From: Oopsacas minuta
Lineage: Eukaryota > Animalia > Porifera
Assembly: GCA_024704765.1 (NCBI GenBank)
Contig: JAKMXF010000299.1
Location: 186,001-250,000 of the forward strand
DNA: 64,000 bases
Reading direction: 5' to 3'
Positions 1 through 64,000 of this stretch are shown here, piece by piece. The position numbers were made by a program, and so were the translations under genes. Numbering within the stretch: the stretch's first letter is position 1; each line of letters begins with the position of its first letter. Under the pieces are notes generated by a model. It saw nothing but the letters and a program-made list of their open reading frames with translations. It was not told the DNA's origin and made no database searches.

Positions 1-28
1 CATAACATATTTACCAAATGGTTGTTAG

Positions 29-3000
29 GGAATTTGGTGGAGATATTGATTTTACAGGGCAGAATTTACAAAATTACACTACACAAGAAGAAATACCAAT
101 ACAAGATAAGGGAAATATACGGAAAGAAACACCTATTATAACCGATCATCTGGGACTTAATCCAGATGAATCAGATCTAAGCTACGCCTCAATAAGAGAC
201 AGATTAGGATCAGAGAGAATAGCAGAGCTTGAGAGAGTATACGCAGTAAAAATATATATTGAAAAGCTAATATTTAATTCACAGCAGCTAGATCTGATTA
301 TCAAGCAAACATCTCCGTCACAATTATCAAGAATATACAGGTAATACATTTGAAACCATTGAGTAGATATTTAACTAATTGAACCTATCTATATAGGAGT
401 ACATATATTGTAGAGTATCAATTGGACACTACAGGAGGTGAGAAGAGGTCTAGAAGACCGGAAGAGAGTACACGAGTTATTACCAGGAAGATGGATGGAG
501 ACGGTAACATCATATTTAATCATAGGACTGTTATGCCTATATGCTTAACAGGGGGAGTTATAAAGAAATGGTGGAGCAATATACTGGAGTTCAAAATATA
601 TAAAAAGAATTTGGGACAGAAAAAAGCAATTAATCTAGGTATCTATGTATATATTAGAACCTCCGTCGAATTTGTATTTACAGCTTTCTACGTTAGGAGT
701 TTCTGTGATTAATCTCAAGAGTGTGTTAGAATCACAAAACCTGAATATGACGTCATCTTTGGATGTACAGATACCTACACATTTACAGAGAGAGCAATAC
801 CCGAGTCATTTAGACGTTATCATAGAGTTAGCTAGCGAACCTCTTAGAGCTCATCGTAAGCCAAAACAAATAGATAATACAGGTTTGTAGTACTACAGTC
901 AGCTCCCGTTATATCGAAGCTCAAAAGACCGCGAAATTTCTATTTACTATGCAGATTTGATATAACCGGTTAACAATATGTTACTTTGATAGTACGGGAT
1001 CATATTTGGACCATTTCAGACTTCGATATAACTGGGAGTTGACTGTATTATAATATTTCAATAAATAGATGGAATAATTTTCAGTGAAACAAAAGAGAAA
1101 CATGTAACATTCGCGTGTTCCCCTTCACATACAGAAGAGCCTTATAACTCTTCAGATCAACAAGAAAGTTCTCAATCAGATAACGATATACCAATTACCT
1201 CAGGAAGTGATCCTTTAAGACTTAACCTATTGCTCCTCGTTACAGATGGTAGTGAAATATCTGTAAGTAGCAAACAGTGTCCTTGGAGAGGAGTTAACCC
1301 TTATTTAGTGGCCAAACTTTTCTGTGCTGACCCAGCACCACAGAGTAGTGTGCATTGGGAGAATGGAGCTCCTAAATTCGCATTCAGGTTCTTTCCAAAT
1401 TTTATTATAATGTCATCACTAAAATATTTTACACTGTTTATTATAGACAATTATTTCCTATACAACTAACACACAATATTCTAACTACACGACTATGTAA
1501 TAAGGTTGTAGTGATAGAAGTATGGCATAAAGAAACTAATAGAAACAAACCAAGTGATGAGCTTATTGGACTCGTACAGCTGTCACTACATCAGTTCTAT
1601 ATTAACTTTACTCACCCAGAGAATGTAGCACAATCTCTACAGGTATTTGCAATTAGATTATTTTGCACATAAATTCAAATATATAAGTGTGTAAATATAC
1701 GTATAATGGGTTGAACTTATCCATGGTTCGAATTTACCACGAAACATGATGTCGAATTAAATGAAGTTTCTGTCTCTTGTATATTCTAATTTACCCAATA
1801 TTCTAGGGCCAATACCCAGTAGTAAGTGAAAATGGATGCTACTCCATAACTGACCCATTAACTGGTAGAAATCGCGGCTACATATCCGCGCTCCTGGCAT
1901 TGGGATCATTAGAACAAATCGAAGCTTTAGAACAAAACATCACAGAAGGCGCATACTCAATTAAAACAGCAGCTAGCACGAAACAAAATACTTATCAAGT
2001 GAGTAATTACATATGCTATAATGTTCAATACAGTTATGATCTGCTTAATATCCTTGCTATTAACTTGAGTTATTAACGCTTTTCTCTCTAATACGTTTTG
2101 TCCCTGGTTCATATTTCGTATTATAACTCGACTGTATTGGTCGTTTCATCCCTTGTGTACGTCTCTCGTCATTCTTAGTCAGTACATTTTCTATGGAGCT
2201 CTGTCCATTATTGCTTTGCGATTCACTTTCACTATCACTACTTACACTTGTACTACTGCAAGAGCTTGAGCTACTCGATGGTAGACCTGTATTTGCTTCT
2301 AAATCAATCTGTTCAGCTTCCTTAGCTATTTCAGGGCGATATTTCCGCAGGGTTTCGAGCCATCTTTTCGCGAGTTTCGGTCTACTTTTCATAGTTTTTG
2401 GAATGACTCTATGGAAAGTGAAAGGCGTGACAAGGTTTTGAGTGACAGCTATACTCAAATCAAGGTTCAGTACAACATGCCACCAACCTCCTGGAACATA
2501 TACCACTTCACCTGGACCATGGATAAAGTCATAAGGCTTATACTCGCTAGGCCAAGAGGGAAGCAAACATTTCGGGTAAACATGATTAAACCAGGATATC
2601 GCTTCTGACCTCTGTTGCCCACCCTCACCCATACGGGGCTTCAACATCTCCTTGGGGGTACTTGGTGGGAAAATGCACCAATGTTTGTGTCCACGTACAA
2701 CCGCGTTCCAAGCCGAAGTACCTAGGGGATCAATATGTATACCGGTACCAGATCGAGCTGGTCCCATAACAAACCATCGATAAGGTGGCCGTCTCGATTC
2801 ACTCGCATATCTAAACAGATCATCTACGAAGTAATCAGGTACTTGATAATCCTCTAACAAAGATTTCTTCTTTCTATGATCAGCAAATCCACTGTCAAAC
2901 ACATATAAAGGGCTGTCATCCTTGGTTGATTGTATGTAATGTCTGTAATATTTCATTTTTAACTTTACACTAAACCCATCATCATCTTCTCCGCATTTGA

Positions 3001-6000
3001 ATTTCTGATTGCGGTATTTTTTCGTGAGTCGTTCAATTGTCCATTTTTTCCTCGCAGCCCAATCTCTCAACAATCCTGTGATTACTACAGGTTTCCCTGG
3101 CAACTCATATCGTCTATGGAATGTCTCAATACTTACATCAGAAGCACTGATTCTTTCAATATTATCAAAAACATTCGAAACATTCGTAGTATCCTTATCA
3201 TACATTCCGAATTGTGTCCAACCGAGTTCGCCCTTCAATTCGGGCCTGGCTCTACCCTTTACATCCGCTATCGTCCTATCTGCTCGAGAAATAAATCTCA
3301 CTTCATCTACGTTCTGTGTAATGCTACCTCTGGTGTCCGTGTATGGTGATTGTATGTTAGATGCCATTCTAATTGAAATATAATAAATGTAGAAATATAA
3401 TTATGTTCATAAAGTATCATAATTATTTTGTAAGGCCTAACGCGGTGAGTTATAAATAGCAAGTTTTTTCAGGGACTTAGAATTAATTTTGTATTGGAAA
3501 ATTCCTTTAGTAAGTTTACTTATTAGCAAGGGAAATCGTGCAAAATACGAAATTACTAAAGGCGAACTCAACTGTAATTATTTTAATCTTTGGTTTAGCA
3601 ACAAGATGTATCTACACCAGTCTACCTAGCTCAAGAAGGAGGATACCCTAAATCAGCTGATCACGTATTCTCTGAAGACTCAGAGCATGTATTTGAGATT
3701 TGTATAGAAGGAGCTAAAGATGTACATCCATTGGGATCAGGTAAATTACGATAATTAAAAAATAATAGATGAGTGGCTCCCAACCTGGGTCCATGGAGCC
3801 CTTGGTGGTCTACAGACGACCCACGGGTGAAATAGGTTGGGAACCACTGCATAAATCTACTCTATTACTATTCTTCGTAGGAGTATGGGGTGAAACAGAT
3901 TGCTATGTCTCTTACAAATTCCCAATTTCAACTCGGAATGAACACTACACCATGGATGAGCAAGTAGAACTAACTACATTCAATACACCTACTACGTTAA
4001 GCTTACCAGCACCTAATTTCTCTGCACATCATACTCATAAAATATTTCTCCGTGGAGGAACTTCTCTCCAACAAATCCTACTCGATTCTACATATGAAGG
4101 AATGAACCGTGAAGACAATGTTATAGAAAAAATGTAAGTTATAATAATTATATAAAGTGTATAAGAGCAATGGCTGTAAGAAAGAACCTAATAAAGTGAT
4201 ACAAAATAATAGTAGGAAAAGTATATGAAAGTGTTTGTGAGGAAACAAATCAAGTGCGTTCAATGAATGAACTTTAGCGAAATGAGTAGCTTATGTAGAG
4301 GATAACTATAGGAGGTTGGGAGAGCTAGTAGAATTCGTTAAGACCATGAGGTACACACGTTTCTAGTTCACGAATCCAGTGACTTTCTCTTTCCCCAAGT
4401 TTGTGAGGCTTCACGATCTCTATTCCGATCAGTTCAAATATCTTCATTGGGTCATCTTTAGCTGAAATAGCGCCTTTACTTTTTTCAATCTTGCATCGCT
4501 TATCTTTGGGGATATTCTCGCGGTTTTTCGTGTGTTCATAAAACGCGTGAACATCCGCACTAGTGCCCCTACCATGCCTTGCCATTGACCTATGATCCTC
4601 TAGTCTAGCTTGTAACTCCTTGCTACTTGAACCAACGTACTGCTTACGACATATAGTACAAGTTAGTATGTATATTAGACTACGAGTATTGCAATCGATT
4701 GCGTCACTAACTTCGTATATCTTCCTTCTCTGAGTACTGGTGAAATGTTTCTTCTCAATCATCATATCACAATTCTTACATTCTTTCTTCTTGCAAGGAA
4801 TCGTACCTACATTCTGTGGGAAAAAGCATATTTCACAAGTAGCTTCATAGTAGAGTATCTTCTCCAAATTATCCGCGGTGAAGAATTTTTCCCAAATAGT
4901 TTTCAAACTCTCGAACACATCTGCAGTTATTTTATACCGCTCAACCTTGCCTTTAGGAATGCCAATAGTATCGAATTCAGTGTAGAAAGTGCGTTCCATG
5001 CCAATGGGTATAATTTGTTGTAACTCCTTCTGATCTTTCTTTATCAAGAAGTAAAGCAGTGAGTATAAATCTTCTTTCAAATTGCGTAGAGTCTCGTATA
5101 TTACTCCAGGCTTGCTTCTCAAGCTGAGAAGTGCGAAATGTCTCACCTTATGCTGGTTTATCACACATACGAGAAGATCAGCTAGAACGCATTTAGCTTT
5201 TTCACCCACGTTTATACTTCCAAGAAGTTCCAACAATTCCATCAAAATATGTACTTTTCTCACACCTTCAAGACAAGTGTCAACTGTAAACCTACACCAC
5301 ACACAACGTCGATATGAAGGGTTCACTCTGTGATGCACGGCCCTGCACTTAGAACATCTAATCTGATTCTCTAATTCGTCATCACTGTCGCTATCATTAC
5401 TCAGAGCCTGGGGCAATATATCAGCTGATTTTTTAGCTACCTCTCCATACACTTCAGTCAAATCTATACAGTTTATGAATGTAGAATTGTCTATTATGAC
5501 AGTAGTGTATTTTAGCTTAGGAACCATCTCTACACTTCTACGAAATAAATATGGCCAGAATATTTCAGCTGACATATCAGGAGGAAATACACCGCAGTCT
5601 ACTACGAGATTAGTTGAATGTTCTACGATTGTTACAATATTAGCTTCGTTGTAATAGTGGACACGTATTGAGATGTCTAATTCTTTCTCGAATGGATCTT
5701 GAGCTGGTTCGGAGGATTTACGACCGCTTCGATTGAACCCTATACCGAAAATAGTCCTCTGTCCTGACTTGTCTACAGTCTTAGTTAACTGCGTGTATAC
5801 CCGAGTGCGATTTGATTTTATAAGTTCATCAAGGAAGGGCGTGCCTCTAGGGAAAAGAAGGAGAATACGAGATACCCCAAAACTATCACTTAGAAATTCA
5901 GGAATTCCCTTTGCCTCATCGAAAACGGATTCTTGCGCGCGAATACTCTGCTCAAAAGCTAGTTTAGCGTTCAAAAACTGATGCTTTGCCTTAGTTAATG

Positions 6001-9000
6001 GACTGTATGCAAGATCTTGTGATGCAGGCTCTGACATAACTAAATTGTTTATTTTATCAAATCGCACAATCTTTTATCTAATAACTGTAATGCCTACTGT
6101 ATACGCCTTGTGATCATATTTACTGGTTGAATAATCAGCCAAGCGCCTCAATAAACAAACTCAATTGATGAAATTAAAATACGTATAACGAACTAGGACT
6201 TCTTGATTATTAATAATTTTAAGACGAAAAACATTGGGTGGCATACGTACACGAACTCAATTGTTTTCATTTGACACTATTTTTAATGTTTCAAATTTAT
6301 TAAAATTCCAATCATATAAATTACGTAATATTAATAACACGATAACATATCACATGATTTGAGATCACATACAAATACTCGACCCTTGGCGTCTAATGTT
6401 ACTCCTCTGGGATTTGTGAAATCACCACCTGAGCCAATTTTTGTAATGAACTGGCCATCATTCGAGAATACCTTGACTTTATCTGTTAAGCTTTCGCTTC
6501 CGATAATATTGCCAGCATTGTCTATACAGAAATGTAAGCCTCCGTTAAATTGAGAGCTATCAATCACTGTACGCTTCAATTTACCGTTCTTATGGAAACA
6601 TTGTATTGTGTATTCTGAGTTTGAGAATAAGACATACCATTCTGAGTTGTGTAATTTCGAATCCATTATTCGCGTTCTTCCTTGCACGAAATGTTCTGTT
6701 TCAAGTTCGAGTTGCGTTATGATATCAAGGTTGCTTGTTTCTAAGGCGAATATATTTCTCTTTTTAGTTTCGAAAACGTAGAGAATTCCTTGTTCATCAA
6801 CGTTTATTCCTGTTATTGGATTGTTTAACCTTTGCAACTGAACCATTTCCCAATTTCCTTGTTCATTTTTCTCGAATTTTAACACCTTACCATTTTGTAC
6901 ACCACAAGTGACGAAAAACGCGTCTTTATAAGAACACATGTATAATGGTCTATTCAAGTTTGTGTCTTTGATCGTGGAAATATATTCGCCATTCTGGCTG
7001 TATACGTTTATCACATTTTTATTTCGGTCAGAAATAAGTAGTTCGTTCGTGTCGAGACTTAAGATTGAGAATGGCTCTTCCATTTCATTTTCACAAGTAC
7101 CCTTTTCTACTTCCATCCATTCCGGGTATACACGTTCGGTATATGGACAAATGTTGATGTTAATATTGCAAAAATCTTGGACATTTTCAAGTAACTTTTC
7201 GTTCAAATCCAATTCAACGCTTGGAGCTACCAAACTTTTGTCAAGTAGCTTCTCAATCTCTTCACTAATCGGTAATAGAGTTTGATACATGACATCTGTT
7301 AGCTTGTTATCTCGTATATTCACGACATTATCTCTGCATTTATCTAGACAAGATAATTTCCTATCTCTCTCATCAAGATTACATTTTGTATCATTGTATA
7401 CTCGATCTAGTTCTTCAATCAAATTTTGTTCTTTTTGATCAATTTTTTGTCTGAGATTCTCACATGTTTTTCCGATTTGCTGTTTTTTCGATTCAACCTC
7501 ACTCTTCAGTCGTTTCAAAGATAGAATTTCTAATTCTCTCTTATTGTTTTGAAACATTGCAAGTTTGAATATTAGTTTATTTAATTTTTAGCCAAATCTC
7601 TCATATATTTATACAAAAAGTTGTATAAAAATTAGTGAAAGCATTCTATGTCTATTCTTAGAGAATATAATTGGATTCTAAGTATTGCCTAATAATGTGC
7701 TTAAGGTAGCATACTTTCTATTTCTCTTTAGTTCACATAAATTTTTACGTAATAATAATGTTGTAATTAATTCAATATAAGCAAAATACGCTTTACAATA
7801 ATTTAAGAAATATCAACTACAATGGCAGTAAGCATATCAAGGATGTGAATTCCAGTGATATGAGGATGTGAGTAATTGCGTCCTTCCTCCAAGTAAACAA
7901 CAAAGTTCGTCATACACTGTTCCCGAATCATCTCGAGTTAATCTAATTAAATTCAGGTTCAAGCCATTTTGGGAAGGTTTTAACGTTTCAAAAGAGCTTA
8001 AAAACTGAATATGTACATGTAGTTTACTCACAAATATTTAGAATATTTAGAAAATTAAATGTTTTGTTTATCATATTACAGTCAACTCCCCTTAAATCTA
8101 ACACGGATATAGCGCAATTCGCGCCCGCTAATATCGAAGTTTTAAATCGTATGAATCATTAGATACATACCAATTGCCCAATAAAGCTGCCACACACGTA
8201 ACAAATGCATGATAACGTGTGACTGAGGTAAATAAATAATCTCAGAATTAAACAAGTTTTTTAATCTGGGGTTAGCTAATCTATATACCACCTGGAGTTG
8301 TAGTTATAAAAAAGATCTCTCAAGTGTGTTTTGTAGGGCTAAAAGTGTAATTTTGATATTTCTTTTATGATTGTCATTTTATGTCCCAATTTAGTGATTC
8401 CAAGTGCAGATAAGTCTTCTTTATCCAACAGTCCTAGGTGAGATCCTTGTATGTCATTGTCAATAAACGCGTTTTGATACATTTCCATACCAAAGCTCTC
8501 TAACCATTCACCTACTTCATCTGTAGACCATTCAGCTGTTTTTTTGAACTGACGACTATGCTTCAAATCCATGCGGTATAATATCTCATCTGGAGGCGTG
8601 ACATCATCTTGAGTAGCCTGATTACTCATCGTGTGTAACTCTAGATTAGATGGAGGTGGTGGTAGATAGTTGTCTTGGTTGAAACTCTTCTCAATATCAG
8701 GGGGAGGGGGTAGCATTTCGGGGTCTATACCATCGAACCATTCTGGAGGAGGCATGAGTACATACGAGGGAGGAGGGGACGGTATACCTGGAGAGTACAA
8801 AAATGAATGCGGAGGAGAATCTGCCTGTATATCAAGTGGAGTAGGTGTGTAGTCTAAATATGGTTCAAAGGTCAGATCCTCTTTTTCTGGTCCACCCTGG
8901 GGGAGATCACCTGGGAAGGTCAAATAGTTTGGTTTAGGAGGTGAACCTTTTTCAGGTGGTGAAGTAATCTGACCTGTTAGCTTACTCAGTTCAGAATCAC

Positions 9001-12000
9001 TGATTGATTTCTTAGTTACACTCCTTGTAGTGTTATAATGGCCTTTCCAATAAGCAGTATTATCTTCATAATCAGGACTCACCTCTTCGTTATAAATACT
9101 CGGTATTCTTCCTGCAATAGTCTGCTCATCCTGTAGTGTATAAGTGATACGGTTATCTGTAGGGGATAGTGACGTAATATTCTGTGTGTATATACTCTCA
9201 CAACTCTTGGATTCAGAAGATAATTGTCTACTTATAAACTGGTTCGCTTCATCTAGTTTGCTAGGTTTTTCTCTGTGTACTTTCTTGAGCATTCGTTTCC
9301 AATGTTGTGGGTTTTGTTCATCGAGTTGAGCTGAGTTTGAGAGTCGCCTGATTGTAGCAGGACTTTCATTTTGTATTGTACATAAGTCAAATTGGGTGTT
9401 GCATATTCCCTGAGACTGGCTAGGAAATTCGTTTTCGTTTTCACTGTTAGGAGGGTCTAACAGGTAGCTGTACTCTTCTGCTCTGATTTTGTTCTGAAAT
9501 GGAATATCTTGAGTTGATAAGTTATCCAATTTTCTTGTTGGACTAATAAGGCTGTTAGGTAATGCCTCCTGTAATGTGTTTTCTGTTTCGTATGTAGAAC
9601 TCCCGAGATCTGAAGTTTGAGATTCTCCTTTCTTGTCAGAATCTGAGTTTTTAAGAGATAAATTAGAACCAGTTTCACTTGCACTATTACTCTCTGTTTG
9701 TTGTGAACGACGTGTTTTAAGATTTAAAGATTTTTCTAGAACAGCTTTAGCGAATTGACTCAGATTTACATTACCTTCCTCTACCTTCCCTTCAATGACG
9801 TCAGCATTCGCAGTTTCTACTTCAGAGGTTTCCCGTCGATATTCATTAGCCAATTGTTGATCACTATCCCCTACTAACTGATAGAATTCTTCTACTGTTT
9901 GCAAATGCTCATACTCGACTGGATCTCTATCAAGTTGATCGTATTGCTCATAATCAAAATCTCCAGTTAATTCGCCTTCAAGCGTATCTTCACTCGGAAA
10001 GTATTGACCACCGTAATTCAAACGATCGTACGTGTCCTCTCCTTCATAGGGGGCTGAATAGTACAGGTCCATACGATCCAGGGTATCATAGGGCGGTTCC
10101 TCTATAGGGGACAATCTCTCGTAAGGTGTGAAATCTCCTTCATCATCAAATGTAGAATCAGCTTTATTATTTTCTAAAGAAGCGTTACTGAATCTTTGAT
10201 TAAACATAGAATAGTTTCCTTCATATTTGAATTGATTCTGATCATTTTCAGAATATTCATTAGCCTCTATTTCGTCATCTACGTAGATTGAATCGGCTTT
10301 AGTAATTTCTGTTTCTAGGCCTAGTTCACTAGTAACTATTTCCCCCTGAGAATTATAGAACTGTCCAGATTCTATTGTGAAATCAGACACTTTCGAATCA
10401 GTTTTCATGTCAGCATTACTACTACTTGAATCGTTATTATAACTGTATTCTATTGAATCTCTGTTAGAATTTCTCTGTATATGAACTAACTTATTGTCAT
10501 CAGATATCTTACTAGCCAAGAAAGTATCAGATTTAGATTGTAACTCATTTATAACTTCTTTCTTCTGTCCATACATGTAAACCTGTTCCTCATCAGCTGA
10601 TATTTGTGTACGTAGTTCTCCTTTTCCATCCTTATGCACTGTTGCGTAATTATGAACATTTGTGTCTGGGGGTGTGATATTTTCCGCAGCGCCGTGTAAT
10701 AAGAATAAAGGATTGACGTGACCTACCCTACGACTATCTTTCCCAGACTGGGCGACATGTTCTCTCAACCTACCCAATTCTGAATCAGAACTTCTTACAG
10801 CAGTACTGTCTGTATCAACCATTTTCTGTACTGGTCTAGCCCTAGGGGGTACCTCAGGTTTTTGAATCTGTGAGAAAGAACTAGTTAGGGATTTGACTGG
10901 GGCAATAGGTGGGGGTGGTTGTACCTGTAGTGATCGGGTTACAGTCATTTCTAGAACTTTCTTAGTAGTGCGTACCAATTCTACAACTTCGTTGTGAGGC
11001 ATAGTTACCACATTCTGTCCGTTTATGCATAAAATGAAATGTCCAACTTCTAGTCCGGCTCTTTCAGCTGCTCCAGCTTTATCAACCTGAGCTACATACT
11101 GTAAAGATGGTACTACAGGAGTGGGATGGTAGTTTTCTAGATCACATGTAGCTCCTCTTACAGAAAAACAGAATCCTTTCGTTGAACGTTTTATTTTTAT
11201 TTTCTTGAACTTTAAACTCTGATAAATTGGAGAATTACCTTTTTTCGGGGCTGTTTTGTTTACATTTATAAGCTCTACACATGTACCGGGGAACCAACCT
11301 TGTTTTCCATTACTTATACCCTCTATAAATCCATCTTTACCGATATTAAGCACTTCTATATTATCTCCAGCAGTTAAAGCAATATCTTCTTTAACCTGAG
11401 GTGTATAATTTCGCGTTACAGCATAGGAATTACCTGTATTAACCGCACGAACCCTCACTCGTTCTAGTGTGGCCTTTTTCGTAGTTCTAAACATGGATCT
11501 TTTAAGAGAGCCAAACTTAGAAACGCCCAAATTATCATTGGGAGTAGAAACAGGGTCGTTTTGTTTGAGTTTTGATACATTCGGATTTCTAATACTTTTC
11601 TTCCTAGTTTTGTTTGTAACACATAACTGGTACATTTGTGATACAGGTCTAGCGCGTGGATTATAGCTAGGACGGTCAGAAAACTTAACAACTTCATTCT
11701 CATCATGTTGATCTATACGTTTAGCAACATTCTTATTACCTGAAATAATCGCTACTTGATAAGGAGTTCGATTTGAATAGTTTAATATTTCTCTATTAAC
11801 ACCACGGCGTAGTAGAACTATAGCAGCAGCTTCCTGACCATGTACGCCACATATATGTAGAGGGGTATTTCCACCAGAATTCTGAGAGTTCACGTTTGCT
11901 CCATACCAAATTAAAAGCTCCATAATGTCTACAAGACCTAAAGAGAGATCAGTTACTATTCATTATATTTTCATAATAAAACTGCAAATTAGATTTCTAA

Positions 12001-15000
12001 GTTCTAAATTTGTATTGGGCAATGTAGGAAGAGTTTAAAATTTTTAGTTCCAAGAACTTTTAAACTGTTTAAACCACAATATGATTAGGGAAATAATTAC
12101 ATGTTTTAGTGATTTGTTTCAAAAACTCCAAATTAATTCTTTCGTATTTTAGATAATTTACCAGAGGGACCTTACAATTAAGTAAACTTTATCAGCTATA
12201 CATATGTACTTTTCTTTGTGTTAATTCCAAGAAATATTTTGCACTTAAGTCATATTACTTAAATTAAACTTAGAAATATTTATGCATTTACATAAGCCCT
12301 GAGCTTGCATGATAACCTACAGCTAATTCGCTTTCAGAATATGTCCCTACACGTGCAGGTTGAAAATTGCTCAAATGTTAAATCGTATGATATATTCACT
12401 TACCAGCTTTCGAAGCATGATGTAATTCACTCCATCCATTGAAATCTGAACACCCAACTACACAACGTTCTCTCATGAGAATTTCGCATATTTCTCGCGT
12501 GTTCGATAACTGACAAGCTCTGAATAGCGGAGTGATAAATTTAGAATCAAGAGGACTAGGAGATGCCCCAAGTATCAACAACATCTTAACTGCATCTCTT
12601 TTCGTGTCTAATACAGCTTTATGCATTGGAGTTATTCCATCACGATTTCGATAGTGTGTTATAGCACCACCGTTGACAAGTGTCATGATGACGTCAGTGA
12701 AATTAGAAGGTGCTTTGGAGCTAGCAGAAAAGGTAAGAGGACTTTCTCCAGTTTCCTCTGATAAGAAATTAGGATCAAATCCCCCAGAGAGCAGAGTCTC
12801 TAGTTTCCCAACTTGTCCTGTTGCCACAAACTCGAAACATTTCTTTTGATTCACTTTGTTGTTTATTTTGTTTACTTGACGTATATCCAAGTGATCTTTA
12901 TTGTTTCTACGCTTTAGCATATATTCAACCGTGGGTGGGGAATCCGCGAAAATGTCCAGGATCTCACCAACACACCTATCCTCAGAAATAAACACTCCCT
13001 CTTCAGACTCTAAAGTTTGTCTTACGAAAAACCCAAAGTTAAAATGACTATGCTCTTCACATTGAAAAGGAGCCAAGTCCCTTATAGATTGCAGAATATG
13101 CCAAGTTGATTCGTGGAAATAAACTGGGATGATTTTATGTTGTTTTTCAGTGAAGATAATTTTTAGCTGTCCAGACTTTTGGAGTCGTTTTCTCTGTGTC
13201 TCGTTCATCACATTAGCTATAACTTATACAAATCATATATGTGATATCCTTGTTAGGTAATATTATAAGAAACTTCTATGAAATATTATACTTTCAGTTT
13301 ACACAATAATATTCCAAAGGATTATTTGAAATATTTAGAGTATGAGTAAGTGTATGTTACCTTTCTCCTTATTCCTATTAATATTTCAGAGAATGAATTA
13401 AGGTTAAATCCTGATTTACTAAAATTCATGTGTAACCTGTGATTAGCAATAAACAAAATACGTAATGTAAATAATACAGAAACACATCAATATAACCCAG
13501 CATTATTTCTTTGAATACAAACAAATTACCTGCATTTCAATAGCATGTTTAAATAAATTCCTATGTGAATTGAGCTAAATGTTGTTTATACATTAAGTAT
13601 ACGAGACCTAATACCATTATGAGTAAGGTGATAAGGTATATGTCCCAGTTTATAATAAATGAGATGAAGAATGAGATTGGATTTATACTGAAGGGAAGAT
13701 TGATATTCGAGGCAACCCAGTCCAATTGTGACGTCATGAGTAGGTTGAACAGAGCGAGATGTACAGCTATAGATGAATCTGGTTCTAAAGTCAGGCATTC
13801 GTCGTAATTACGCTTTGCTAATGGGAAGTCCTAAATAGAATAACATATATAATTTTCGGTAAATGTTGTTGCAAAATCGCGATCAATTCGTTACCTTTAC
13901 TACTCCAAGACCTCTCTCATACATATACCCCATATTAAACTTTGCTTGTGGATCTTGAGCCTTTGCTGCTTCTTTATACTCATTGACTGCACTGTGATAA
14001 TCAACAGGTCTCCCTATTCCGTAATAATTATAATCTCCAAGTCGTATTTTAGAAAGAGAAGACCCCTGATCAGCTGATCGTGTCCACATATGGAAAGCTC
14101 TGAAACCTGGGTCACTAAGTTGAGGGAAAAGTTGTTTTTCATAATTTTCTAGTAAAAATGCTGTATTACTCTGTGCTACCTACAATAAGATAAAATTCAT
14201 TTAAACAATGGATTAGAACTCTGATTTGGGATGCATGCATTAGTCCAAACTTCAGATGTTTGCGTTAGCCGAAATTTTTAGTGATCGAATGCATGCATTC
14301 ACGGGGAAATTTCGTAGCGAGGAAATACAGTCATTTACTTTCGTTGTTTTGAATCAAAATACTCTCAGCAACTCACAGCCTGCTCCAGATCCAACTCACG
14401 CAAACATCACCAAAAATTTGGACTAATGCATACATACGAATTTGGACTAACGACGCCCCCCCTTCTGATTTATATAATTATAATTAGAAAGTACCTCGTA
14501 TCCTAATTCAGCTAGATAGCTGTATATCAGGTAAGCACGTTGATAATCCGCTTCTTTATACGATTTATAAGCTACCATCAATAGATGGGACCAATAGCCT
14601 CTCTCTGCCACGCCCTTATACAGCTGTACAGCTGTCTGGCAATGCTTCAAAGGAACCCTCTCATGTGCTTGATCCGCGTTAACTTTCGCGAGATAGTATA
14701 TAGCAAGGAGATTCCCTGATTCTGAGACTTTAATGAAATGTCTCAGAGCTTGTTCCACATTTCTAGCAACACCATACCCATAATACATCATGATGCCAAA
14801 GTATAGAATAGCTTCAGCATTATTTCCTTTAACCCCAGGCTCAATTAGTTGTCTAGCTCTCTTGAAATCTTGATCCACTCCCAAACCAACCAAGTATAAG
14901 AATCCCAATACAGCTTTTGCAGTTATACTATTACCTTCAATGGCTCTATATATAGAAATGATATATTGTTATACACACAATTGATGTTTAGATTTTACAG

Positions 15001-18000
15001 CCAATTACCTATTCAAATATTGAATAGCTTTATCATAGTCAGTAACACCCTTCAGTGTACAATCACCGTATATCATGCCTAGCGTAACCAAGGCTGTTTC
15101 GTCATCCTCTAAAGCAGCTAATTCAAAGTATTTAATCGCCGTGTGTACATTCCTAGCTGCCCCTTTGGTTCCCTGGAGGAACAGCTGACCCAGTAAATTA
15201 GTAGAACTTATATCTCCTTTATGTGCTAGCATCTGAAAAAACTCTACAAGGTCCTGATTCATAGTGTTAACATTTGCAGATTCATCGTCATCATCACTAA
15301 GCCTGAATTTGTACAACGCAGGTCCTCCAGATAGACCGATCTACCAGGAAAAGTATAAATATGGACTCAAACTGGAGTTAAATCAATAATAACTTGCTTG
15401 TTTTAGCATTTTCTTCCCTACACGTTGATAGTATACCAATGAGGTAGGACAAGATTGTGTAACTCCCAATCCTTTCTGGTATCTGTATCCTAGAGCCATT
15501 TCGCTCAGTACGTCACCACCTAATGCACTGAATGTATAGTACGTAAGAGCTGTTTGAGGGTTTGGCTTTGTGTTATTTGAATCAGTTTCATTGAATAAGC
15601 CATAACCTAAAATTTGAGAAAATATATTATTTTCGCATTTTCATTATTGTTATTACCTCAAATTGAGTTTACTTACCTGATTTGTATATATATCCTAGTA
15701 CATTTTGTCCTGAAGGAATACCTTTATCAGATAAAAAGTTTGCAATTACCAACGCAAGTGTGAAATTCCGCGTGACCATTTCATCACCAAATAATAGTCG
15801 ATACATAATGTTAGAATAGTTTGCGTATATTGTCCCATTTAGTGCCCATTCAAATGCAACAGATAATTGAGTTTCTGTTGAGAATTTAACTTTACTTAAC
15901 AAGTGATTAAGATATTCTATTTCCTCGCTTGTTAGTGTTATTTCAGTGATATGTTTTACTGGTAGAGTTTGTGCATTTGTTTGACATAGTTCCAACAAAT
16001 CTGTATCTAACTGTTTGTGTACTTTAACCTGATCTTCAACTTCTGATCTAAATGGGGATATATAAGTTAGCTACTAAAATAAACATTAAAACTTGGAAAT
16101 TATTTATATTTCCGCACATTTCCTTGACAATATTTTCAACTGGAGCTGCTTTAACAAGGCTAACAACAACATCTTTATTAACTTTAAGTAATTCTACAAT
16201 CACATCCTCACTGACTCCACTATCAAATATCTCTTGAAGTACTTCTCTAATCTCTTCTTGAGAGAGCACGTCGTTCATAAGATCAACTATATCATTTACG
16301 CTCAAAAGATTTATTTTCTCAGTTAACTGCTCTTCGAATCGTTTCAAAAGGGTTTCTGTTCGTTCTGTGCTGCCAGGAAGTTCATCTTTCAGACGTTTAG
16401 TACGATCGATAAACGCTTCAGCTAACTTTACTTTAGCATCTTCATTTTCAAATATATCTTGTGTACTCGTATCGGTTTGTTCCTTTAATATTATTAAGAA
16501 TATGAAACAAATATTCAGCAAATTTTATGAACGCTATAACCAAGGTTTTGCCAAAATTTTAGGAAAATTTATGTCCTTACCTCAACAAAATTCGTTAACG
16601 GCGGTTGAATAACCCCTTCAATTGTCCGTTCATTATCTTCATCATCACTCTGAATTGGTGTAATTAGTTCATCATTATCATCAGCATAACATATTCCCAG
16701 TATACAGAATATAACGAAAACTAACATACTACCATGTTTTACAATCATATCTGTATCTCTTCATATATGAATGACTAAAATGAGCTAAATTTACGAATAA
16801 TAACTAAAAACGGTATTCTCTTAATCAGGTCAAAACACACGACTGATGAAGCGAGAATAACAAATATCAAAAAAAGCAGTTTATATGAATTTATTAACTA
16901 TTGGGAGAAGTACGTAATTATTCTTATTATTCAGTATCTTTACTTATTATCTTTAGGAAGCTAGTCAGCCCTGTCAATCGACAGTGATTCTCTAAGAAAT
17001 TGAGAAAATGTTGAGTTTGTCCTTTGTCCTCAAGGATTGAGAGAGGATGATAGATTGTTGTTTTCGAGGAAGTAGTTGGTTGAGTTAACTCGAAATATCT
17101 TGATACGAAACCAGCCAAAGCCAGGTGGTTACATAGAAGAAATGTATTCTCAACTTTCTTGATGTTAAAATGTTTAATCACCAAGTTTGGCAACAAAAAC
17201 GGTTGTCTTTCTTTCACAGTTGCCATTAGTGGACTCGGCTGTAGTTTCGATGAAATTGTTAAGATTAAATTATTGAATATTTCTACTAATACCTGCATCT
17301 CACTACTGTAATAAATCTTCCCCGCAAAACTTTTTATCGCTTCAAATGCTTGAAAATAATGTGTTAACAGTCTGAAGGTCAAATTGAATACAATAGGCGA
17401 TTGATGAACAAAAAGTTTATAGATAAGATTTGTATGTGGCATGTATACTAGAGCTATTTTGTGACGTATCGGTATCTGTGCTATTTGATCGAGAAGTAAT
17501 ATCGCGGCCACTGTTGTCTCTAACACTGTATTATCCGCACTTAGACAATAATAACATTCTGCGAAGGCAAACTTAATAAATTCATCGAAAAGATGTAGTG
17601 TATCTTCTGGATTACAGCTGTCATTTGAAATATTATAATTATTCGTCATTTTATCAGGGCTTGCTATCGTTTTAGTACCCATACGAAATAGCCAATTATT
17701 CAGTAGATGGCCTAGCGCTTCGAAAAGGCCAAATACAAACGAGTGAGTACGTTCATCGTTTATGAGTACAATATTGTATGAAATAATAGTTTTGAGTTGT
17801 ATAAATGTAGCTATATCAATTTGTTGTAATGCTGTGAAAAGTATATCACCTGGATAATGGGGAATCCACACGGGTAATACATGTTGAACGAATAATCCTA
17901 TAGCAGGTAGAGATTGATTTAAGAACTCTGCGATTGCCGAAAGAGTCTGTAAGAGAGAGGAAATAGTGTAAATAATTTGAAAGGGTAGAGACGGAGTCAT

Positions 18001-21000
18001 ATGCCAATTAATTCTATTTACAGTATTGGCTAATGGATCATTAGATTTTGAGGTAATAGGTGCAATAGCTTGATCTAGCCAGAAAAGAACCATACTAATG
18101 GCTGTGTGATCTTTATTGAATAGCATTGCAGTTAATTGCGCTAGCATTGGTTGTTCGAACTGTGTCGTTTCGCGATTAAATATATCATACAATTTGGTAG
18201 TCATCTCTTCACGATCTTCTTTGGATAACAAGTCAATGGGTCGCCTCGCGAAAATGGCACCTTTACTAAGTGACCGTGTTGTCTCATTTGGGTGTTTCAT
18301 ACGCACTTTGTATATGTCAAATTGTAATTCAGGATCAGGGCATTCGAACCATACAATATTATTCTGTTGCCCAATATTAAAGTTAACGAAGTCTGAGCGC
18401 AACCGTTTGTAAAGAAATAACAATCCATTAAATTCAGTAGACAGATATAACGAATTATAATTGTATCGTAATATCTTCATAACGCGAAATGTTGTTACAT
18501 CTTCTCCACGCGTCATGAAAGCCAGAAGATGGCAAATATGAGGACACAGATAGTAAGAAGATATGTAATGCATTATTAAGTCGTAATAAGCATTCAGTTT
18601 ATATCTGTTCTCGATATACGGGTATACCAGTATAATCCAGTCTATTATTGAAATCATAGTGTCGAGTTGATCTGCAATTTGCACAGATAAAGAATTGAAC
18701 CAAAATATAATTGTTATAACCGATTTTGCATTGATAGTGTCGTTTGGAATTAGAAGAGAAAGTAAATTCTTTGGTGTTTGTAATTTTCCTTTAGGCAGGA
18801 AATTAATAATCTCAGTAATTTGATTTGAATTTAATCCAATCTGTTTGATTATTGATCGTATATGTAGTAGTGAAGATTTTGTACTTTTCTTTATGTGATT
18901 TGATTGTAAGTCTCTAATGAAACTGTTTATTTCATCTTGGAAGTGATTGTTATCATCAGGCATTGCCATTGATTAAATTGCTAGCTAAATATAATGAACT
19001 TTGTATAGATTATATAATACATGTTCTTATAACTGGCATAAGATATACAGGAATATATGAGAACCGTTTTCCAGAGAATCCGGCATATTAGCATATCCTG
19101 TGTTCTTATAACCGGCATCTAGTATATGAATTACTTTTATGACAGAACATTTTCAAGTTTTTATTGTCAAATAATGAGCAAGCAGGAAATATAGTAAAAT
19201 AATCCAACTTGTTAACCAAGCGATCTATAAACCCTATAGGAATGGGCTATGTCAGGTTACCTTCTACCCCCTCTGCCTCTACCTCGCCCCCTCCCACGAC
19301 CACGCCCCCTGCTCCTACCCCTCCCAAGCGGTGTCATAGCTTTCCTCTTCTTCTTCTCGGAAGGGGAATCGTCTATCAAGAGTGTGTCTAATGGGAGGTT
19401 TTCCGGTAGAATGAAATAACGTATATTATTGCCACGTATTGTGAGGAAATCTAGCGACTGAGCTTCCCTTCCTTTTAGAGTCATTTTAACATTCTTCAAA
19501 TGTGTATTCATTGTCATATCCACCCCAGATATTGTGCCGTCTATTATTGTACCATTCTTCAGATAGATTGTCACTTTCTCGTGACTTAACTTCATCAGGA
19601 AACGAACTAGCTTCATCCTAATTTTTCGCTAATTTTATAAAATTACGATTATACATTTATATCCTTTATTTATTAATTATAGGCCGTGGAGACCACAAGT
19701 TGAATTTGAGCTATGGAGGCGATATTATTACCCAAACACACAAAACCACTTGCTAGCCCGTGGTTACCTACCTACAGCAAAGGTATGTGAAATGGTTACA
19801 CAAGTACAGCACGAAGGTAGTTTTACAGTTAAGACATTCACGGTCCCTTTACATTTAGCTGAAAGTGAACAAAACTTTTCAACCCAACATACGGATAGCC
19901 CTAACTGCGGACAGTTAGACCTCACTATAAGGTATTTATATCCGTTCAGGCGATTAATTCTGCGTATTTTAAGACCCTACCTACGGATATGCTAGAATAA
20001 GTAAGATACAGTGTAACATTATTTTAGGTATAAGCTGGTGAAGTTAGATCCAGAATACAGTCCTACAGATCCAACTATTCAACCTTCAAAATATCACCCA
20101 CAAGTATATGTAAAGCTACAAATAAAACAAGCAACAGGGCTTAGAGATGCTGTCGAATTAGCTTCTCTTTCCAACAAAGATATCTCCCTCAGTGAATTAG
20201 AAACTGGCGTGAACACGTATGTAACTATTCGATTCTCTTTCACAAAGAAAACTCACACGACGAAAGCAATTGCTGCAACATTCTCACCAACTTATTCGTA
20301 CGAAATAGAACTTCCCTTGTCACTGTCACAGAGTGTCATTGACAATCATTCACCTGTCAGTTTAGCAGAAATTATATCTAAAAGCACTGTTAACTTTCAA
20401 ATCTGGCATGTACCATTAGCTGATAGAAAATCACAACAGAATAGAAACCACACACAACAACCTCATGTTATCCTTGGAGAATGCAGTCTACCTTTTGAAA
20501 TGTTACTCCTGAAAAGTACTGGTGTAAAGGGGTGGTACAGTTTAAAACCACCTAATGGGAAAGGTGGAAAGTGTGTCGGGGCCCTTGATTTGAATGTGGA
20601 ATTCTCTTCAATAGAAGATCGCGAAAAAGTGTTATACGAGGCGAATAAATTCGGTTTTCAGATCGACCGTCCGGTAAAGTTCGACAGTTTACAATTAGAA
20701 TCAGAACAAAATCTAGAAATTGACATAAACATTCGTCGTCTATGGATATCCAAACATTCTATAAAAGGCAATAACCTATATTACCTGCGTTATAGATTCT
20801 ATGACAAAACTACAACCATATCGCCTACATTCTTTCCTAGCAGAACAGAAGGAAATAGAATGGTATTTAATACAGACTACAAGAAAAGTAGTCAAGTATT
20901 CCCATCCTCTGCTTTTGAATGGTATCTGCAGGAAGAGAGATTTGAACTTCAAATCTGGCAAACAAATGGGAAAACCACACTCCCAGTGATACCATGTGTA

Positions 21001-22758
21001 GAAGATAATTTATTAGGAACCGCTTATGTTAATCTTTATGAGATGTGTGGATTCCGCGAATTTCAAGAACCGCAAATAGCAGGAGTGTATCCTTTATTCA
21101 AACCAGGTGTAATCTCATTAGGAGGAAATTGTGCGGAAATAGAGATCTCCATACATCAACCAACCGAGATCGAACTGCTAGAAAACACCAATAACAAAAC
21201 ATTAGAAGAAACAGAAATCCAAGAATCAGAATCAACATTACAAACTGAATTACCCACAGGAATACCGATTATATTGGCAATAGATAGAGCTGCTCATTTA
21301 TCTTGCCTTCCCTCTCAATCAGGTTGCTTACACGTGACAGTACATGCAGAAACATTGTTGTTCCAAACAGTTAAAATAAAAATAAGCTATTCTCCAGTGT
21401 GGAATTTCCAACAAGAAGTATATATAAACGAGGAAATATTCTCTCCTATGTTAGGGCTAGAAGTTAAAATATGGTATTCTTCGGAAATTGACACCATACA
21501 GTCTCAGCTGGTTGGAGTAGCAAAGGTTGACTTATCTCCTTTAAAATACGGTCTCCCCGAATTAGCAGGTTGGTATAACCTGTCAAATGTCATGTCATCT
21601 TGTCAGGGACAAATTAAATTACGAGCTATACCCAGAGAACGAATGGAAATACCTTCTTCAGTAAAAGTACAACATCAAAGAACTGAATGGGGACATTGTG
21701 AAAAAGCATGTAGTTTGATTGACAACCCTGTCAATACAAGAGATCCAATAGTAATACAAGAGATTGACATTGATTTGACATGTGTTGACACTAATATCAC
21801 TGGGTCGTTCTTAATGAGAAGGCTGAAAAGCTCGTTAGCTGACTTAGAAAATGTTCAGGCTAACTTCAAGCAAAACATACAATCAAAAACTCCTGAAGCC
21901 ATTCATATGATCGAAATTCCTCCAATTGAAAATGAATCTGTCATAGATTTATGTAGTACAGATTCGATTATATTAGCAGATACATATCCAACCATGGATA
22001 ACGTAACTGAATTGTTAGAAGAAATAGACGAACTACCTGTAGTAATTCAATCTCCACAGACATCACGTACTAACAGTTTTTGCTCACAATTATCAGAATT
22101 AGAACCTATTCAACAGCATACGGAGGATATAGGGGTAAATACTACTACCTCAGCTTTTTGTGAAGATGTTATTACAGAGAGTAGCGAACTGTCTTTTATC
22201 CAGGAAATTACAATATCGCGAAATTTATCACCAGCCCTGAGTGAAGAATGCGAATTAACTTCACAAGAACCTCAGATGGTTATAGAAGATAACCCCCATT
22301 ATATTCTAGAAACAAATAATGAGCAATTACCATCTTCTCCTAACCCTAGATCTCTGACAGATATAAGTTCAATTTCGGAACAATTTGAACAAGAAATTAC
22401 CCAAGAACAACCAGATGAAGATCTACTAAATTGGGTTGATTCTGTTACCAAGCATGTACCAATGCAAGACAATGAAATTATAACAAACCGGGTAATATCA
22501 ACTGACGAAAATGGGAATTTAAAGATAAATATCCCAGAAGATTTACATGTACCGAATTATTTTATGCCGCCCGATACACTTTTAGAGAATATGAGGAATC
22601 TAAGAATGAAAGCAATGAGCCAATTCCCTCAAGCCCCACCCAAAGAAGACAATAATCCACCTAACAACCCAACAGGCAAGCCTTCTGTACACTTAACCAC
22701 GCCTCTATTACCATGGGAAGCCAACAGGATTAATAAAATATTCTTAGGAAAAGTCTAA
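29..22758 (+). CDS. C2CD3: C2 domain-containing protein 3 (centriole/cilium protein), 5'-partial, multi-exon, host of seven nested genes
   Basis: Phase-consistent GT-AG exons: 29-340, 397-638, 697-882, 1069-1387, 1447-1642, 1807-1998, 3599-3740, 3881-4133, 19683-19931, 20028-22758. Translated segments follow the C2CD3 motif order as I recall it: [85 protein letters not shown]. Confidence 0.88.
896..1045. mobile_element. MITE, CAGTCAACTCC family (pogo/Tigger-like non-autonomous), in C2CD3 intron
   Basis: TIRs CAGTCAGCTCCCGTTATATCGAAG / CTTCGATATAACTGGGAGTTGACTG, TA on both flanks. Confidence 0.85.
2060..3367 (-). CDS. JMJD6: JmjC-domain protein JMJD6, intronless, nested antisense in C2CD3 intron 1999-3598
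   Basis: 435-aa ORF with [55 protein letters not shown] and poly-Ser tract. Confidence 0.97.
   Translation of the reverse strand: MASNIQSPYTDTRGSITQNVDEVRFISRADRTIADVKGRARPELKGELGWTQFGMYDKDTTNVSNVFDNIERISASDVSIETFHRRYELPGKPVVITGLLRDWAARKKWTIERLTKKYRNQKFKCGEDDDGFSVKLKMKYYRHYIQSTKDDSPLYVFDSGFADHRKKKSLLEDYQVPDYFVDDLFRYASESRRPPYRWFVMGPARSGTGIHIDPLGTSAWNAVVRGHKHWCIFPPSTPKEMLKPRMGEGGQQRSEAISWFNHVYPKCLLPSWPSEYKPYDFIHGPGEVVYVPGGWWHVVLNLDLSIAVTQNLVTPFTFHRVIPKTMKSRPKLAKRWLETLRKYRPEIAKEAEQIDLEANTGLPSSSSSSCSSTSVSSDSESESQSNNGQSSIENVLTKNDERRTQGMKRPIQSSYNTKYEPGTKRIREKSVNNSS
3443..3574. mobile_element. Degenerate CAGT-terminal MITE upstream of JMJD6
   Basis: Right end TTACTAAAGGCGAACTCAACTG-TA and internal CTTATTAGCAA resemble the 31779 element; left end decayed. 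Confidence 0.4.
3771..3849. mobile_element. Short hAT-like MITE (CAGTGGTTCCCAACCT family) in C2CD3 intron
   Basis: TIRs AGTGGCTCCCAACCT / AGGTTGGGAACCACT; shares two internal blocks with the 23820 element; no TSD visible. Confidence 0.65.
4325..6037 (-). CDS. Intronless protein with C-terminal Penelope-type GIY-YIG endonuclease and uncharacterised N-terminal region
   Basis: First ATG at 6037 (570 aa). C-terminus CKKKECKNC...[30 protein letters not shown]...[18 protein letters not shown] matches the PLE GIY-YIG pattern. No RT motifs seen. Confidence 0.85.
   Translation of the reverse strand: MSEPASQDLAYSPLTKAKHQFLNAKLAFEQSIRAQESVFDEAKGIPEFLSDSFGVSRILLLFPRGTPFLDELIKSNRTRVYTQLTKTVDKSGQRTIFGIGFNRSGRKSSEPAQDPFEKELDISIRVHYYNEANIVTIVEHSTNLVVDCGVFPPDMSAEIFWPYLFRRSVEMVPKLKYTTVIIDNSTFINCIDLTEVYGEVAKKSADILPQALSNDSDSDDELENQIRCSKCRAVHHRVNPSYRRCVWCRFTVDTCLEGVRKVHILMELLELLGSINVGEKAKCVLADLLVCVINQHKVRHFALLSLRSKPGVIYETLRNLKEDLYSLLYFLIKKDQKELQQIIPIGMERTFYTEFDTIGIPKGKVERYKITADVFESLKTIWEKFFTADNLEKILYYEATCEICFFPQNVGTIPCKKKECKNCDMMIEKKHFTSTQRRKIYEVSDAIDCNTRSLIYILTCTICRKQYVGSSSKELQARLEDHRSMARHGRGTSADVHAFYEHTKNRENIPKDKRCKIEKSKGAISAKDDPMKIFELIGIEIVKPHKLGERESHWIRELETCVPHGLNEFY
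6331..7557 (-). CDS. Coiled-coil + NHL-repeat beta-propeller protein (TRIM-NHL-like, no RING/B-box), intronless
   Basis: 408-aa ORF; heptad N-terminus; NHL repeats such as [16 protein letters not shown] and [12 protein letters not shown]. Confidence 0.88.
   Translation of the reverse strand: MFQNNKRELEILSLKRLKSEVESKKQQIGKTCENLRQKIDQKEQNLIEELDRVYNDTKCNLDERDRKLSCLDKCRDNVVNIRDNKLTDVMYQTLLPISEEIEKLLDKSLVAPSVELDLNEKLLENVQDFCNININICPYTERVYPEWMEVEKGTCENEMEEPFSILSLDTNELLISDRNKNVINVYSQNGEYISTIKDTNLNRPLYMCSYKDAFFVTCGVQNGKVLKFEKNEQGNWEMVQLQRLNNPITGINVDEQGILYVFETKKRNIFALETSNLDIITQLELETEHFVQGRTRIMDSKLHNSEWYVLFSNSEYTIQCFHKNGKLKRTVIDSSQFNGGLHFCIDNAGNIIGSESLTDKVKVFSNDGQFITKIGSGGDFTNPRGVTLDAKGRVFVCDLKSCDMLSCY
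8079..8140. mobile_element. Truncated CAGTCAACTCC-family MITE
   Basis: TA + CAGTCAACTCC left end, with ACACGGATAT shared with the 62278 copy; no right TIR found. Confidence 0.5.
8339..13208 (-). CDS. SHANK: SH3 and multiple ankyrin repeat domains protein (Shank), two exons
   Basis: Exons 12404-13208 and 8339-11937, phase-1 intron giving ..[19 protein letters not shown]. Domains in order: FERM-like N-terminus, ankyrin repeats, SH3 (GWFPGTCV), PDZ ([14 protein letters not shown]), Pro-rich with PPEWF, C-terminal SAM ([12 protein letters not shown]). Confidence 0.93.
13561..16727 (-). CDS. SEL1L: SEL1L/Hrd3 ERAD adaptor, about 8 exons
   Basis: Signal-peptide exon 16581-16727 ([15 protein letters not shown]); Sel1 repeats; [10 protein letters not shown]; [13 protein letters not shown] across intron 14180-14494; last exon 13561-13830 [20 protein letters not shown] transmembrane segment. 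Confidence 0.92.
14231..14435. mobile_element. MITE with about 38-bp imperfect TIRs in SEL1L intron
   Basis: Left ATGCATGCATTAGTCCAAAC..GATGTTTGCGTTAG versus right reverse complement ATGTATGCATTAGTCCAAAT..GATGTTTGCGTGAG. Confidence 0.7.
16927..18969 (-). CDS. CENPI: Centromere protein I (Mis6 family), intronless
   Basis: 680-aa ORF; [27 protein letters not shown] resembles CENP-I LCPYVCHLLYLLTKKENVKPFRV as I recall it. Confidence 0.85.
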   Translation of the reverse strand: MAMPDDNNHFQDEINSFIRDLQSNHIKKSTKSSLLHIRSIIKQIGLNSNQITEIINFLPKGKLQTPKNLLSLLIPNDTINAKSVITIIFWFNSLSVQIADQLDTMISIIDWIILVYPYIENRYKLNAYYDLIMHYISSYYLCPHICHLLAFMTRGEDVTTFRVMKILRYNYNSLYLSTEFNGLLFLYKRLRSDFVNFNIGQQNNIVWFECPDPELQFDIYKVRMKHPNETTRSLSKGAIFARRPIDLLSKEDREEMTTKLYDIFNRETTQFEQPMLAQLTAMLFNKDHTAISMVLFWLDQAIAPITSKSNDPLANTVNRINWHMTPSLPFQIIYTISSLLQTLSAIAEFLNQSLPAIGLFVQHVLPVWIPHYPGDILFTALQQIDIATFIQLKTIISYNIVLINDERTHSFVFGLFEALGHLLNNWLFRMGTKTIASPDKMTNNYNISNDSCNPEDTLHLFDEFIKFAFAECYYCLSADNTVLETTVAAILLLDQIAQIPIRHKIALVYMPHTNLIYKLFVHQSPIVFNLTFRLLTHYFQAFEAIKSFAGKIYYSSEMQVLVEIFNNLILTISSKLQPSPLMATVKERQPFLLPNLVIKHFNIKKVENTFLLCNHLALAGFVSRYFELTQPTTSSKTTIYHPLSILEDKGQTQHFLNFLENHCRLTGLTSFLKIISKDTE
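19018..19123. mobile_element. Degenerate MITE-like remnant between SNRPD1 and CENPI
   Basis: Direct repeat TGTTCTTATAAC(T/C)GGCAT twice; reverse strand begins TA-CTAGATGCCGGTTATAAGAACAC, like the TA-flanked MITEs. Confidence 0.35.
19257..19616 (-). CDS. SNRPD1: Small nuclear ribonucleoprotein Sm D1, intronless
   Basis: [44 protein letters not shown] plus GR-repeat tail. Confidence 0.98.
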
Positions 22759-22933
22759 ACATTTTATATAACTTTATAATATGTTCAAACACTACGTACT
22801 TATTCAATTAAATTACACTACAACTTGTGATCTGATCCAGAGGCTAAAATGCGAGTATTTAGAGCAGCAATTATTCATATAAATACAGTTAAAAAGTATA
22901 TACAGGCAAAATATTAAATCCAAACCTTTCTTA

Positions 22934-25900
22934 TCAATCTCTGATTCTACATTCACATATTGAATTTGGTATTTGAATTAGTCTATTGGGTGTGTCGCTA
23001 GGAGATTGGTCTGAATGGATGTTTAAAATTCCTTTTAGTGATTGTTGAATTAGATTCTGTTTAATTTGGTTATGAGTTAGAGTAGGACATTTCTCTAGCT
23101 GTATAGCAGCTATACCGGTTACATGGGGACCTGCATATGACGTACCGGTAAAAGTATCTGTACAAGTTGAACAGGAAAGAGAAGCAGATTTAATATCCTT
23201 CCCTAGCAACGAATACTTAATAAAATATGTGATGTTAAGTAATAATTATTGTATTTACCTGGAGCGAACAAATCAACACAAGGTCCATAGTTACTAATTG
23301 TCATCACGGTTTGAGCGGGAGTAGTACCGCCTACCACGATGGGTAGCGTCAAATTAGCTGGTAAATACTCACAAGCAGATTTACCATCATTTCCAGCTAT
23401 AGTAACGAATACACAACCAGCATTAACTAGCTCTCTTATACTATTCATAAGTGTATATCTCCATCCAGCAGATGAGTAATGCATCTCACCGAATACTGAT
23501 GCAGAGACGATACATGGTGAACGATGCCGCTGTAATTCCCTGTGACTATATAAGGAAATTCCCTGTATAAATCGTACTGGTTAATTACTGATAAATAAAT
23601 ACCTTAATATTTGTTCAATTCCATCAGCGAACATTCCCCAACTCCCTGATATATCTGATTTCAGAATTCTAACAGAGAACAGATCTACTCCAGGAGCTAC
23701 ACCCAAATCTCTGCCTCCTATTACTCCAGATACACTAGTACCATGTCCATGTGTGTCTCTACCTTCATGTTTCTCACTGAAATACTATAAATTAAAATAT
23801 CGCATTACATAAAATAATTAAGCAGTTCCCAACCTTTTTCACCCGTGGACCCCCTATACCAATTTTAACTCATTCTGTGGACCTCCTCCCAGGCTGAAAT
23901 ACAAATTATAAGATCCTGGGGACCCCCTGCTGTCGTTCGTGGACCACCAAGGAACAGCTGAAATAATATATAGGATTAAAAGCTATACATACCTGATCTA
24001 CTATATCAAATCCTGGGTATCTAGCTCTGCCCTCAAATTGTGTATGTTCATACATTATACCTGTATCCATGACGTATACAGATACAGATTTACCTGTCAA
24101 GCCATCTGGTCTGTTAAGACAGCTGTCAGAACTGTCACTCCCATCCAATATATCCAGATTCCACTCTTTGGTAGATTGAATACAATCATGCGAACCTTCC
24201 TATAATTAGCTAGTGTATAAACTAATATATGTGCATATGTTTAATGGAAATAATGACATAATTAGAAAATCTGTAAAATACAATTACTCTTAAGAGAAAC
24301 AGTTATAATTCTATTACTACCATCAACAGTTATCCCTCTTGGTATATTAAACTCTCCAGGTCCATTCATACCCTTAGTACCAATAGACTGTATGTATATT
24401 CCATCAGGAGAGAACACGAGCAACCGGTCGCATCCCTGGTCACTGAATATGAAATATCCTGACAAGTCAATGGTAAAGAAAATGGAAGAGAAAGGGTTTG
24501 ACTCAAGTAGTATAGTCGATAATTCTCCAGAAAATGTGAATATTTTCAAGTTTACTATGTCAAAATCAATTACATAGATCTTGTTATTAAATATACTGAT
24601 ATCTTTAGGTTGTAGCAATTCATGGTGTAGATATTGGAAATAATAAGGTGGACTGTGACAGAACACAAACACGCGGTTATTCCCACTATCACAAATGTAT
24701 AAGTCACCATCTGAATCTATAGCGATACCTTTCGCAAACTGCATTTTATATAACCCCCCATTAAAATACGTCACAAAATCTCCGTTTAAACTGAAGACTC
24801 CCACAATACTCCTGTCATAATCACTTACAAACACAAACCCATCACTAATAGCAAGCTTATACGGAAATGCTACTTCAGTCCTATCAGCTAGGAGATGGAA
24901 TTTGAATCGATAGTCAGCTGATTTGGAAAATACTTTAACTTCCCTAGTGTAAATATCAGTAATGTATATGTCCTGTGATGTTGATTCAACGCAAACACCA
25001 ATTGGTTTCCTCAAATGTCCGTATGTAATACCTTCACTAACTGTTGCAATTAACGGGTTAGGATAAATTGGGTAATTTCGTTGTGATTTGATCATTTGTC
25101 TAATAGCACACAATTATAGATATATTGATGAGGGAATTGATTAGTAATACAGTGTAAGGAAGGGTAAAACAGAATTTGAAATTCGTAAATATTACATAAG
25201 GAAAAATCGTAAATTTGATTAATCTTAGCAAACTCTGAGTTGTTAAACAGAGAATGCATTATAGATCTTAATAATGATGGTAATGCATAAATTAGTTGAG
25301 TATCAAATAACTCGTAAAAATATGTATATAAATGATTAAATATATATTTGGGTTTTAAGCCAAATTTATTGAAACTTGAAATGTCGATAAAAGAATTCAC
25401 TTGTGAATCTTGTCATAAACTGCGGTATATGACATACATCCTAGAATGCGGTCATATCAAGTGTAAACGTTGCTTAGAAAGTAGTAGTAGTATTGATCCA
25501 GAAGATACAGATAATACAGCGTGTCGAGTTTGTAATAACAATCAAGCTGAATTACAAGAGAACTTTCTCCATGAACATTTGGATCTATTAACAGAGATTA
25601 GATCAAACTTTCAAAACGAAAACCACAACGCTAAATGTGATCTATGTTTGGTGGAAAATAACCATAAGATAGAATTCTATTGTTTTGATAAGAACCGTTA
25701 CTTCTGTGAAGCTCATTTCGAGAAACATAACGATAACAAAGATTGTCTGTCTATGGACAAGATGGAAGTACTTAAAGATGACTTTAAAATACTACAAACA
25801 CGTAGAAGTCAACTTGACCCAATGTGTAGCCAGAACCACAACCGTGATGCAGAATATATTTGTTGTGGAAAGTTATTATGTCACAGGTGTAAAAACACTA

Positions 25901-27949
25901 ATCACAGAAATCATAAGTCTACTGGAGCTAAAGATGCGATAGAACAAGCTAGGAACACAATAGAACTTGAGAAAGGTTACGTTGAGAAACGAAGAAATGA
26001 TGTTAAACTCGAAGCAAAACAGTTACAAGAGAAAATTTCAAAACATGAACAAATATTCCACGAAGAAAATAAAGCTGTTACGAACGAGTTCAATGAAAAA
26101 ATTAAAAGATTGGTTGAGGAAAGAGATGATAAACTGAAAAAAATGGAGAAAGAACACAAAAATAAAGTAAGAATATTGGAAGAAGCAAAAGAAAGGAATG
26201 AAGAAAATCTTCAAACAGTTTACAGGTTTGAAAAGCTAGCTAAACTATCTCTTGAAATACTTCCACCATTACAACAGATCATGCACGTCGAGGCTATAAG
26301 AAAAATGTTACGAAAAGTGAATAAACATGATGATGATGATGATGATAGAGAAGATGTATTGGAAAATTTCAAACCTAGAAAACGCGAAAAACCTACAGAA
26401 TACGCACCTAAATTAAAAATAATACCTTCACTACCACCAAAACCAAGAACTCCATCCCCACCAACTCCCAAACCAAGACCACCATCAATATCAGCATTAC
26501 CAACTTCAACTCCAAAACCAACAGTCAAAAAAGATCACATCAAAATTGAAACACGAAAACCTGAAAATTCTCCGCGTTTACCCAGGAAAACAGCCTACAA
26601 AAATTCTTATACACCAAGCGCGAACACATTAACCATCAAATGTCCTGATAATACCAAAGTATTATCTGACGTCACTGTTGATAAGAACAACAATATTTAC
26701 ACAGCTGATCCCACTTGCAATTCAATATTAGTTTTCAACATGTACGGTAAATTCGTGGAGAAAATACACACCCCATGTGCTTCAATACAGACCCTATGCT
26801 ATTTCAGTGATAGAATAATATTCTCCACAAGCGATAACAAGGCATACCAAGTATCTATAAAGGATAAAGTAGTGAATGAGATAGCTGAATACTTAATCTT
26901 CATAAAAGGCAGACCGTTTATAAAACCACACGGTATGGCGTCTAGCATTGATGGGAACCTTCTCTACGTATGTGATCAAGCGGATGACCAAATATACATA
27001 CTTAACGATAAGCTAAAGAAAATGCAATCAATTGGGGGGATTACAGAGCCGATTGCTATAGCCGTTGCTCCTAATTCAAACATTTACGTGCTCTGTAGGG
27101 ATAATAAAGTAATCGTGATAAACGAGAAGAATGAGAGACGTAGTTTGGAATTAGGTAATCTGAGCGGGAGAGCTGAATACATAGCAACTAACCAAGTAAA
27201 CCAAATAATGATAAGTGATACAAAATGTCATTGTATTGATGTCTACAATGAAGATGGAAGTAAAGTAAGATCTTTCGTAGGATATTCACAGACAGAGCGA
27301 GTTAATTCTCCAGTTGGTATAACAGTTGATGGAGAAGGCAGATTGATAGTAGCAGAAGAGGATAGTAAACAAATAAAAGTGTTTTCACAATCTGTATTTC
27401 AGAGTAATGTGTATTAGTTAATTTTGTATATGTGTGTGTGTATGGATGGATGTAAATTCATAATATATTCAAATAATTAAATTATGAATTTATTATGATC
27501 TATTGAAGCTTCCTAATACGCTTACCATTGAAGCACAATCTTCATAACTTTGTCCAGGACGTATAACGTGATCTTCTTGAATATAAAAAACCAAATGACT
27601 TCTCATTACCTAAAATTATAAGCATAAATAGAAAATTAATTCATTGTTATTATAAGTAAAAAGTTCTTACGAGTGAGAGAAGATTTTGTGATAATCTAGC
27701 AGTGAATCCCAGATGTGTCTTGTGAGATTTCGCGATCAATTTGAACTCATCACCTTGTGAGATATCCTTCACTTTTCGTATAAGACATTCTCTTGAAGAA
27801 GGAGGAGCACTTCTCTTCAGGACAACAGAATAAATCCCCGAATAGTCATGTACAGTTGACGAATAGTAAACAGGCGCCCATCCATATACGTAGTGTATCC
27901 ATAAGAATAGCAATACGAATATGTACCTCATTAAGCTATATCTATTCAT
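22934..27949 (-). CDS. Secreted S8 subtilase (proteinase K-like) with I9 propeptide, 6 exons; intron 2 hosts two genes
   Basis: Phase-consistent exons 27671-27949 (signal peptide, GFTARLS), 27526-27609, 23993-24199 (YVMDTGI), 23603-23784 (HGHGT), 23259-23539 (AGN, NYGPCVDLFAPG), 22934-23202 (GTSYAGPHV). Confidence 0.9.
23820..23960. mobile_element. hAT-like MITE remnant in subtilase intron
   Basis: AAGCAGTTCCCAACCTTTTTCACCCGTGG and GTCGTTCGTGGACCACCAAGG match the reverse complement of 3771-3849. Confidence 0.55.
24262..25095 (-). CDS. Stand-alone NHL-repeat protein, intronless, nested on the same strand inside subtilase intron 2
   Basis: About 277 aa from ATG 25095; NHL repeats KPIGVCV, PYKLAISDG, AKGIAIDSDGDLYICDSGNNRVFVF, FNIPRGITVDGSNRII. 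Confidence 0.85.
   Translation of the reverse strand: MIKSQRNYPIYPNPLIATVSEGITYGHLRKPIGVCVESTSQDIYITDIYTREVKVFSKSADYRFKFHLLADRTEVAFPYKLAISDGFVFVSDYDRSIVGVFSLNGDFVTYFNGGLYKMQFAKGIAIDSDGDLYICDSGNNRVFVFCHSPPYYFQYLHHELLQPKDISIFNNKIYVIDFDIVNLKIFTFSGELSTILLESNPFSSIFFTIDLSGYFIFSDQGCDRLLVFSPDGIYIQSIGTKGMNGPGEFNIPRGITVDGSNRIITVSLKSNCILQIF
25381..27417 (+). CDS. TRIM-NHL protein (RING, two B-box-like, coiled coil, Pro-rich linker, NHL repeats), intronless, antisense-nested in subtilase intron 2
   Basis: CESC..CGHIKCKRC..CRVC RING; CDLC..CEAH; CSQNH..CHRC..HRNH; PHGMA, PIAIAV, PVGITVDGEGRLIVAE. Confidence 0.92.
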   Translation: MSIKEFTCESCHKLRYMTYILECGHIKCKRCLESSSSIDPEDTDNTACRVCNNNQAELQENFLHEHLDLLTEIRSNFQNENHNAKCDLCLVENNHKIEFYCFDKNRYFCEAHFEKHNDNKDCLSMDKMEVLKDDFKILQTRRSQLDPMCSQNHNRDAEYICCGKLLCHRCKNTNHRNHKSTGAKDAIEQARNTIELEKGYVEKRRNDVKLEAKQLQEKISKHEQIFHEENKAVTNEFNEKIKRLVEERDDKLKKMEKEHKNKVRILEEAKERNEENLQTVYRFEKLAKLSLEILPPLQQIMHVEAIRKMLRKVNKHDDDDDDREDVLENFKPRKREKPTEYAPKLKIIPSLPPKPRTPSPPTPKPRPPSISALPTSTPKPTVKKDHIKIETRKPENSPRLPRKTAYKNSYTPSANTLTIKCPDNTKVLSDVTVDKNNNIYTADPTCNSILVFNMYGKFVEKIHTPCASIQTLCYFSDRIIFSTSDNKAYQVSIKDKVVNEIAEYLIFIKGRPFIKPHGMASSIDGNLLYVCDQADDQIYILNDKLKKMQSIGGITEPIAIAVAPNSNIYVLCRDNKVIVINEKNERRSLELGNLSGRAEYIATNQVNQIMISDTKCHCIDVYNEDGSKVRSFVGYSQTERVNSPVGITVDGEGRLIVAEEDSKQIKVFSQSVFQSNVY

Positions 27950-28160
27950 ACATTAATTCATCATAAATATAATGTTTACGTTACCAATAATCCCTCGAAT
28001 ATATCAACAAGTAAACAACAGAATAGAAGCTTCATATCATAACAACATAAGCGAAAAACATTCTGTAATACAAACAATAAACATGAATAACAATCCATCT
28101 ACAAAGTATAACAAAAGTCGATCAGCTGATTAATTATTCTGTATTCGTGCACATACAATA

Positions 28161-28188
28161 ACAACAACAACAACAACAACAACAACAA
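28161..28188. repeat. (CAA)n microsatellite
   Basis: About 9 perfect ACA/CAA units. Confidence 0.9.
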
Positions 28189-28404
28189 ACACCCAACACC
28201 TTGAAGTGATCTGTTAATTGCATGAGCGGTGAAGGAAAATAATAATAATGCTGTCAATTAAATCACTGATAAAAATGTAGACGGGGCTAAGCCATATAAA
28301 ATTATACAAATTCAGGTTTAAACTGCGATATTAATATCTATTTAGACCTGAACACGATATGAGGGGGAGATAGGTGCGGGCAAGCCATGGCTGTAAACAC
28401 GTAA

Positions 28405-30660
28405 TTAACTTGTTTTCGTATTCTCAGCGGCTAATAATTGCTTCTTGAGTTGTTCAATTCTCAGCTGTTGTTTCCGTATAGAGTCATCAGATATTTGAGA
28501 TTGTTGTGTTGATGATGTTGATGTAGGTATTGGATGAATGATAGGTCTATTCTGTATTATTTGAGTAGCATTTGGTGTATTTAATTTGATTTGTTGTTGT
28601 TGACCGTTGTTTGTGTTTCCAATTGCATTCGGATTCAGCAATAAAACTAGAATAAAATAATAATAACTTTCTTGGAAACTTTTCGCAATTTTCCTGTACT
28701 TACCTTCTTTATTGGATAGAGCGGTAGAATTATTGATCAATATTTTATTACCCCCTGTATGTGCTGGTGTCTGGTTAGATACAATCTGTATTAGATTAGA
28801 TCCACCAGTAGCAGGAGCAGATCCCTGAATGAAGTTATGTGACTGTCCTCCTCGCCCAATTCCCATCTGCATATTTTGCGGAATTTGTCCCTGGATAATA
28901 TACATTGGGTTCGTGGGCTTTCCTTGCGTTACAGCAGTTGGTTTACTGGGAATAGGCTTGGTTAGTCTAGGCTGTTGTAGAGTTGTACAGTTTGGCTGTA
29001 TCTGGGGGTGTTCAGGCTCCGATTTAGCAGGAGACTTAAGAAGTAAGGCATGCAGCTGATTGACAGTAGCTGGTGATAAGTTATGATTAGTGTTTGAGAG
29101 CAGATTGGGGGCAAGACTAGATGACATTATGTTAAGTGATATGGGAATACCCTGTTGAGCATGGTGTATCTTTGTGGATTGAAATACACCAGCAGAGCCT
29201 TGCATAGGAGGGCTAGAGATTTTGTTTATAATAGGAGCTGAATGAAGCGAGTTTGTTTGGTTAGAAATAGCAGATCCTTGCATGTTATCTGCATGAACTG
29301 GATTAGGTTGTATTATGATACTGGAGTGTATGGGATTTGTTGAAGGAGGTGGAGTCATTATCTCACCTAGATAAAAGTTACATAAATTAGCTGATCCACC
29401 CCCAAAAATTATAGCATGATTACAGTAATATATTTTAGACATAAAGCTTTATAATTGACAAAATCTTAATCAATGAAATCGAGACTATAACATGACGTAA
29501 TACCTGTCTTCCCATCTACAGGATAGAAGCTCTTTAGTCGGTTATCCCAGTGACCTTGAAATAGTCCGTTCTGTAGCAATTTCTCAGGCATCGTGTCATC
29601 TGAATTGGTGTGGTCAGGACGAACATATTCAATCGGGAGCCTCATTACTCCACACGTTTGTCTCAGTGGTTTCATCATGGAAGCTTTTTTCAATGAAGGA
29701 GAAAGCGTACTGAGTGGTCTATATTAGAATACAATAAAACAGGAAAGTAGTATACAATCAGAGAGAGCCAGTCTGCCTATTTGTATGTAGAAATGTAAAG
29801 AAAGCCAAGTAATTACATCACGTTTTAGGTGAAAATGGGTTGGAAAGAAAACAATCAAATAATATGTGAAACTAGTTAGAAACGCTAAAATATATCCTTG
29901 TTTGCGATATAATGCTTTTGCTAATAAACAATACGTTACGTTGAGCAGAGTTCAAAGTTCATTGACCTTATCTATAATCAACTCTAATAATTAACTTATT
30001 AACATAGCCTGGGGTAATCTAAGACACCTTATAGACAATACGGAGTACGATTACAATGGATCTTTTATTCATATCTCTTTGTGGGTATTATTTGGTGTAT
30101 TCAGAAAATTATAGTATGGGACCTACGTAATCACATGGTGGCCGATGGTATTTTCGATGAACTATATATGTCACATTAAGTAACTATTCATTGCCTAAAA
30201 TTGTTGATCCCGAAAATGTAACTCAATACGGAGTAGCATGTGATCTATAGGAAATATAGTTGTGGACAATCTGTGAAATTTCGGGGATACAAAAATAGTC
30301 GTAGAAATAATCAACAAGTGCTAGCCTATGTGTAGGATAAAATGAGTTATAATAGCTAAAAATATATGAGCAAAATAGTCAATGTATTTTATATATGTGA
30401 AGAGAGCATATACGGGATATTACAGACTAATCAAGTAAATTGTGAAATGAAATTCCGTATTAGTAATATTATCGTAAAGTATAGTTTATTTATTATGATC
30501 CATAGTTATTAAAAACTCACGATTTTGGGCTCTCTTCTGCAGGGATATTTCTTGGTGATCTTCTTGGTGGAGATCTGGTAGTTGGTATTGATTGAACTTT
30601 GGTTAAGGGTGGACTTATTACTTTGGGGGTGATTTTAATTTTCTTTGGCGGAGATCTTCT
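28405..30660 (-). CDS. Unknown Q/N/P/S-rich low-complexity protein, 3' exons; 5' end may extend to about 32460
   Basis: Exons 28405-28646, 28704-29366, about 29505-29718 (GLFQGHWDNRLKSFYP) join in phase; RSPP-containing exon near 30526-30660; C-terminal coiled coil RKQQLRIEQLKKQLL. Candidate first exons MSSIAALPGL.. (~32377-32460) and ~32023-32100 not firmly linked. Confidence 0.6.
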
Positions 30661-31778
30661 ATATATTTAATAATGTGTAACTCAATTAAATTGATTAAAA
30701 CAATCAGTAAATAAATAATGGTAGACATACGTGTACATTTTCTAAATTTGAAAACGATATATTTGTTGTTCGAACAAACATCGGCGCGAGATATTTCTAT
30801 TTTAAGAACAAACCAGTAATGTTCTTGTGTATTTCCGGTATAATTAAGGGCAATTGGAACTGAGAATCCATAAATGAGATAAACAATAAAATTCGCCAGT
30901 GGCATAAGTCATAATAATATAAGTGAATAACAATTATTTACTGGTAAATAATTAGCACATGAAAAATCATCAATCCAACCACATGCACATAAAAGATAAT
31001 TTCTAAGCTTCTACAATTCAATACTCAAATCTTAGATAATTAGAAGCACATATGGTCAATGGCATTTATTAAACGGTTAAAGGTAATTTATAACTTTAAT
31101 TGAAGAATGCCTAAATAAAATATGATAAATCCGATTTGTGTATATATCACTAATGGTTTCTGAGGCCAAATTAAATTTCTATGGCCAGCATAGCTTCGGG
31201 AAACATAAGTGTTACTTTGAAATAATCTGATGTAAGTGTAATGACTATATGACAATAAATTATACAAGTATTCCCATATAGAAATAGTTAATAAGGTAAT
31301 TAATATATCTGAATAACATCGTCAGTTGACCTAAACCTTAGAAAAAGAGATCTTGAAGAGTGAATTAAGGATGAATTGAAGAATGGTTACAGGATCATTC
31401 GTCGTGTGTATAGAGTAATGAATGTATAAGTTAGAATCCTATTTGAGTAATAGACAGTGAAAAATTATTTTACATAAAGTGATTCGTGGCTATATTTCAA
31501 AATTATAAATAACTTTTAGTTTAAAGTTGTAAAAATCAGTCAAAGTTAATGAGTTGTCATTTTTAATGAACTTCATGTCATCCTATCCTATTCCATGTAT
31601 ATTGACTCCTGATATTGAAAAGGAAATATATACTATGAATCAGCCTTGATACGGATCAGCACTGAATAGTCAATTTCATTCAGAGCACAAACACCCAAAA
31701 AATATGCTTTCAGAATTGACAAAGTGCCTTAAGTTTTTCAGAAATATGTTTTTAAAATATTTCCCAAAAATTGATGTA

Positions 31779-31875
31779 CAGTGGAAACCGCTTATTAGCA
31801 AATTTGAATGAGTTTTCCTTGCTAATACGCGAATTTGCAATTATACAAAATGCTAATAGTAGGCGAATTCCACTG
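31779..31875. mobile_element. MITE, CAGTGGAA family
   Basis: CAGTGGAAACCGCTTATTAGCA / TGCTAATAGTAGGCGAATTCCACTG, TA flanks. Confidence 0.75.
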
Positions 31876-34800
31876 TATTTATGAAAATTTCCTGAAAATA
31901 TCAGTCCTCTAAAAATTATGTGTTTATATTAAATCAAATAATATTAGTTGCTAGGTAATCTTATTTCCAAGCTTGCAATCTTACTGAACCTATTATACCA
32001 TAAATTATCCGATATTTAGGCTACCGAAAGGGCCCTGCAATATTTTAAGTAAAATTCTATCCTTTGATACGCCGCACACACACCCTTGGGATGAAATAGC
32101 CATCCTAAAAATATAATTACAGAAAATATATTAAAATTAGTAAAAATGAAGAAATATTTAGTTTTTGAAAACTTAATATTTGAGTAAAATATTTCTAAAA
32201 TAATATAATTCAAAATGTGAAATATTTCTAATTAATCAAGCAAACAATTACTAGATTAAAATTCCAAACTAGAAAAATTGATTTTCCAGAGAAAACCAAC
32301 ATAAAATGAGGAATATATGAACTATACAATTTGAAATCCGACACAATTTATTCAGCTGTATATTAGGCTTACCTAGTGCAGTACACGTTTTTCCCAAAGC
32401 CTGAATTACGACTTTGTTCTCTTCTCGTCAAACCAGGAAGTGCGGCAATAGACGACATCAAATGTATATTTTATAGGTTCAAATGAATTCAACAATTCAA
32501 TAAACAGTTGTAACTTGAATTTAACTTGTAATAACTAGTCTATTATAAGTTTGTGCTAAAGCATATTGACTTATATAAACTTTAAAGTGTGTCTATAATT
32601 AGAATTGGTGTCATAATGTGGTGTAGATCGACAGCTAATTTAACCAAGGATGGTGTGTGGCTGAGGGTCAACATGTTATATTTTCAGAAATATGCTGTTT
32701 TGGGGTCTTAGAAATGTGAAAATAGATTGTTTTTAGAGATTTTATGAGTATTTTTAGTGAATTAAAACGGAGGCGAGAAGACACGGATTAGAGATGATTC
32801 AAATTTTGTTGGAAATATATAGAGGGGTAGACAGGCTTTTAATCTTTAAAATGAAAATTATACACGATTTTGAGAAAAAATATATTTTGTATATATTTTT
32901 CAAATTTTCAGCTCAACAGTTGGTTAGAAAGTTTAACATAAGTGAGGAAGATAATATTTACTTCTAAATATTCTAGTTATTACGAAATTTAACTATTTAA
33001 TTCGAATCAAATGATTGTTAGAGGAAAATTCAGAAGGCCATGTAATTAATTCACAAATCGATATACTTTTAGGAAGAAGTATACAAACTAGAAGGATGTA
33101 TTCCTCTCCAGAGATAAACCAAAAATTATATTACTGTTATGGCATTCCAGGTGATATTTATGCCATAGAGAATCTAAATTATAAGAATGAGCTGAATAAT
33201 TTGTTGTGAACGGAGAGGAAGAAAGAAATATTCAAAAATATCGTTTTTTCACTATCCTTTTATTTAAGATGTATATTTATCTTTTCAAGGATGTACCCCT
33301 CATAATAAGTAAATATTTACATACACCTGCCCATATTTTCGTTTTGCCACACCAACTACGTGAAAATTTGGACAAAAATATGCAAAGATTCGATTTACAC
33401 CAAAAATCGTATATTTTTCATCTGCCTTAATTCCTTTGTTTCTTTTGTAAAATTAGTAGCGGGCAAATGAGTTCTAATGAATAAAATTTGGATCAAACAG
33501 GATCAAAGGTCATGACGTTAAACCAAATGGTAATAGAAATTTACGGACGTTTTGTGGAAATCACCGTTTAACGAATTTACATAATTACTTAATAACCAAT
33601 TTCTCATGTCAACAGAACACATGGATATGATTAAACTAGTTTATCGGCAATATACATAGCAAACACATGTGTTGAATGTTAATATATTAGGCAATACAGA
33701 TGTGTTTTATAACCATCAGTATTAGCAATATTTATAATAATATTAATATATTCAATATCTTAGTGAATATATTTCTAGGGATTTGGTTAATTAAGATGGA
33801 TTATCCTCTTTATTAAGAATTCATTGTTTCAGAGCTAATTTCTATCGATTTTAATTGGAAATCTAAGAACTCGCAATCAAGAAATTCTCAGGGAAATCTA
33901 TAATAATTATGTGTATGATATATGAGAAATTACGTGTGAGGGTAATTTATAAAAATTAATAAATATGCTTTTTAATAAGAAAGTGTTTATCGGGGAAATA
34001 GCGTGTAGAAAGCCACTGAATTAAAATTATACAAATTCCTATTTCACAATTTCAACAAGTAAAGTAAGAGATTATTAAGGAAATTACGTGGAAAGATTGT
34101 GCAATAGTGAAAACAGTAAATCAAATTCATAAAATAATTGTTCCAATCCCAGTAATGATAATTAAATAATTGAATAAAGCTCCAAATCTAATTAACGATA
34201 GATGCTAAATGAGATGCTATGACTGTAAATGGAGTCACAAATTGTAGGATTCAAAGATCGGAGAATGCTTTTGGTCGATGATGGAATATTATATATTTTG
34301 CCTTGGGAGCAATAACATAATATTTGTCAAATAATATGACAAGCTAGTTCACTGGAAAGTACAGACCTCAACGGTCACTATGCATGCTCGCTTACTCGGT
34401 CATGCAATCTCGATGATTACTTGCCAATAAACTAATATTTATTGTATTAAGAAAATATTTCTACTAACATCGTACACCATAAATGTATAATTATCATATA
34501 CGCGTTATGCAGCTGTATGTCTGCACAAATATCGACCCGATTTAATACACGATTCGTACTTGTTTCAAAGTAGAGTAGAAACGATTGCTCTCGATTCGTA
34601 GATAACTTACTTAAAGAATATTATTATTGTAGAGGCCATATAAGAAAATGAAATTTATGCTCCATCCAAATGTATAATCCACAATTTGGAAGTACAAAGA
34701 AATGTTGGAATGTTCAATATTGAACTTAAGTACAATTCGCATGATATATACTGACATGAATTCATAGGACTTAAATTCTTCACAAGGGCAATTTGAAGTG

Positions 34801-35263
34801 TATCAATTTTTGGAAGATATTCGACAAAATCTGTAACAATAGTGCGACATACGAATTTCTGTAATAAGGAGCGAATAGAACGAGAGACGGTGAATTGTGG
34901 CCTATAAGCTATCTGTACATGGAGTGTGGCATAATTATTGAAATTTGGGGAGAGATAAATTAATGTACAGTAATCTTGTAATTAATAACAATGAATTATC
35001 AATCAATTGTTGGTATTTCGAATAATTAGAGAAAGTTGTAAAGAATGGAAATGCGAAATAAAATGTATATAAGTTGCAAGGAAAATAATTACAAGACCAG
35101 ACAGAATACAAAATAAATATAATTGAATCATAGTTGTACTTCACAAAAGATAAAGAATATGCAAACCTAGTTAAAAGCATAGTTTAAAATTATTATCTTG
35201 AACTCTGCATAAAGAAAAGTAAAATCTGGCTAAAGAATATTTATAAAATGTAGAATCGTATTC

Positions 35264-38109
<2,846 letters not shown>

Positions 38110-38524
38110 TTGTAACGACTTGGAATTATCTAATAATGACTAACGGACAGAAGATTAAATAAAATATCTTTGGAGATCTGTTGCCAGATTATAATAAATA
38201 TGGCCGTGGAAAAACAAGAGTAAGAAAGTAAATATGTGTTGTGATATATGCAAATAAGTAAAACAGCTCAACATTTAATATGAGGACAAAATACATAGTA
38301 CTCTTCCATAAGCCACAATTTAATATACGATTGTAGGTACAGAAATCTATATTAAAAATAATTATCCAATTAGAAAACAAAAAAATAACCAGAAGTTCAA
38401 GGTAGAATCCAAAAGGATAGGAGGATATCCAGACGGAGTTAAAAGATCGTATTAGCATAATGAAAAAACATTAACTTGAAATCTGTTTATGAGTATTTAC
38501 AATGGAAAGTAGAATTGGAAATAA

Positions 38525-41012
<2,488 letters not shown>

Positions 41013-41576
41013 TTGTAACGCAATATAATATAAGGAAATGATCTAATACGGTATACAATAGAAAATAGAAGTATATAAATGCTTGTGCAGAGAATGCATA
41101 CACTCTTATAATGAGATCAGAGAATATATAATTTTGTGACAGATGATGGATAACTTCATCAATAATGGAAGCCTGCCATTTCAATAGAAGCCAAAAATTT
41201 GGTCTATTTCAAAAACATAACCATTCGGATATTGCGAGACATTTGGGAATAAACTGAATGAGACTAGCAATACTTTAGGGAATATATAATATTTAACTGG
41301 TGTGACACGGCCCTCACAGATTAGCTATGCAGTGAATAGAAAGAGTATTGAATAGCAAATAATACTTTAGAGGTTGTATTTCTATATAAGAGACTGGTAC
41401 AAGTGTATTGGGGGCATTTATACAATCAAACATCTTATTAATACTTCAAAGTAACTAAACCAGAGTATTTGCCATCAGAAATTAAAATATTCTATATTTG
41501 TGATAATATAATATTTGACATCCATTTTAACATCAAATTAAACACAAGCAATTACACCTATCAATACAGAAATGAG

Positions 41577-44237
41577 TTAGGAGTTTAATCCTGGGTTCTT
41601 TGCACGTTCTTGCTTAATCTGGTTCGCATCCCAGCAATAATAATGTACAATACTACCGTTATTAGCGTTCCATGCAAACGCACTATCACCCAATTTCTTC
41701 TTACAATGATCACATATAGTATCATCTGTTATATGATAGAATGTGCCTTCTGATCTAATACGCTCACGCTGTACTTGTACGTGCTGGGCGAATATTAAGG
41801 ATTTTGTTACTTGATTTGTTCTACGCTCTTTCGATTTCTTCTCCAGTACGCTAGTTAGGAAAACTTGTAGATCTCTAAGGGGAGTGTCTGGGGGTAAAAG
41901 ATTCAATACTTGACTAGTATCGATTACTTCATGGTACTTTGAGAGTAATGCAAGAGCAGATTTCATGTTTGACTCAAGTTTATCACGTCTAGGTGATTCT
42001 ATACCCAATTTTTCAAGATCAGGCGTTATTAAATACATTTTCATAAGTAGTAAGTATATGTCACGAAAATGCGGATAGTTCTTCTCACAGTAATCCTCTG
42101 CTAATGATGGAGATCTGAGTATGTATGCATATATTGCTAAAGCAGGTTCATGTCTTTCAAGTCTACCAAGTAGTAGAGCTCGTTCTTCATACAAATCACC
42201 TTGTGGGAATGATGATATTAATTTCTCAGGCTTGTAGTGTTGAGAATTTTCTAGAAAACTAATCAATTCTCTCCGTATACTCCCTAGTCCACCAGGTTCT
42301 TGCCCAGCCTTTGGTCTCTCTTCAAATTTCTTCCCTTTATAAGGTTCTAATAATCTTAATACTTCTGATTTATAACAGAGAACAAGTTCGTTATGGAAAT
42401 GACTTTTGGTTTCTCCCCAATTGATCATTATTGCTTTCAAATAAGGAATAACTAAGCCCTTATTTTCGTTCTTAATAAAATCGAGTACTATCTCTCGATC
42501 TAAATACTCAACTTCTTGTATATCCTCTGTGAATATTTTCAATCCTTCTTCTGGAGTTTTTCCTAGCACCCATTTAGAAAATTGTAGAATAAGTGGCAGA
42601 TGATTTGGCCCTAGTTTCTGAAGATAGTCAATGGTATGCGCTGGACCACATAAAGGTGCTTGAGATTGATGGTGGCAAGACATTAACAAATTCAGCGATT
42701 TTTTATGTTCACCTTTCGTATTATACAATTGAATCAATTCTGGTAATTTTGATTTTCTTTTCAAAATACGTTCACTCTCCACAAGGAATAGATAATTATC
42801 TTTTAGTCGTACTAACGGTCCAATTAACGACTCATTACACTCTGCATAGCACTTCAATAATGTAGTATCGATTATCTGTAACATATCTATTGTGGGAGTA
42901 TCCGTCTCACCAGGTTTCAACTTTTCTTTATACAAATTCCGTTGTTGCATTAGATACTGAGTAAGTACGTCCATAGCTTGGCTAAGATCCTTGCCAGTAA
43001 GCGGTGGAGGTTCAGCAGGATGTTTACGTTTCAGACGAATAGCATCAGGCAATAGTTTAGGGTATAAACTGATGACGTCAATTGGGTCTGCCTGTATCTG
43101 AGAATATTTTTCTAGAGACTGTTCAAATTCATGTTGAGTGAAAAGAGAAAATGCTTGTAGACGTTTAATATGCAATACTTGCCCTTTCTTTTCTTCAGGA
43201 GTGCCTTCAAGCATTTCAGCTAACAATAATCCAACACTAAAATGTTTCGATTGTATAGCAGTTTTCAGTTGTCTGTGTATAGCTATAGGTTCCAATCTCC
43301 AAATAAACTGAGCAGATGCGACATAAGCATGTTCCGCGTTCACAATACATTTCGGGCTTTCTGGTAACATAAGCGTTTGTATGCGAAACGGATTCGTATC
43401 CTCAACAGCTCTGACCTCTATCATTTTATTCAAAAGTGCTACGTAATACGGGTATGAGTATATAAAATCGAGGGGAATATCTCCCCATGATATTGTGTAC
43501 TTACGGGAGGGCTGACCATGAGAACTAAGAAAATGAGTTTTATCGTCCTTACAGATCGCTACCTCATCGTTATCTACATTCTTTACTAGCGGTTCGGAGC
43601 GTACATGTCCAAGAGGGAAGATTTCCTTAATCTGTAAGCTTGATTTTACAGGAACAAAGAAATATTCTTTTTTCACTCCCACAAATACTGCATCACACTC
43701 TTTATTCCACACTACACATCTAGCAGAATCTGTGAGATTCTGTTCACCAAGGTGTTCCCATGTACGTTCCTTAGCACGGGCATGTGGCCCACCTTTACCC
43801 GATAGAAAGAAGAATACGAGTCGTTTCTTCTCCGCGAGGCAAAGCGTGAGTTGCCGCACACCTACGTCTTCTGTAGTGACAGAGATCGCGAATAAATGAC
43901 ACGCTCTATTACGAATAGATAGATCAGTTGGTGTGAGTTGATCTAAGTTATGAACAAGAAGTTCTCCATCTGTCAAAGCGAAAAGTAGCCGAAATTCTGT
44001 TGAAACTGCCATTTGAATTATAGGTTTTTTAGAAATACCACGAGCAGTGTTTTTCAATTCAGGCTCAAAAAGATCTTCTCCTTTCTCTTGGAATATTTTC
44101 TGGTTATTAGATGCGATGTAGTAGCCAAGAATGTGACCTTCTTTTGTACCCACGGCTAGCCAATCGCCCCATGTTGTCATGGACTCTACAGTGAGGGGAA
44201 GCTTCTTCAAGATGGGAACAAGTTCAAATGTGTCCAT
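41577..44237 (-). CDS. VPS39: Vam6/Vps39 HOPS subunit, intronless
   Basis: 886-aa ORF; N-terminal CNH, IIDTTLLKCY, FHNELV, LYEERALLLGRLERHEPAL, C-terminal CDHCKKKLGDSAF zinc finger. Confidence 0.95.
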   Translation of the reverse strand: MDTFELVPILKKLPLTVESMTTWGDWLAVGTKEGHILGYYIASNNQKIFQEKGEDLFEPELKNTARGISKKPIIQMAVSTEFRLLFALTDGELLVHNLDQLTPTDLSIRNRACHLFAISVTTEDVGVRQLTLCLAEKKRLVFFFLSGKGGPHARAKERTWEHLGEQNLTDSARCVVWNKECDAVFVGVKKEYFFVPVKSSLQIKEIFPLGHVRSEPLVKNVDNDEVAICKDDKTHFLSSHGQPSRKYTISWGDIPLDFIYSYPYYVALLNKMIEVRAVEDTNPFRIQTLMLPESPKCIVNAEHAYVASAQFIWRLEPIAIHRQLKTAIQSKHFSVGLLLAEMLEGTPEEKKGQVLHIKRLQAFSLFTQHEFEQSLEKYSQIQADPIDVISLYPKLLPDAIRLKRKHPAEPPPLTGKDLSQAMDVLTQYLMQQRNLYKEKLKPGETDTPTIDMLQIIDTTLLKCYAECNESLIGPLVRLKDNYLFLVESERILKRKSKLPELIQLYNTKGEHKKSLNLLMSCHHQSQAPLCGPAHTIDYLQKLGPNHLPLILQFSKWVLGKTPEEGLKIFTEDIQEVEYLDREIVLDFIKNENKGLVIPYLKAIMINWGETKSHFHNELVLCYKSEVLRLLEPYKGKKFEERPKAGQEPGGLGSIRRELISFLENSQHYKPEKLISSFPQGDLYEERALLLGRLERHEPALAIYAYILRSPSLAEDYCEKNYPHFRDIYLLLMKMYLITPDLEKLGIESPRRDKLESNMKSALALLSKYHEVIDTSQVLNLLPPDTPLRDLQVFLTSVLEKKSKERRTNQVTKSLIFAQHVQVQRERIRSEGTFYHITDDTICDHCKKKLGDSAFAWNANNGSIVHYYCWDANQIKQERAKNPGLNS

Positions 44238-44544
44238 CCCAAACTTTGTATACAGAATAAACTAATCTTAGATAAGTTTAGGCAGTTATGTTGCCTATTT
44301 ATATACATATAGTTATGAGGATACTGTGAGTATTGAGGCCCTAACATATGAATCCGTTAAATAAATGTTGATATTTATGAAACAATAATACAATAAACAA
44401 ATGACAATCAACAGGGACTAAAACTCAGTCACTGGCTCAAGAGGATAACAACTTTTCGTAGTCAAATTATATGTAACCATAAAGTACAGTATCAGATGGA
44501 TAGTAAAACTAGTGGATCAGTATTGATGTGATTTGTTATCAAAA

Positions 44545-44716
44545 GACAAATGTCCGAAGTAATGGATATATTGAACGACACTGCTTTATTAGTTGAGGAA
44601 TTAGGCGGTGATAATCCATCCAGGCTCGAATCTCCACTCCAAATTAAAACAGCTGACGCAGAAATACCTGAGGCAAAACAAGCTGACCTAATTCTATTCA
44701 GTCCAGCTAGCTTGTG
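44545..44716 (+). CDS. Probable internal exon of an unresolved plus-strand gene
   Basis: Open segment QMSEVMDILNDTALLVEELGGDNPSRLESPLQIK..PASL ending in a T/GTAAGT donor; ORF continuation past 44760 is derived from the repeat element. Confidence 0.4.
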
Positions 44717-44761
44717 TAAGTTACCGTCCAAATTGAGTATTTGGCACTGCCAAACTTGTCA

Positions 44762-45044
44762 GAGTGGCAGTGGTCCTCCGGGTGAGCTGTCCCCCCGGAC
44801 TTGTGGCACTAGGGTGATATGTCCCCCGGACCTCTGGCACTAGGGTCAGTAGTCCGGGGGACATCTGACCCAAAGTGGGGACTACTTACCCTAGTGCCAG
44901 AGGTCCGGGGGGACACTCCACACTAGTGCCATTCGTCGGCGGGACTCCTTGCCCTAGTGTCACTAGTCCGGGGGACATTTGGCCCTAGTGCCACTAGTCC
45001 GGGGGGACAGAATTTAGGGAGGACACATGACACTACCACACCGG
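44762..45044. mobile_element. GC-rich foldback-like element with inverted arrays of a 25-bp subterminal repeat
   Basis: Units GTCCCCCGGACYWSTGGCACTAGGG forward at 44789 and 44821; reverse at about 44846, 44889, 44921, 44952 and 44983; imperfect terminal similarity GWGTGGYAGTG..GTCCTCC..CTGTCCCCCC. Confidence 0.7.
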
Positions 45045-46195
45045 TATAGAATGCATATATAAAGCTTCCTCGGATTTAGCGACCTTTTTTTGCCTGCCCA
45101 AACGAGTGTCGTTAAATCCAATGTTTACTGTATATCAAATTTTCTTCACCTCTTTTATGAGTATATTTATACACATATGATGAAAACTGTAACTTGTACG
45201 TCTTTGCCGTTAGTTTCATAATAAATATAGTTGCACGATTTGGGAGCATATTGAATTGACTGGTTTGTGTAATTGAAGAGCAACAAAGGAAATCTCGAAA
45301 AATAATTCAAATAATAGATTGATTGAGGTATGCGAATTAAAATACATACAAAAATTGAATACTTCATAATAGTAAAAATACATTAATTATACGGAAATAA
45401 GGAAGGAGTTAGCAAAGAGAGGGAATGGTTGGGGACTAATACCATGAGGAGTAGTATCGTAGTGTACAGGAGGGTAGCATGTATGATAAATGCTATACTG
45501 TTGATGTAAGGAAGTAGTGGCTACAGGAATGTGAGGTTGTTGTGTATCCATAGATTGTGTCATCTGTTCCTTTTGTTGTTGCAGGAAATATTCCCAAATC
45601 TCAGATAGAGCAGGAGTAGAATGAGGGACTGAGTAATGGACTTGTACATCTTACCAGTCCAATATCTCATTGCCTGTCCCTATGTCCATTGCCTCATACT
45701 CTGGATCTATGTCAATAGGCGAGGTTTCAGGAGCTGTATGCTGTTCTGGTACCAGATCTTGTTCCATAGTGCTAATGTTATCTTTCCTAATTTACAAAGT
45801 GTAATCAATCAATTTGGATAAATAACTTTGAAGTCAAACAGAGTATTTCCCTGAATAAGCGCCAGATCACTTATGTCACAATACGAACGCAATCAATACC
45901 AAGAATACGAGATTATGAGCGAACACAGAGAGGATATTCATAATATCATATATTCAAGTCACTGGATTGACTCACACCAGCAGGAAATGGACAACTCTTT
46001 GCTTACTTCAGAAAGTGGATTAATACAATTAGCTTTTCGGAAGAGGATGGTAGTTTATATGGTTATGAAGAGGATGATATTGTAAGCACGGAAATTGCTA
46101 TTTTGCTTCTAGCAATAATTGAAAATGATTTTGTTTTGGAAAAGAAATTTCACTTGATCGGCAACACGTACCAACCCGTCAACGTACCAGTGTTG

Positions 46196-46692
46196 TTATG
46201 CTGTTTTTGACGTACCAGTGTTGTGGAACACTCTATCCACATTCAAATGAAATTAAGCTGATGTTTCTATGTATTCTCCCCACAGCATGGAGGCGATTGT
46301 CTCTCCCTCCTTAGAGGAGATCCTCCTAGATTCGGACAGATCCATCTTGTTGCCTACAACCAAGAATGGGATGGATAGATTTACTTATCTCTTGATGTCT
46401 TTTTGTATTTCCTTGATTTCCTGCAGACTGAATCTATCTATGACAGAGAACACCAACAGATAGCCGTCACATTGATGGTAGAACTCTTCCCGAATAATTC
46501 CACACTCATCAGTTCCTGCTGTATCCAGGATCTGTAAGATGTATAAACTGTCCTCCACTCTAGCCGGAGCCTCGTATACCTCCTCTATTGTAGGAGTATA
46601 TCCACACACGAATTCAGTAAAATGAGACATGTCTTACCAACAGTACCTACTCCTAACACGAGGATTTTAATCTGTTCCCTCTTCATTTTCAT
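46196..46692 (-). pseudogene. Intronless Ras-family small GTPase pseudogene
   Basis: G1 GVGTVGKT, then frameshift; YTPTIEEVY, ILDTAG, in-frame TAA (KR*), VGNKMD, ETSA* (TAA at the SAK Lys), then a further frameshift near FH-TLVRQ. Confidence 0.85.
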
Positions 46693-46867
46693 TCACTATT
46701 CTGTTGAATAATTATATTATTCAGCAACACTCATTTATAACTTTTCTAGGATTTAAACCACTTTCGGTCGAGGGATCGCTCGAAACCACTTTTCACGAGT
46801 TTCAACATCAGTAGGAAAGGAAAAAGTAGGCACATATGAATCACCTTGACTGTGATAATTCGACTTA

Positions 46868-48179
46868 CAGGGTGTCTAATAAGTTCTGTTATACATTTTC
46901 GCGCCTTAGACAGTAGCTATTAATATACTTATGAAGTAATCTTCTAGAATTTCTTGTAGCATTTTTGGCGCCCTTTCAAATTATACCAAGTATATATCAT
47001 TCAAGTTGATGATTTCCCAGAAAATCATGTTAGAAGAAATTCGTTCAAAAATTGTCACTTTTCACGAATCTGGATTTAGCAATAGTGAAATTCTAAAAAG
47101 GCTAAAAAATGATAAAGTGAATCCCATGTTGATCTATCGCACAATAAAACGATATATAGAGACTGGCAGCGTGTCCGACAGGAAACGAATTGGTCGTCCA
47201 AGATCCGCCCGCACACCAGCCCTGAAGAATAGTGTTAGATGTCGAATCCTAAGAAATCCCCGGCGTTCAATGCGAAAAATGTCTCGTGAATTCTGTGTCA
47301 ATCACGAAACGATGCGGAAATTGGTTGTAGAGGACCTAGGAATGAAGTCCTATAAGCGGAAAAACGTACACCATCTTAACGACTCCATACGTCGTAAGCG
47401 ACTCGAAAGATGCATACAACTAAAAGCCCGATTCGCTCCTGGGACTGAAGATCAGATTCTCTTCTCAGATGAGAAGCTGTTCACCGTTGAGGAGGCAAGC
47501 AATCGTCAAAACGACCGTATACTTGCTTCTCGAAGTCAGGATATCCCAGATAGCATCAAGTACATTGATAGAGTCCAGAAGCCTCTTTCTCTGATGGTAT
47601 GGGCGGGAGTGTCGGCAGACTCACGGACAAACCTGATTTTTGTCCCCCAAGGAGTGAAAATAAACTCCCAGACGTACAGAGAACTGGTCTTGGAGCCTGA
47701 AATTGCGTCTGCGGGTGAGAATCTCTTTCAAAACCATCCTTGGACTTACCAACAAGACTCTGCGCCTGCACATGCTTCAAAAGTATCCCAGAGTTGGTTC
47801 CGTGAGCAAAATATCGATTTCATAAGTAAGGATGAATGGCCACCATCAAGCCCAGATTTAAACCCACTCGACTATTCTGTTTGGGCAAACTTGGAGAGCA
47901 GGGCCTGTGCGAAATCTCACAAGAGTTTGGAGTCCCTCAAAGTTAGTTTGTTGAGCGAATGGCGGAAAATCCCACAGGAGGAGCTGCGAAAAGCTGTCCA
48001 TCAGTTTCGGAGCAGACTAACTTCCGTAATTCATAAAAAGGGAGGCTATATTGAATGATATTTGTAATTTGTAATTAGGAACATAAGTCCTAAGAAAATA
48101 GAAAGTTTCATGGCTTTACAATGGATAAATTTGAAATTATTGGGGAATTGATATATAACAGAACTTATTAGACACCCTG
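46868..48179 (+). mobile_element. Full-length Tc1/mariner transposon, DD37D (maT) family
   Basis: Perfect 26-bp TIRs CAGGGTGTCTAATAAGTTCTGTTATA, TA target-site duplication on both sides, 1312 bp. Confidence 0.95.
47009..48058 (+). CDS. DD37D transposase, intact
   Basis: N-terminal HTH region; FSDEK, QQDSAPAH, SPDLNPLDY with 37 residues between the second and third Asp. Confidence 0.95.
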   Translation: MISQKIMLEEIRSKIVTFHESGFSNSEILKRLKNDKVNPMLIYRTIKRYIETGSVSDRKRIGRPRSARTPALKNSVRCRILRNPRRSMRKMSREFCVNHETMRKLVVEDLGMKSYKRKNVHHLNDSIRRKRLERCIQLKARFAPGTEDQILFSDEKLFTVEEASNRQNDRILASRSQDIPDSIKYIDRVQKPLSLMVWAGVSADSRTNLIFVPQGVKINSQTYRELVLEPEIASAGENLFQNHPWTYQQDSAPAHASKVSQSWFREQNIDFISKDEWPPSSPDLNPLDYSVWANLESRACAKSHKSLESLKVSLLSEWRKIPQEELRKAVHQFRSRLTSVIHKKGGYIE

Positions 48180-48707
48180 TATATTATACGTTACGCAAGT
48201 ATATTTCATTATTCACTATAAAATATCATTTCTCAAAGCCAATATGTATTTTAATAACACTGGATAGATAAGATCAATTTACTTGATTAGATTAGCTATT
48301 CTAAGCTTAAAATTATTAAATTGCATGTCAAACAGACCCACAAAAGCCACACCAGACTCGTATCATCTTATATATCTGTAATATTTCTAACAAATGTGCG
48401 GATAATACTGCTTTACTTCTTTGATAATTTCCTTGTGTTTAATTTCATTCACTTAAGTATTAGTAATTTATATAATTGAATTATTTGTATAATCTTATTA
48501 ATATTTTAAACATTAATTACTTGCCCGCCTTTAATAATTTAATTAAATTCCTTTAACCCCTTATGGTATCCAAGTTGATCGTAGTTTTTAATAAGTTTTT
48601 GAGTGTATTTAATTATTATGAGAAGTGTATGGGATTAGTTAAGTTATTTCTGTAAAAATTGTATTAATTTCTTAGGAATGTAAATTGCATTCAGAAAGTA
48701 TAACGTA

Positions 48708-48866
48708 CAGTGGAACCCCGCTTAACGGCCACCCCAGAATAGCGGCCACCTCGATATACCGACCACTGTTTAAAGTCCCGTTTAATATACTATAGACATT
48801 AACAAGTTTCACAATTACGGCCATTTTTCTCGGTCCCGTGGGTGACCGTATTTCCGGGTTCCACTG
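48708..48866. mobile_element. MITE, CAGTGGAACCC family
   Basis: CAGTGGAACCC / GGGTTCCACTG, TA flanks. Confidence 0.8.
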
Positions 48867-48927
48867 TATATAAATTTAGAGATTGGTTATTTTGTATATT
48901 AATTAATTAATAATTATTAGGAGTATA

Positions 48928-49044
48928 CAGTAGACTCCGTTTAATAGTGTTGGTTCTATTAACCGGAGTATTTAACACTATTTGTATGGTTCTGTTTCTT
49001 GTCAAGTGACCCGATTAACCGTGGTTATATTAAGCAGAGTACTG
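48928..49044. mobile_element. MITE, CAGTAGACTC family
   Basis: CAGTAGACTCCGTTTAATA / TATTAAGCAGAGTACTG, TA flanks. Confidence 0.6.
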
Positions 49045-49279
49045 TACTACAAAATACTGGATAATTTTAACTTTTACAAGTACAAATTTCCATCTTCATT
49101 TGGTGTTAGCATTACCAAGATAGTCTACACGATTAAAGCTTCATTGAGCGATTTATATAATACATACTTCATTATAATGAAATTTATATACAAGTCAAAT
49201 GATGTCAATTGTCCTAATTCGAGATTGACTTAGACGTATGTTAATCCGTTCAAATAGCTCACGTAAAGGGTTTAACGTA

Positions 49280-49407
49280 CAGTAATTTCTTCAGGAAGTG
49301 AACACCCTGGGGACCAGTCAAAATATACACATACGTAAGGTGTTCTGTTTGTAGCAATGATAACATTTGGCACCGAGAAAAGTATTCATCTTTTATAGGT
49401 TTTACTA
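49280..49407. mobile_element. Degenerate CAGTAA-terminal MITE
   Basis: TA-CAGTAATTTCTTCAGGAAGTGAACACC left; GTATTCATCTTTTATAGGTTTTACTA-TA right. Confidence 0.45.
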
Positions 49408-49471
49408 TAGTATCCATTTAATACATGCACTTGTACTTGGCTAGTGTATATCTATAATTCATGCCACATAC

Positions 49472-49680
49472 CAGTGACGGACACTGGAAATTATTGAGGG
49501 GGTGCTCAAAACAAATTACATAATTATCAAAATTTCGTATCGCTGTGTTTTCAACTTGATCACAATTCATAAGTTTACTTTCTTCATCATTATCAAGCTT
49601 GAATAATATTTTGTTCACGAACTAATGAAATCACACTTTCACCGAAAATATTGGCCCCCACTAGCTAGTATCCGCCACTG
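49472..49680. mobile_element. hAT-type non-autonomous element with perfect 8-bp TSD
   Basis: TIR CAGTGACGGA / TCCGCCACTG (9 of 10 match); CCACATAC at 49464-49471 and 49681-49688. Confidence 0.85.
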
Positions 49681-49704
49681 CCACATACCATAAATCATAC
49701 AGTT

Positions 49705-50078
49705 ATGTTAATGAGTTTATTCGCTATTGTGCTTTTGTTTTTCCTTGCACATTCATTCACGATACAAATGTAATTACTAAAAAGTTGAGTTTCCGTATTC
49801 GCATATATTATTAAATTAATAATATTACACAGGTGGAGACGAAACGTGCTCAACCAAAGGATGGAACCGTTCCAAGGCCGAAGAAACCTGATAGAGGTGA
49901 GCTATTAAATTAGAGTACTTGCACTGTCTGATTTTTCTACCAATTTTGAGTGTGTTACCTGTCCGAAAGTGGAAAGATGTATCGTTATTTTGTAATCCAG
50001 ACTAATACTAAAATAAGCTACGTCTCACTTAAACATAATCTCCTAAATATCTTACTTCCTCCGCTAAAGTTGTATTAC

Positions 50079-50136
<58 letters not shown>

Positions 50137-50546
50137 ATTCAAATTAATGAACGAATATACTATTACAGAAATAAATATGAACTAACCAACACATACAAAA
50201 TAGATAAACAATGAACAACCAAACAATCAAGTAAGCAAATGAGAAATCATGCATACAAACAAATAAATAATGAATAAACAAACAAAACAAAACCAACGAA
50301 CAAACAAACCAACGAACAAACAAACAAATAAACAAACAAACAAATAAACAAACAAACAAACTAACTAACTACCACAATATATCTATATAGAATGCTACCT
50401 GGACTATAATGATGGAAATGCTAGCGAGTATCGATTCATGGGATACTATCCTCAGGAGCCTTACTATAGCATCTATAGTCCCTACTATAGAAAATTTGTA
50501 CATTATTTCCCTTACTTCCCTACCGGATCACCTGATCAAGTCTATA
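49705..50546 (+). CDS. Candidate small three-exon gene (signal-peptide frame or Tyr/Pro-rich frame)
   Basis: Exons 49705-49769, 49833-49896, 50391-50546 with canonical GT/AG sites; two frames stay open through all three. Confidence 0.5.
50081..50135. repeat. (CAA)18 microsatellite
   Basis: Perfect trinucleotide run. Confidence 0.95.
50225..50365. repeat. Degenerate (AAAC/AAAT)n tetranucleotide tract
   Basis: Runs of AAAC, AAAT, AACC, AACG. Confidence 0.8.
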
Positions 50547-51319
50547 GTAAGTTAATTTATTGGTTATTCAATGTACAGTGGTGTTCGCCTATTATCAAGT
50601 TGGTTGTGTTAGTCAGATTCGTTTCATAATTTGCCAGTATACATGCGAATAGTGAATTGTCCCGATTTTTGGCGGTCAGACGCAGCCCCAAGCCTGCCTT
50701 CTAAAAAATCTGTGATCAACTTTGATATCCACCTTGTCCAACCCAGATATGAGGAATAACTATTTACATTTGTATATTGGAATGAGAAGAAATTATTTTT
50801 GAAATTTCATTCCACGTTTATTCAGGGACCTAAAGTATAGGCTCGAAAGCCCTTCATTCGGGCGAACACAGGCCTGAGCCCGGTTCGGTCAAACCAACCA
50901 AAAGTCCGAGCTTCAATGGACGGGTATCAGAACTCGGGCCGGGTTTCCTACCTTAACAGGCATTACTTGGCTCTGTTTGGCTAGAATGGAGTATATACCC
51001 ATTATACTAGTACCAATTAATTATTAATTATCATTTTAGTGTTGTGTGCTATGTCAGAGGAGGAGGGGCAGCAAGCTTATTGGCCAAATGTAAGTCGTTT
51101 AACATTTACTTTATTACATTAATTAAACCAGGGATGTTAGTATAACTTCATAAGACTATTCTTTATGAATAATGAGAATTGCTTGCTTTGGTTAGTACGA
51201 ATTCTGCATATAAACAAATTCTAGGATCTCTTTGAGTTTGTGCTAATTAGTTTACACATTTTAAATGTGAAATCTTACTCAATAGATTATTGCACGGCCA
51301 ATTATGGCATAGGTAATTA

Positions 51320-53312
51320 TTATCTTACTGAGCAACTGCTTGATGTAGCACGCTTGCTTCATTCAGGAAATACAATAGGATAAATATACAAAGAATACTT
51401 ATCAACCCTTTTGGGATCCTGGATTAGCCATGGATATTTCTTCAAATCCTAGTGTGAATTACACAATTATTTAGAGTTTTAATAGTTATATAATGAGCCA
51501 TAAATTCGAAATAATTGATTTGGATATCAATTCTAGGAAGCAAAGTGAAATACAAAGATTTTGACAATTTACACAGGAAAATATATTGTAAGTAGGGTTG
51601 GCAAGTATGCAGAGGAATTTAGATCTGAATTCCTCCAATTCTGTTCATTTCTATATGTATTTCTCTTTCTACCTTCTTTAACATTGTTCTTTCACTTTTA
51701 GGTATACTAGCTCTTAGAAGAATTATTTAGTTTAGTTTTCAGTTTTATTTAATTTTTATAATAATCAATATTCTTTTCATCCACTTTTATTTTCTTTAAT
51801 ATAAATTGGGTTCTTTTCGTCCAATGATTGAAATCGATTTAGAGAATAAATGAGCTCAGAAACTTCAAAACGTAGGTTAGAAGTTACAGATCATAGTGAT
51901 GAAATATCTCCGAAACGAGCTAAACCTAGTGAAGAAGCTCAACCTGATGTATTACCAGCTAAAAAATGTGTTACACGCCCCAAGCCAAAACTAACTGTAC
52001 CTTACAGTCCTAATCTACGGACCTCATCTAGGCTCAGAAACAGAGTTGATGCAACGACGACCAGCGAAAACACCAAAGGAAAAGCGAACAAACCAATAGA
52101 GACTCAATTATCTCAACATAGTAAGGGCCTGCCTGATATGTATAAGAGCAAAACTACTCTAGCAGTGAGCCCTAAACTATCAACAAAAGCACGAGCGAAT
52201 GCCAGGAAAACAAAACAGGCAGCAAAGAGTAAAAAGACAAAATCATAATTATAAATACAAATTCATGAACCTTTATTATTATTATTATTATTAATATTAT
52301 TATTGTTATCACTAGTACTATTCCATCCCACAGATCAAATTCATGTAATAAACTAACTGCAGTTATCACCGAAATCTCTCTTAATAGAAACTAAATAAAT
52401 TGGGTAGCTAAAATTTGTCCTGTAATGTGTGTAGAATTCCGCAAATAAATTAAATCTATAAATATGGTCGATCAGTAGCCGCATTGAGAGATCAAAAGGA
52501 AAACTGTGAAATGTAACTAAAATATTCAGAATCAAGTTGCAGTATGCAGACATAGTAAGTTTTCAAATATACCCTTGGTACAGACTAGATTAACTCAATA
52601 AATAAACCAAATGCAACTAGATTGCATAATTTACTTGATTACAGAGGAAATTCTACGCGATTTTTTGACCTTTCTAGCTTGAGAAACAACTATATACCCC
52701 AAATATAAATGGAGCGTTGTAAAACTACAAACAAAAATATGGTAAGTTTTGTGTTACAGAATTCTATCAACAATATTAGCTTTAATTAATGATGTGATTG
52801 TTAAATAATTCCTGAAATTGTATTAGTATTGACTGTCTGTTTGTGCAAGAGGGACAGTTATGCAGTGCTAGTTTGCAAAAAATGCACTGAAATTTGTAAA
52901 TTATTTGCTAAGGAGCTTAATTCAGAGTCTTTGTAGTTATATTTCAACACGCTATCATTTTGAACGTTCTGTTTATAGAGTCTGGTAGAATTGATGTATC
53001 ATTTCAAAGAGGAACACAGACTTAGAGAACAAGCAGAAGCTGCTTTAGTAAAAGCAAATAGAACGAGTCACAGGTAATTATTTCATTCAATTGGGCTTAG
53101 AAAATGAATTTTAACTTATAATTAATATTGCTAAAACACAAACCGGGCACTATTTGGAGAATAATTCCACATGAATTGTCTTCTATGATTCCTTACTGAG
53201 GATGAATTCAGGAAATTGAAGCTGAATTCTGACTTCACACTTATACGAGTCATCAATAAATTTGACACTTAGGTCAATTCCAATTATCTTTGTTTCGGTG
53301 ACAATGAAGAAA
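51320..53312 (-). CDS. Candidate multi-exon minus-strand gene of unknown function, interleaved with plus-strand genes
   Basis: Open AG/GT-bounded segments: 53197-53312 (FFIVTETK..PEFIL), ~52370-52505 (FPFDLSMRLL..KRDF), ~51640 (ELEEFRSKFL), ~51328-51447 (DLKKYPWLIQDPK..HQAVA). Chain not fully closed. Confidence 0.35.
51850..52248 (+). CDS. Small basic protein with a TPX2-like motif
   Basis: 132-aa ATG ORF, K/R/S/T-rich, PKRAK NLS-like motif, KLTVPYSPNLRTSSR. Confidence 0.55.
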   Translation: MSSETSKRRLEVTDHSDEISPKRAKPSEEAQPDVLPAKKCVTRPKPKLTVPYSPNLRTSSRLRNRVDATTTSENTKGKANKPIETQLSQHSKGLPDMYKSKTTLAVSPKLSTKARANARKTKQAAKSKKTKS

Positions 53313-56300
53313 CTTGTTTGATTAGATAAAAATATATTGATTATAGAATATTCTATTGTAACAGTAAGGACATATACCCTAGCATGAGAAGTCGTATTTT
53401 ACAAGTACCCAATTCTTTTAGATATCAGCAGGTGGCGAATGAGTACAGAATACAAATCGAAAAGTTAGTTTTACAATATATGTATATTAACTGTAATTAT
53501 TTTACATACAAATTACTCGAAATATTCGAGCGTTTACATAAAAACAAGACTGACTCCGGTTACCTATACAATATCTACCTGTAAATTGATGTAACCATAA
53601 GTGAGTTAAAGTAGAAGGGAATATTTAAATTCATTAGTAGGCCACCAAATAAACATTGTTTCATAAGTAAAAATAACTTGGAAACCATTAAATGCCATAT
53701 TTGTAGAAACCTTAATTGTATTTTTTGAAATATTATTAATTAACATGGACTGCGTTAATATGCTGCTTCAGAGTATCTTCGTCATGATAAACACGTCTGC
53801 ATGTATCGCATACAACCTGCATAGAATGGAAATACGACATGTGTAAAGTAAATGTGTGTTTGAAGGCGAGAATAGCTTTACATTTCTTGCACGGCCAATT
53901 AAGGTCCCCGAATTTTCTGTTGTGATCTATAGGGAGAGGATCTGCTACTTTCTCTATAATTTTTTTCTCCTGACTCTGTTCTGGAGCTAAATCTGCAAGC
54001 TATAAGAATATTTAATGAAAACTATGTTTACGTATAAATACATTTGCTTACAATTGCTGCTTTGACTGCTGGAGGGAAACCATGATAAAATGAGAAGATA
54101 TCATTCCCAGAAGTACCTGTAGCATTTGTTCTAACCCTTTTGGTAGCTCCTTCTTTAGAGATATCATCTGCTAACACTCTTCTCTTTACCTCTTTAAGTT
54201 TAACAGATTTTTGTGGATCTTGAGAAGAACCAGCTTCATCCAAATCTTTCCTGAAATATTGATGAACATTCCCTGTTTCTCTTAATCCTATCATTTTATG
54301 TGTAATATTCAAATGTGTAATTACACCATTCTCTGATTTAAAATATTTCTGACATTGAAGACATTGGTAAGGTTTAGTATCCACATGTGTGATTAAATGT
54401 GATTTGAGAGCTGCTGGAGTTTTGCAAACCTTTCCACATGTTTCGCACCTGAAAACATTGCAAAATAAATTCTGTTTTACTATGAAAATTAAGCACTTTT
54501 TTACATATTTATTAAAATCAATTTTACTGTTGTATTATACGTATTACTTGTTCTCTTTAGGAATTTGTACTATCCCAGTTTCATTTAATTTCTTCCCAGT
54601 TATTTCAGATTTTCCATGTCCTATTGGAAAAGGATTCTCATCGCCTAATAGCTTATCAGGAACATCCTTTAAAATTGTGATTGGAGTATCATTTAAAATT
54701 GGGAAAGGAAGTATCGGTTTATATATTTCTGGGGAGATACTTAGTATATGCCTTCCACCCTTTTTCTCCATCTGATCCTTGATTGATTTTGGTAAACATA
54801 GTTGTGGAAATGGCTTGATTGGTGATTTTCTGTTATATTTTATTTCTTCAGTGCACTACGAACAAAATATACATAAATTCTAACTTATATTATACAAACA
54901 AACTTACTAATTACCATTATTGGTGTTTTCCTTTGATGGTTATCGAAGGGAACCTTTTTCGGTGTCTTAAAAACGAATTCTGCGTAAATAGTTTTCGCAG
55001 GCGGGACTAAAGATAAGTCCAATGGATTCATCACTTTTTGAGGATTGTTCTCTAAAGACTCTTTGACTTCCATATATGGAAACTATTATTGTAAATGGTA
55101 AATATTCATAATTATTTACAGTCAACTCCTGTTATAACGAATGTCGGTTATATCGAAGTCATTATAATTATCGTGGTCTCTTGAGCTTAAATATAACGGT
55201 AGTTGACTGTACATATTTCTATCAACGTTTTTATTTGTAGCTTAAACGCATTAACACACGACTTTTTATGTCAGCGGACAAAACTAGAGCAGGTTGTTAT
55301 AGAGAGGAATAAAATAAAGGCTCGTTATGAGGTAACCATATATTTGTACTATTTCCCCTACAATAATCAAGATTTAAATAATCGTTAGGATAAATTCGAA
55401 GTAATGGAACAGGTGATAAATGAACTTAAGCAACAGCTACAACATAAGGTAACTTGTTTGTGGATAACTCCATCTACTCACGTATATAATAACTGAATTT
55501 TAAATATGTAATTCGTAATCTCAAGCCCTATGAAAATTTATAAAACTCCTGGAGTATAGGTCCAATTCGTAATTAAGTTATAAGAGTTCTTTATGTCAAA
55601 GTTTAATATTATAGAGAGACTCTTTGACAAACAAGAGAGTAGCCGTTTTCCAGGAAAAGATACATTGTCTAGAGGTTAGAACAGATTGATATTGATAATT
55701 AGTGATGAATAATTTACTTATTGTGTTATTTATAGGAAGAGAATGATATGCTACATGAGAAACTTTGGAGATTGAAGAGAAGGTATGTAGATAAGTCTGT
55801 TTCGGTGAGTTTTCCTATGTTTTTGTCTTTAAGAAAATCCATATTTTAATAAGGTCTATTCTCTAGACTGATGAACTAGATGGGAAAAACTATACAGCTG
55901 AACAAGTAAGTACTATCAAGTTTACCCTCGTTAATCTGTACGAAACAGCTGTAGTTTCAATTGTTACAATTCTATTCGGAATATCGTGGGTATACTGTAA
56001 TAACCACATTTATGTGTATAAAAAACGCTCTTATAGGTTGCAACTAGTTTAAATTTGAAATATGACTTTAGTGAGAAAGATAACTTTTCTGAGGGGTTTG
56101 AATATTCAGATGTAAGTTAGTAAATATTTCAAATTTGTATGTTATATATTCAATAAATTCATAGAACAAGAACTATAAACATACCAGACATGGACAGAAG
56201 GGGAACTTTAGTTCATTATCAGCTGATTCAAATGATAATTCCGACACAGAAGTATCCGACTTACTGAATGAATGGAAACACAAGAGCATTGTACTAGCTG

Positions 56301-57095
56301 AACAGAAACAACAGCTAGCAGCAAAATTACAACAAGTTAGATTGCATTTTCATTTTATCTAAAACATACATTTATAATAATTATCTATAGTTAGAAGATG
56401 AAAGGAGGTCTGAGAGTAGTTCATCTGGTCATGTTCCAGAGATTCCAAGTAAATCATTCAAATACACTGATTCTAACTCTACAAACTTTACACCTTCGAT
56501 GACAATCTATAGACATGATGATGAGGTAACAATATAGATAAATAATCACAAGTAAATAATACGAATACTTCACCAGTCACTGTTTATCGATTAGGTGTTC
56601 CTACCTACTACCTCGAATTGTCCAGAATCTACACCATTAACTGAAGTAACTGCTTTGGAATCAAAATGTGCAGGTCTACCACAACACAATGATATCAATG
56701 CAAGTTGTCTAGCTAGGAGAGATGTATCCAGACACTGTTCTTCTCTAGACAGTCTACTCCCGTTGAATGGTAGAACAGTTGAGTTATTTAACTCTGATGA
56801 TTCATACGATCCTGAAATGGGATTACTAAACGAACACCTGTACAATCTACCGGATCATAAATTGACACCGGCAGTTCGGGAGAACTTAATTCACATCCGT
56901 CTGACAAAGTATGGTGATGATGTTCTAACACAAAGTGCCCCTGGAAGAATATCTCTAATGAATTTTGTACGAGATGGTGGATATGCTGCAGATGAACGTG
57001 AAGAGACAGAAGCAATCGATTCATTCAATTTTCTAAAAGATTTATCAGAAGTATCTTCTGAACAAGGTGTATACTCTAGTGATGGATCCCCTTAA
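52979..57095 (+). CDS. Multi-exon coiled-coil protein of unknown function (5' end unresolved, probably near 52709)
   Basis: Phase-consistent exons 52979-53073 (SLVELMYHFKEEHRLREQAE), ~55240-55330, ~55390-55449, ~55736-55804, ~55868-55906, ~56037-56111, ~56165-56335, ~56391-56525, ~56595-57095. Confidence 0.7.
53736..55073 (-). CDS. C2H2 zinc-finger protein (4 fingers, 4 exons) nested antisense in an intron of the coiled-coil gene
   Basis: CETC..HLITH, CLQC..HLNITH, CKKC..HMSYFH, CDTC..HINAVH; last exon (stop 53736-53738) is missed by the ORF track. Confidence 0.85.
55119..55209. mobile_element. 91-bp CAGTCAACTCC-family MITE
   Basis: CAGTCAACTCCTGTTATA / ATATAACGGTAGTTGACTG, TA flanks. Confidence 0.8.
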
Positions 57096-57359
57096 CAAAT
57101 ATTTATATTCTCAATGCTGTATGGTGCCTTTTTAGATAATTTGTTTAGGAGTTTAAATATCATCAATCAATAACTAACATCATCCATCATGTGTTTCGAC
57201 ATTGAGTGTTGAATGCAAATCTATTCTTAGATTGATTAGCTGTTTTATCTACGTCATCCAACACATTCAGTGTTATTATATTATGCTCATCATTATACCC
57301 TATTCCATGAATTTCTTGTATAAATACACGAATAAATTTAATTGGAATATACAAATCGA

Positions 57360-59600
57360 ATGAGTATAATTTTCCAAATCGCTCTCCTAACAACTCTACT
57401 ATTGGTAGTAGAAAGCAGTGATGGTGCGTTGAATTATGAATTCTCAACTTCTCTCCATGCTAAGTACAATCTTTACTGGAATAGGCCAGCTGATGGGAAA
57501 ATATGTATGGCAGTTCAAGTGGAAACGTTAGGATGGGTTGGCCTAGGATTCTCTCCTAACGGAGGTATGATAGATTCTGACATTATGATGGCATGGGTGA
57601 TTGATGGGCAGGTTACTCTAACAGACAGATATGCTGTGAGTGAGAGTCTACCTGAGTTAGACCTGCAGCAAGACTTTGAGTTAATTGAAGGCTATGAAGA
57701 GGATGGGAAGACTACCATAGAGTTTTGTAGGTAAGTTGTTGTAAATTTTTATCCATATTAGCATATTAGGACAGCATCAGCTAGTATATTTCGTATAGGA
57801 AGCTAGAGACTTGTGATGAAGATTATCGAGATCGTAACATAGTAGCTGGTACTACAAAAGTTGTATTCAGTTGGAACAACAATGATCCTAACCCTAATCC
57901 TTTACAACATGGGACAAGAGGTACCATGAATGTTAATTTTATTGGTGCGCCAAGGCCCGAATTCTATCCAAGTGATTTACCAGCTGATACACAAATATTA
58001 GAATTCAAAATGGGAAATATAACTATCCCTCATGATACTGACACAACATACTGGTGTAGAACTCTACGATTGGACCAACCAGCTACAAAGCATCATGTTA
58101 TACAAATAGGTAAATAACTAAGGTTAATTATAATACAGTGGCGGAGGAAATAGATATATAGCTTGATTAGTCTGACCGCTATTCAATAATCATACAGTAT
58201 TGCAATTGTAATATGTACTCTCAATTTATGCAAATTCCGTAAATATGTAAATTGTTTAGGTAGTTATTTAGACTCAAGAACATTTTCATACTTACACCAT
58301 GTTGTATTATACCAATGTATGGGAACGATTGCAGAAATGGATGGAAATTGCATTGGTTCCAATGGTTTAATTGCTACACATCAACTGGATCTAAAATGCC
58401 AAGGTACAGTGATTAGCACATGGGCAGTAGGAGGTTCTGATGTACTTATTCCACAGGCCGTCGGCCTACCTATTGGACCAGATGAAGAGTATGACACTGT
58501 ACTGTTAGTAAATCACTATAACAATCCTCAGTTAGATGAAGGAATAGTGGATAATTCAGGATTCATATGGTACTATACTGCAGAGTTGAGGACACACGAT
58601 TTGGGTATATTTTATTTAGGACATACATTTACCGAGAACCTGAGTATTCCTCCTAAAACAGACAACTTTCTTGTACAAGTATACTGCCCGAATGAATGTA
58701 CATCTAGTTGGCCACATGATCTTAATATAATAGCCTCCTTACTGCATACACATTATACTGGATTTGCCATTTGGACACAGCTAATAAGAGATAATAAAGA
58801 GATTGAACTTATTGATAGCAATCAGAATTATGATCCTGATTTCCAGGTAAGCATCTAGAATAGTACATGTACTTTCGTTTAGAAATTAGCTAGAAATCAT
58901 ATACACTGTGGAACTTCACCCTGTATAAAATTTAAATAGTTTCGCGAGATAGGTCGTATATTAATTTACAAAATTTCAGGAATATCTCTACTTCGAAGAT
59001 CCAATTGTTGTGAAACCTGGGGATGAGTTCATAGTGAATTGTCTGTACCAGACTCAAGACAAAGATAATTTTACGTTTGGAGGACGATCTGCAAAAGAAG
59101 AAATGTGTTTCAATTTCCTCTACTATTATCCCAGAGTAACTCAGTCTTATTGTAGTATGAATTATCTGAAAGAAACTGCATTCAACTCAGCATTGGAATC
59201 ATTACAATGCAATAACGTAGATGTAGATGGAGCTACAACATATGAAGAGCTAGAAAACAGAGCGATGAATATCGATTGGACAGAAAAAATATCAAATACT
59301 CTGGAAATTGCTCAGAGTGTCAATCCAAATGGAGTTCTTGTATTTTGCAATTATAACTCATTCATAGTTAATATTCCTAAGCCTGGCGTAGACTACGAGG
59401 TATTCCATAATCGCTATGACACATGTGGAAGATATAACGGTACATACTATCCAGGGGGAGAGGATGCTAATTACTATTATGACTGTGATACTAATCAGCC
59501 TTACTTTGATCCAATTGGTCCTACAGACTCAGCTGCTGGTCTAACCCTACTTCCTGTTGTGATGTGGATGCTAGTTACAGCTGTACTCTCTCTTTTCTAA
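57360..59600 (+). CDS. MOXD1: DBH-like copper monooxygenase (MOXD1-like), 4 exons
   Basis: Exons 57360-57730, 57799-58109, 58260-58846, 58980-59600; signal peptide, DOMON (GWVGLGFSPNGGMIDSD), Cu ligands LHHVV, NHYNNP, HTH, EEMC; hydrophobic GPI-like tail. Confidence 0.88.
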
Positions 59601-59799
59601 AGTATCTCATATAATTAGGCGATTAGTGCATTAGTATACAAGTCAGAGTAACAAATATTTTACTCAATATTATCAAAATTTTCAATTGTGTGACTGTCTG
59701 GAATTGTATTAAATTATCCGTATTTATGCTAATATTCTCAAACGATATATTTATATTATTCTTGTTGAATTACAATCAGCCAAAAAATTAATTTCGAGT

Positions 59800-62700
59800 T
59801 TATTTTCTTACTCGCTGTCTTGAAATTCTCCAGGAATTAGGTTCTTCATATCTGTTATAGAGAGGCTCAAGTTTTTCTTGTCGCTTTCGTTTACTTAATT
59901 TAGTTGGATCGCCAAACTTATAAAAAGCTGGTGCAAATTCAACAAGCCACTTAGGATCAACAGCAGTATTTTCTCTCATGTACTCTTTGGTAGTTAGCAC
60001 TAGCTCATGGTAGAGTATCCAATCAGGCTGTCGGTTGTAGAGGGAGGAGGAGGGATGTATATACACACTCTGATTATCTGTTAAAGTTTTGTAACCTTCC
60101 TGGGGGTCTTTTCGCGCGGAATTTCGGAAAAATCCGCTACAAATTGCTTTTTGTACTTTAGATACATCTTTCCCACAAGAAACTACATCTAGTTTATGTC
60201 TATCCATTATACCAAGCATTTGTTTGCGAATATCGTCAGCTCTGCGTAAAGATCTAGCTTGAACGAAATTCTCATAACACCAACTATTAGACATACGGTT
60301 ATTCTTCCAGGCGTTATAAACCGCGAGTAGAGTGAGATGATCGCCTTCAGGCTGATGGAAATTAGACTTTTTCTGATCAGCAACTGCTTGTTTATCTTTC
60401 GGTCGATAATAAACATTTTGAACAGATAACATTGACACAATTGTCAGTACTTCTTCACTACAGCCTAAATGTACGGATTGTATCAACATTTTAGACAGAG
60501 GCGGTTCTAATGGAAACTCTGCCATTCTCCTTCCTAATCTCGTCAACAGACCTTCATCGTCCAAAGCAGATAGAGAATGTAGCTGTTCCATAGCTAATAT
60601 CATCGTATCCATTGGTGGCGGGTCCATGAAATCAAAAGCGAGTAAATCATTAATACCCAATGCTTTCAATGACAATACAGTACTAGCTAGATTAGTACGT
60701 TGTATTTCCGGCACAGCTGTAGGTAACATTTCATCTCTATAAGCACGTTCTGTATAAAGTCTATAGCATTTACCGGGACCTGTTCTACCAGCTCTACCGG
60801 AGCGTTGCTTTGCTTGTGCCTGCGAAATGGGAGTGATTACAAGCGCATCTAAACAGCTCTTTGAATTGTATACTTTCTGTTTTACAAAACCTGGATCAAC
60901 TACGTAATATATCCCGTCTATTGTGAGAGAAGTTTCCGCGATATTAGTCGCGATTACAACTTTTCGAGAGCCAATTGGTGCTGGATCAAATATCCTAGTT
61001 TGCATTTCACTAGGCAATGCAGAATACACAGGTAAGATAATCAACTCTGGTACCTCAGGGCCAATGAACTTCATCCTTTCATATAGTACTTCACATGCAG
61101 TATCGATCTCTTCCTGCCCAGTTAAAAACAACAGAATATCACCAGGCGGTTCTTTTAAATGAATTTGTAATACAGATATCAGGGCAGCGTCCAGATAATC
61201 AGGTTCAGGATTCTTAGTGTATAAAGTCTCCACAGGGAAAGCTAAACCAGGGATTGTAAATATAGGAGCTTCATGGAAATACGAGCTGAATTTAACTGCA
61301 TCAAGTGTAGCTGACGTCACGATTAATTTTAAATCAGGTCTTCTCTTAACAGCCTTCTTCAATAAACCAAATAACACATCTGTATTGACGGTTCTTTCGT
61401 GTGCTTCATCTAACATTATAACTGAGTAAGCGAGAAGATCAGAGTCAATTAAACTCTCTCGTAATAACATTCCTTCTGTCATGTACTTGATAATAGTGTC
61501 ATTAGAAGTACAGTCTTCAAAACGAATCGTAAAGCCAACCTACGAGAAAGATAAGTTATAATTGAGATATAAATTATAAACTTGCCAACAACTTTGTTGG
61601 CAAGTATAATTCACGACATAAAATGAGATCTGTAGTATAAGAATATAAACTTACTTGTTCCCCTAATCTACATCCAAACTCTTCAGATACACGTTTAGCT
61701 ACGCTAGTAGCAGCTACTCTCCTTGGCTGTGTACAACCAATCCTTCCTTTCTTAGTGAACCCTTTCTCAGAAAGATATTGTGTTATCTGTGTAGTTTTAC
61801 CAGATCCTGTAGCTCCTATCACTATCAATATTTGATGCTTTACAATGGCTTCAATTAAGCTATCTTTAAGACGATAAATTGGTAGAGATTTTCTCTGTTC
61901 AATAATACTAAGACTTGTCTTCTTTCCGTATGAAACTTTATTCCCTCCGTATGAAGCTTTCTTCCATTCAGGCAGTTCTCCTGGACCAGTTCCTGTATTC
62001 TTAAGGTCCTGAGCGAAATATCTATCTCCTCCTTCTGGTATAGGATCTAGCCAGGACTTGTTGACGTCATGGACTACACTCTCTTGTTCGGATTCTCGTT
62101 TAGCTTGACGAATTTCGCGACGTTCTTTCGCAAGAGCACTCTGAGTAACAGCAGCTCTTTGTAGAGATCCGTCTGGATTCTTAATAATCTTTACTGGCGA
62201 ATGGATAGTCGTTAAGCGGGTTTGTCCTCTTAAAAATGGTGGTTCATCTTCTACAATTTCTATAAAGAAGAAATCTACAGTCAACTCCTGTTATATCAAA
62301 CACGGATATATCGAATTCTGAATTTTACAAATATGGTCCCAAACAGTCAAGTAACATAAATTACGTTGGTTTTATCGAAGTAATTATCGTGGTCCCTTGA
62401 GCTTCGATATAACGGGAGCAGGCTATATAATATTTTATATTAATGGTGTATTTACATATATTCCTATATCCTTACCAATATCAATATCCTCTTCAGAATC
62501 ATCCTGATTATCAGCTCGTAGTATACCAGTCTCCTCGTTATACCAAGGCAGATCCTCTAACTCCATTACTCCAGCTGCTACAAGTTGTTTCAACTCCCAT
62601 TTCTCAGGACTTGTACATCGTACTCTCTGTCTACCTCCTCCACCTGTCCAGGCTCGTTGTGCAGAATTTGGTACCTCATCATCTTCATTATACTCCGGAT

Positions 62701-63748
62701 TCTGTGTAGCAACAGGTCGTCCTACTTCACCCCCTGACATCAGATATTTATTCTCTCCAATATCTTCCCCAGTCTTCTGACAAGCTTCTTTCATGGATAG
62801 CCTTACTTTCTCTCCAATTAAACTCAAAACCTTTACATACACATGATCACCTCTACTCACCACATCATTAGGATCTGTTACTCTAACCGCTAGCATCTGA
62901 CTAACGTGTACTAATCCCGTCCAACAGCCTTTCACACCTTTTAAACTGACAAAACAGCCGTATTTCATTACTCCCGTTACAGTACCTTTGTATATATACC
63001 CAGCTATTGGTTCGTTGTCAACTGGACTGGGACTACGTTTACGTCTACTGTGTCTTGTGTCTTTTGAATTATCGCGGTTGCTATCACCTCTATGATGACG
63101 TGTTTTAGGCGATCTACTACGTGATCTCCTGTGGTTTCGTTTTATAGGAGATCTACTACGTGATCTATCTCTATGTCTGTGACGTGATTCTCTCTCGCGC
63201 TTTTTCACACTTTTTTGCTCCTTCGTGTCTAAATCTATACCTTTCTTCCTCAAAGCTTCCAGCTCCATTATAGTTGACTGTACAACTTCGCGGTTATTAT
63301 CACCTTCTTTAGGTTGTAGCAGCTTTTTCGTAGGCACAACATCGTCCTTTATGCACAAAGCTGGAAACTTTAATTTCGTCTCGTTATCAACAATTTGGCG
63401 ATATATCAAATTCGGATCTACTTCTATTTCTTTACCATTTACATCTCTCAATTTGTGTTCAATTTTGGAACTTGTTTTTTCAACTTTTCGTTGTTCAGAT
63501 TTATGTAAGTGACTATGTATTATCCTGTAAATATTCGCGATAAATGGCTCAGTGAATTCTGCGCCATTTTCTGTCAAATCTTTAGTAAACGTATCAATAT
63601 TCGCGTTTTTCTTGGCTATATGTATGATAAACTCAGCTACATCTTTGTCAACAACAAACTCACTCTCATTCCCGAAATGATTTGATAACTCTGTACACAA
63701 TTTATTTACTAAAGATATTCGCTCAAGCTCGCGAAATAATTCTGCCAT
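59800..63748 (-). CDS. DHX8: Pre-mRNA splicing DEAH helicase Prp22/DHX8, 3 exons
   Basis: Exons 62476-63748, 61655-62259, 59800-61539; RS region, S1 domain, [41 protein letters not shown]. Confidence 0.97.
62278..62425. mobile_element. CAGTCAACTCC-family MITE in DHX8 intron 1
   Basis: TA-CAGTCAACTCCTGTTATATC left; CTTCGATATAACGGGAG right; occupies 148 of 216 intron bases. Confidence 0.8.
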
Positions 63749-63790
63749 CAATCATTTATTTGCTAATTATCTAAAATAGATACTAATATA

Positions 63791-63881
63791 CATTCAATTT
63801 CCCGTTAGATGGAAATACCAGCTTATTTATAGAAGTCTGAAAATGTACAAACATGAGCTTCGATAAAACTGGAGTTGACTG
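63791..63881. mobile_element. 91-bp CAGTCAACTCC-family MITE just upstream of DHX8
   Basis: Degenerate left end CATTCAATTTCCCGTTAGATGGAA; right end CTTCGATAAAACTGGAGTTGACTG; TA flanks. Confidence 0.7.
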
Positions 63882-64000
63882 TAAGTTGTCTGTAATAGAA
63901 AATTTTCAATTCTAAAATGGATTAATTATGAGATCGAAACGTGAATTTACCCCCATGGGGTTACCCCTAGTAAAATGTAGCATATCCTATTAATCAATTT

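Follow-up and report, generated by a model that had tools for sequence, protein, structure and literature searches.

Judged from its sequence, the region analyzed here, from the glass sponge Oopsacas minuta, is very likely occupied by a single C2CD3 gene, the intron 14 of which would be removed by cis-splicing. The window is a 64,000-nt stretch of contig JAKMXF010000299.1 (positions 186001-250000 of the record); all coordinates below are relative to it, negative values lying upstream. Strong indirect evidence indicates that the interval 4134-19682 behaves as one intron of C2CD3 with six entire antisense coding genes inside it, as had been proposed in an earlier note on this DNA. A single cis-spliced transcript is suggested by the anatomy of the locus, collinearity with C2CD3, the reading frame, conservation and selection. 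Comparisons were based on five assemblies, i.e. O. minuta and four other species, including those designated spB, spC and spE.

Structure and identity of the host gene

The C2CD3 model is on the plus strand and covers ~28.6 kb (window -5822 to 22758), its first 5.8 kb lying outside the window on the upstream side. Its 16 coding exons form one 5,979-nt ORF, with a deduced protein of ~1,992 aa. The exons and the two large introns lying in the window are as follows:

Exons 1-6, -5822..-26, plus strand: upstream of the window
Exon 7, 29..340, plus strand: coding block conserved in spB, spC and spE
Exon 8, 397..638, plus strand: tblastn match to vertebrate C2CD3 residues ~550-640; 76% aa identity to relatives
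Exon 9, 697..882, plus strand: donor at 883 less certain, the alternative being 856
Exon 10, 1069..1387, plus strand: part of the 5,979-nt ORF
Exon 11, 1447..1642, plus strand: 81-90% aa identity to relatives; tblastn match to C2CD3 residues ~820-890
Exon 12, 1807..1998, plus strand: donor CAA/GTGAGT at 1999, conserved in four species
Intron 12, 1999..3598, plus strand: 1,600 nt, with JMJD6 inside; donor and acceptor conserved in O. minuta, spB, spC and spE
Exon 13, 3599..3740, plus strand: opens the C2 domain predicted to be divided by intron 14
Exon 14, 3881..4133, plus strand: final exon before intron 14, with a phase 2 end (..AAA AT)
Intron 14, 4134..19682, plus strand: 15,549 nt, GTAAGT...TATAG; putatively cis-spliced
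Exon 15, 19683..19931, plus strand: predicted second half of the divided C2 domain; 90-93% aa identity to relatives
Exon 16, 20028..22758, plus strand: 910 codons and stop; remaining C2 domains and C-terminus

In vertebrates, C2CD3 is a centriole elongation and distal-appendage protein. Its N-terminal domain, C2CD3_N (PF25339, residues 9-168 in vertebrate homologues), was detected by Pfam in a deposited 150-aa gene at -5822..-5221, and vertebrate C2CD3 residues 11-87 and 91-158 map to -5693..-5334 and -3068..-2907, respectively (tblastn, HMM). The plus strand is collinear in tblastn with eight vertebrate C2CD3 proteins, five of which were confirmed by source name; residues ~1006-1080 fall at 3883-4098, in exon 14 (72-82% aa identity to relatives), and residues ~1089-1750 at 19699-21645, with every block present. 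In blastp with the 16-exon model, aa 444-1622 align with residues 500-1750 of P0003 in one HSP (E 5.6e-133) that spans both intron 12 and intron 14, and a separate N-terminal C2CD3_N HSP spans intron 2. Besides hexactinellid ORFs, a 906-aa ORF best matches proteins 2,150-2,600 aa long that carry the NCBI name C2CD3, and its named homologues are from bilaterians throughout. The sponge and vertebrate proteins share the C2CD3_N domain, a collinear C2 series and a conserved C-terminus, with 27-36% identity in blocks over ~1,300 residues, although the sponge protein is shorter (~1,992 aa versus 2,250-2,360 aa).

The intron 14 junction

Both splice sites read earlier were confirmed, the donor being ...GAA AAA AT/GTAAGT (4132-4139) and the acceptor ...TTAATTATAG/G CCG TGG AGA (19673-19692). 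Joining 4133 to 19683 produces the exon 14/15 sequence ...GAAAAAAT/GCCGTGG..., with the junction at aa 999/1000 of the 1,992-aa model; the frame is retained and the ORF runs intact to a single terminal stop. The four segments 3599-3740, 3881-4133, 19683-19931 and 20028-22758 form a 3,375-nt ORF with one terminal stop. The claim that the C2CD3 order continues across the intron with no conserved block lost was also borne out by tblastn with vertebrate C2CD3. In comparisons with ~30 metazoan C2CD3 proteins, the junction-spanning segment gave one HSP each, with E values from 1e-19 to 1e-34, mostly ~1e-30.

A Pfam C2 match was absent from the junction-spanning segment of four homologues as well as from both exons. 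When the homologous segment was modelled with AlphaFold (pLDDT 88), this region formed one 8-stranded sandwich with the junction between strands 4 and 5, and Foldseek searches with the model returned C2 domains, among them CEP120 C2C and dysferlin C2A (E ~1e-6). On the basis of this model, intron 14 is predicted to divide one C2 domain into 4 + 4 strands.

A junction-spanning transcript-derived protein was not found in a representative library of 1.84 billion proteins or in a collection of 5.8 billion clusters, the latter queried with the 906-aa ORF and the exon-14 ORF; all search returns were genomic ORFs or deposited fragments.

Genes nested in the introns

Five of the C2CD3 introns hold a total of 12 antisense genes, while the other ten introns are only 50-186 nt in length. 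Within the window the small introns are 56-186 nt long, in line with the earlier size estimate, compared with 1,600 nt for the intron around JMJD6; one further intron of 54 nt straddles the window start. The six minus-strand genes described for intron 14 are real; each has a call in the deposited annotation, and together they cover 86% of the 15,549 nt, spanning 4325-19616. The nested genes are as follows:

Fcf2, MRP-S33 and RPL23, opposite strand: in an intron of 2,301 nt
EF-hand protein gene, opposite strand: in an intron of 787 nt
Protein kinase gene, opposite strand: in an intron of 1,439 nt
JMJD6, 2060..3367, minus strand: in intron 12; 435-aa ORF, matching PDB JMJD6 chains (E 2.7e-141) and Pfam JmjC/Cupin_8
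GIY-YIG protein (gene 1 of intron 14), 4325..6037, minus strand: 570 aa, C-terminal PF01541; deposited gene call
NHL-repeat protein (gene 2), 6331..7557, minus strand: beta-propeller, 408 aa, weak Pfam NHL match; deposited gene
SHANK-like scaffold (gene 3), 8339..13208, minus strand: Ank/SH3/PDZ/SAM domains (Pfam), matching PDB SHANK1-3 chains
SEL1L homologue (gene 4), 13561..16748, minus strand: matching PDB 'Protein sel-1 homolog 1' (E 2e-34)
CENP-I/Mis6 (gene 5), 16927..18969, minus strand: 680 aa, single ORF
SNRPD1 (SmD1; gene 6), 19257..19616, minus strand: 119 aa, E 2e-50

Intact ORFs, orthologues at corresponding positions in the four relatives, and strong matches for SmD1, SEL1L, SHANK and CENP-I suggest that the nested genes are functional. 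JMJD6 ORFs of 430-439 aa occur at the matching place in relatives, orthologues of the NHL protein share 61-69% identity, and the GIY-YIG orthologues are 571-573 aa long. The GIY-YIG gene had been described as a chimera, a view that could not be substantiated: its 570-aa product has the GIY-YIG domain at the C-terminus, and its position and length are kept in the relatives; no PDB match and no further Pfam domain were found for this protein. Two nested genes, SEL1L and SHANK, have their own introns, consistent with the earlier note and judged from the lengths of the deposited products (816 aa and 1,448 aa, respectively; both models contain introns). The 435-aa JMJD6 ORF is not identical to the deposited JMJD6 model.

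The host pre-mRNA would be transcribed through the nested genes and cis-spliced at the canonical, conserved GT-AG sites, and the nested genes would be transcribed separately from the opposite strand. Transcriptional interference between host and nested genes, which the earlier note had raised, is speculation.

Fragmentation of C2CD3 in the deposited annotation

It had been anticipated that annotation would split C2CD3, and the deposited one indeed has at least five models (150, 104, 528, 146 and 957 aa), of which two are named C2CD3 and a third has the C2CD3_N domain. In the 957-aa model the first 23 residues are out of frame and the conserved exon start is skipped. For this annotation, reads were mapped by TopHat with -I 5000, i.e. 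with a 5-kb intron maximum, and the gene predictor does not predict nested genes by default (Francis et al., PMC10282587). The splitting is very probably a systematic annotation artefact produced by the 5-kb intron limit together with a predictor lacking nested genes. The mean intron in the O. minuta genome is 341 nt, with 1.59 introns per gene. A systematic cause of this kind may have biased gene counts, the figure for introns per gene and some of the calls of genes as missing in O. minuta. At least five publicly annotated O. minuta models are very probably fragments of one centriole gene of ~1,992 aa and call for correction.

Conservation and origin of the arrangement

The gene order is the same in 4/4 assemblies of the relatives, and intron 14 is 15,106-16,476 nt long in the three in which it was measured. 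The donor AT/GTAAGT is invariant in 4 species and the acceptor YAG/GCCNTGGAGACC in 5, the flanking intron sequence being scrambled; splice-site conservation extends to the other gene-holding introns. Values of dN/dS are ~0.05-0.07 for exon 14 and 0.01-0.08 for exon 15, with dS saturated, and residues 1-35 of exon 15 are under strong purifying selection. The nested arrangement is old, being shared without change by four relatives so diverged that dS is saturated.

The capture of a whole gene block into C2CD3, put forward earlier as the origin of the nesting, is not supported. No direct or inverted repeats were seen at the ends of intron 14, no tRNA or Rfam RNA was found in window positions 1-30000, and intron 14 is just one of five gene-holding introns in C2CD3.

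Alternative explanations

The groups of exons between the antisense genes might be separate pre-mRNAs, either joined by intergenic trans-splicing or capped with a spliced leader at sites such as 19682; we consider this very unlikely. A spliced leader of ~37 nt has been reported on 4% of long cDNA reads in the glass sponge Aphrocallistes vastus (PMC10282587), and, the junction codon being AT/G, a start codon might in principle be completed by a leader with AU at its end. The host strand of intron 14 carries 12-18 AATAAA hexamers, at or above expectation, and shows none of the depletion that would be a sign of read-through transcription. However, a leader-supplied start would not be general, as the other gene-holding introns are in phases 0 and 1 with no ATG at their junctions, and leader capping on its own would put the two halves of a domain on different proteins. 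Joining of short pre-mRNAs by intergenic trans-splicing, taken by itself, is highly improbable, although the machinery for trans-splicing is present in glass sponges. If it did occur, transcription through 12 convergent genes would be avoided, and trans-splicing would allow a large gene to persist among others in a compact genome. Against both forms, the GTAAGT donor and its acceptor are conserved in four species as a pair of matching phase, a pattern predicted by cis-splicing. Furthermore, only 66 nt in O. minuta, and 35-66 nt across the species, lie between the SmD1 ATG and the host acceptor, leaving little space for a separate promoter and outron.

Fission of the hexactinellid C2CD3 into a number of genes, each translated on its own, is likewise very improbable compared with a single cis-spliced gene. 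The deposited annotation presents separate genes, and a TAA overlapping the donor (ATG TAA GT) is also conserved and is in-frame after exon 14 in all species. The upstream piece could end at this TAA, in which case two extra conserved bases (GT) alone would mark a donor as opposed to a stop. For the downstream piece, the frame is closed by stops 7-18 codons before the acceptor, with no intervening ATG in 4/5 species, and exon 15 contains no in-frame ATG before codon 36 in 4/5 species, yet its first 35 residues are strongly selected; the deposited downstream model gains a start solely through its 23 out-of-frame codons. Fission would also halve two C2 domains, C2CD3_N at intron 2 and the central C2 at intron 14, whereas the junction phases are all compatible and conserved. 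Independently translated pieces would each have their own start codon and whole domains, and this is not what is found at the intron 14 junction.

An assembly artefact or a decaying pseudogene is hardly credible: nothing but the intron length is unusual for this genome (mean 341 nt), the same order is present in four independent assemblies of other species with an interval of 15.1-16.5 kb in the three measured, and dN/dS is 0.01-0.08 over an intact frame of 1,992 codons. Taken together, the frame, the single-block alignment, the conserved splice sites and order, the low dN/dS and the lack of a usable start make misassembly, pseudogene and gene fission unlikely.

Relation to other nested genes

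Abundant conserved gene nesting in glass sponges has already been published, and the C2CD3 locus is not a new kind of feature. In A. vastus, the introns of other genes house 2,432 genes (12.4%), many of these nested genes being conserved (Francis et al. 2023, PMC10282587). The C2CD3 locus belongs to the same clade and represents the same phenomenon, and C2CD3 is not mentioned in the main text of that report, which notes that nested genes are missed by automatic annotation and that only 83 are listed in the annotation of O. minuta (PMC10282587). Compared with the A. vastus report, O. minuta C2CD3 is extreme, having 12 antisense genes in five introns and one intron 86% filled by six genes; conservation was compared between two species in PMC10282587 and among five assemblies for C2CD3. 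The locus is thus a case of unusually dense and deeply conserved nesting, several of the 12 antisense genes being housekeeping genes. Because of its 12 nested genes and an SmD1 start 35-66 nt from the host acceptor, it is a good natural system for studying the coexistence of convergent transcription, splicing and overlapping promoters in an animal with a compact genome.

Several genes also share a single host intron in Drosophila dunce and in intron 27b of human NF1. Like C2CD3, the insect TipE-like cluster (PMC3240667) has several coding genes that have remained stable for long within one host intron. Opposite-strand orientation is common in such clusters. The TipE-like, dunce and NF1 introns are tens of kilobases long and belong to long-intron genomes, whereas typical introns of O. 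minuta are 50-200 nt. The nested genes of C2CD3 are unrelated housekeeping genes, in contrast to the paralogue family that makes up the TipE-like cluster.

A probable C2CD3 intron holding six antisense genes

The interval 4134–19682 is very probably one intron (intron 14) of the + strand gene C2CD3, lying between exons 14 (3881–4133) and 15 (19683–19931). The donor (...GAA AAA AT/GTAAGT at 4134) and acceptor (...TTAATTATAG/G CCG TGG at 19682) described in the earlier note are present in the sequence, and the six minus-strand genes that it had placed head to tail between them were borne out by Pfam, PDB sequence matches and deposited gene calls, as follows.

4325–6037, −, 570-aa protein with a C-terminal GIY-YIG domain (Pfam, deposited gene call)
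6331–7557, −, 408-aa NHL protein (weak Pfam match, deposited gene call)
8339–13208, −, SHANK (Pfam, PDB matches to SHANK1–3 domains, deposited call)
13561–16748, −, SEL1L (Pfam, PDB match E 2e-34, deposited call)
16927–18969, −, CENP-I (Pfam, PDB match E 3e-14, deposited call)
19257–19616, −, SmD1 (Pfam, PDB match E 2e-50, deposited call)

These gene bodies occupy 13,401 of the 15,549 nt of the intron (86%), and the lengths of the deposited products point to introns in SEL1L and SHANK, in agreement with the claim that two nested genes carry introns. The SEL1L gene region also contains an inverted repeat, possibly a small foldback element, whose 27-nt arms (14226–14252 and 14414–14440) are 85% complementary and separated by 161 nt.

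In tblastn searches, eight vertebrate C2CD3 proteins gave strictly collinear matches on the locus, residues ~1006–1080 matching 3883–4098 and residues ~1089–1750 matching 19699–21645; at the junction (4133 joined to 19683) the gap between matches was 8–12 query residues, against 17 unaligned sponge codons. When spliced, 3599–3740, 3881–4133, 19683–19931 and 20028–22758 form a single 3,375-nt ORF, which aligned with C2CD3 in one HSP spanning the junction (E 3e-93), and a 205-aa stretch with the junction in its middle matched ~30 metazoan C2CD3 proteins in one block (E 1e-19 to 1e-34, mostly ~1e-30). Pfam recognised no domain in the junction segment. AlphaFold, given a 25-sequence alignment, modelled the homologous segment as one sandwich of eight strands (pLDDT 88), which Foldseek assigned to the C2 domains, with CEP120 C2C and dysferlin C2A among its matches (E ~1e-6). 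As the loop joining strands 4 and 5 contains the junction, the 15.5-kb interval halves a folded domain. From sequence, we infer that 4133 is joined to 19683 by cis-splicing.

A model of the whole C2CD3 gene

C2CD3 starts at window position −5822, i.e. 5.8 kb ahead of the window, where a deposited 150-aa gene bears the C2CD3_N domain (PF25339). A 16-exon model, built on phases and on coding blocks and splice sites that are conserved, has a 5,979-nt CDS encoding 1,992 aa with a single terminal stop; two of its small introns are ambiguous, the alternatives giving 1,961–1,992 aa. Against vertebrate C2CD3, aa 444–1622 of the model aligned in one HSP (E 5.6e-133) and the N-terminal domain in a second. 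Ten of the introns are 50–186 nt, and the other five hold 12 nested genes, all antisense to the host; intron 2 splits the C2CD3_N domain.

Table. Gene-holding introns of C2CD3 and their antisense genes
Intron 2, 2,301 nt: Fcf2, MRP-S33, RPL23
Intron 3, 787 nt: EF-hand protein
Intron 5, 1,439 nt: protein kinase
Intron 12, 1,600 nt: JMJD6
Intron 14, 15,549 nt: GIY-YIG, NHL, SHANK, SEL1L, CENP-I, SmD1

The location of JMJD6 in another C2CD3 intron, also claimed earlier, was confirmed (human JMJD6 match, E 2.7e-141). On the 3' side of C2CD3 (22934–27417) are an NHL/peptidase S8 gene (−) and then a RING/B-box/NHL (TRIM-like) gene (+, 25348–27417), which with the nested NHL gene (6331–7557) make up a loose NHL-repeat gene cluster.

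Comparison with relatives

The nested NHL protein and the C2CD3 3' ORF have orthologues on long contigs in at least six other ENA assemblies, assumed to be hexactinellids from their 61–77% protein identity and identical gene order. The locus was rebuilt in three of these relatives, spB (ERZ25071281), spC (ERZ25072730) and spE (ERZ25766962), and its 3' half only in a fourth, spD (ERZ23490157). The order kinase, JMJD6, GIY-YIG, NHL, SHANK, SEL1L, CENP-I, SmD1 and C2CD3 3' part is the same in these four relatives, as far as the fetched stretches extend; in spB and spC, RPL23 and the EF-hand gene also lie upstream in matching order. The junction interval is 15,106 nt in spB, 15,517 nt in spC and 16,476 nt in spE; no variation occurs in the donor AT/GTAAGT among the four checkable species, nor in the acceptor YAG/GCCNTGGAGACC among five, and the sequence immediately inside the intron ends is unalignable between species. 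Exons 14 and 15 both have dN/dS of 0.01–0.08, with synonymous sites saturated between O. minuta and the relatives. Comparison with the relatives shows that the arrangement is old.

An in-frame stop lies 7–18 codons 5' of the acceptor in every species compared, with no ATG between this stop and the acceptor in 4 of the 5 species. The first in-frame ATG of exon 15 is codon 36, yet codons 1–35 are almost invariant as protein.

Nested genes and host splice sites are tightly packed: 66 nt separate the start codon of SmD1 from the host acceptor (19617–19682), a distance of 35 nt in spB and spD, and between the JMJD6 stop codon and the host donor at 1999 there are 61 nt (1999–2062). With so little room, we infer that nested-gene promoters and UTRs would overlap host exons and splice signals.

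The first nested gene had been described as a "GIY-YIG chimera", but its protein behaves as a stable host gene, neither a mobile element nor an obvious chimera. An orthologue of 571–573 aa occupies the same place in three relatives, and the N-terminal ~450 residues matched no Pfam family or PDB chain. A + strand ORF at 13628–13804 (55–62 aa by ORF callers, in three relatives) was rejected as an extra host exon, as it is the antisense of the conserved last SEL1L exon.

Alternatives to cis-splicing

Leader capping or intergenic trans-splicing was considered instead of cis-splicing, as a spliced leader is known in a related glass sponge (PMC10282587) and the junction codon is AT/G. However, the donor and acceptor are paired, phase-matched and conserved, introns 2 and 14 each split a domain, and the phases of the other gene-holding introns differ, all of which makes leader capping or trans-splicing improbable. 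Misassembly and pseudogene decay are excluded by the conserved order, interval, splice sites and dN/dS in the relatives.

The host strand of intron 14 contains 16 AATAAA hexamers (12–18 in the relatives), a count not below the composition-based expectation; this lack of depletion therefore speaks neither for nor against read-through. No marks of a capture event were found at intron 14, and the proposals that the genes were "captured as a block" and create a transcriptional "interference problem" are conjecture.

Deposited annotation

As the earlier note anticipated, the deposited models split C2CD3, with products including those of 150, 146 and 957 aa. The 146-aa model (3403–4137, "C2CD3 isoform X2") ends at a TAA overlapping the GTAAGT donor. 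The 957-aa model, to which NCBI gives the name C2CD3, begins with an out-of-frame ATG at 19713. Its first 23 codons are a wrong-frame reading of exon 15 followed by a jump into frame, so that the conserved start of exon 15 is skipped (affected stretch 19713–19790).

By exact match of the SmD1 ORF, the window lies on contig JAKMXF010000299.1 of the O. minuta (Hexactinellida) assembly GCA_024704765.1, with window positions equal to record positions minus 186000. The O. minuta genome paper describes a compact genome of 61 Mb, in which introns average 341 nt and there are 1.59 introns per gene. The annotation pipeline used unstranded reads and TopHat (-I 5000), with gene prediction by Braker 1.9 and Augustus 3.2.3; because of this intron limit, the 15.5-kb junction was unmappable. 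Francis et al. (PMC10282587) pointed out that nested genes are left out by the default settings of some gene-modelling programs, among them a version of AUGUSTUS. Their count of such genes was 2,432 (12.4%) in A. vastus, whose genome was curated manually, versus 83 in O. minuta, and they called nested genes conserved and hard for automatic annotation. The C2CD3 nesting is a striking yet expected case of this published glass-sponge genome property, and its immediate value lies in the corrected C2CD3 gene model and in caution on the O. minuta annotation.

The deposited JMJD6 model (298 aa, 2060–2956) looks truncated at the N-terminus, judging from a 435-aa ORF (2060–3367, −) whose alignment to human JMJD6 begins at residue 6 and from the relatives' ORFs of 430–439 aa.

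Follow-up and report, generated by a model that had tools for sequence, protein, structure and literature searches.

The fusion gene described here is, with a probability of about 0.8, a gene domesticated by its hosts, the glass sponges (Hexactinellida), with an endonuclease derived from a Penelope-like retroelement (PLE). We consider it a domesticated gene, and neither a truncated PLE nor the product of a new element class, because the locus is syntenic, present in single copy, free of flanking repeats and under purifying selection. The gene lies in a window of 64,000 nucleotides from Oopsacas minuta (GCA_024704765.1 JAKMXF010000299.1:186001-250000), where it occupies positions 4325..6037 of the minus strand with the ATG at 6037 and the stop codon at 4325-4327. 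It is a complete, intronless coding sequence of 570 amino acids plus stop, delimited by the ORF list, the translation, the orthologues and dN/dS. An intact and intronless ORF had been predicted at exactly this place, and every motif string quoted in that original prediction is present, once each, in the translated protein: the stretch beginning PFEKELD at aa 115-185, CSKC at aa 228-231, CVWC at aa 245-248, RLEDH at aa 478-482, RESHW at aa 550-554 and GLN at aa 565-567. The family consists of six clusters, i.e. the window protein and five orthologues, which are full length (81, 78, 78, 71 and 39% identity) and have the start methionine in common in the alignment. In the literature that we searched there is no report of a domesticated Penelope-like endonuclease.

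The C-terminal endonuclease module and its catalytic residues

By its sequence, the C-terminal module (aa 406-570; 4328..4822, minus strand) is the linker zinc knuckle plus the GIY-YIG domain of a canonical PLE with a C-terminal endonuclease (EN), as assigned from Pfam, HMMER, hhalign and column retention. Pfam recognises GIY-YIG (PF01541) in the 570-aa protein with an E-value of 2.6e-6 and 28.1 bits against a cut-off of 22.6, and hhalign aligns the module to 21 PLE RT-EN ORFs with a probability of 99.7% (E 4.7e-26). [quoted passage not shown] All significant matches to the fusion protein are of the PLE type, and 147 of 147 PLE-type matches cover the EN region alone. A reverse transcriptase (RT) was not detected in the ORF by Pfam (no RVT match). 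The Pfam and hhalign results together with the missing RVT match are in agreement with the prediction of a Penelope-type EN that does not follow an RT.

The residues of the module are well preserved. The knuckle of the linker, C-x4-C-x2-C, is located at aa 415-423, the core GIY...YVG with two internal cysteines at aa 455-469, and Arg478, His482, Glu551 and Asn567 are present in the window protein, where the predicted signature of a Cys cluster, GIY-YIG and the R, H, E and N residues is thus intact. Three linker columns that are invariant in PLEs are Cys in all six orthologues, and the same holds for the two cysteines of the CCHH motif (PLE-invariant C884 and C887); the His columns of this motif are also kept in 6/6. 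Nearly all columns that are invariant or near-invariant in the 21 PLE ORFs are retained in five orthologues, including R, H, H, E, W and N; the exception is PLE position 922, where all six have Ala instead of F. A basic and conserved insertion of ~26 aa (roughly aa 503-530) between the His region and the Glu helix is specific for the family. For the EN part the AlphaFold model is of low quality (pLDDT <50), since the alignment supplied was limited to six sequences.

All four catalytic residues (R, H, E and N) are kept in the window protein and in four other orthologues. In the window species and these four close relatives the protein would presumably act as a one-metal GIY-YIG enzyme that nicks or cleaves DNA, a mechanism for which we see an even chance. 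In P0006, which with 39% identity is the orthologue furthest from the others, Ala stands in place of the catalytic Arg and also of the Glu that binds the metal; the P0006 ORF of 577 aa is intact, the architecture is whole, and all Cys/His motifs as well as the Asn are kept. What the family as a whole has conserved may therefore be a function other than cleavage, and catalysis, as read from these residues, may not be universal. Another reading takes the protein for a catalytically idle DNA-binding or regulatory protein in which the PLE EN fold and the zinc motifs have been kept for DNA recognition and cleavage is not under selection. P0006 would fit this reading, as would the constraint on the non-catalytic regions, which is as strong as in most of the protein; however, P0006 is a single sequence on one short contig, and all catalytic residues are invariant in the five closer species despite saturated synonymous sites. 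The dN/dS of the EN is 0.04 (L001 vs L007, the least saturated pair of contigs) and no region has a lower value, as expected if the active site matters. We consider an idle protein unlikely.

The N-terminal 400 residues and the integrase-like reading

Protein searches found no relatives of residues 1-400 outside the six-cluster family, and the N-terminal profile gave no match to PDB sequences at E<=10. The protein starts with a helical region of orphan sequence (aa 1-95; 5753..6037, this and all following features on the minus strand), for which the secondary structure of two AlphaFold models features long helices at aa 13-41, 52-61 and 67-90; its dN/dS is 0.04 in the least saturated pair. A small beta-beta-beta-alpha-beta domain (aa 117-198; 5444..5689), delimited by the two AlphaFold models and by column conservation, leads into an acidic linker rich in Ser, Asp and Glu (aa 199-227; 5357..5443), which is disordered according to its composition and a pLDDT of <35 in both models and represents the least conserved segment (pN 0.15-0.31). 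The linker is followed by a putative zinc ribbon of the form CxxC-x13-CxxC (aa 228-248; 5294..5356), which is proposed from Cys conservation and is without confident structure in the two AlphaFold models. Its first Cys pair is invariant and the second is present in 6/6 orthologues, offset by two residues in P0006; the pair of CxxC motifs noted in the original prediction as CSKC..CVWC is in this way kept in the six orthologues. A second helical domain of orphan sequence (aa 263-400; 4838..5251; helices at pLDDT 70-84; dN/dS about 0.10) completes the N-terminal part.

The small beta domain comprises the stretch that had been likened to the core pattern of retroviral and Gypsy integrases, and the gene had accordingly been described as a fusion of two mobile-element nucleases. 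At the level of sequence this pattern is no better than chance: no Pfam rve or DDE family matches any of the six orthologues at E<=10, and neither the PFE nor the SAE residues quoted for it are constant in the orthologues (column conservation). The comparison of structures that had been suggested as a check gave a divided answer, since integrase cores do top the Foldseek ranking of the domain while all of these matches remain below threshold. The view that aa 117-198 could be what remains of a retroviral or Gypsy-type integrase core, or a miniature version of it, and the protein hence a chimera of two nucleases, draws on predicted structures. Two independent AlphaFold runs predict the beta-beta-beta-alpha-beta unit, with four strands and a single long helix, at aa 120-182 with confidence (pLDDT 75-85), and this is the order of elements in the first half of the RNase H-like fold. 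In that fold the first two carboxylates reside on strand 1 and just past strand 4. Acidic positions in the sponge domain are 121 (D/E), 139 (E/D) and the invariant D147, D183 and D192, of which D/E121 is predicted on strand 1 and D183 just past strand 4. Integrase catalytic cores are also the only compact matches in Foldseek (~76 columns, rmsd 4.0-4.3 A, probability up to 0.69), with endonuclease V ranking below them. However, these best matches have E-values of 0.4-2 and target-normalised TM scores of 0.31-0.37, no match to the domain reached the threshold of E<=1e-3, and the number of such rows is inflated by the great abundance of HIV integrase cores in the PDB; a structure search of BFVD with the domain gave no match. 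The unit has ~80 residues as compared to ~150 in a full core, and the fifth strand and the helix with the third carboxylate are absent from the predicted models after aa 117-198, where the disordered acidic linker directly follows. With neither rve/DDE families, PDB sequences nor relatives in its support, we regard the integrase-type origin of this domain as improbable.

Of the proposed fusion of two mobile-element nucleases the PLE endonuclease therefore stands; a nuclease fusion is shown for one nuclease only, because an integrase- or RNase H-like N-terminal half is not established. We would assign a slightly smaller chance to the full scenario that a glass-sponge ancestor fixed a gene in which a miniaturised integrase-type domain (aa 117-198, together with the CxxC...CxxC ribbon) was joined with the Penelope-type GIY-YIG endonuclease. 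If this scenario were true, the gene would code for a DNA-processing enzyme with two active sites that has no known counterpart.

A syntenic single-copy locus under purifying selection

The putative operon in which the original prediction placed the gene amounts to no more than five genes on the same strand, with gaps of 290-960 bp between them. In the contigs compared, a gene for a protein of 408 aa is always found ~290 bp upstream of the fusion gene on the same strand. The locus is compact and poor in introns, in line with the published figure of 1.59 introns per gene for Oopsacas minuta (PMC10280926). In contigs from five other samples the genes follow one another in the identical order, Ank / SHANK-like / 408-aa / GIY-YIG / JmjC / kinase / EF-hand / MRPL23, and the neighbourhood is conserved in every genomic contig that is long enough (L001-L003, L007, L008 and L010-L013). 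Each haplotype contig carries one syntenic copy, and no second copy is present within the window; an apparent second copy in L009 is due to a foldback contig that shares 99.6% identity with the sample's own normal locus, small indels aside. No TIR, LTR or TSD-like repeats flank the gene, as had been predicted, apart from short repeats at chance level. A PLE remnant, e.g. a terminal repeat, was not found around the gene, and neither hammerhead ribozymes nor other Rfam families reached the gathering score anywhere in the window. Copy number and flanking repeats, two of the properties suggested for closer inspection, thus indicate a host gene.

The synonymous sites of the fusion gene are saturated (pS 0.5-0.8) at a pN of 0.07-0.17, and in the pair L001 vs L007 the dN/dS of the whole gene amounts to about 0.08. 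For the individual domains dN/dS is about 0.04-0.12 throughout. Between two haplotype contigs, 7 synonymous and 0 non-synonymous substitutions separate the copies of the gene. The comparison with orthologues, likewise suggested beforehand, hence indicates strong purifying selection. Evidence for expression comes from one glass sponge, Vazella pourtalesii, in which a member of the family is the ORF of a Trinity transcript (EukProt); three Logan contigs of 2 kb (L004-L006) may be transcripts as well, without a poly(A) tail. The syntenic position in different species, the single copy in each haplotype, the range of dN/dS and the Vazella transcript all fit the first of the two options originally offered, namely domestication.

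Two mobile-element readings can be dismissed on these grounds. That the ORF is a 5'-truncated or decayed PLE copy, i.e. a retroelement fragment miscalled as a gene, has next to no probability: its EN closes the ORF as it does in canonical PLEs, and many database matches of similar length are RT+EN fragments, but residues 1-400 have no similarity to an alignment of PLE ORFs (hhalign probability 0.45%; 0/147 PLE-type matches to any upstream sub-region), so that this reading, one of two outcomes named in advance as fatal to the prediction, fails, and six clusters of 39-81% identity all have an intact ORF at about 0.08 dN/dS, with fixed synteny and no terminal repeats or hammerhead ribozymes. Just as improbable is an undescribed and still mobile element, for instance a selfish gene that codes for a nuclease only, possibly paired with the neighbouring 408-aa gene; the orphan N-terminal sequence, the constant distance and orientation of the 408-aa gene and the existence of stand-alone PLE-type ENs beside Terminons in bdelloid rotifers (PMC8557442) would suit it, but the same housekeeping genes flank the gene in every species, and the second option of the original prediction, the protein of an undescribed element class, is contradicted because the locus is syntenic and fixed, without repeats (TIR, LTR or TSD) or extra copies.

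Proposed origin and comparison with known systems

For the domesticated fusion gene we assume that 5' truncation reduced a PLE copy to the 3' end of its ORF, that a host ORF acquired this remnant in frame as its C-terminal part, and that the fusion was then fixed. In GIY-YIG homing endonucleases, tethered DNA-binding domains supply the target choice. By analogy, the orphan N-terminal modules and the two zinc motifs of the sponge protein might provide target choice and perhaps oligomerisation.

The PLE endonuclease domain (NCBI cd10442, as named in PMC8557442) is defined by a CX2-5CxxC linker, as in Neptune, Nematis and Naiad, and by a CCHH motif with two cysteines between GIY and YIG (Craig et al. 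2021, PMC8557442). The sponge module resembles these canonical PLEs with a C-terminal EN (Neptune/Nematis type, Naiad) in the CX2-5CxxC linker, the Cys ahead of GIY, the CCHH motif, the QYVG, R...H, H, E..W and G.N residues and the position at the end of the ORF. It differs from them by the conserved basic insertion of ~26 aa between the His region and the Glu helix, by the absence of RT or any other PLE sequence upstream, and by a gene that is single-copy and syntenic without terminal repeats or hammerhead ribozymes.

In bdelloid rotifers, stand-alone ENs of the PLE type, which have both zinc motifs as well as large insertions, adjoin Terminons, the giant telomeric retroelements of the Athena type (Arkhipova et al. 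2017, as described in PMC8557442 and PMC6431247). Compared by these descriptions only, the sponge EN is similar in being PLE-related and not fused to an RT and in having both zinc motifs plus an insertion; contrary to the Terminon ENs, which are described in or beside telomeric giant retroelements, the sponge gene is situated among conserved host genes and has an orphan N-terminus of 400 aa. With the retroviral or Gypsy integrase core the small beta domain would share the predicted beta-beta-beta-alpha-beta order and the acids on strand 1 and after strand 4, at half the size and without a fifth strand, a third carboxylate, sequence similarity or a significant structural score.

Eukaryotic host GIY-YIG nucleases comprise SLX1 and the ANKLE1/COG3680 group (Dunin-Horkawicz et al. 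2006, PMC1564403). The sponge gene is like SLX1 and ANKLE1 in that a cellular, non-mobile GIY-YIG domain is joined to other domains; however, SLX1 has a RING finger and lacks the C-terminal Asn, ANKLE1 has ankyrin and LEM domains, and both belong to different GIY-YIG families without the PLE zinc motifs of the sponge EN. Imagin is a domesticated animal gene that is derived from a Ginger1 transposon (PMC12863088). Like domesticated genes of this type, the sponge gene is single-copy, syntenic and under purifying selection and has kept a catalytic domain of a mobile element; unlike in those genes, the donor was the endonuclease of a Penelope-like retroelement.

A Penelope-type endonuclease without a reverse transcriptase

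The GIY-YIG gene is a fusion gene that glass sponges have domesticated. It forms a single intact open reading frame (ORF) on the minus strand of the window (4325-6037; ATG at 6037, stop codon at 4325-4327) and codes for 570 residues. A GTG ten codons upstream of the ATG lengthens the mechanical ORF to 6067; the same Met starts all orthologues. Each of the strings quoted in the original prediction was found once in the gene product, which carries the stretch beginning with PFEKELD at residues 115-185, an acidic linker at 199-227, CSKC and CVWC at 228-231 and 245-248, a Cys knuckle at 415-423, the core from GIY to YVG at 455-469, RLEDH at 478-482, RESHW at 550-554 and GLN at 565-567. The predicted lack of a reverse transcriptase (RT) was confirmed by Pfam, which recognised GIY-YIG alone (E 2.6e-6) and no RT.

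An exhaustive HMMER profile search returned 4195 proteins at E<=1e-3. Outside the family, all listed matches were confined to profile positions of about 405-570, and the long ones consisted of RVT_1 followed by a C-terminal GIY-YIG, i.e. they were RT-EN ORFs of Penelope-like elements (PLEs; EN, the GIY-YIG endonuclease). In a profile-profile comparison residues 406-570 aligned to 21 PLE RT-EN ORFs with a probability of 99.7% (E 4.7e-26). The invariant and near-invariant columns of these 21 ORFs are kept in the window protein and in four close relatives, with the single exception of a near-invariant F that is replaced by Ala in six of six orthologues. Among the kept columns are three linker Cys, the Cys before GIY and two Cys between GIY and YIG, as well as QYVG, the Arg, three His, the Glu, the Trp and the Asn; these are the features by which the EN of PLEs has been defined (Craig et al. 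2021, PMC8557442). The HMMER matches, the profile-profile probability and the kept columns together establish the C-terminal domain as a Penelope-type endonuclease, as had been proposed. Its linker knuckle suggests the Neptune/Nematis/Naiad type and not Penelope/Poseidon. The His region and the Glu helix are separated by an insertion of about 26 residues that is basic and conserved.

PLE-type EN domains also occurred in other non-RT contexts among the HMMER matches. In one database protein (P0010) two EN copies precede a dynamin-type GTPase domain, a second (P0011) has three EN stretches, and a third of 872 residues (P0024) carries the EN in mid-protein and gave no Pfam match. These proteins may be gene-call chimeras or additional captures.

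Orthologues and the N-terminal 400 residues

A word search with the whole protein yielded five further clusters of the same length (81, 78, 78, 71 and 39% identity) and nothing beyond the resulting six-cluster family. An ORF of the glass sponge Vazella pourtalesii, from a Trinity transcript in EukProt, belongs to a 78% cluster, and Vazella metagenome scaffolds carry a protein identical to the product of this ORF. The window itself probably belongs to a related hexactinellid. The most distant orthologue, P0006 (39% identity), scored 430 bits in the word-indexed search yet was missing among the listed matches from the 50%-identity representative library, which may therefore lack some divergent family members. 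A 98-residue fragment recorded as 'hypothetical protein, Salmonella sp. s51228' (P0007, UniRef100_UPI0039815422) matches residues 471-569 of the sponge family (E 9e-43); most likely it is sponge DNA contaminating the Salmonella record.

Judged from sequence comparison, the N-terminal 400 residues are an orphan. Neither a profile search with all 400 residues nor one with residues 105-262, aimed at shorter proteins, detected relatives outside the family. Searches of PDB sequences with the N-terminal profile gave no match at E<=10, and Pfam at the same threshold gave no family common to the N-terminal part of the orthologues beyond chance. The whole protein, when compared with PDB sequences, gave only a match to a sorting nexin (E 0.5), which was dismissed as chance level. 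Two AlphaFold runs, each based on shallow alignments of six sequences, agreed in their layout: long helices (residues 13-90), a confident beta-beta-beta-alpha-beta unit (120-182, pLDDT 75-85), the disordered acidic linker with an unmodelled segment holding both CxxC motifs (about 199-262) and a helical domain (263-399, pLDDT 70-84). The second CxxC is present in P0006 as well, displaced by two residues in the alignment.

The original prediction had assigned residues 117-198, here called the beta domain, to an integrase-like core, i.e. to an RNase H-like fold. The model of the whole protein was poor (pLDDT 46), so that its Foldseek list is largely noise; that of the N-terminal part reached a better pLDDT of 61. 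Foldseek found no match in the PDB at E<=1e-3 with either model, and a BFVD structure search with the N-terminal model found no significant one. The only compact Foldseek matches were catalytic cores of retroviral integrases, which ranked above endonuclease V and superposed over about 76 columns with an rmsd of 4.0-4.3 A. Acidic residues are moreover conserved at D/E121 in strand 1, E/D139, D147, D183 just past strand 4, and D192. However, the integrase matches are sub-threshold (E 0.4-2; target-normalised TM 0.31-0.37; highest probability 0.69 and 0.38 for models 1 and 2), and the PFE and SAE residues on which the assignment was built differ between orthologues. An integrase core is twice as large as the predicted unit, which lacks a fifth strand, a third carboxylate and sequence support. 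We consider a true RNase H-like ancestry of the beta domain unlikely.

A host gene and its neighbourhood

The original prediction left open whether the gene is a domesticated fusion gene of the host or the protein of a mobile element; the first reading stands, and fixed synteny, a single copy and the lack of repeats exclude the second. The locus order Ank, SHANK-like, 408-aa gene, GIY-YIG gene, JmjC, kinase, EF-hand, MRPL23, MRPS33 and Fcf2 was identical across all genomic contigs of sufficient length, and the neighbours are of animal type (JmjC, the 408-aa NHL-like propeller, a SHANK-like Ank-SH3-PDZ-SAM protein, CENP-I, Vps39 and a DHX8-like helicase). The window holds one copy of the GIY-YIG gene; as had been noticed before, no TIR, LTR or TSD-like repeats surround it. 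Rfam revealed neither a hammerhead ribozyme nor any other family, and PLE ORFs matched nothing in the window and the fetched loci besides the GIY-YIG gene itself.

Selection on the protein is strong. Between species, Nei-Gojobori estimates gave saturated synonymous sites (pS 0.5-0.8) and a pN of 0.07-0.17, and a comparison of two haplotype contigs from a single sample showed seven synonymous and no non-synonymous differences. For the least saturated pair, dN/dS was 0.08 for the whole gene, 0.04 for both the EN and the N-terminal helices, 0.10 for the helical domain and 0.12 for the beta domain. The GIY-YIG gene is a host gene and not an element.

A contig of 8279 bp (L009; ERZ26869290 ctg230948) carries two inverted copies of the pair formed by the 408-aa and GIY-YIG genes, with the GIY-YIG ORF called as two pieces in either arm. 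Small indels aside, both arms agree with one another and with L011, the sample's normal copy of the locus, at 99.6% identity; L009 is therefore probably a long-read chimera or artefact rather than a duplication, and we rejected this foldback contig with its indel errors as a second gene copy.

Nor is the gene simply a 5'-truncated PLE RT-EN ORF, because the upstream 400 residues are without PLE similarity: they aligned to the PLE alignment with a probability of 0.45%, and of the HMMs built for six sub-regions and run against 147 non-family matches, the one of residues 406-570 found 147 of 147 and the upstream ones none at E<=1e-3, despite the tiny database size. In one alignment each by tblastn and hhalign, similarity to one database match (P0121) seemingly begins at about residues 303-310; this extension was rejected as not independently significant, because no sub-region before residue 406 scores alone against the 147 matches and the 21-sequence PLE profile aligns from residue 406 only.

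Several other features of the window were recorded. In all species seen (contigs L001-L003, L007, L008 and L010-L015) the 408-aa gene (6331-7557, minus strand), with weak NHL/beta-propeller matches, precedes the GIY-YIG gene in the same orientation, with a spacing of about 290 bp; further NHL-propeller genes are found at 24262-25113 (minus strand) and, with a RING finger, at 25348-27417 (plus strand). The spacer between the GIY-YIG and JmjC genes contains a hairpin-like element of 77 bp (3772-3848) with inverted arms of 15 nt that are 93% complementary; a partial copy is located elsewhere in the window, at 23821-23848. Three arm matches were observed against a chance expectation of 0.09, and the element is possibly a small MITE-like repeat. 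An ORF of 350 residues at 47006-48058 (plus strand), in a region of locally raised G+C (0.40-0.41), matches HTH_32 and DDE_3 below the Pfam cut-offs and is a relic or copy of a Tc1/mariner-type transposase. A DHX8/PRP22-like helicase (S1, Helicase_C, HA2, OB) is spread across three ORFs at 59800-63751 (minus strand), presumably split by short introns, and a copper type II monooxygenase at 58319-59600 (plus strand) is also split; both are ordinary host genes. The long, intron-poor ORFs of the window are consistent with an intron density of 1.59 per gene, the value published for Oopsacas minuta (PMC10280926).

Proposed function and known systems

We assume that a canonical PLE copy, truncated on its 5' side, probably gave rise to the EN through its 3' end. 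In the species of the window the protein is likely to nick or cleave DNA as a GIY-YIG enzyme, and the orphan N-terminal modules, together with the zinc motifs, may aim it. P0006 is an intact ORF of 577 residues on a 2-kb contig (L004:236-1969) that has Ala in place of the catalytic Arg and of the metal-binding Glu; the architecture, the Cys/His motifs and the Asn are all kept. In this lineage the protein probably does not act as a nuclease, so that selection may in part maintain a non-catalytic function, and P0006 provides a naturally occurring comparison of catalytic with non-catalytic use of the EN.

Transposon nucleases are well known as a source of host genes, for example RAG and integrase-derived genes. 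Neither a domesticated PLE endonuclease nor a sponge gene of this kind was described in the limited set of literature searched. The present case would be the domestication of a PLE EN in an early-branching animal lineage, freed from the RT and under strong selection. A natural RT-free PLE EN with both zinc motifs would allow for a comparative study of DNA recognition by this little-understood domain. For annotation, it cautions that a PLE-type GIY-YIG match alone is no proof of a retroelement. The closest described systems are the ENs of PLEs and the stand-alone PLE-type ENs beside the Terminons of bdelloid rotifers (PMC8557442, PMC6431247). The Terminon ENs have zinc motifs and large insertions in common with the sponge EN but, unlike the sponge gene, are located in telomeric giant retroelements.
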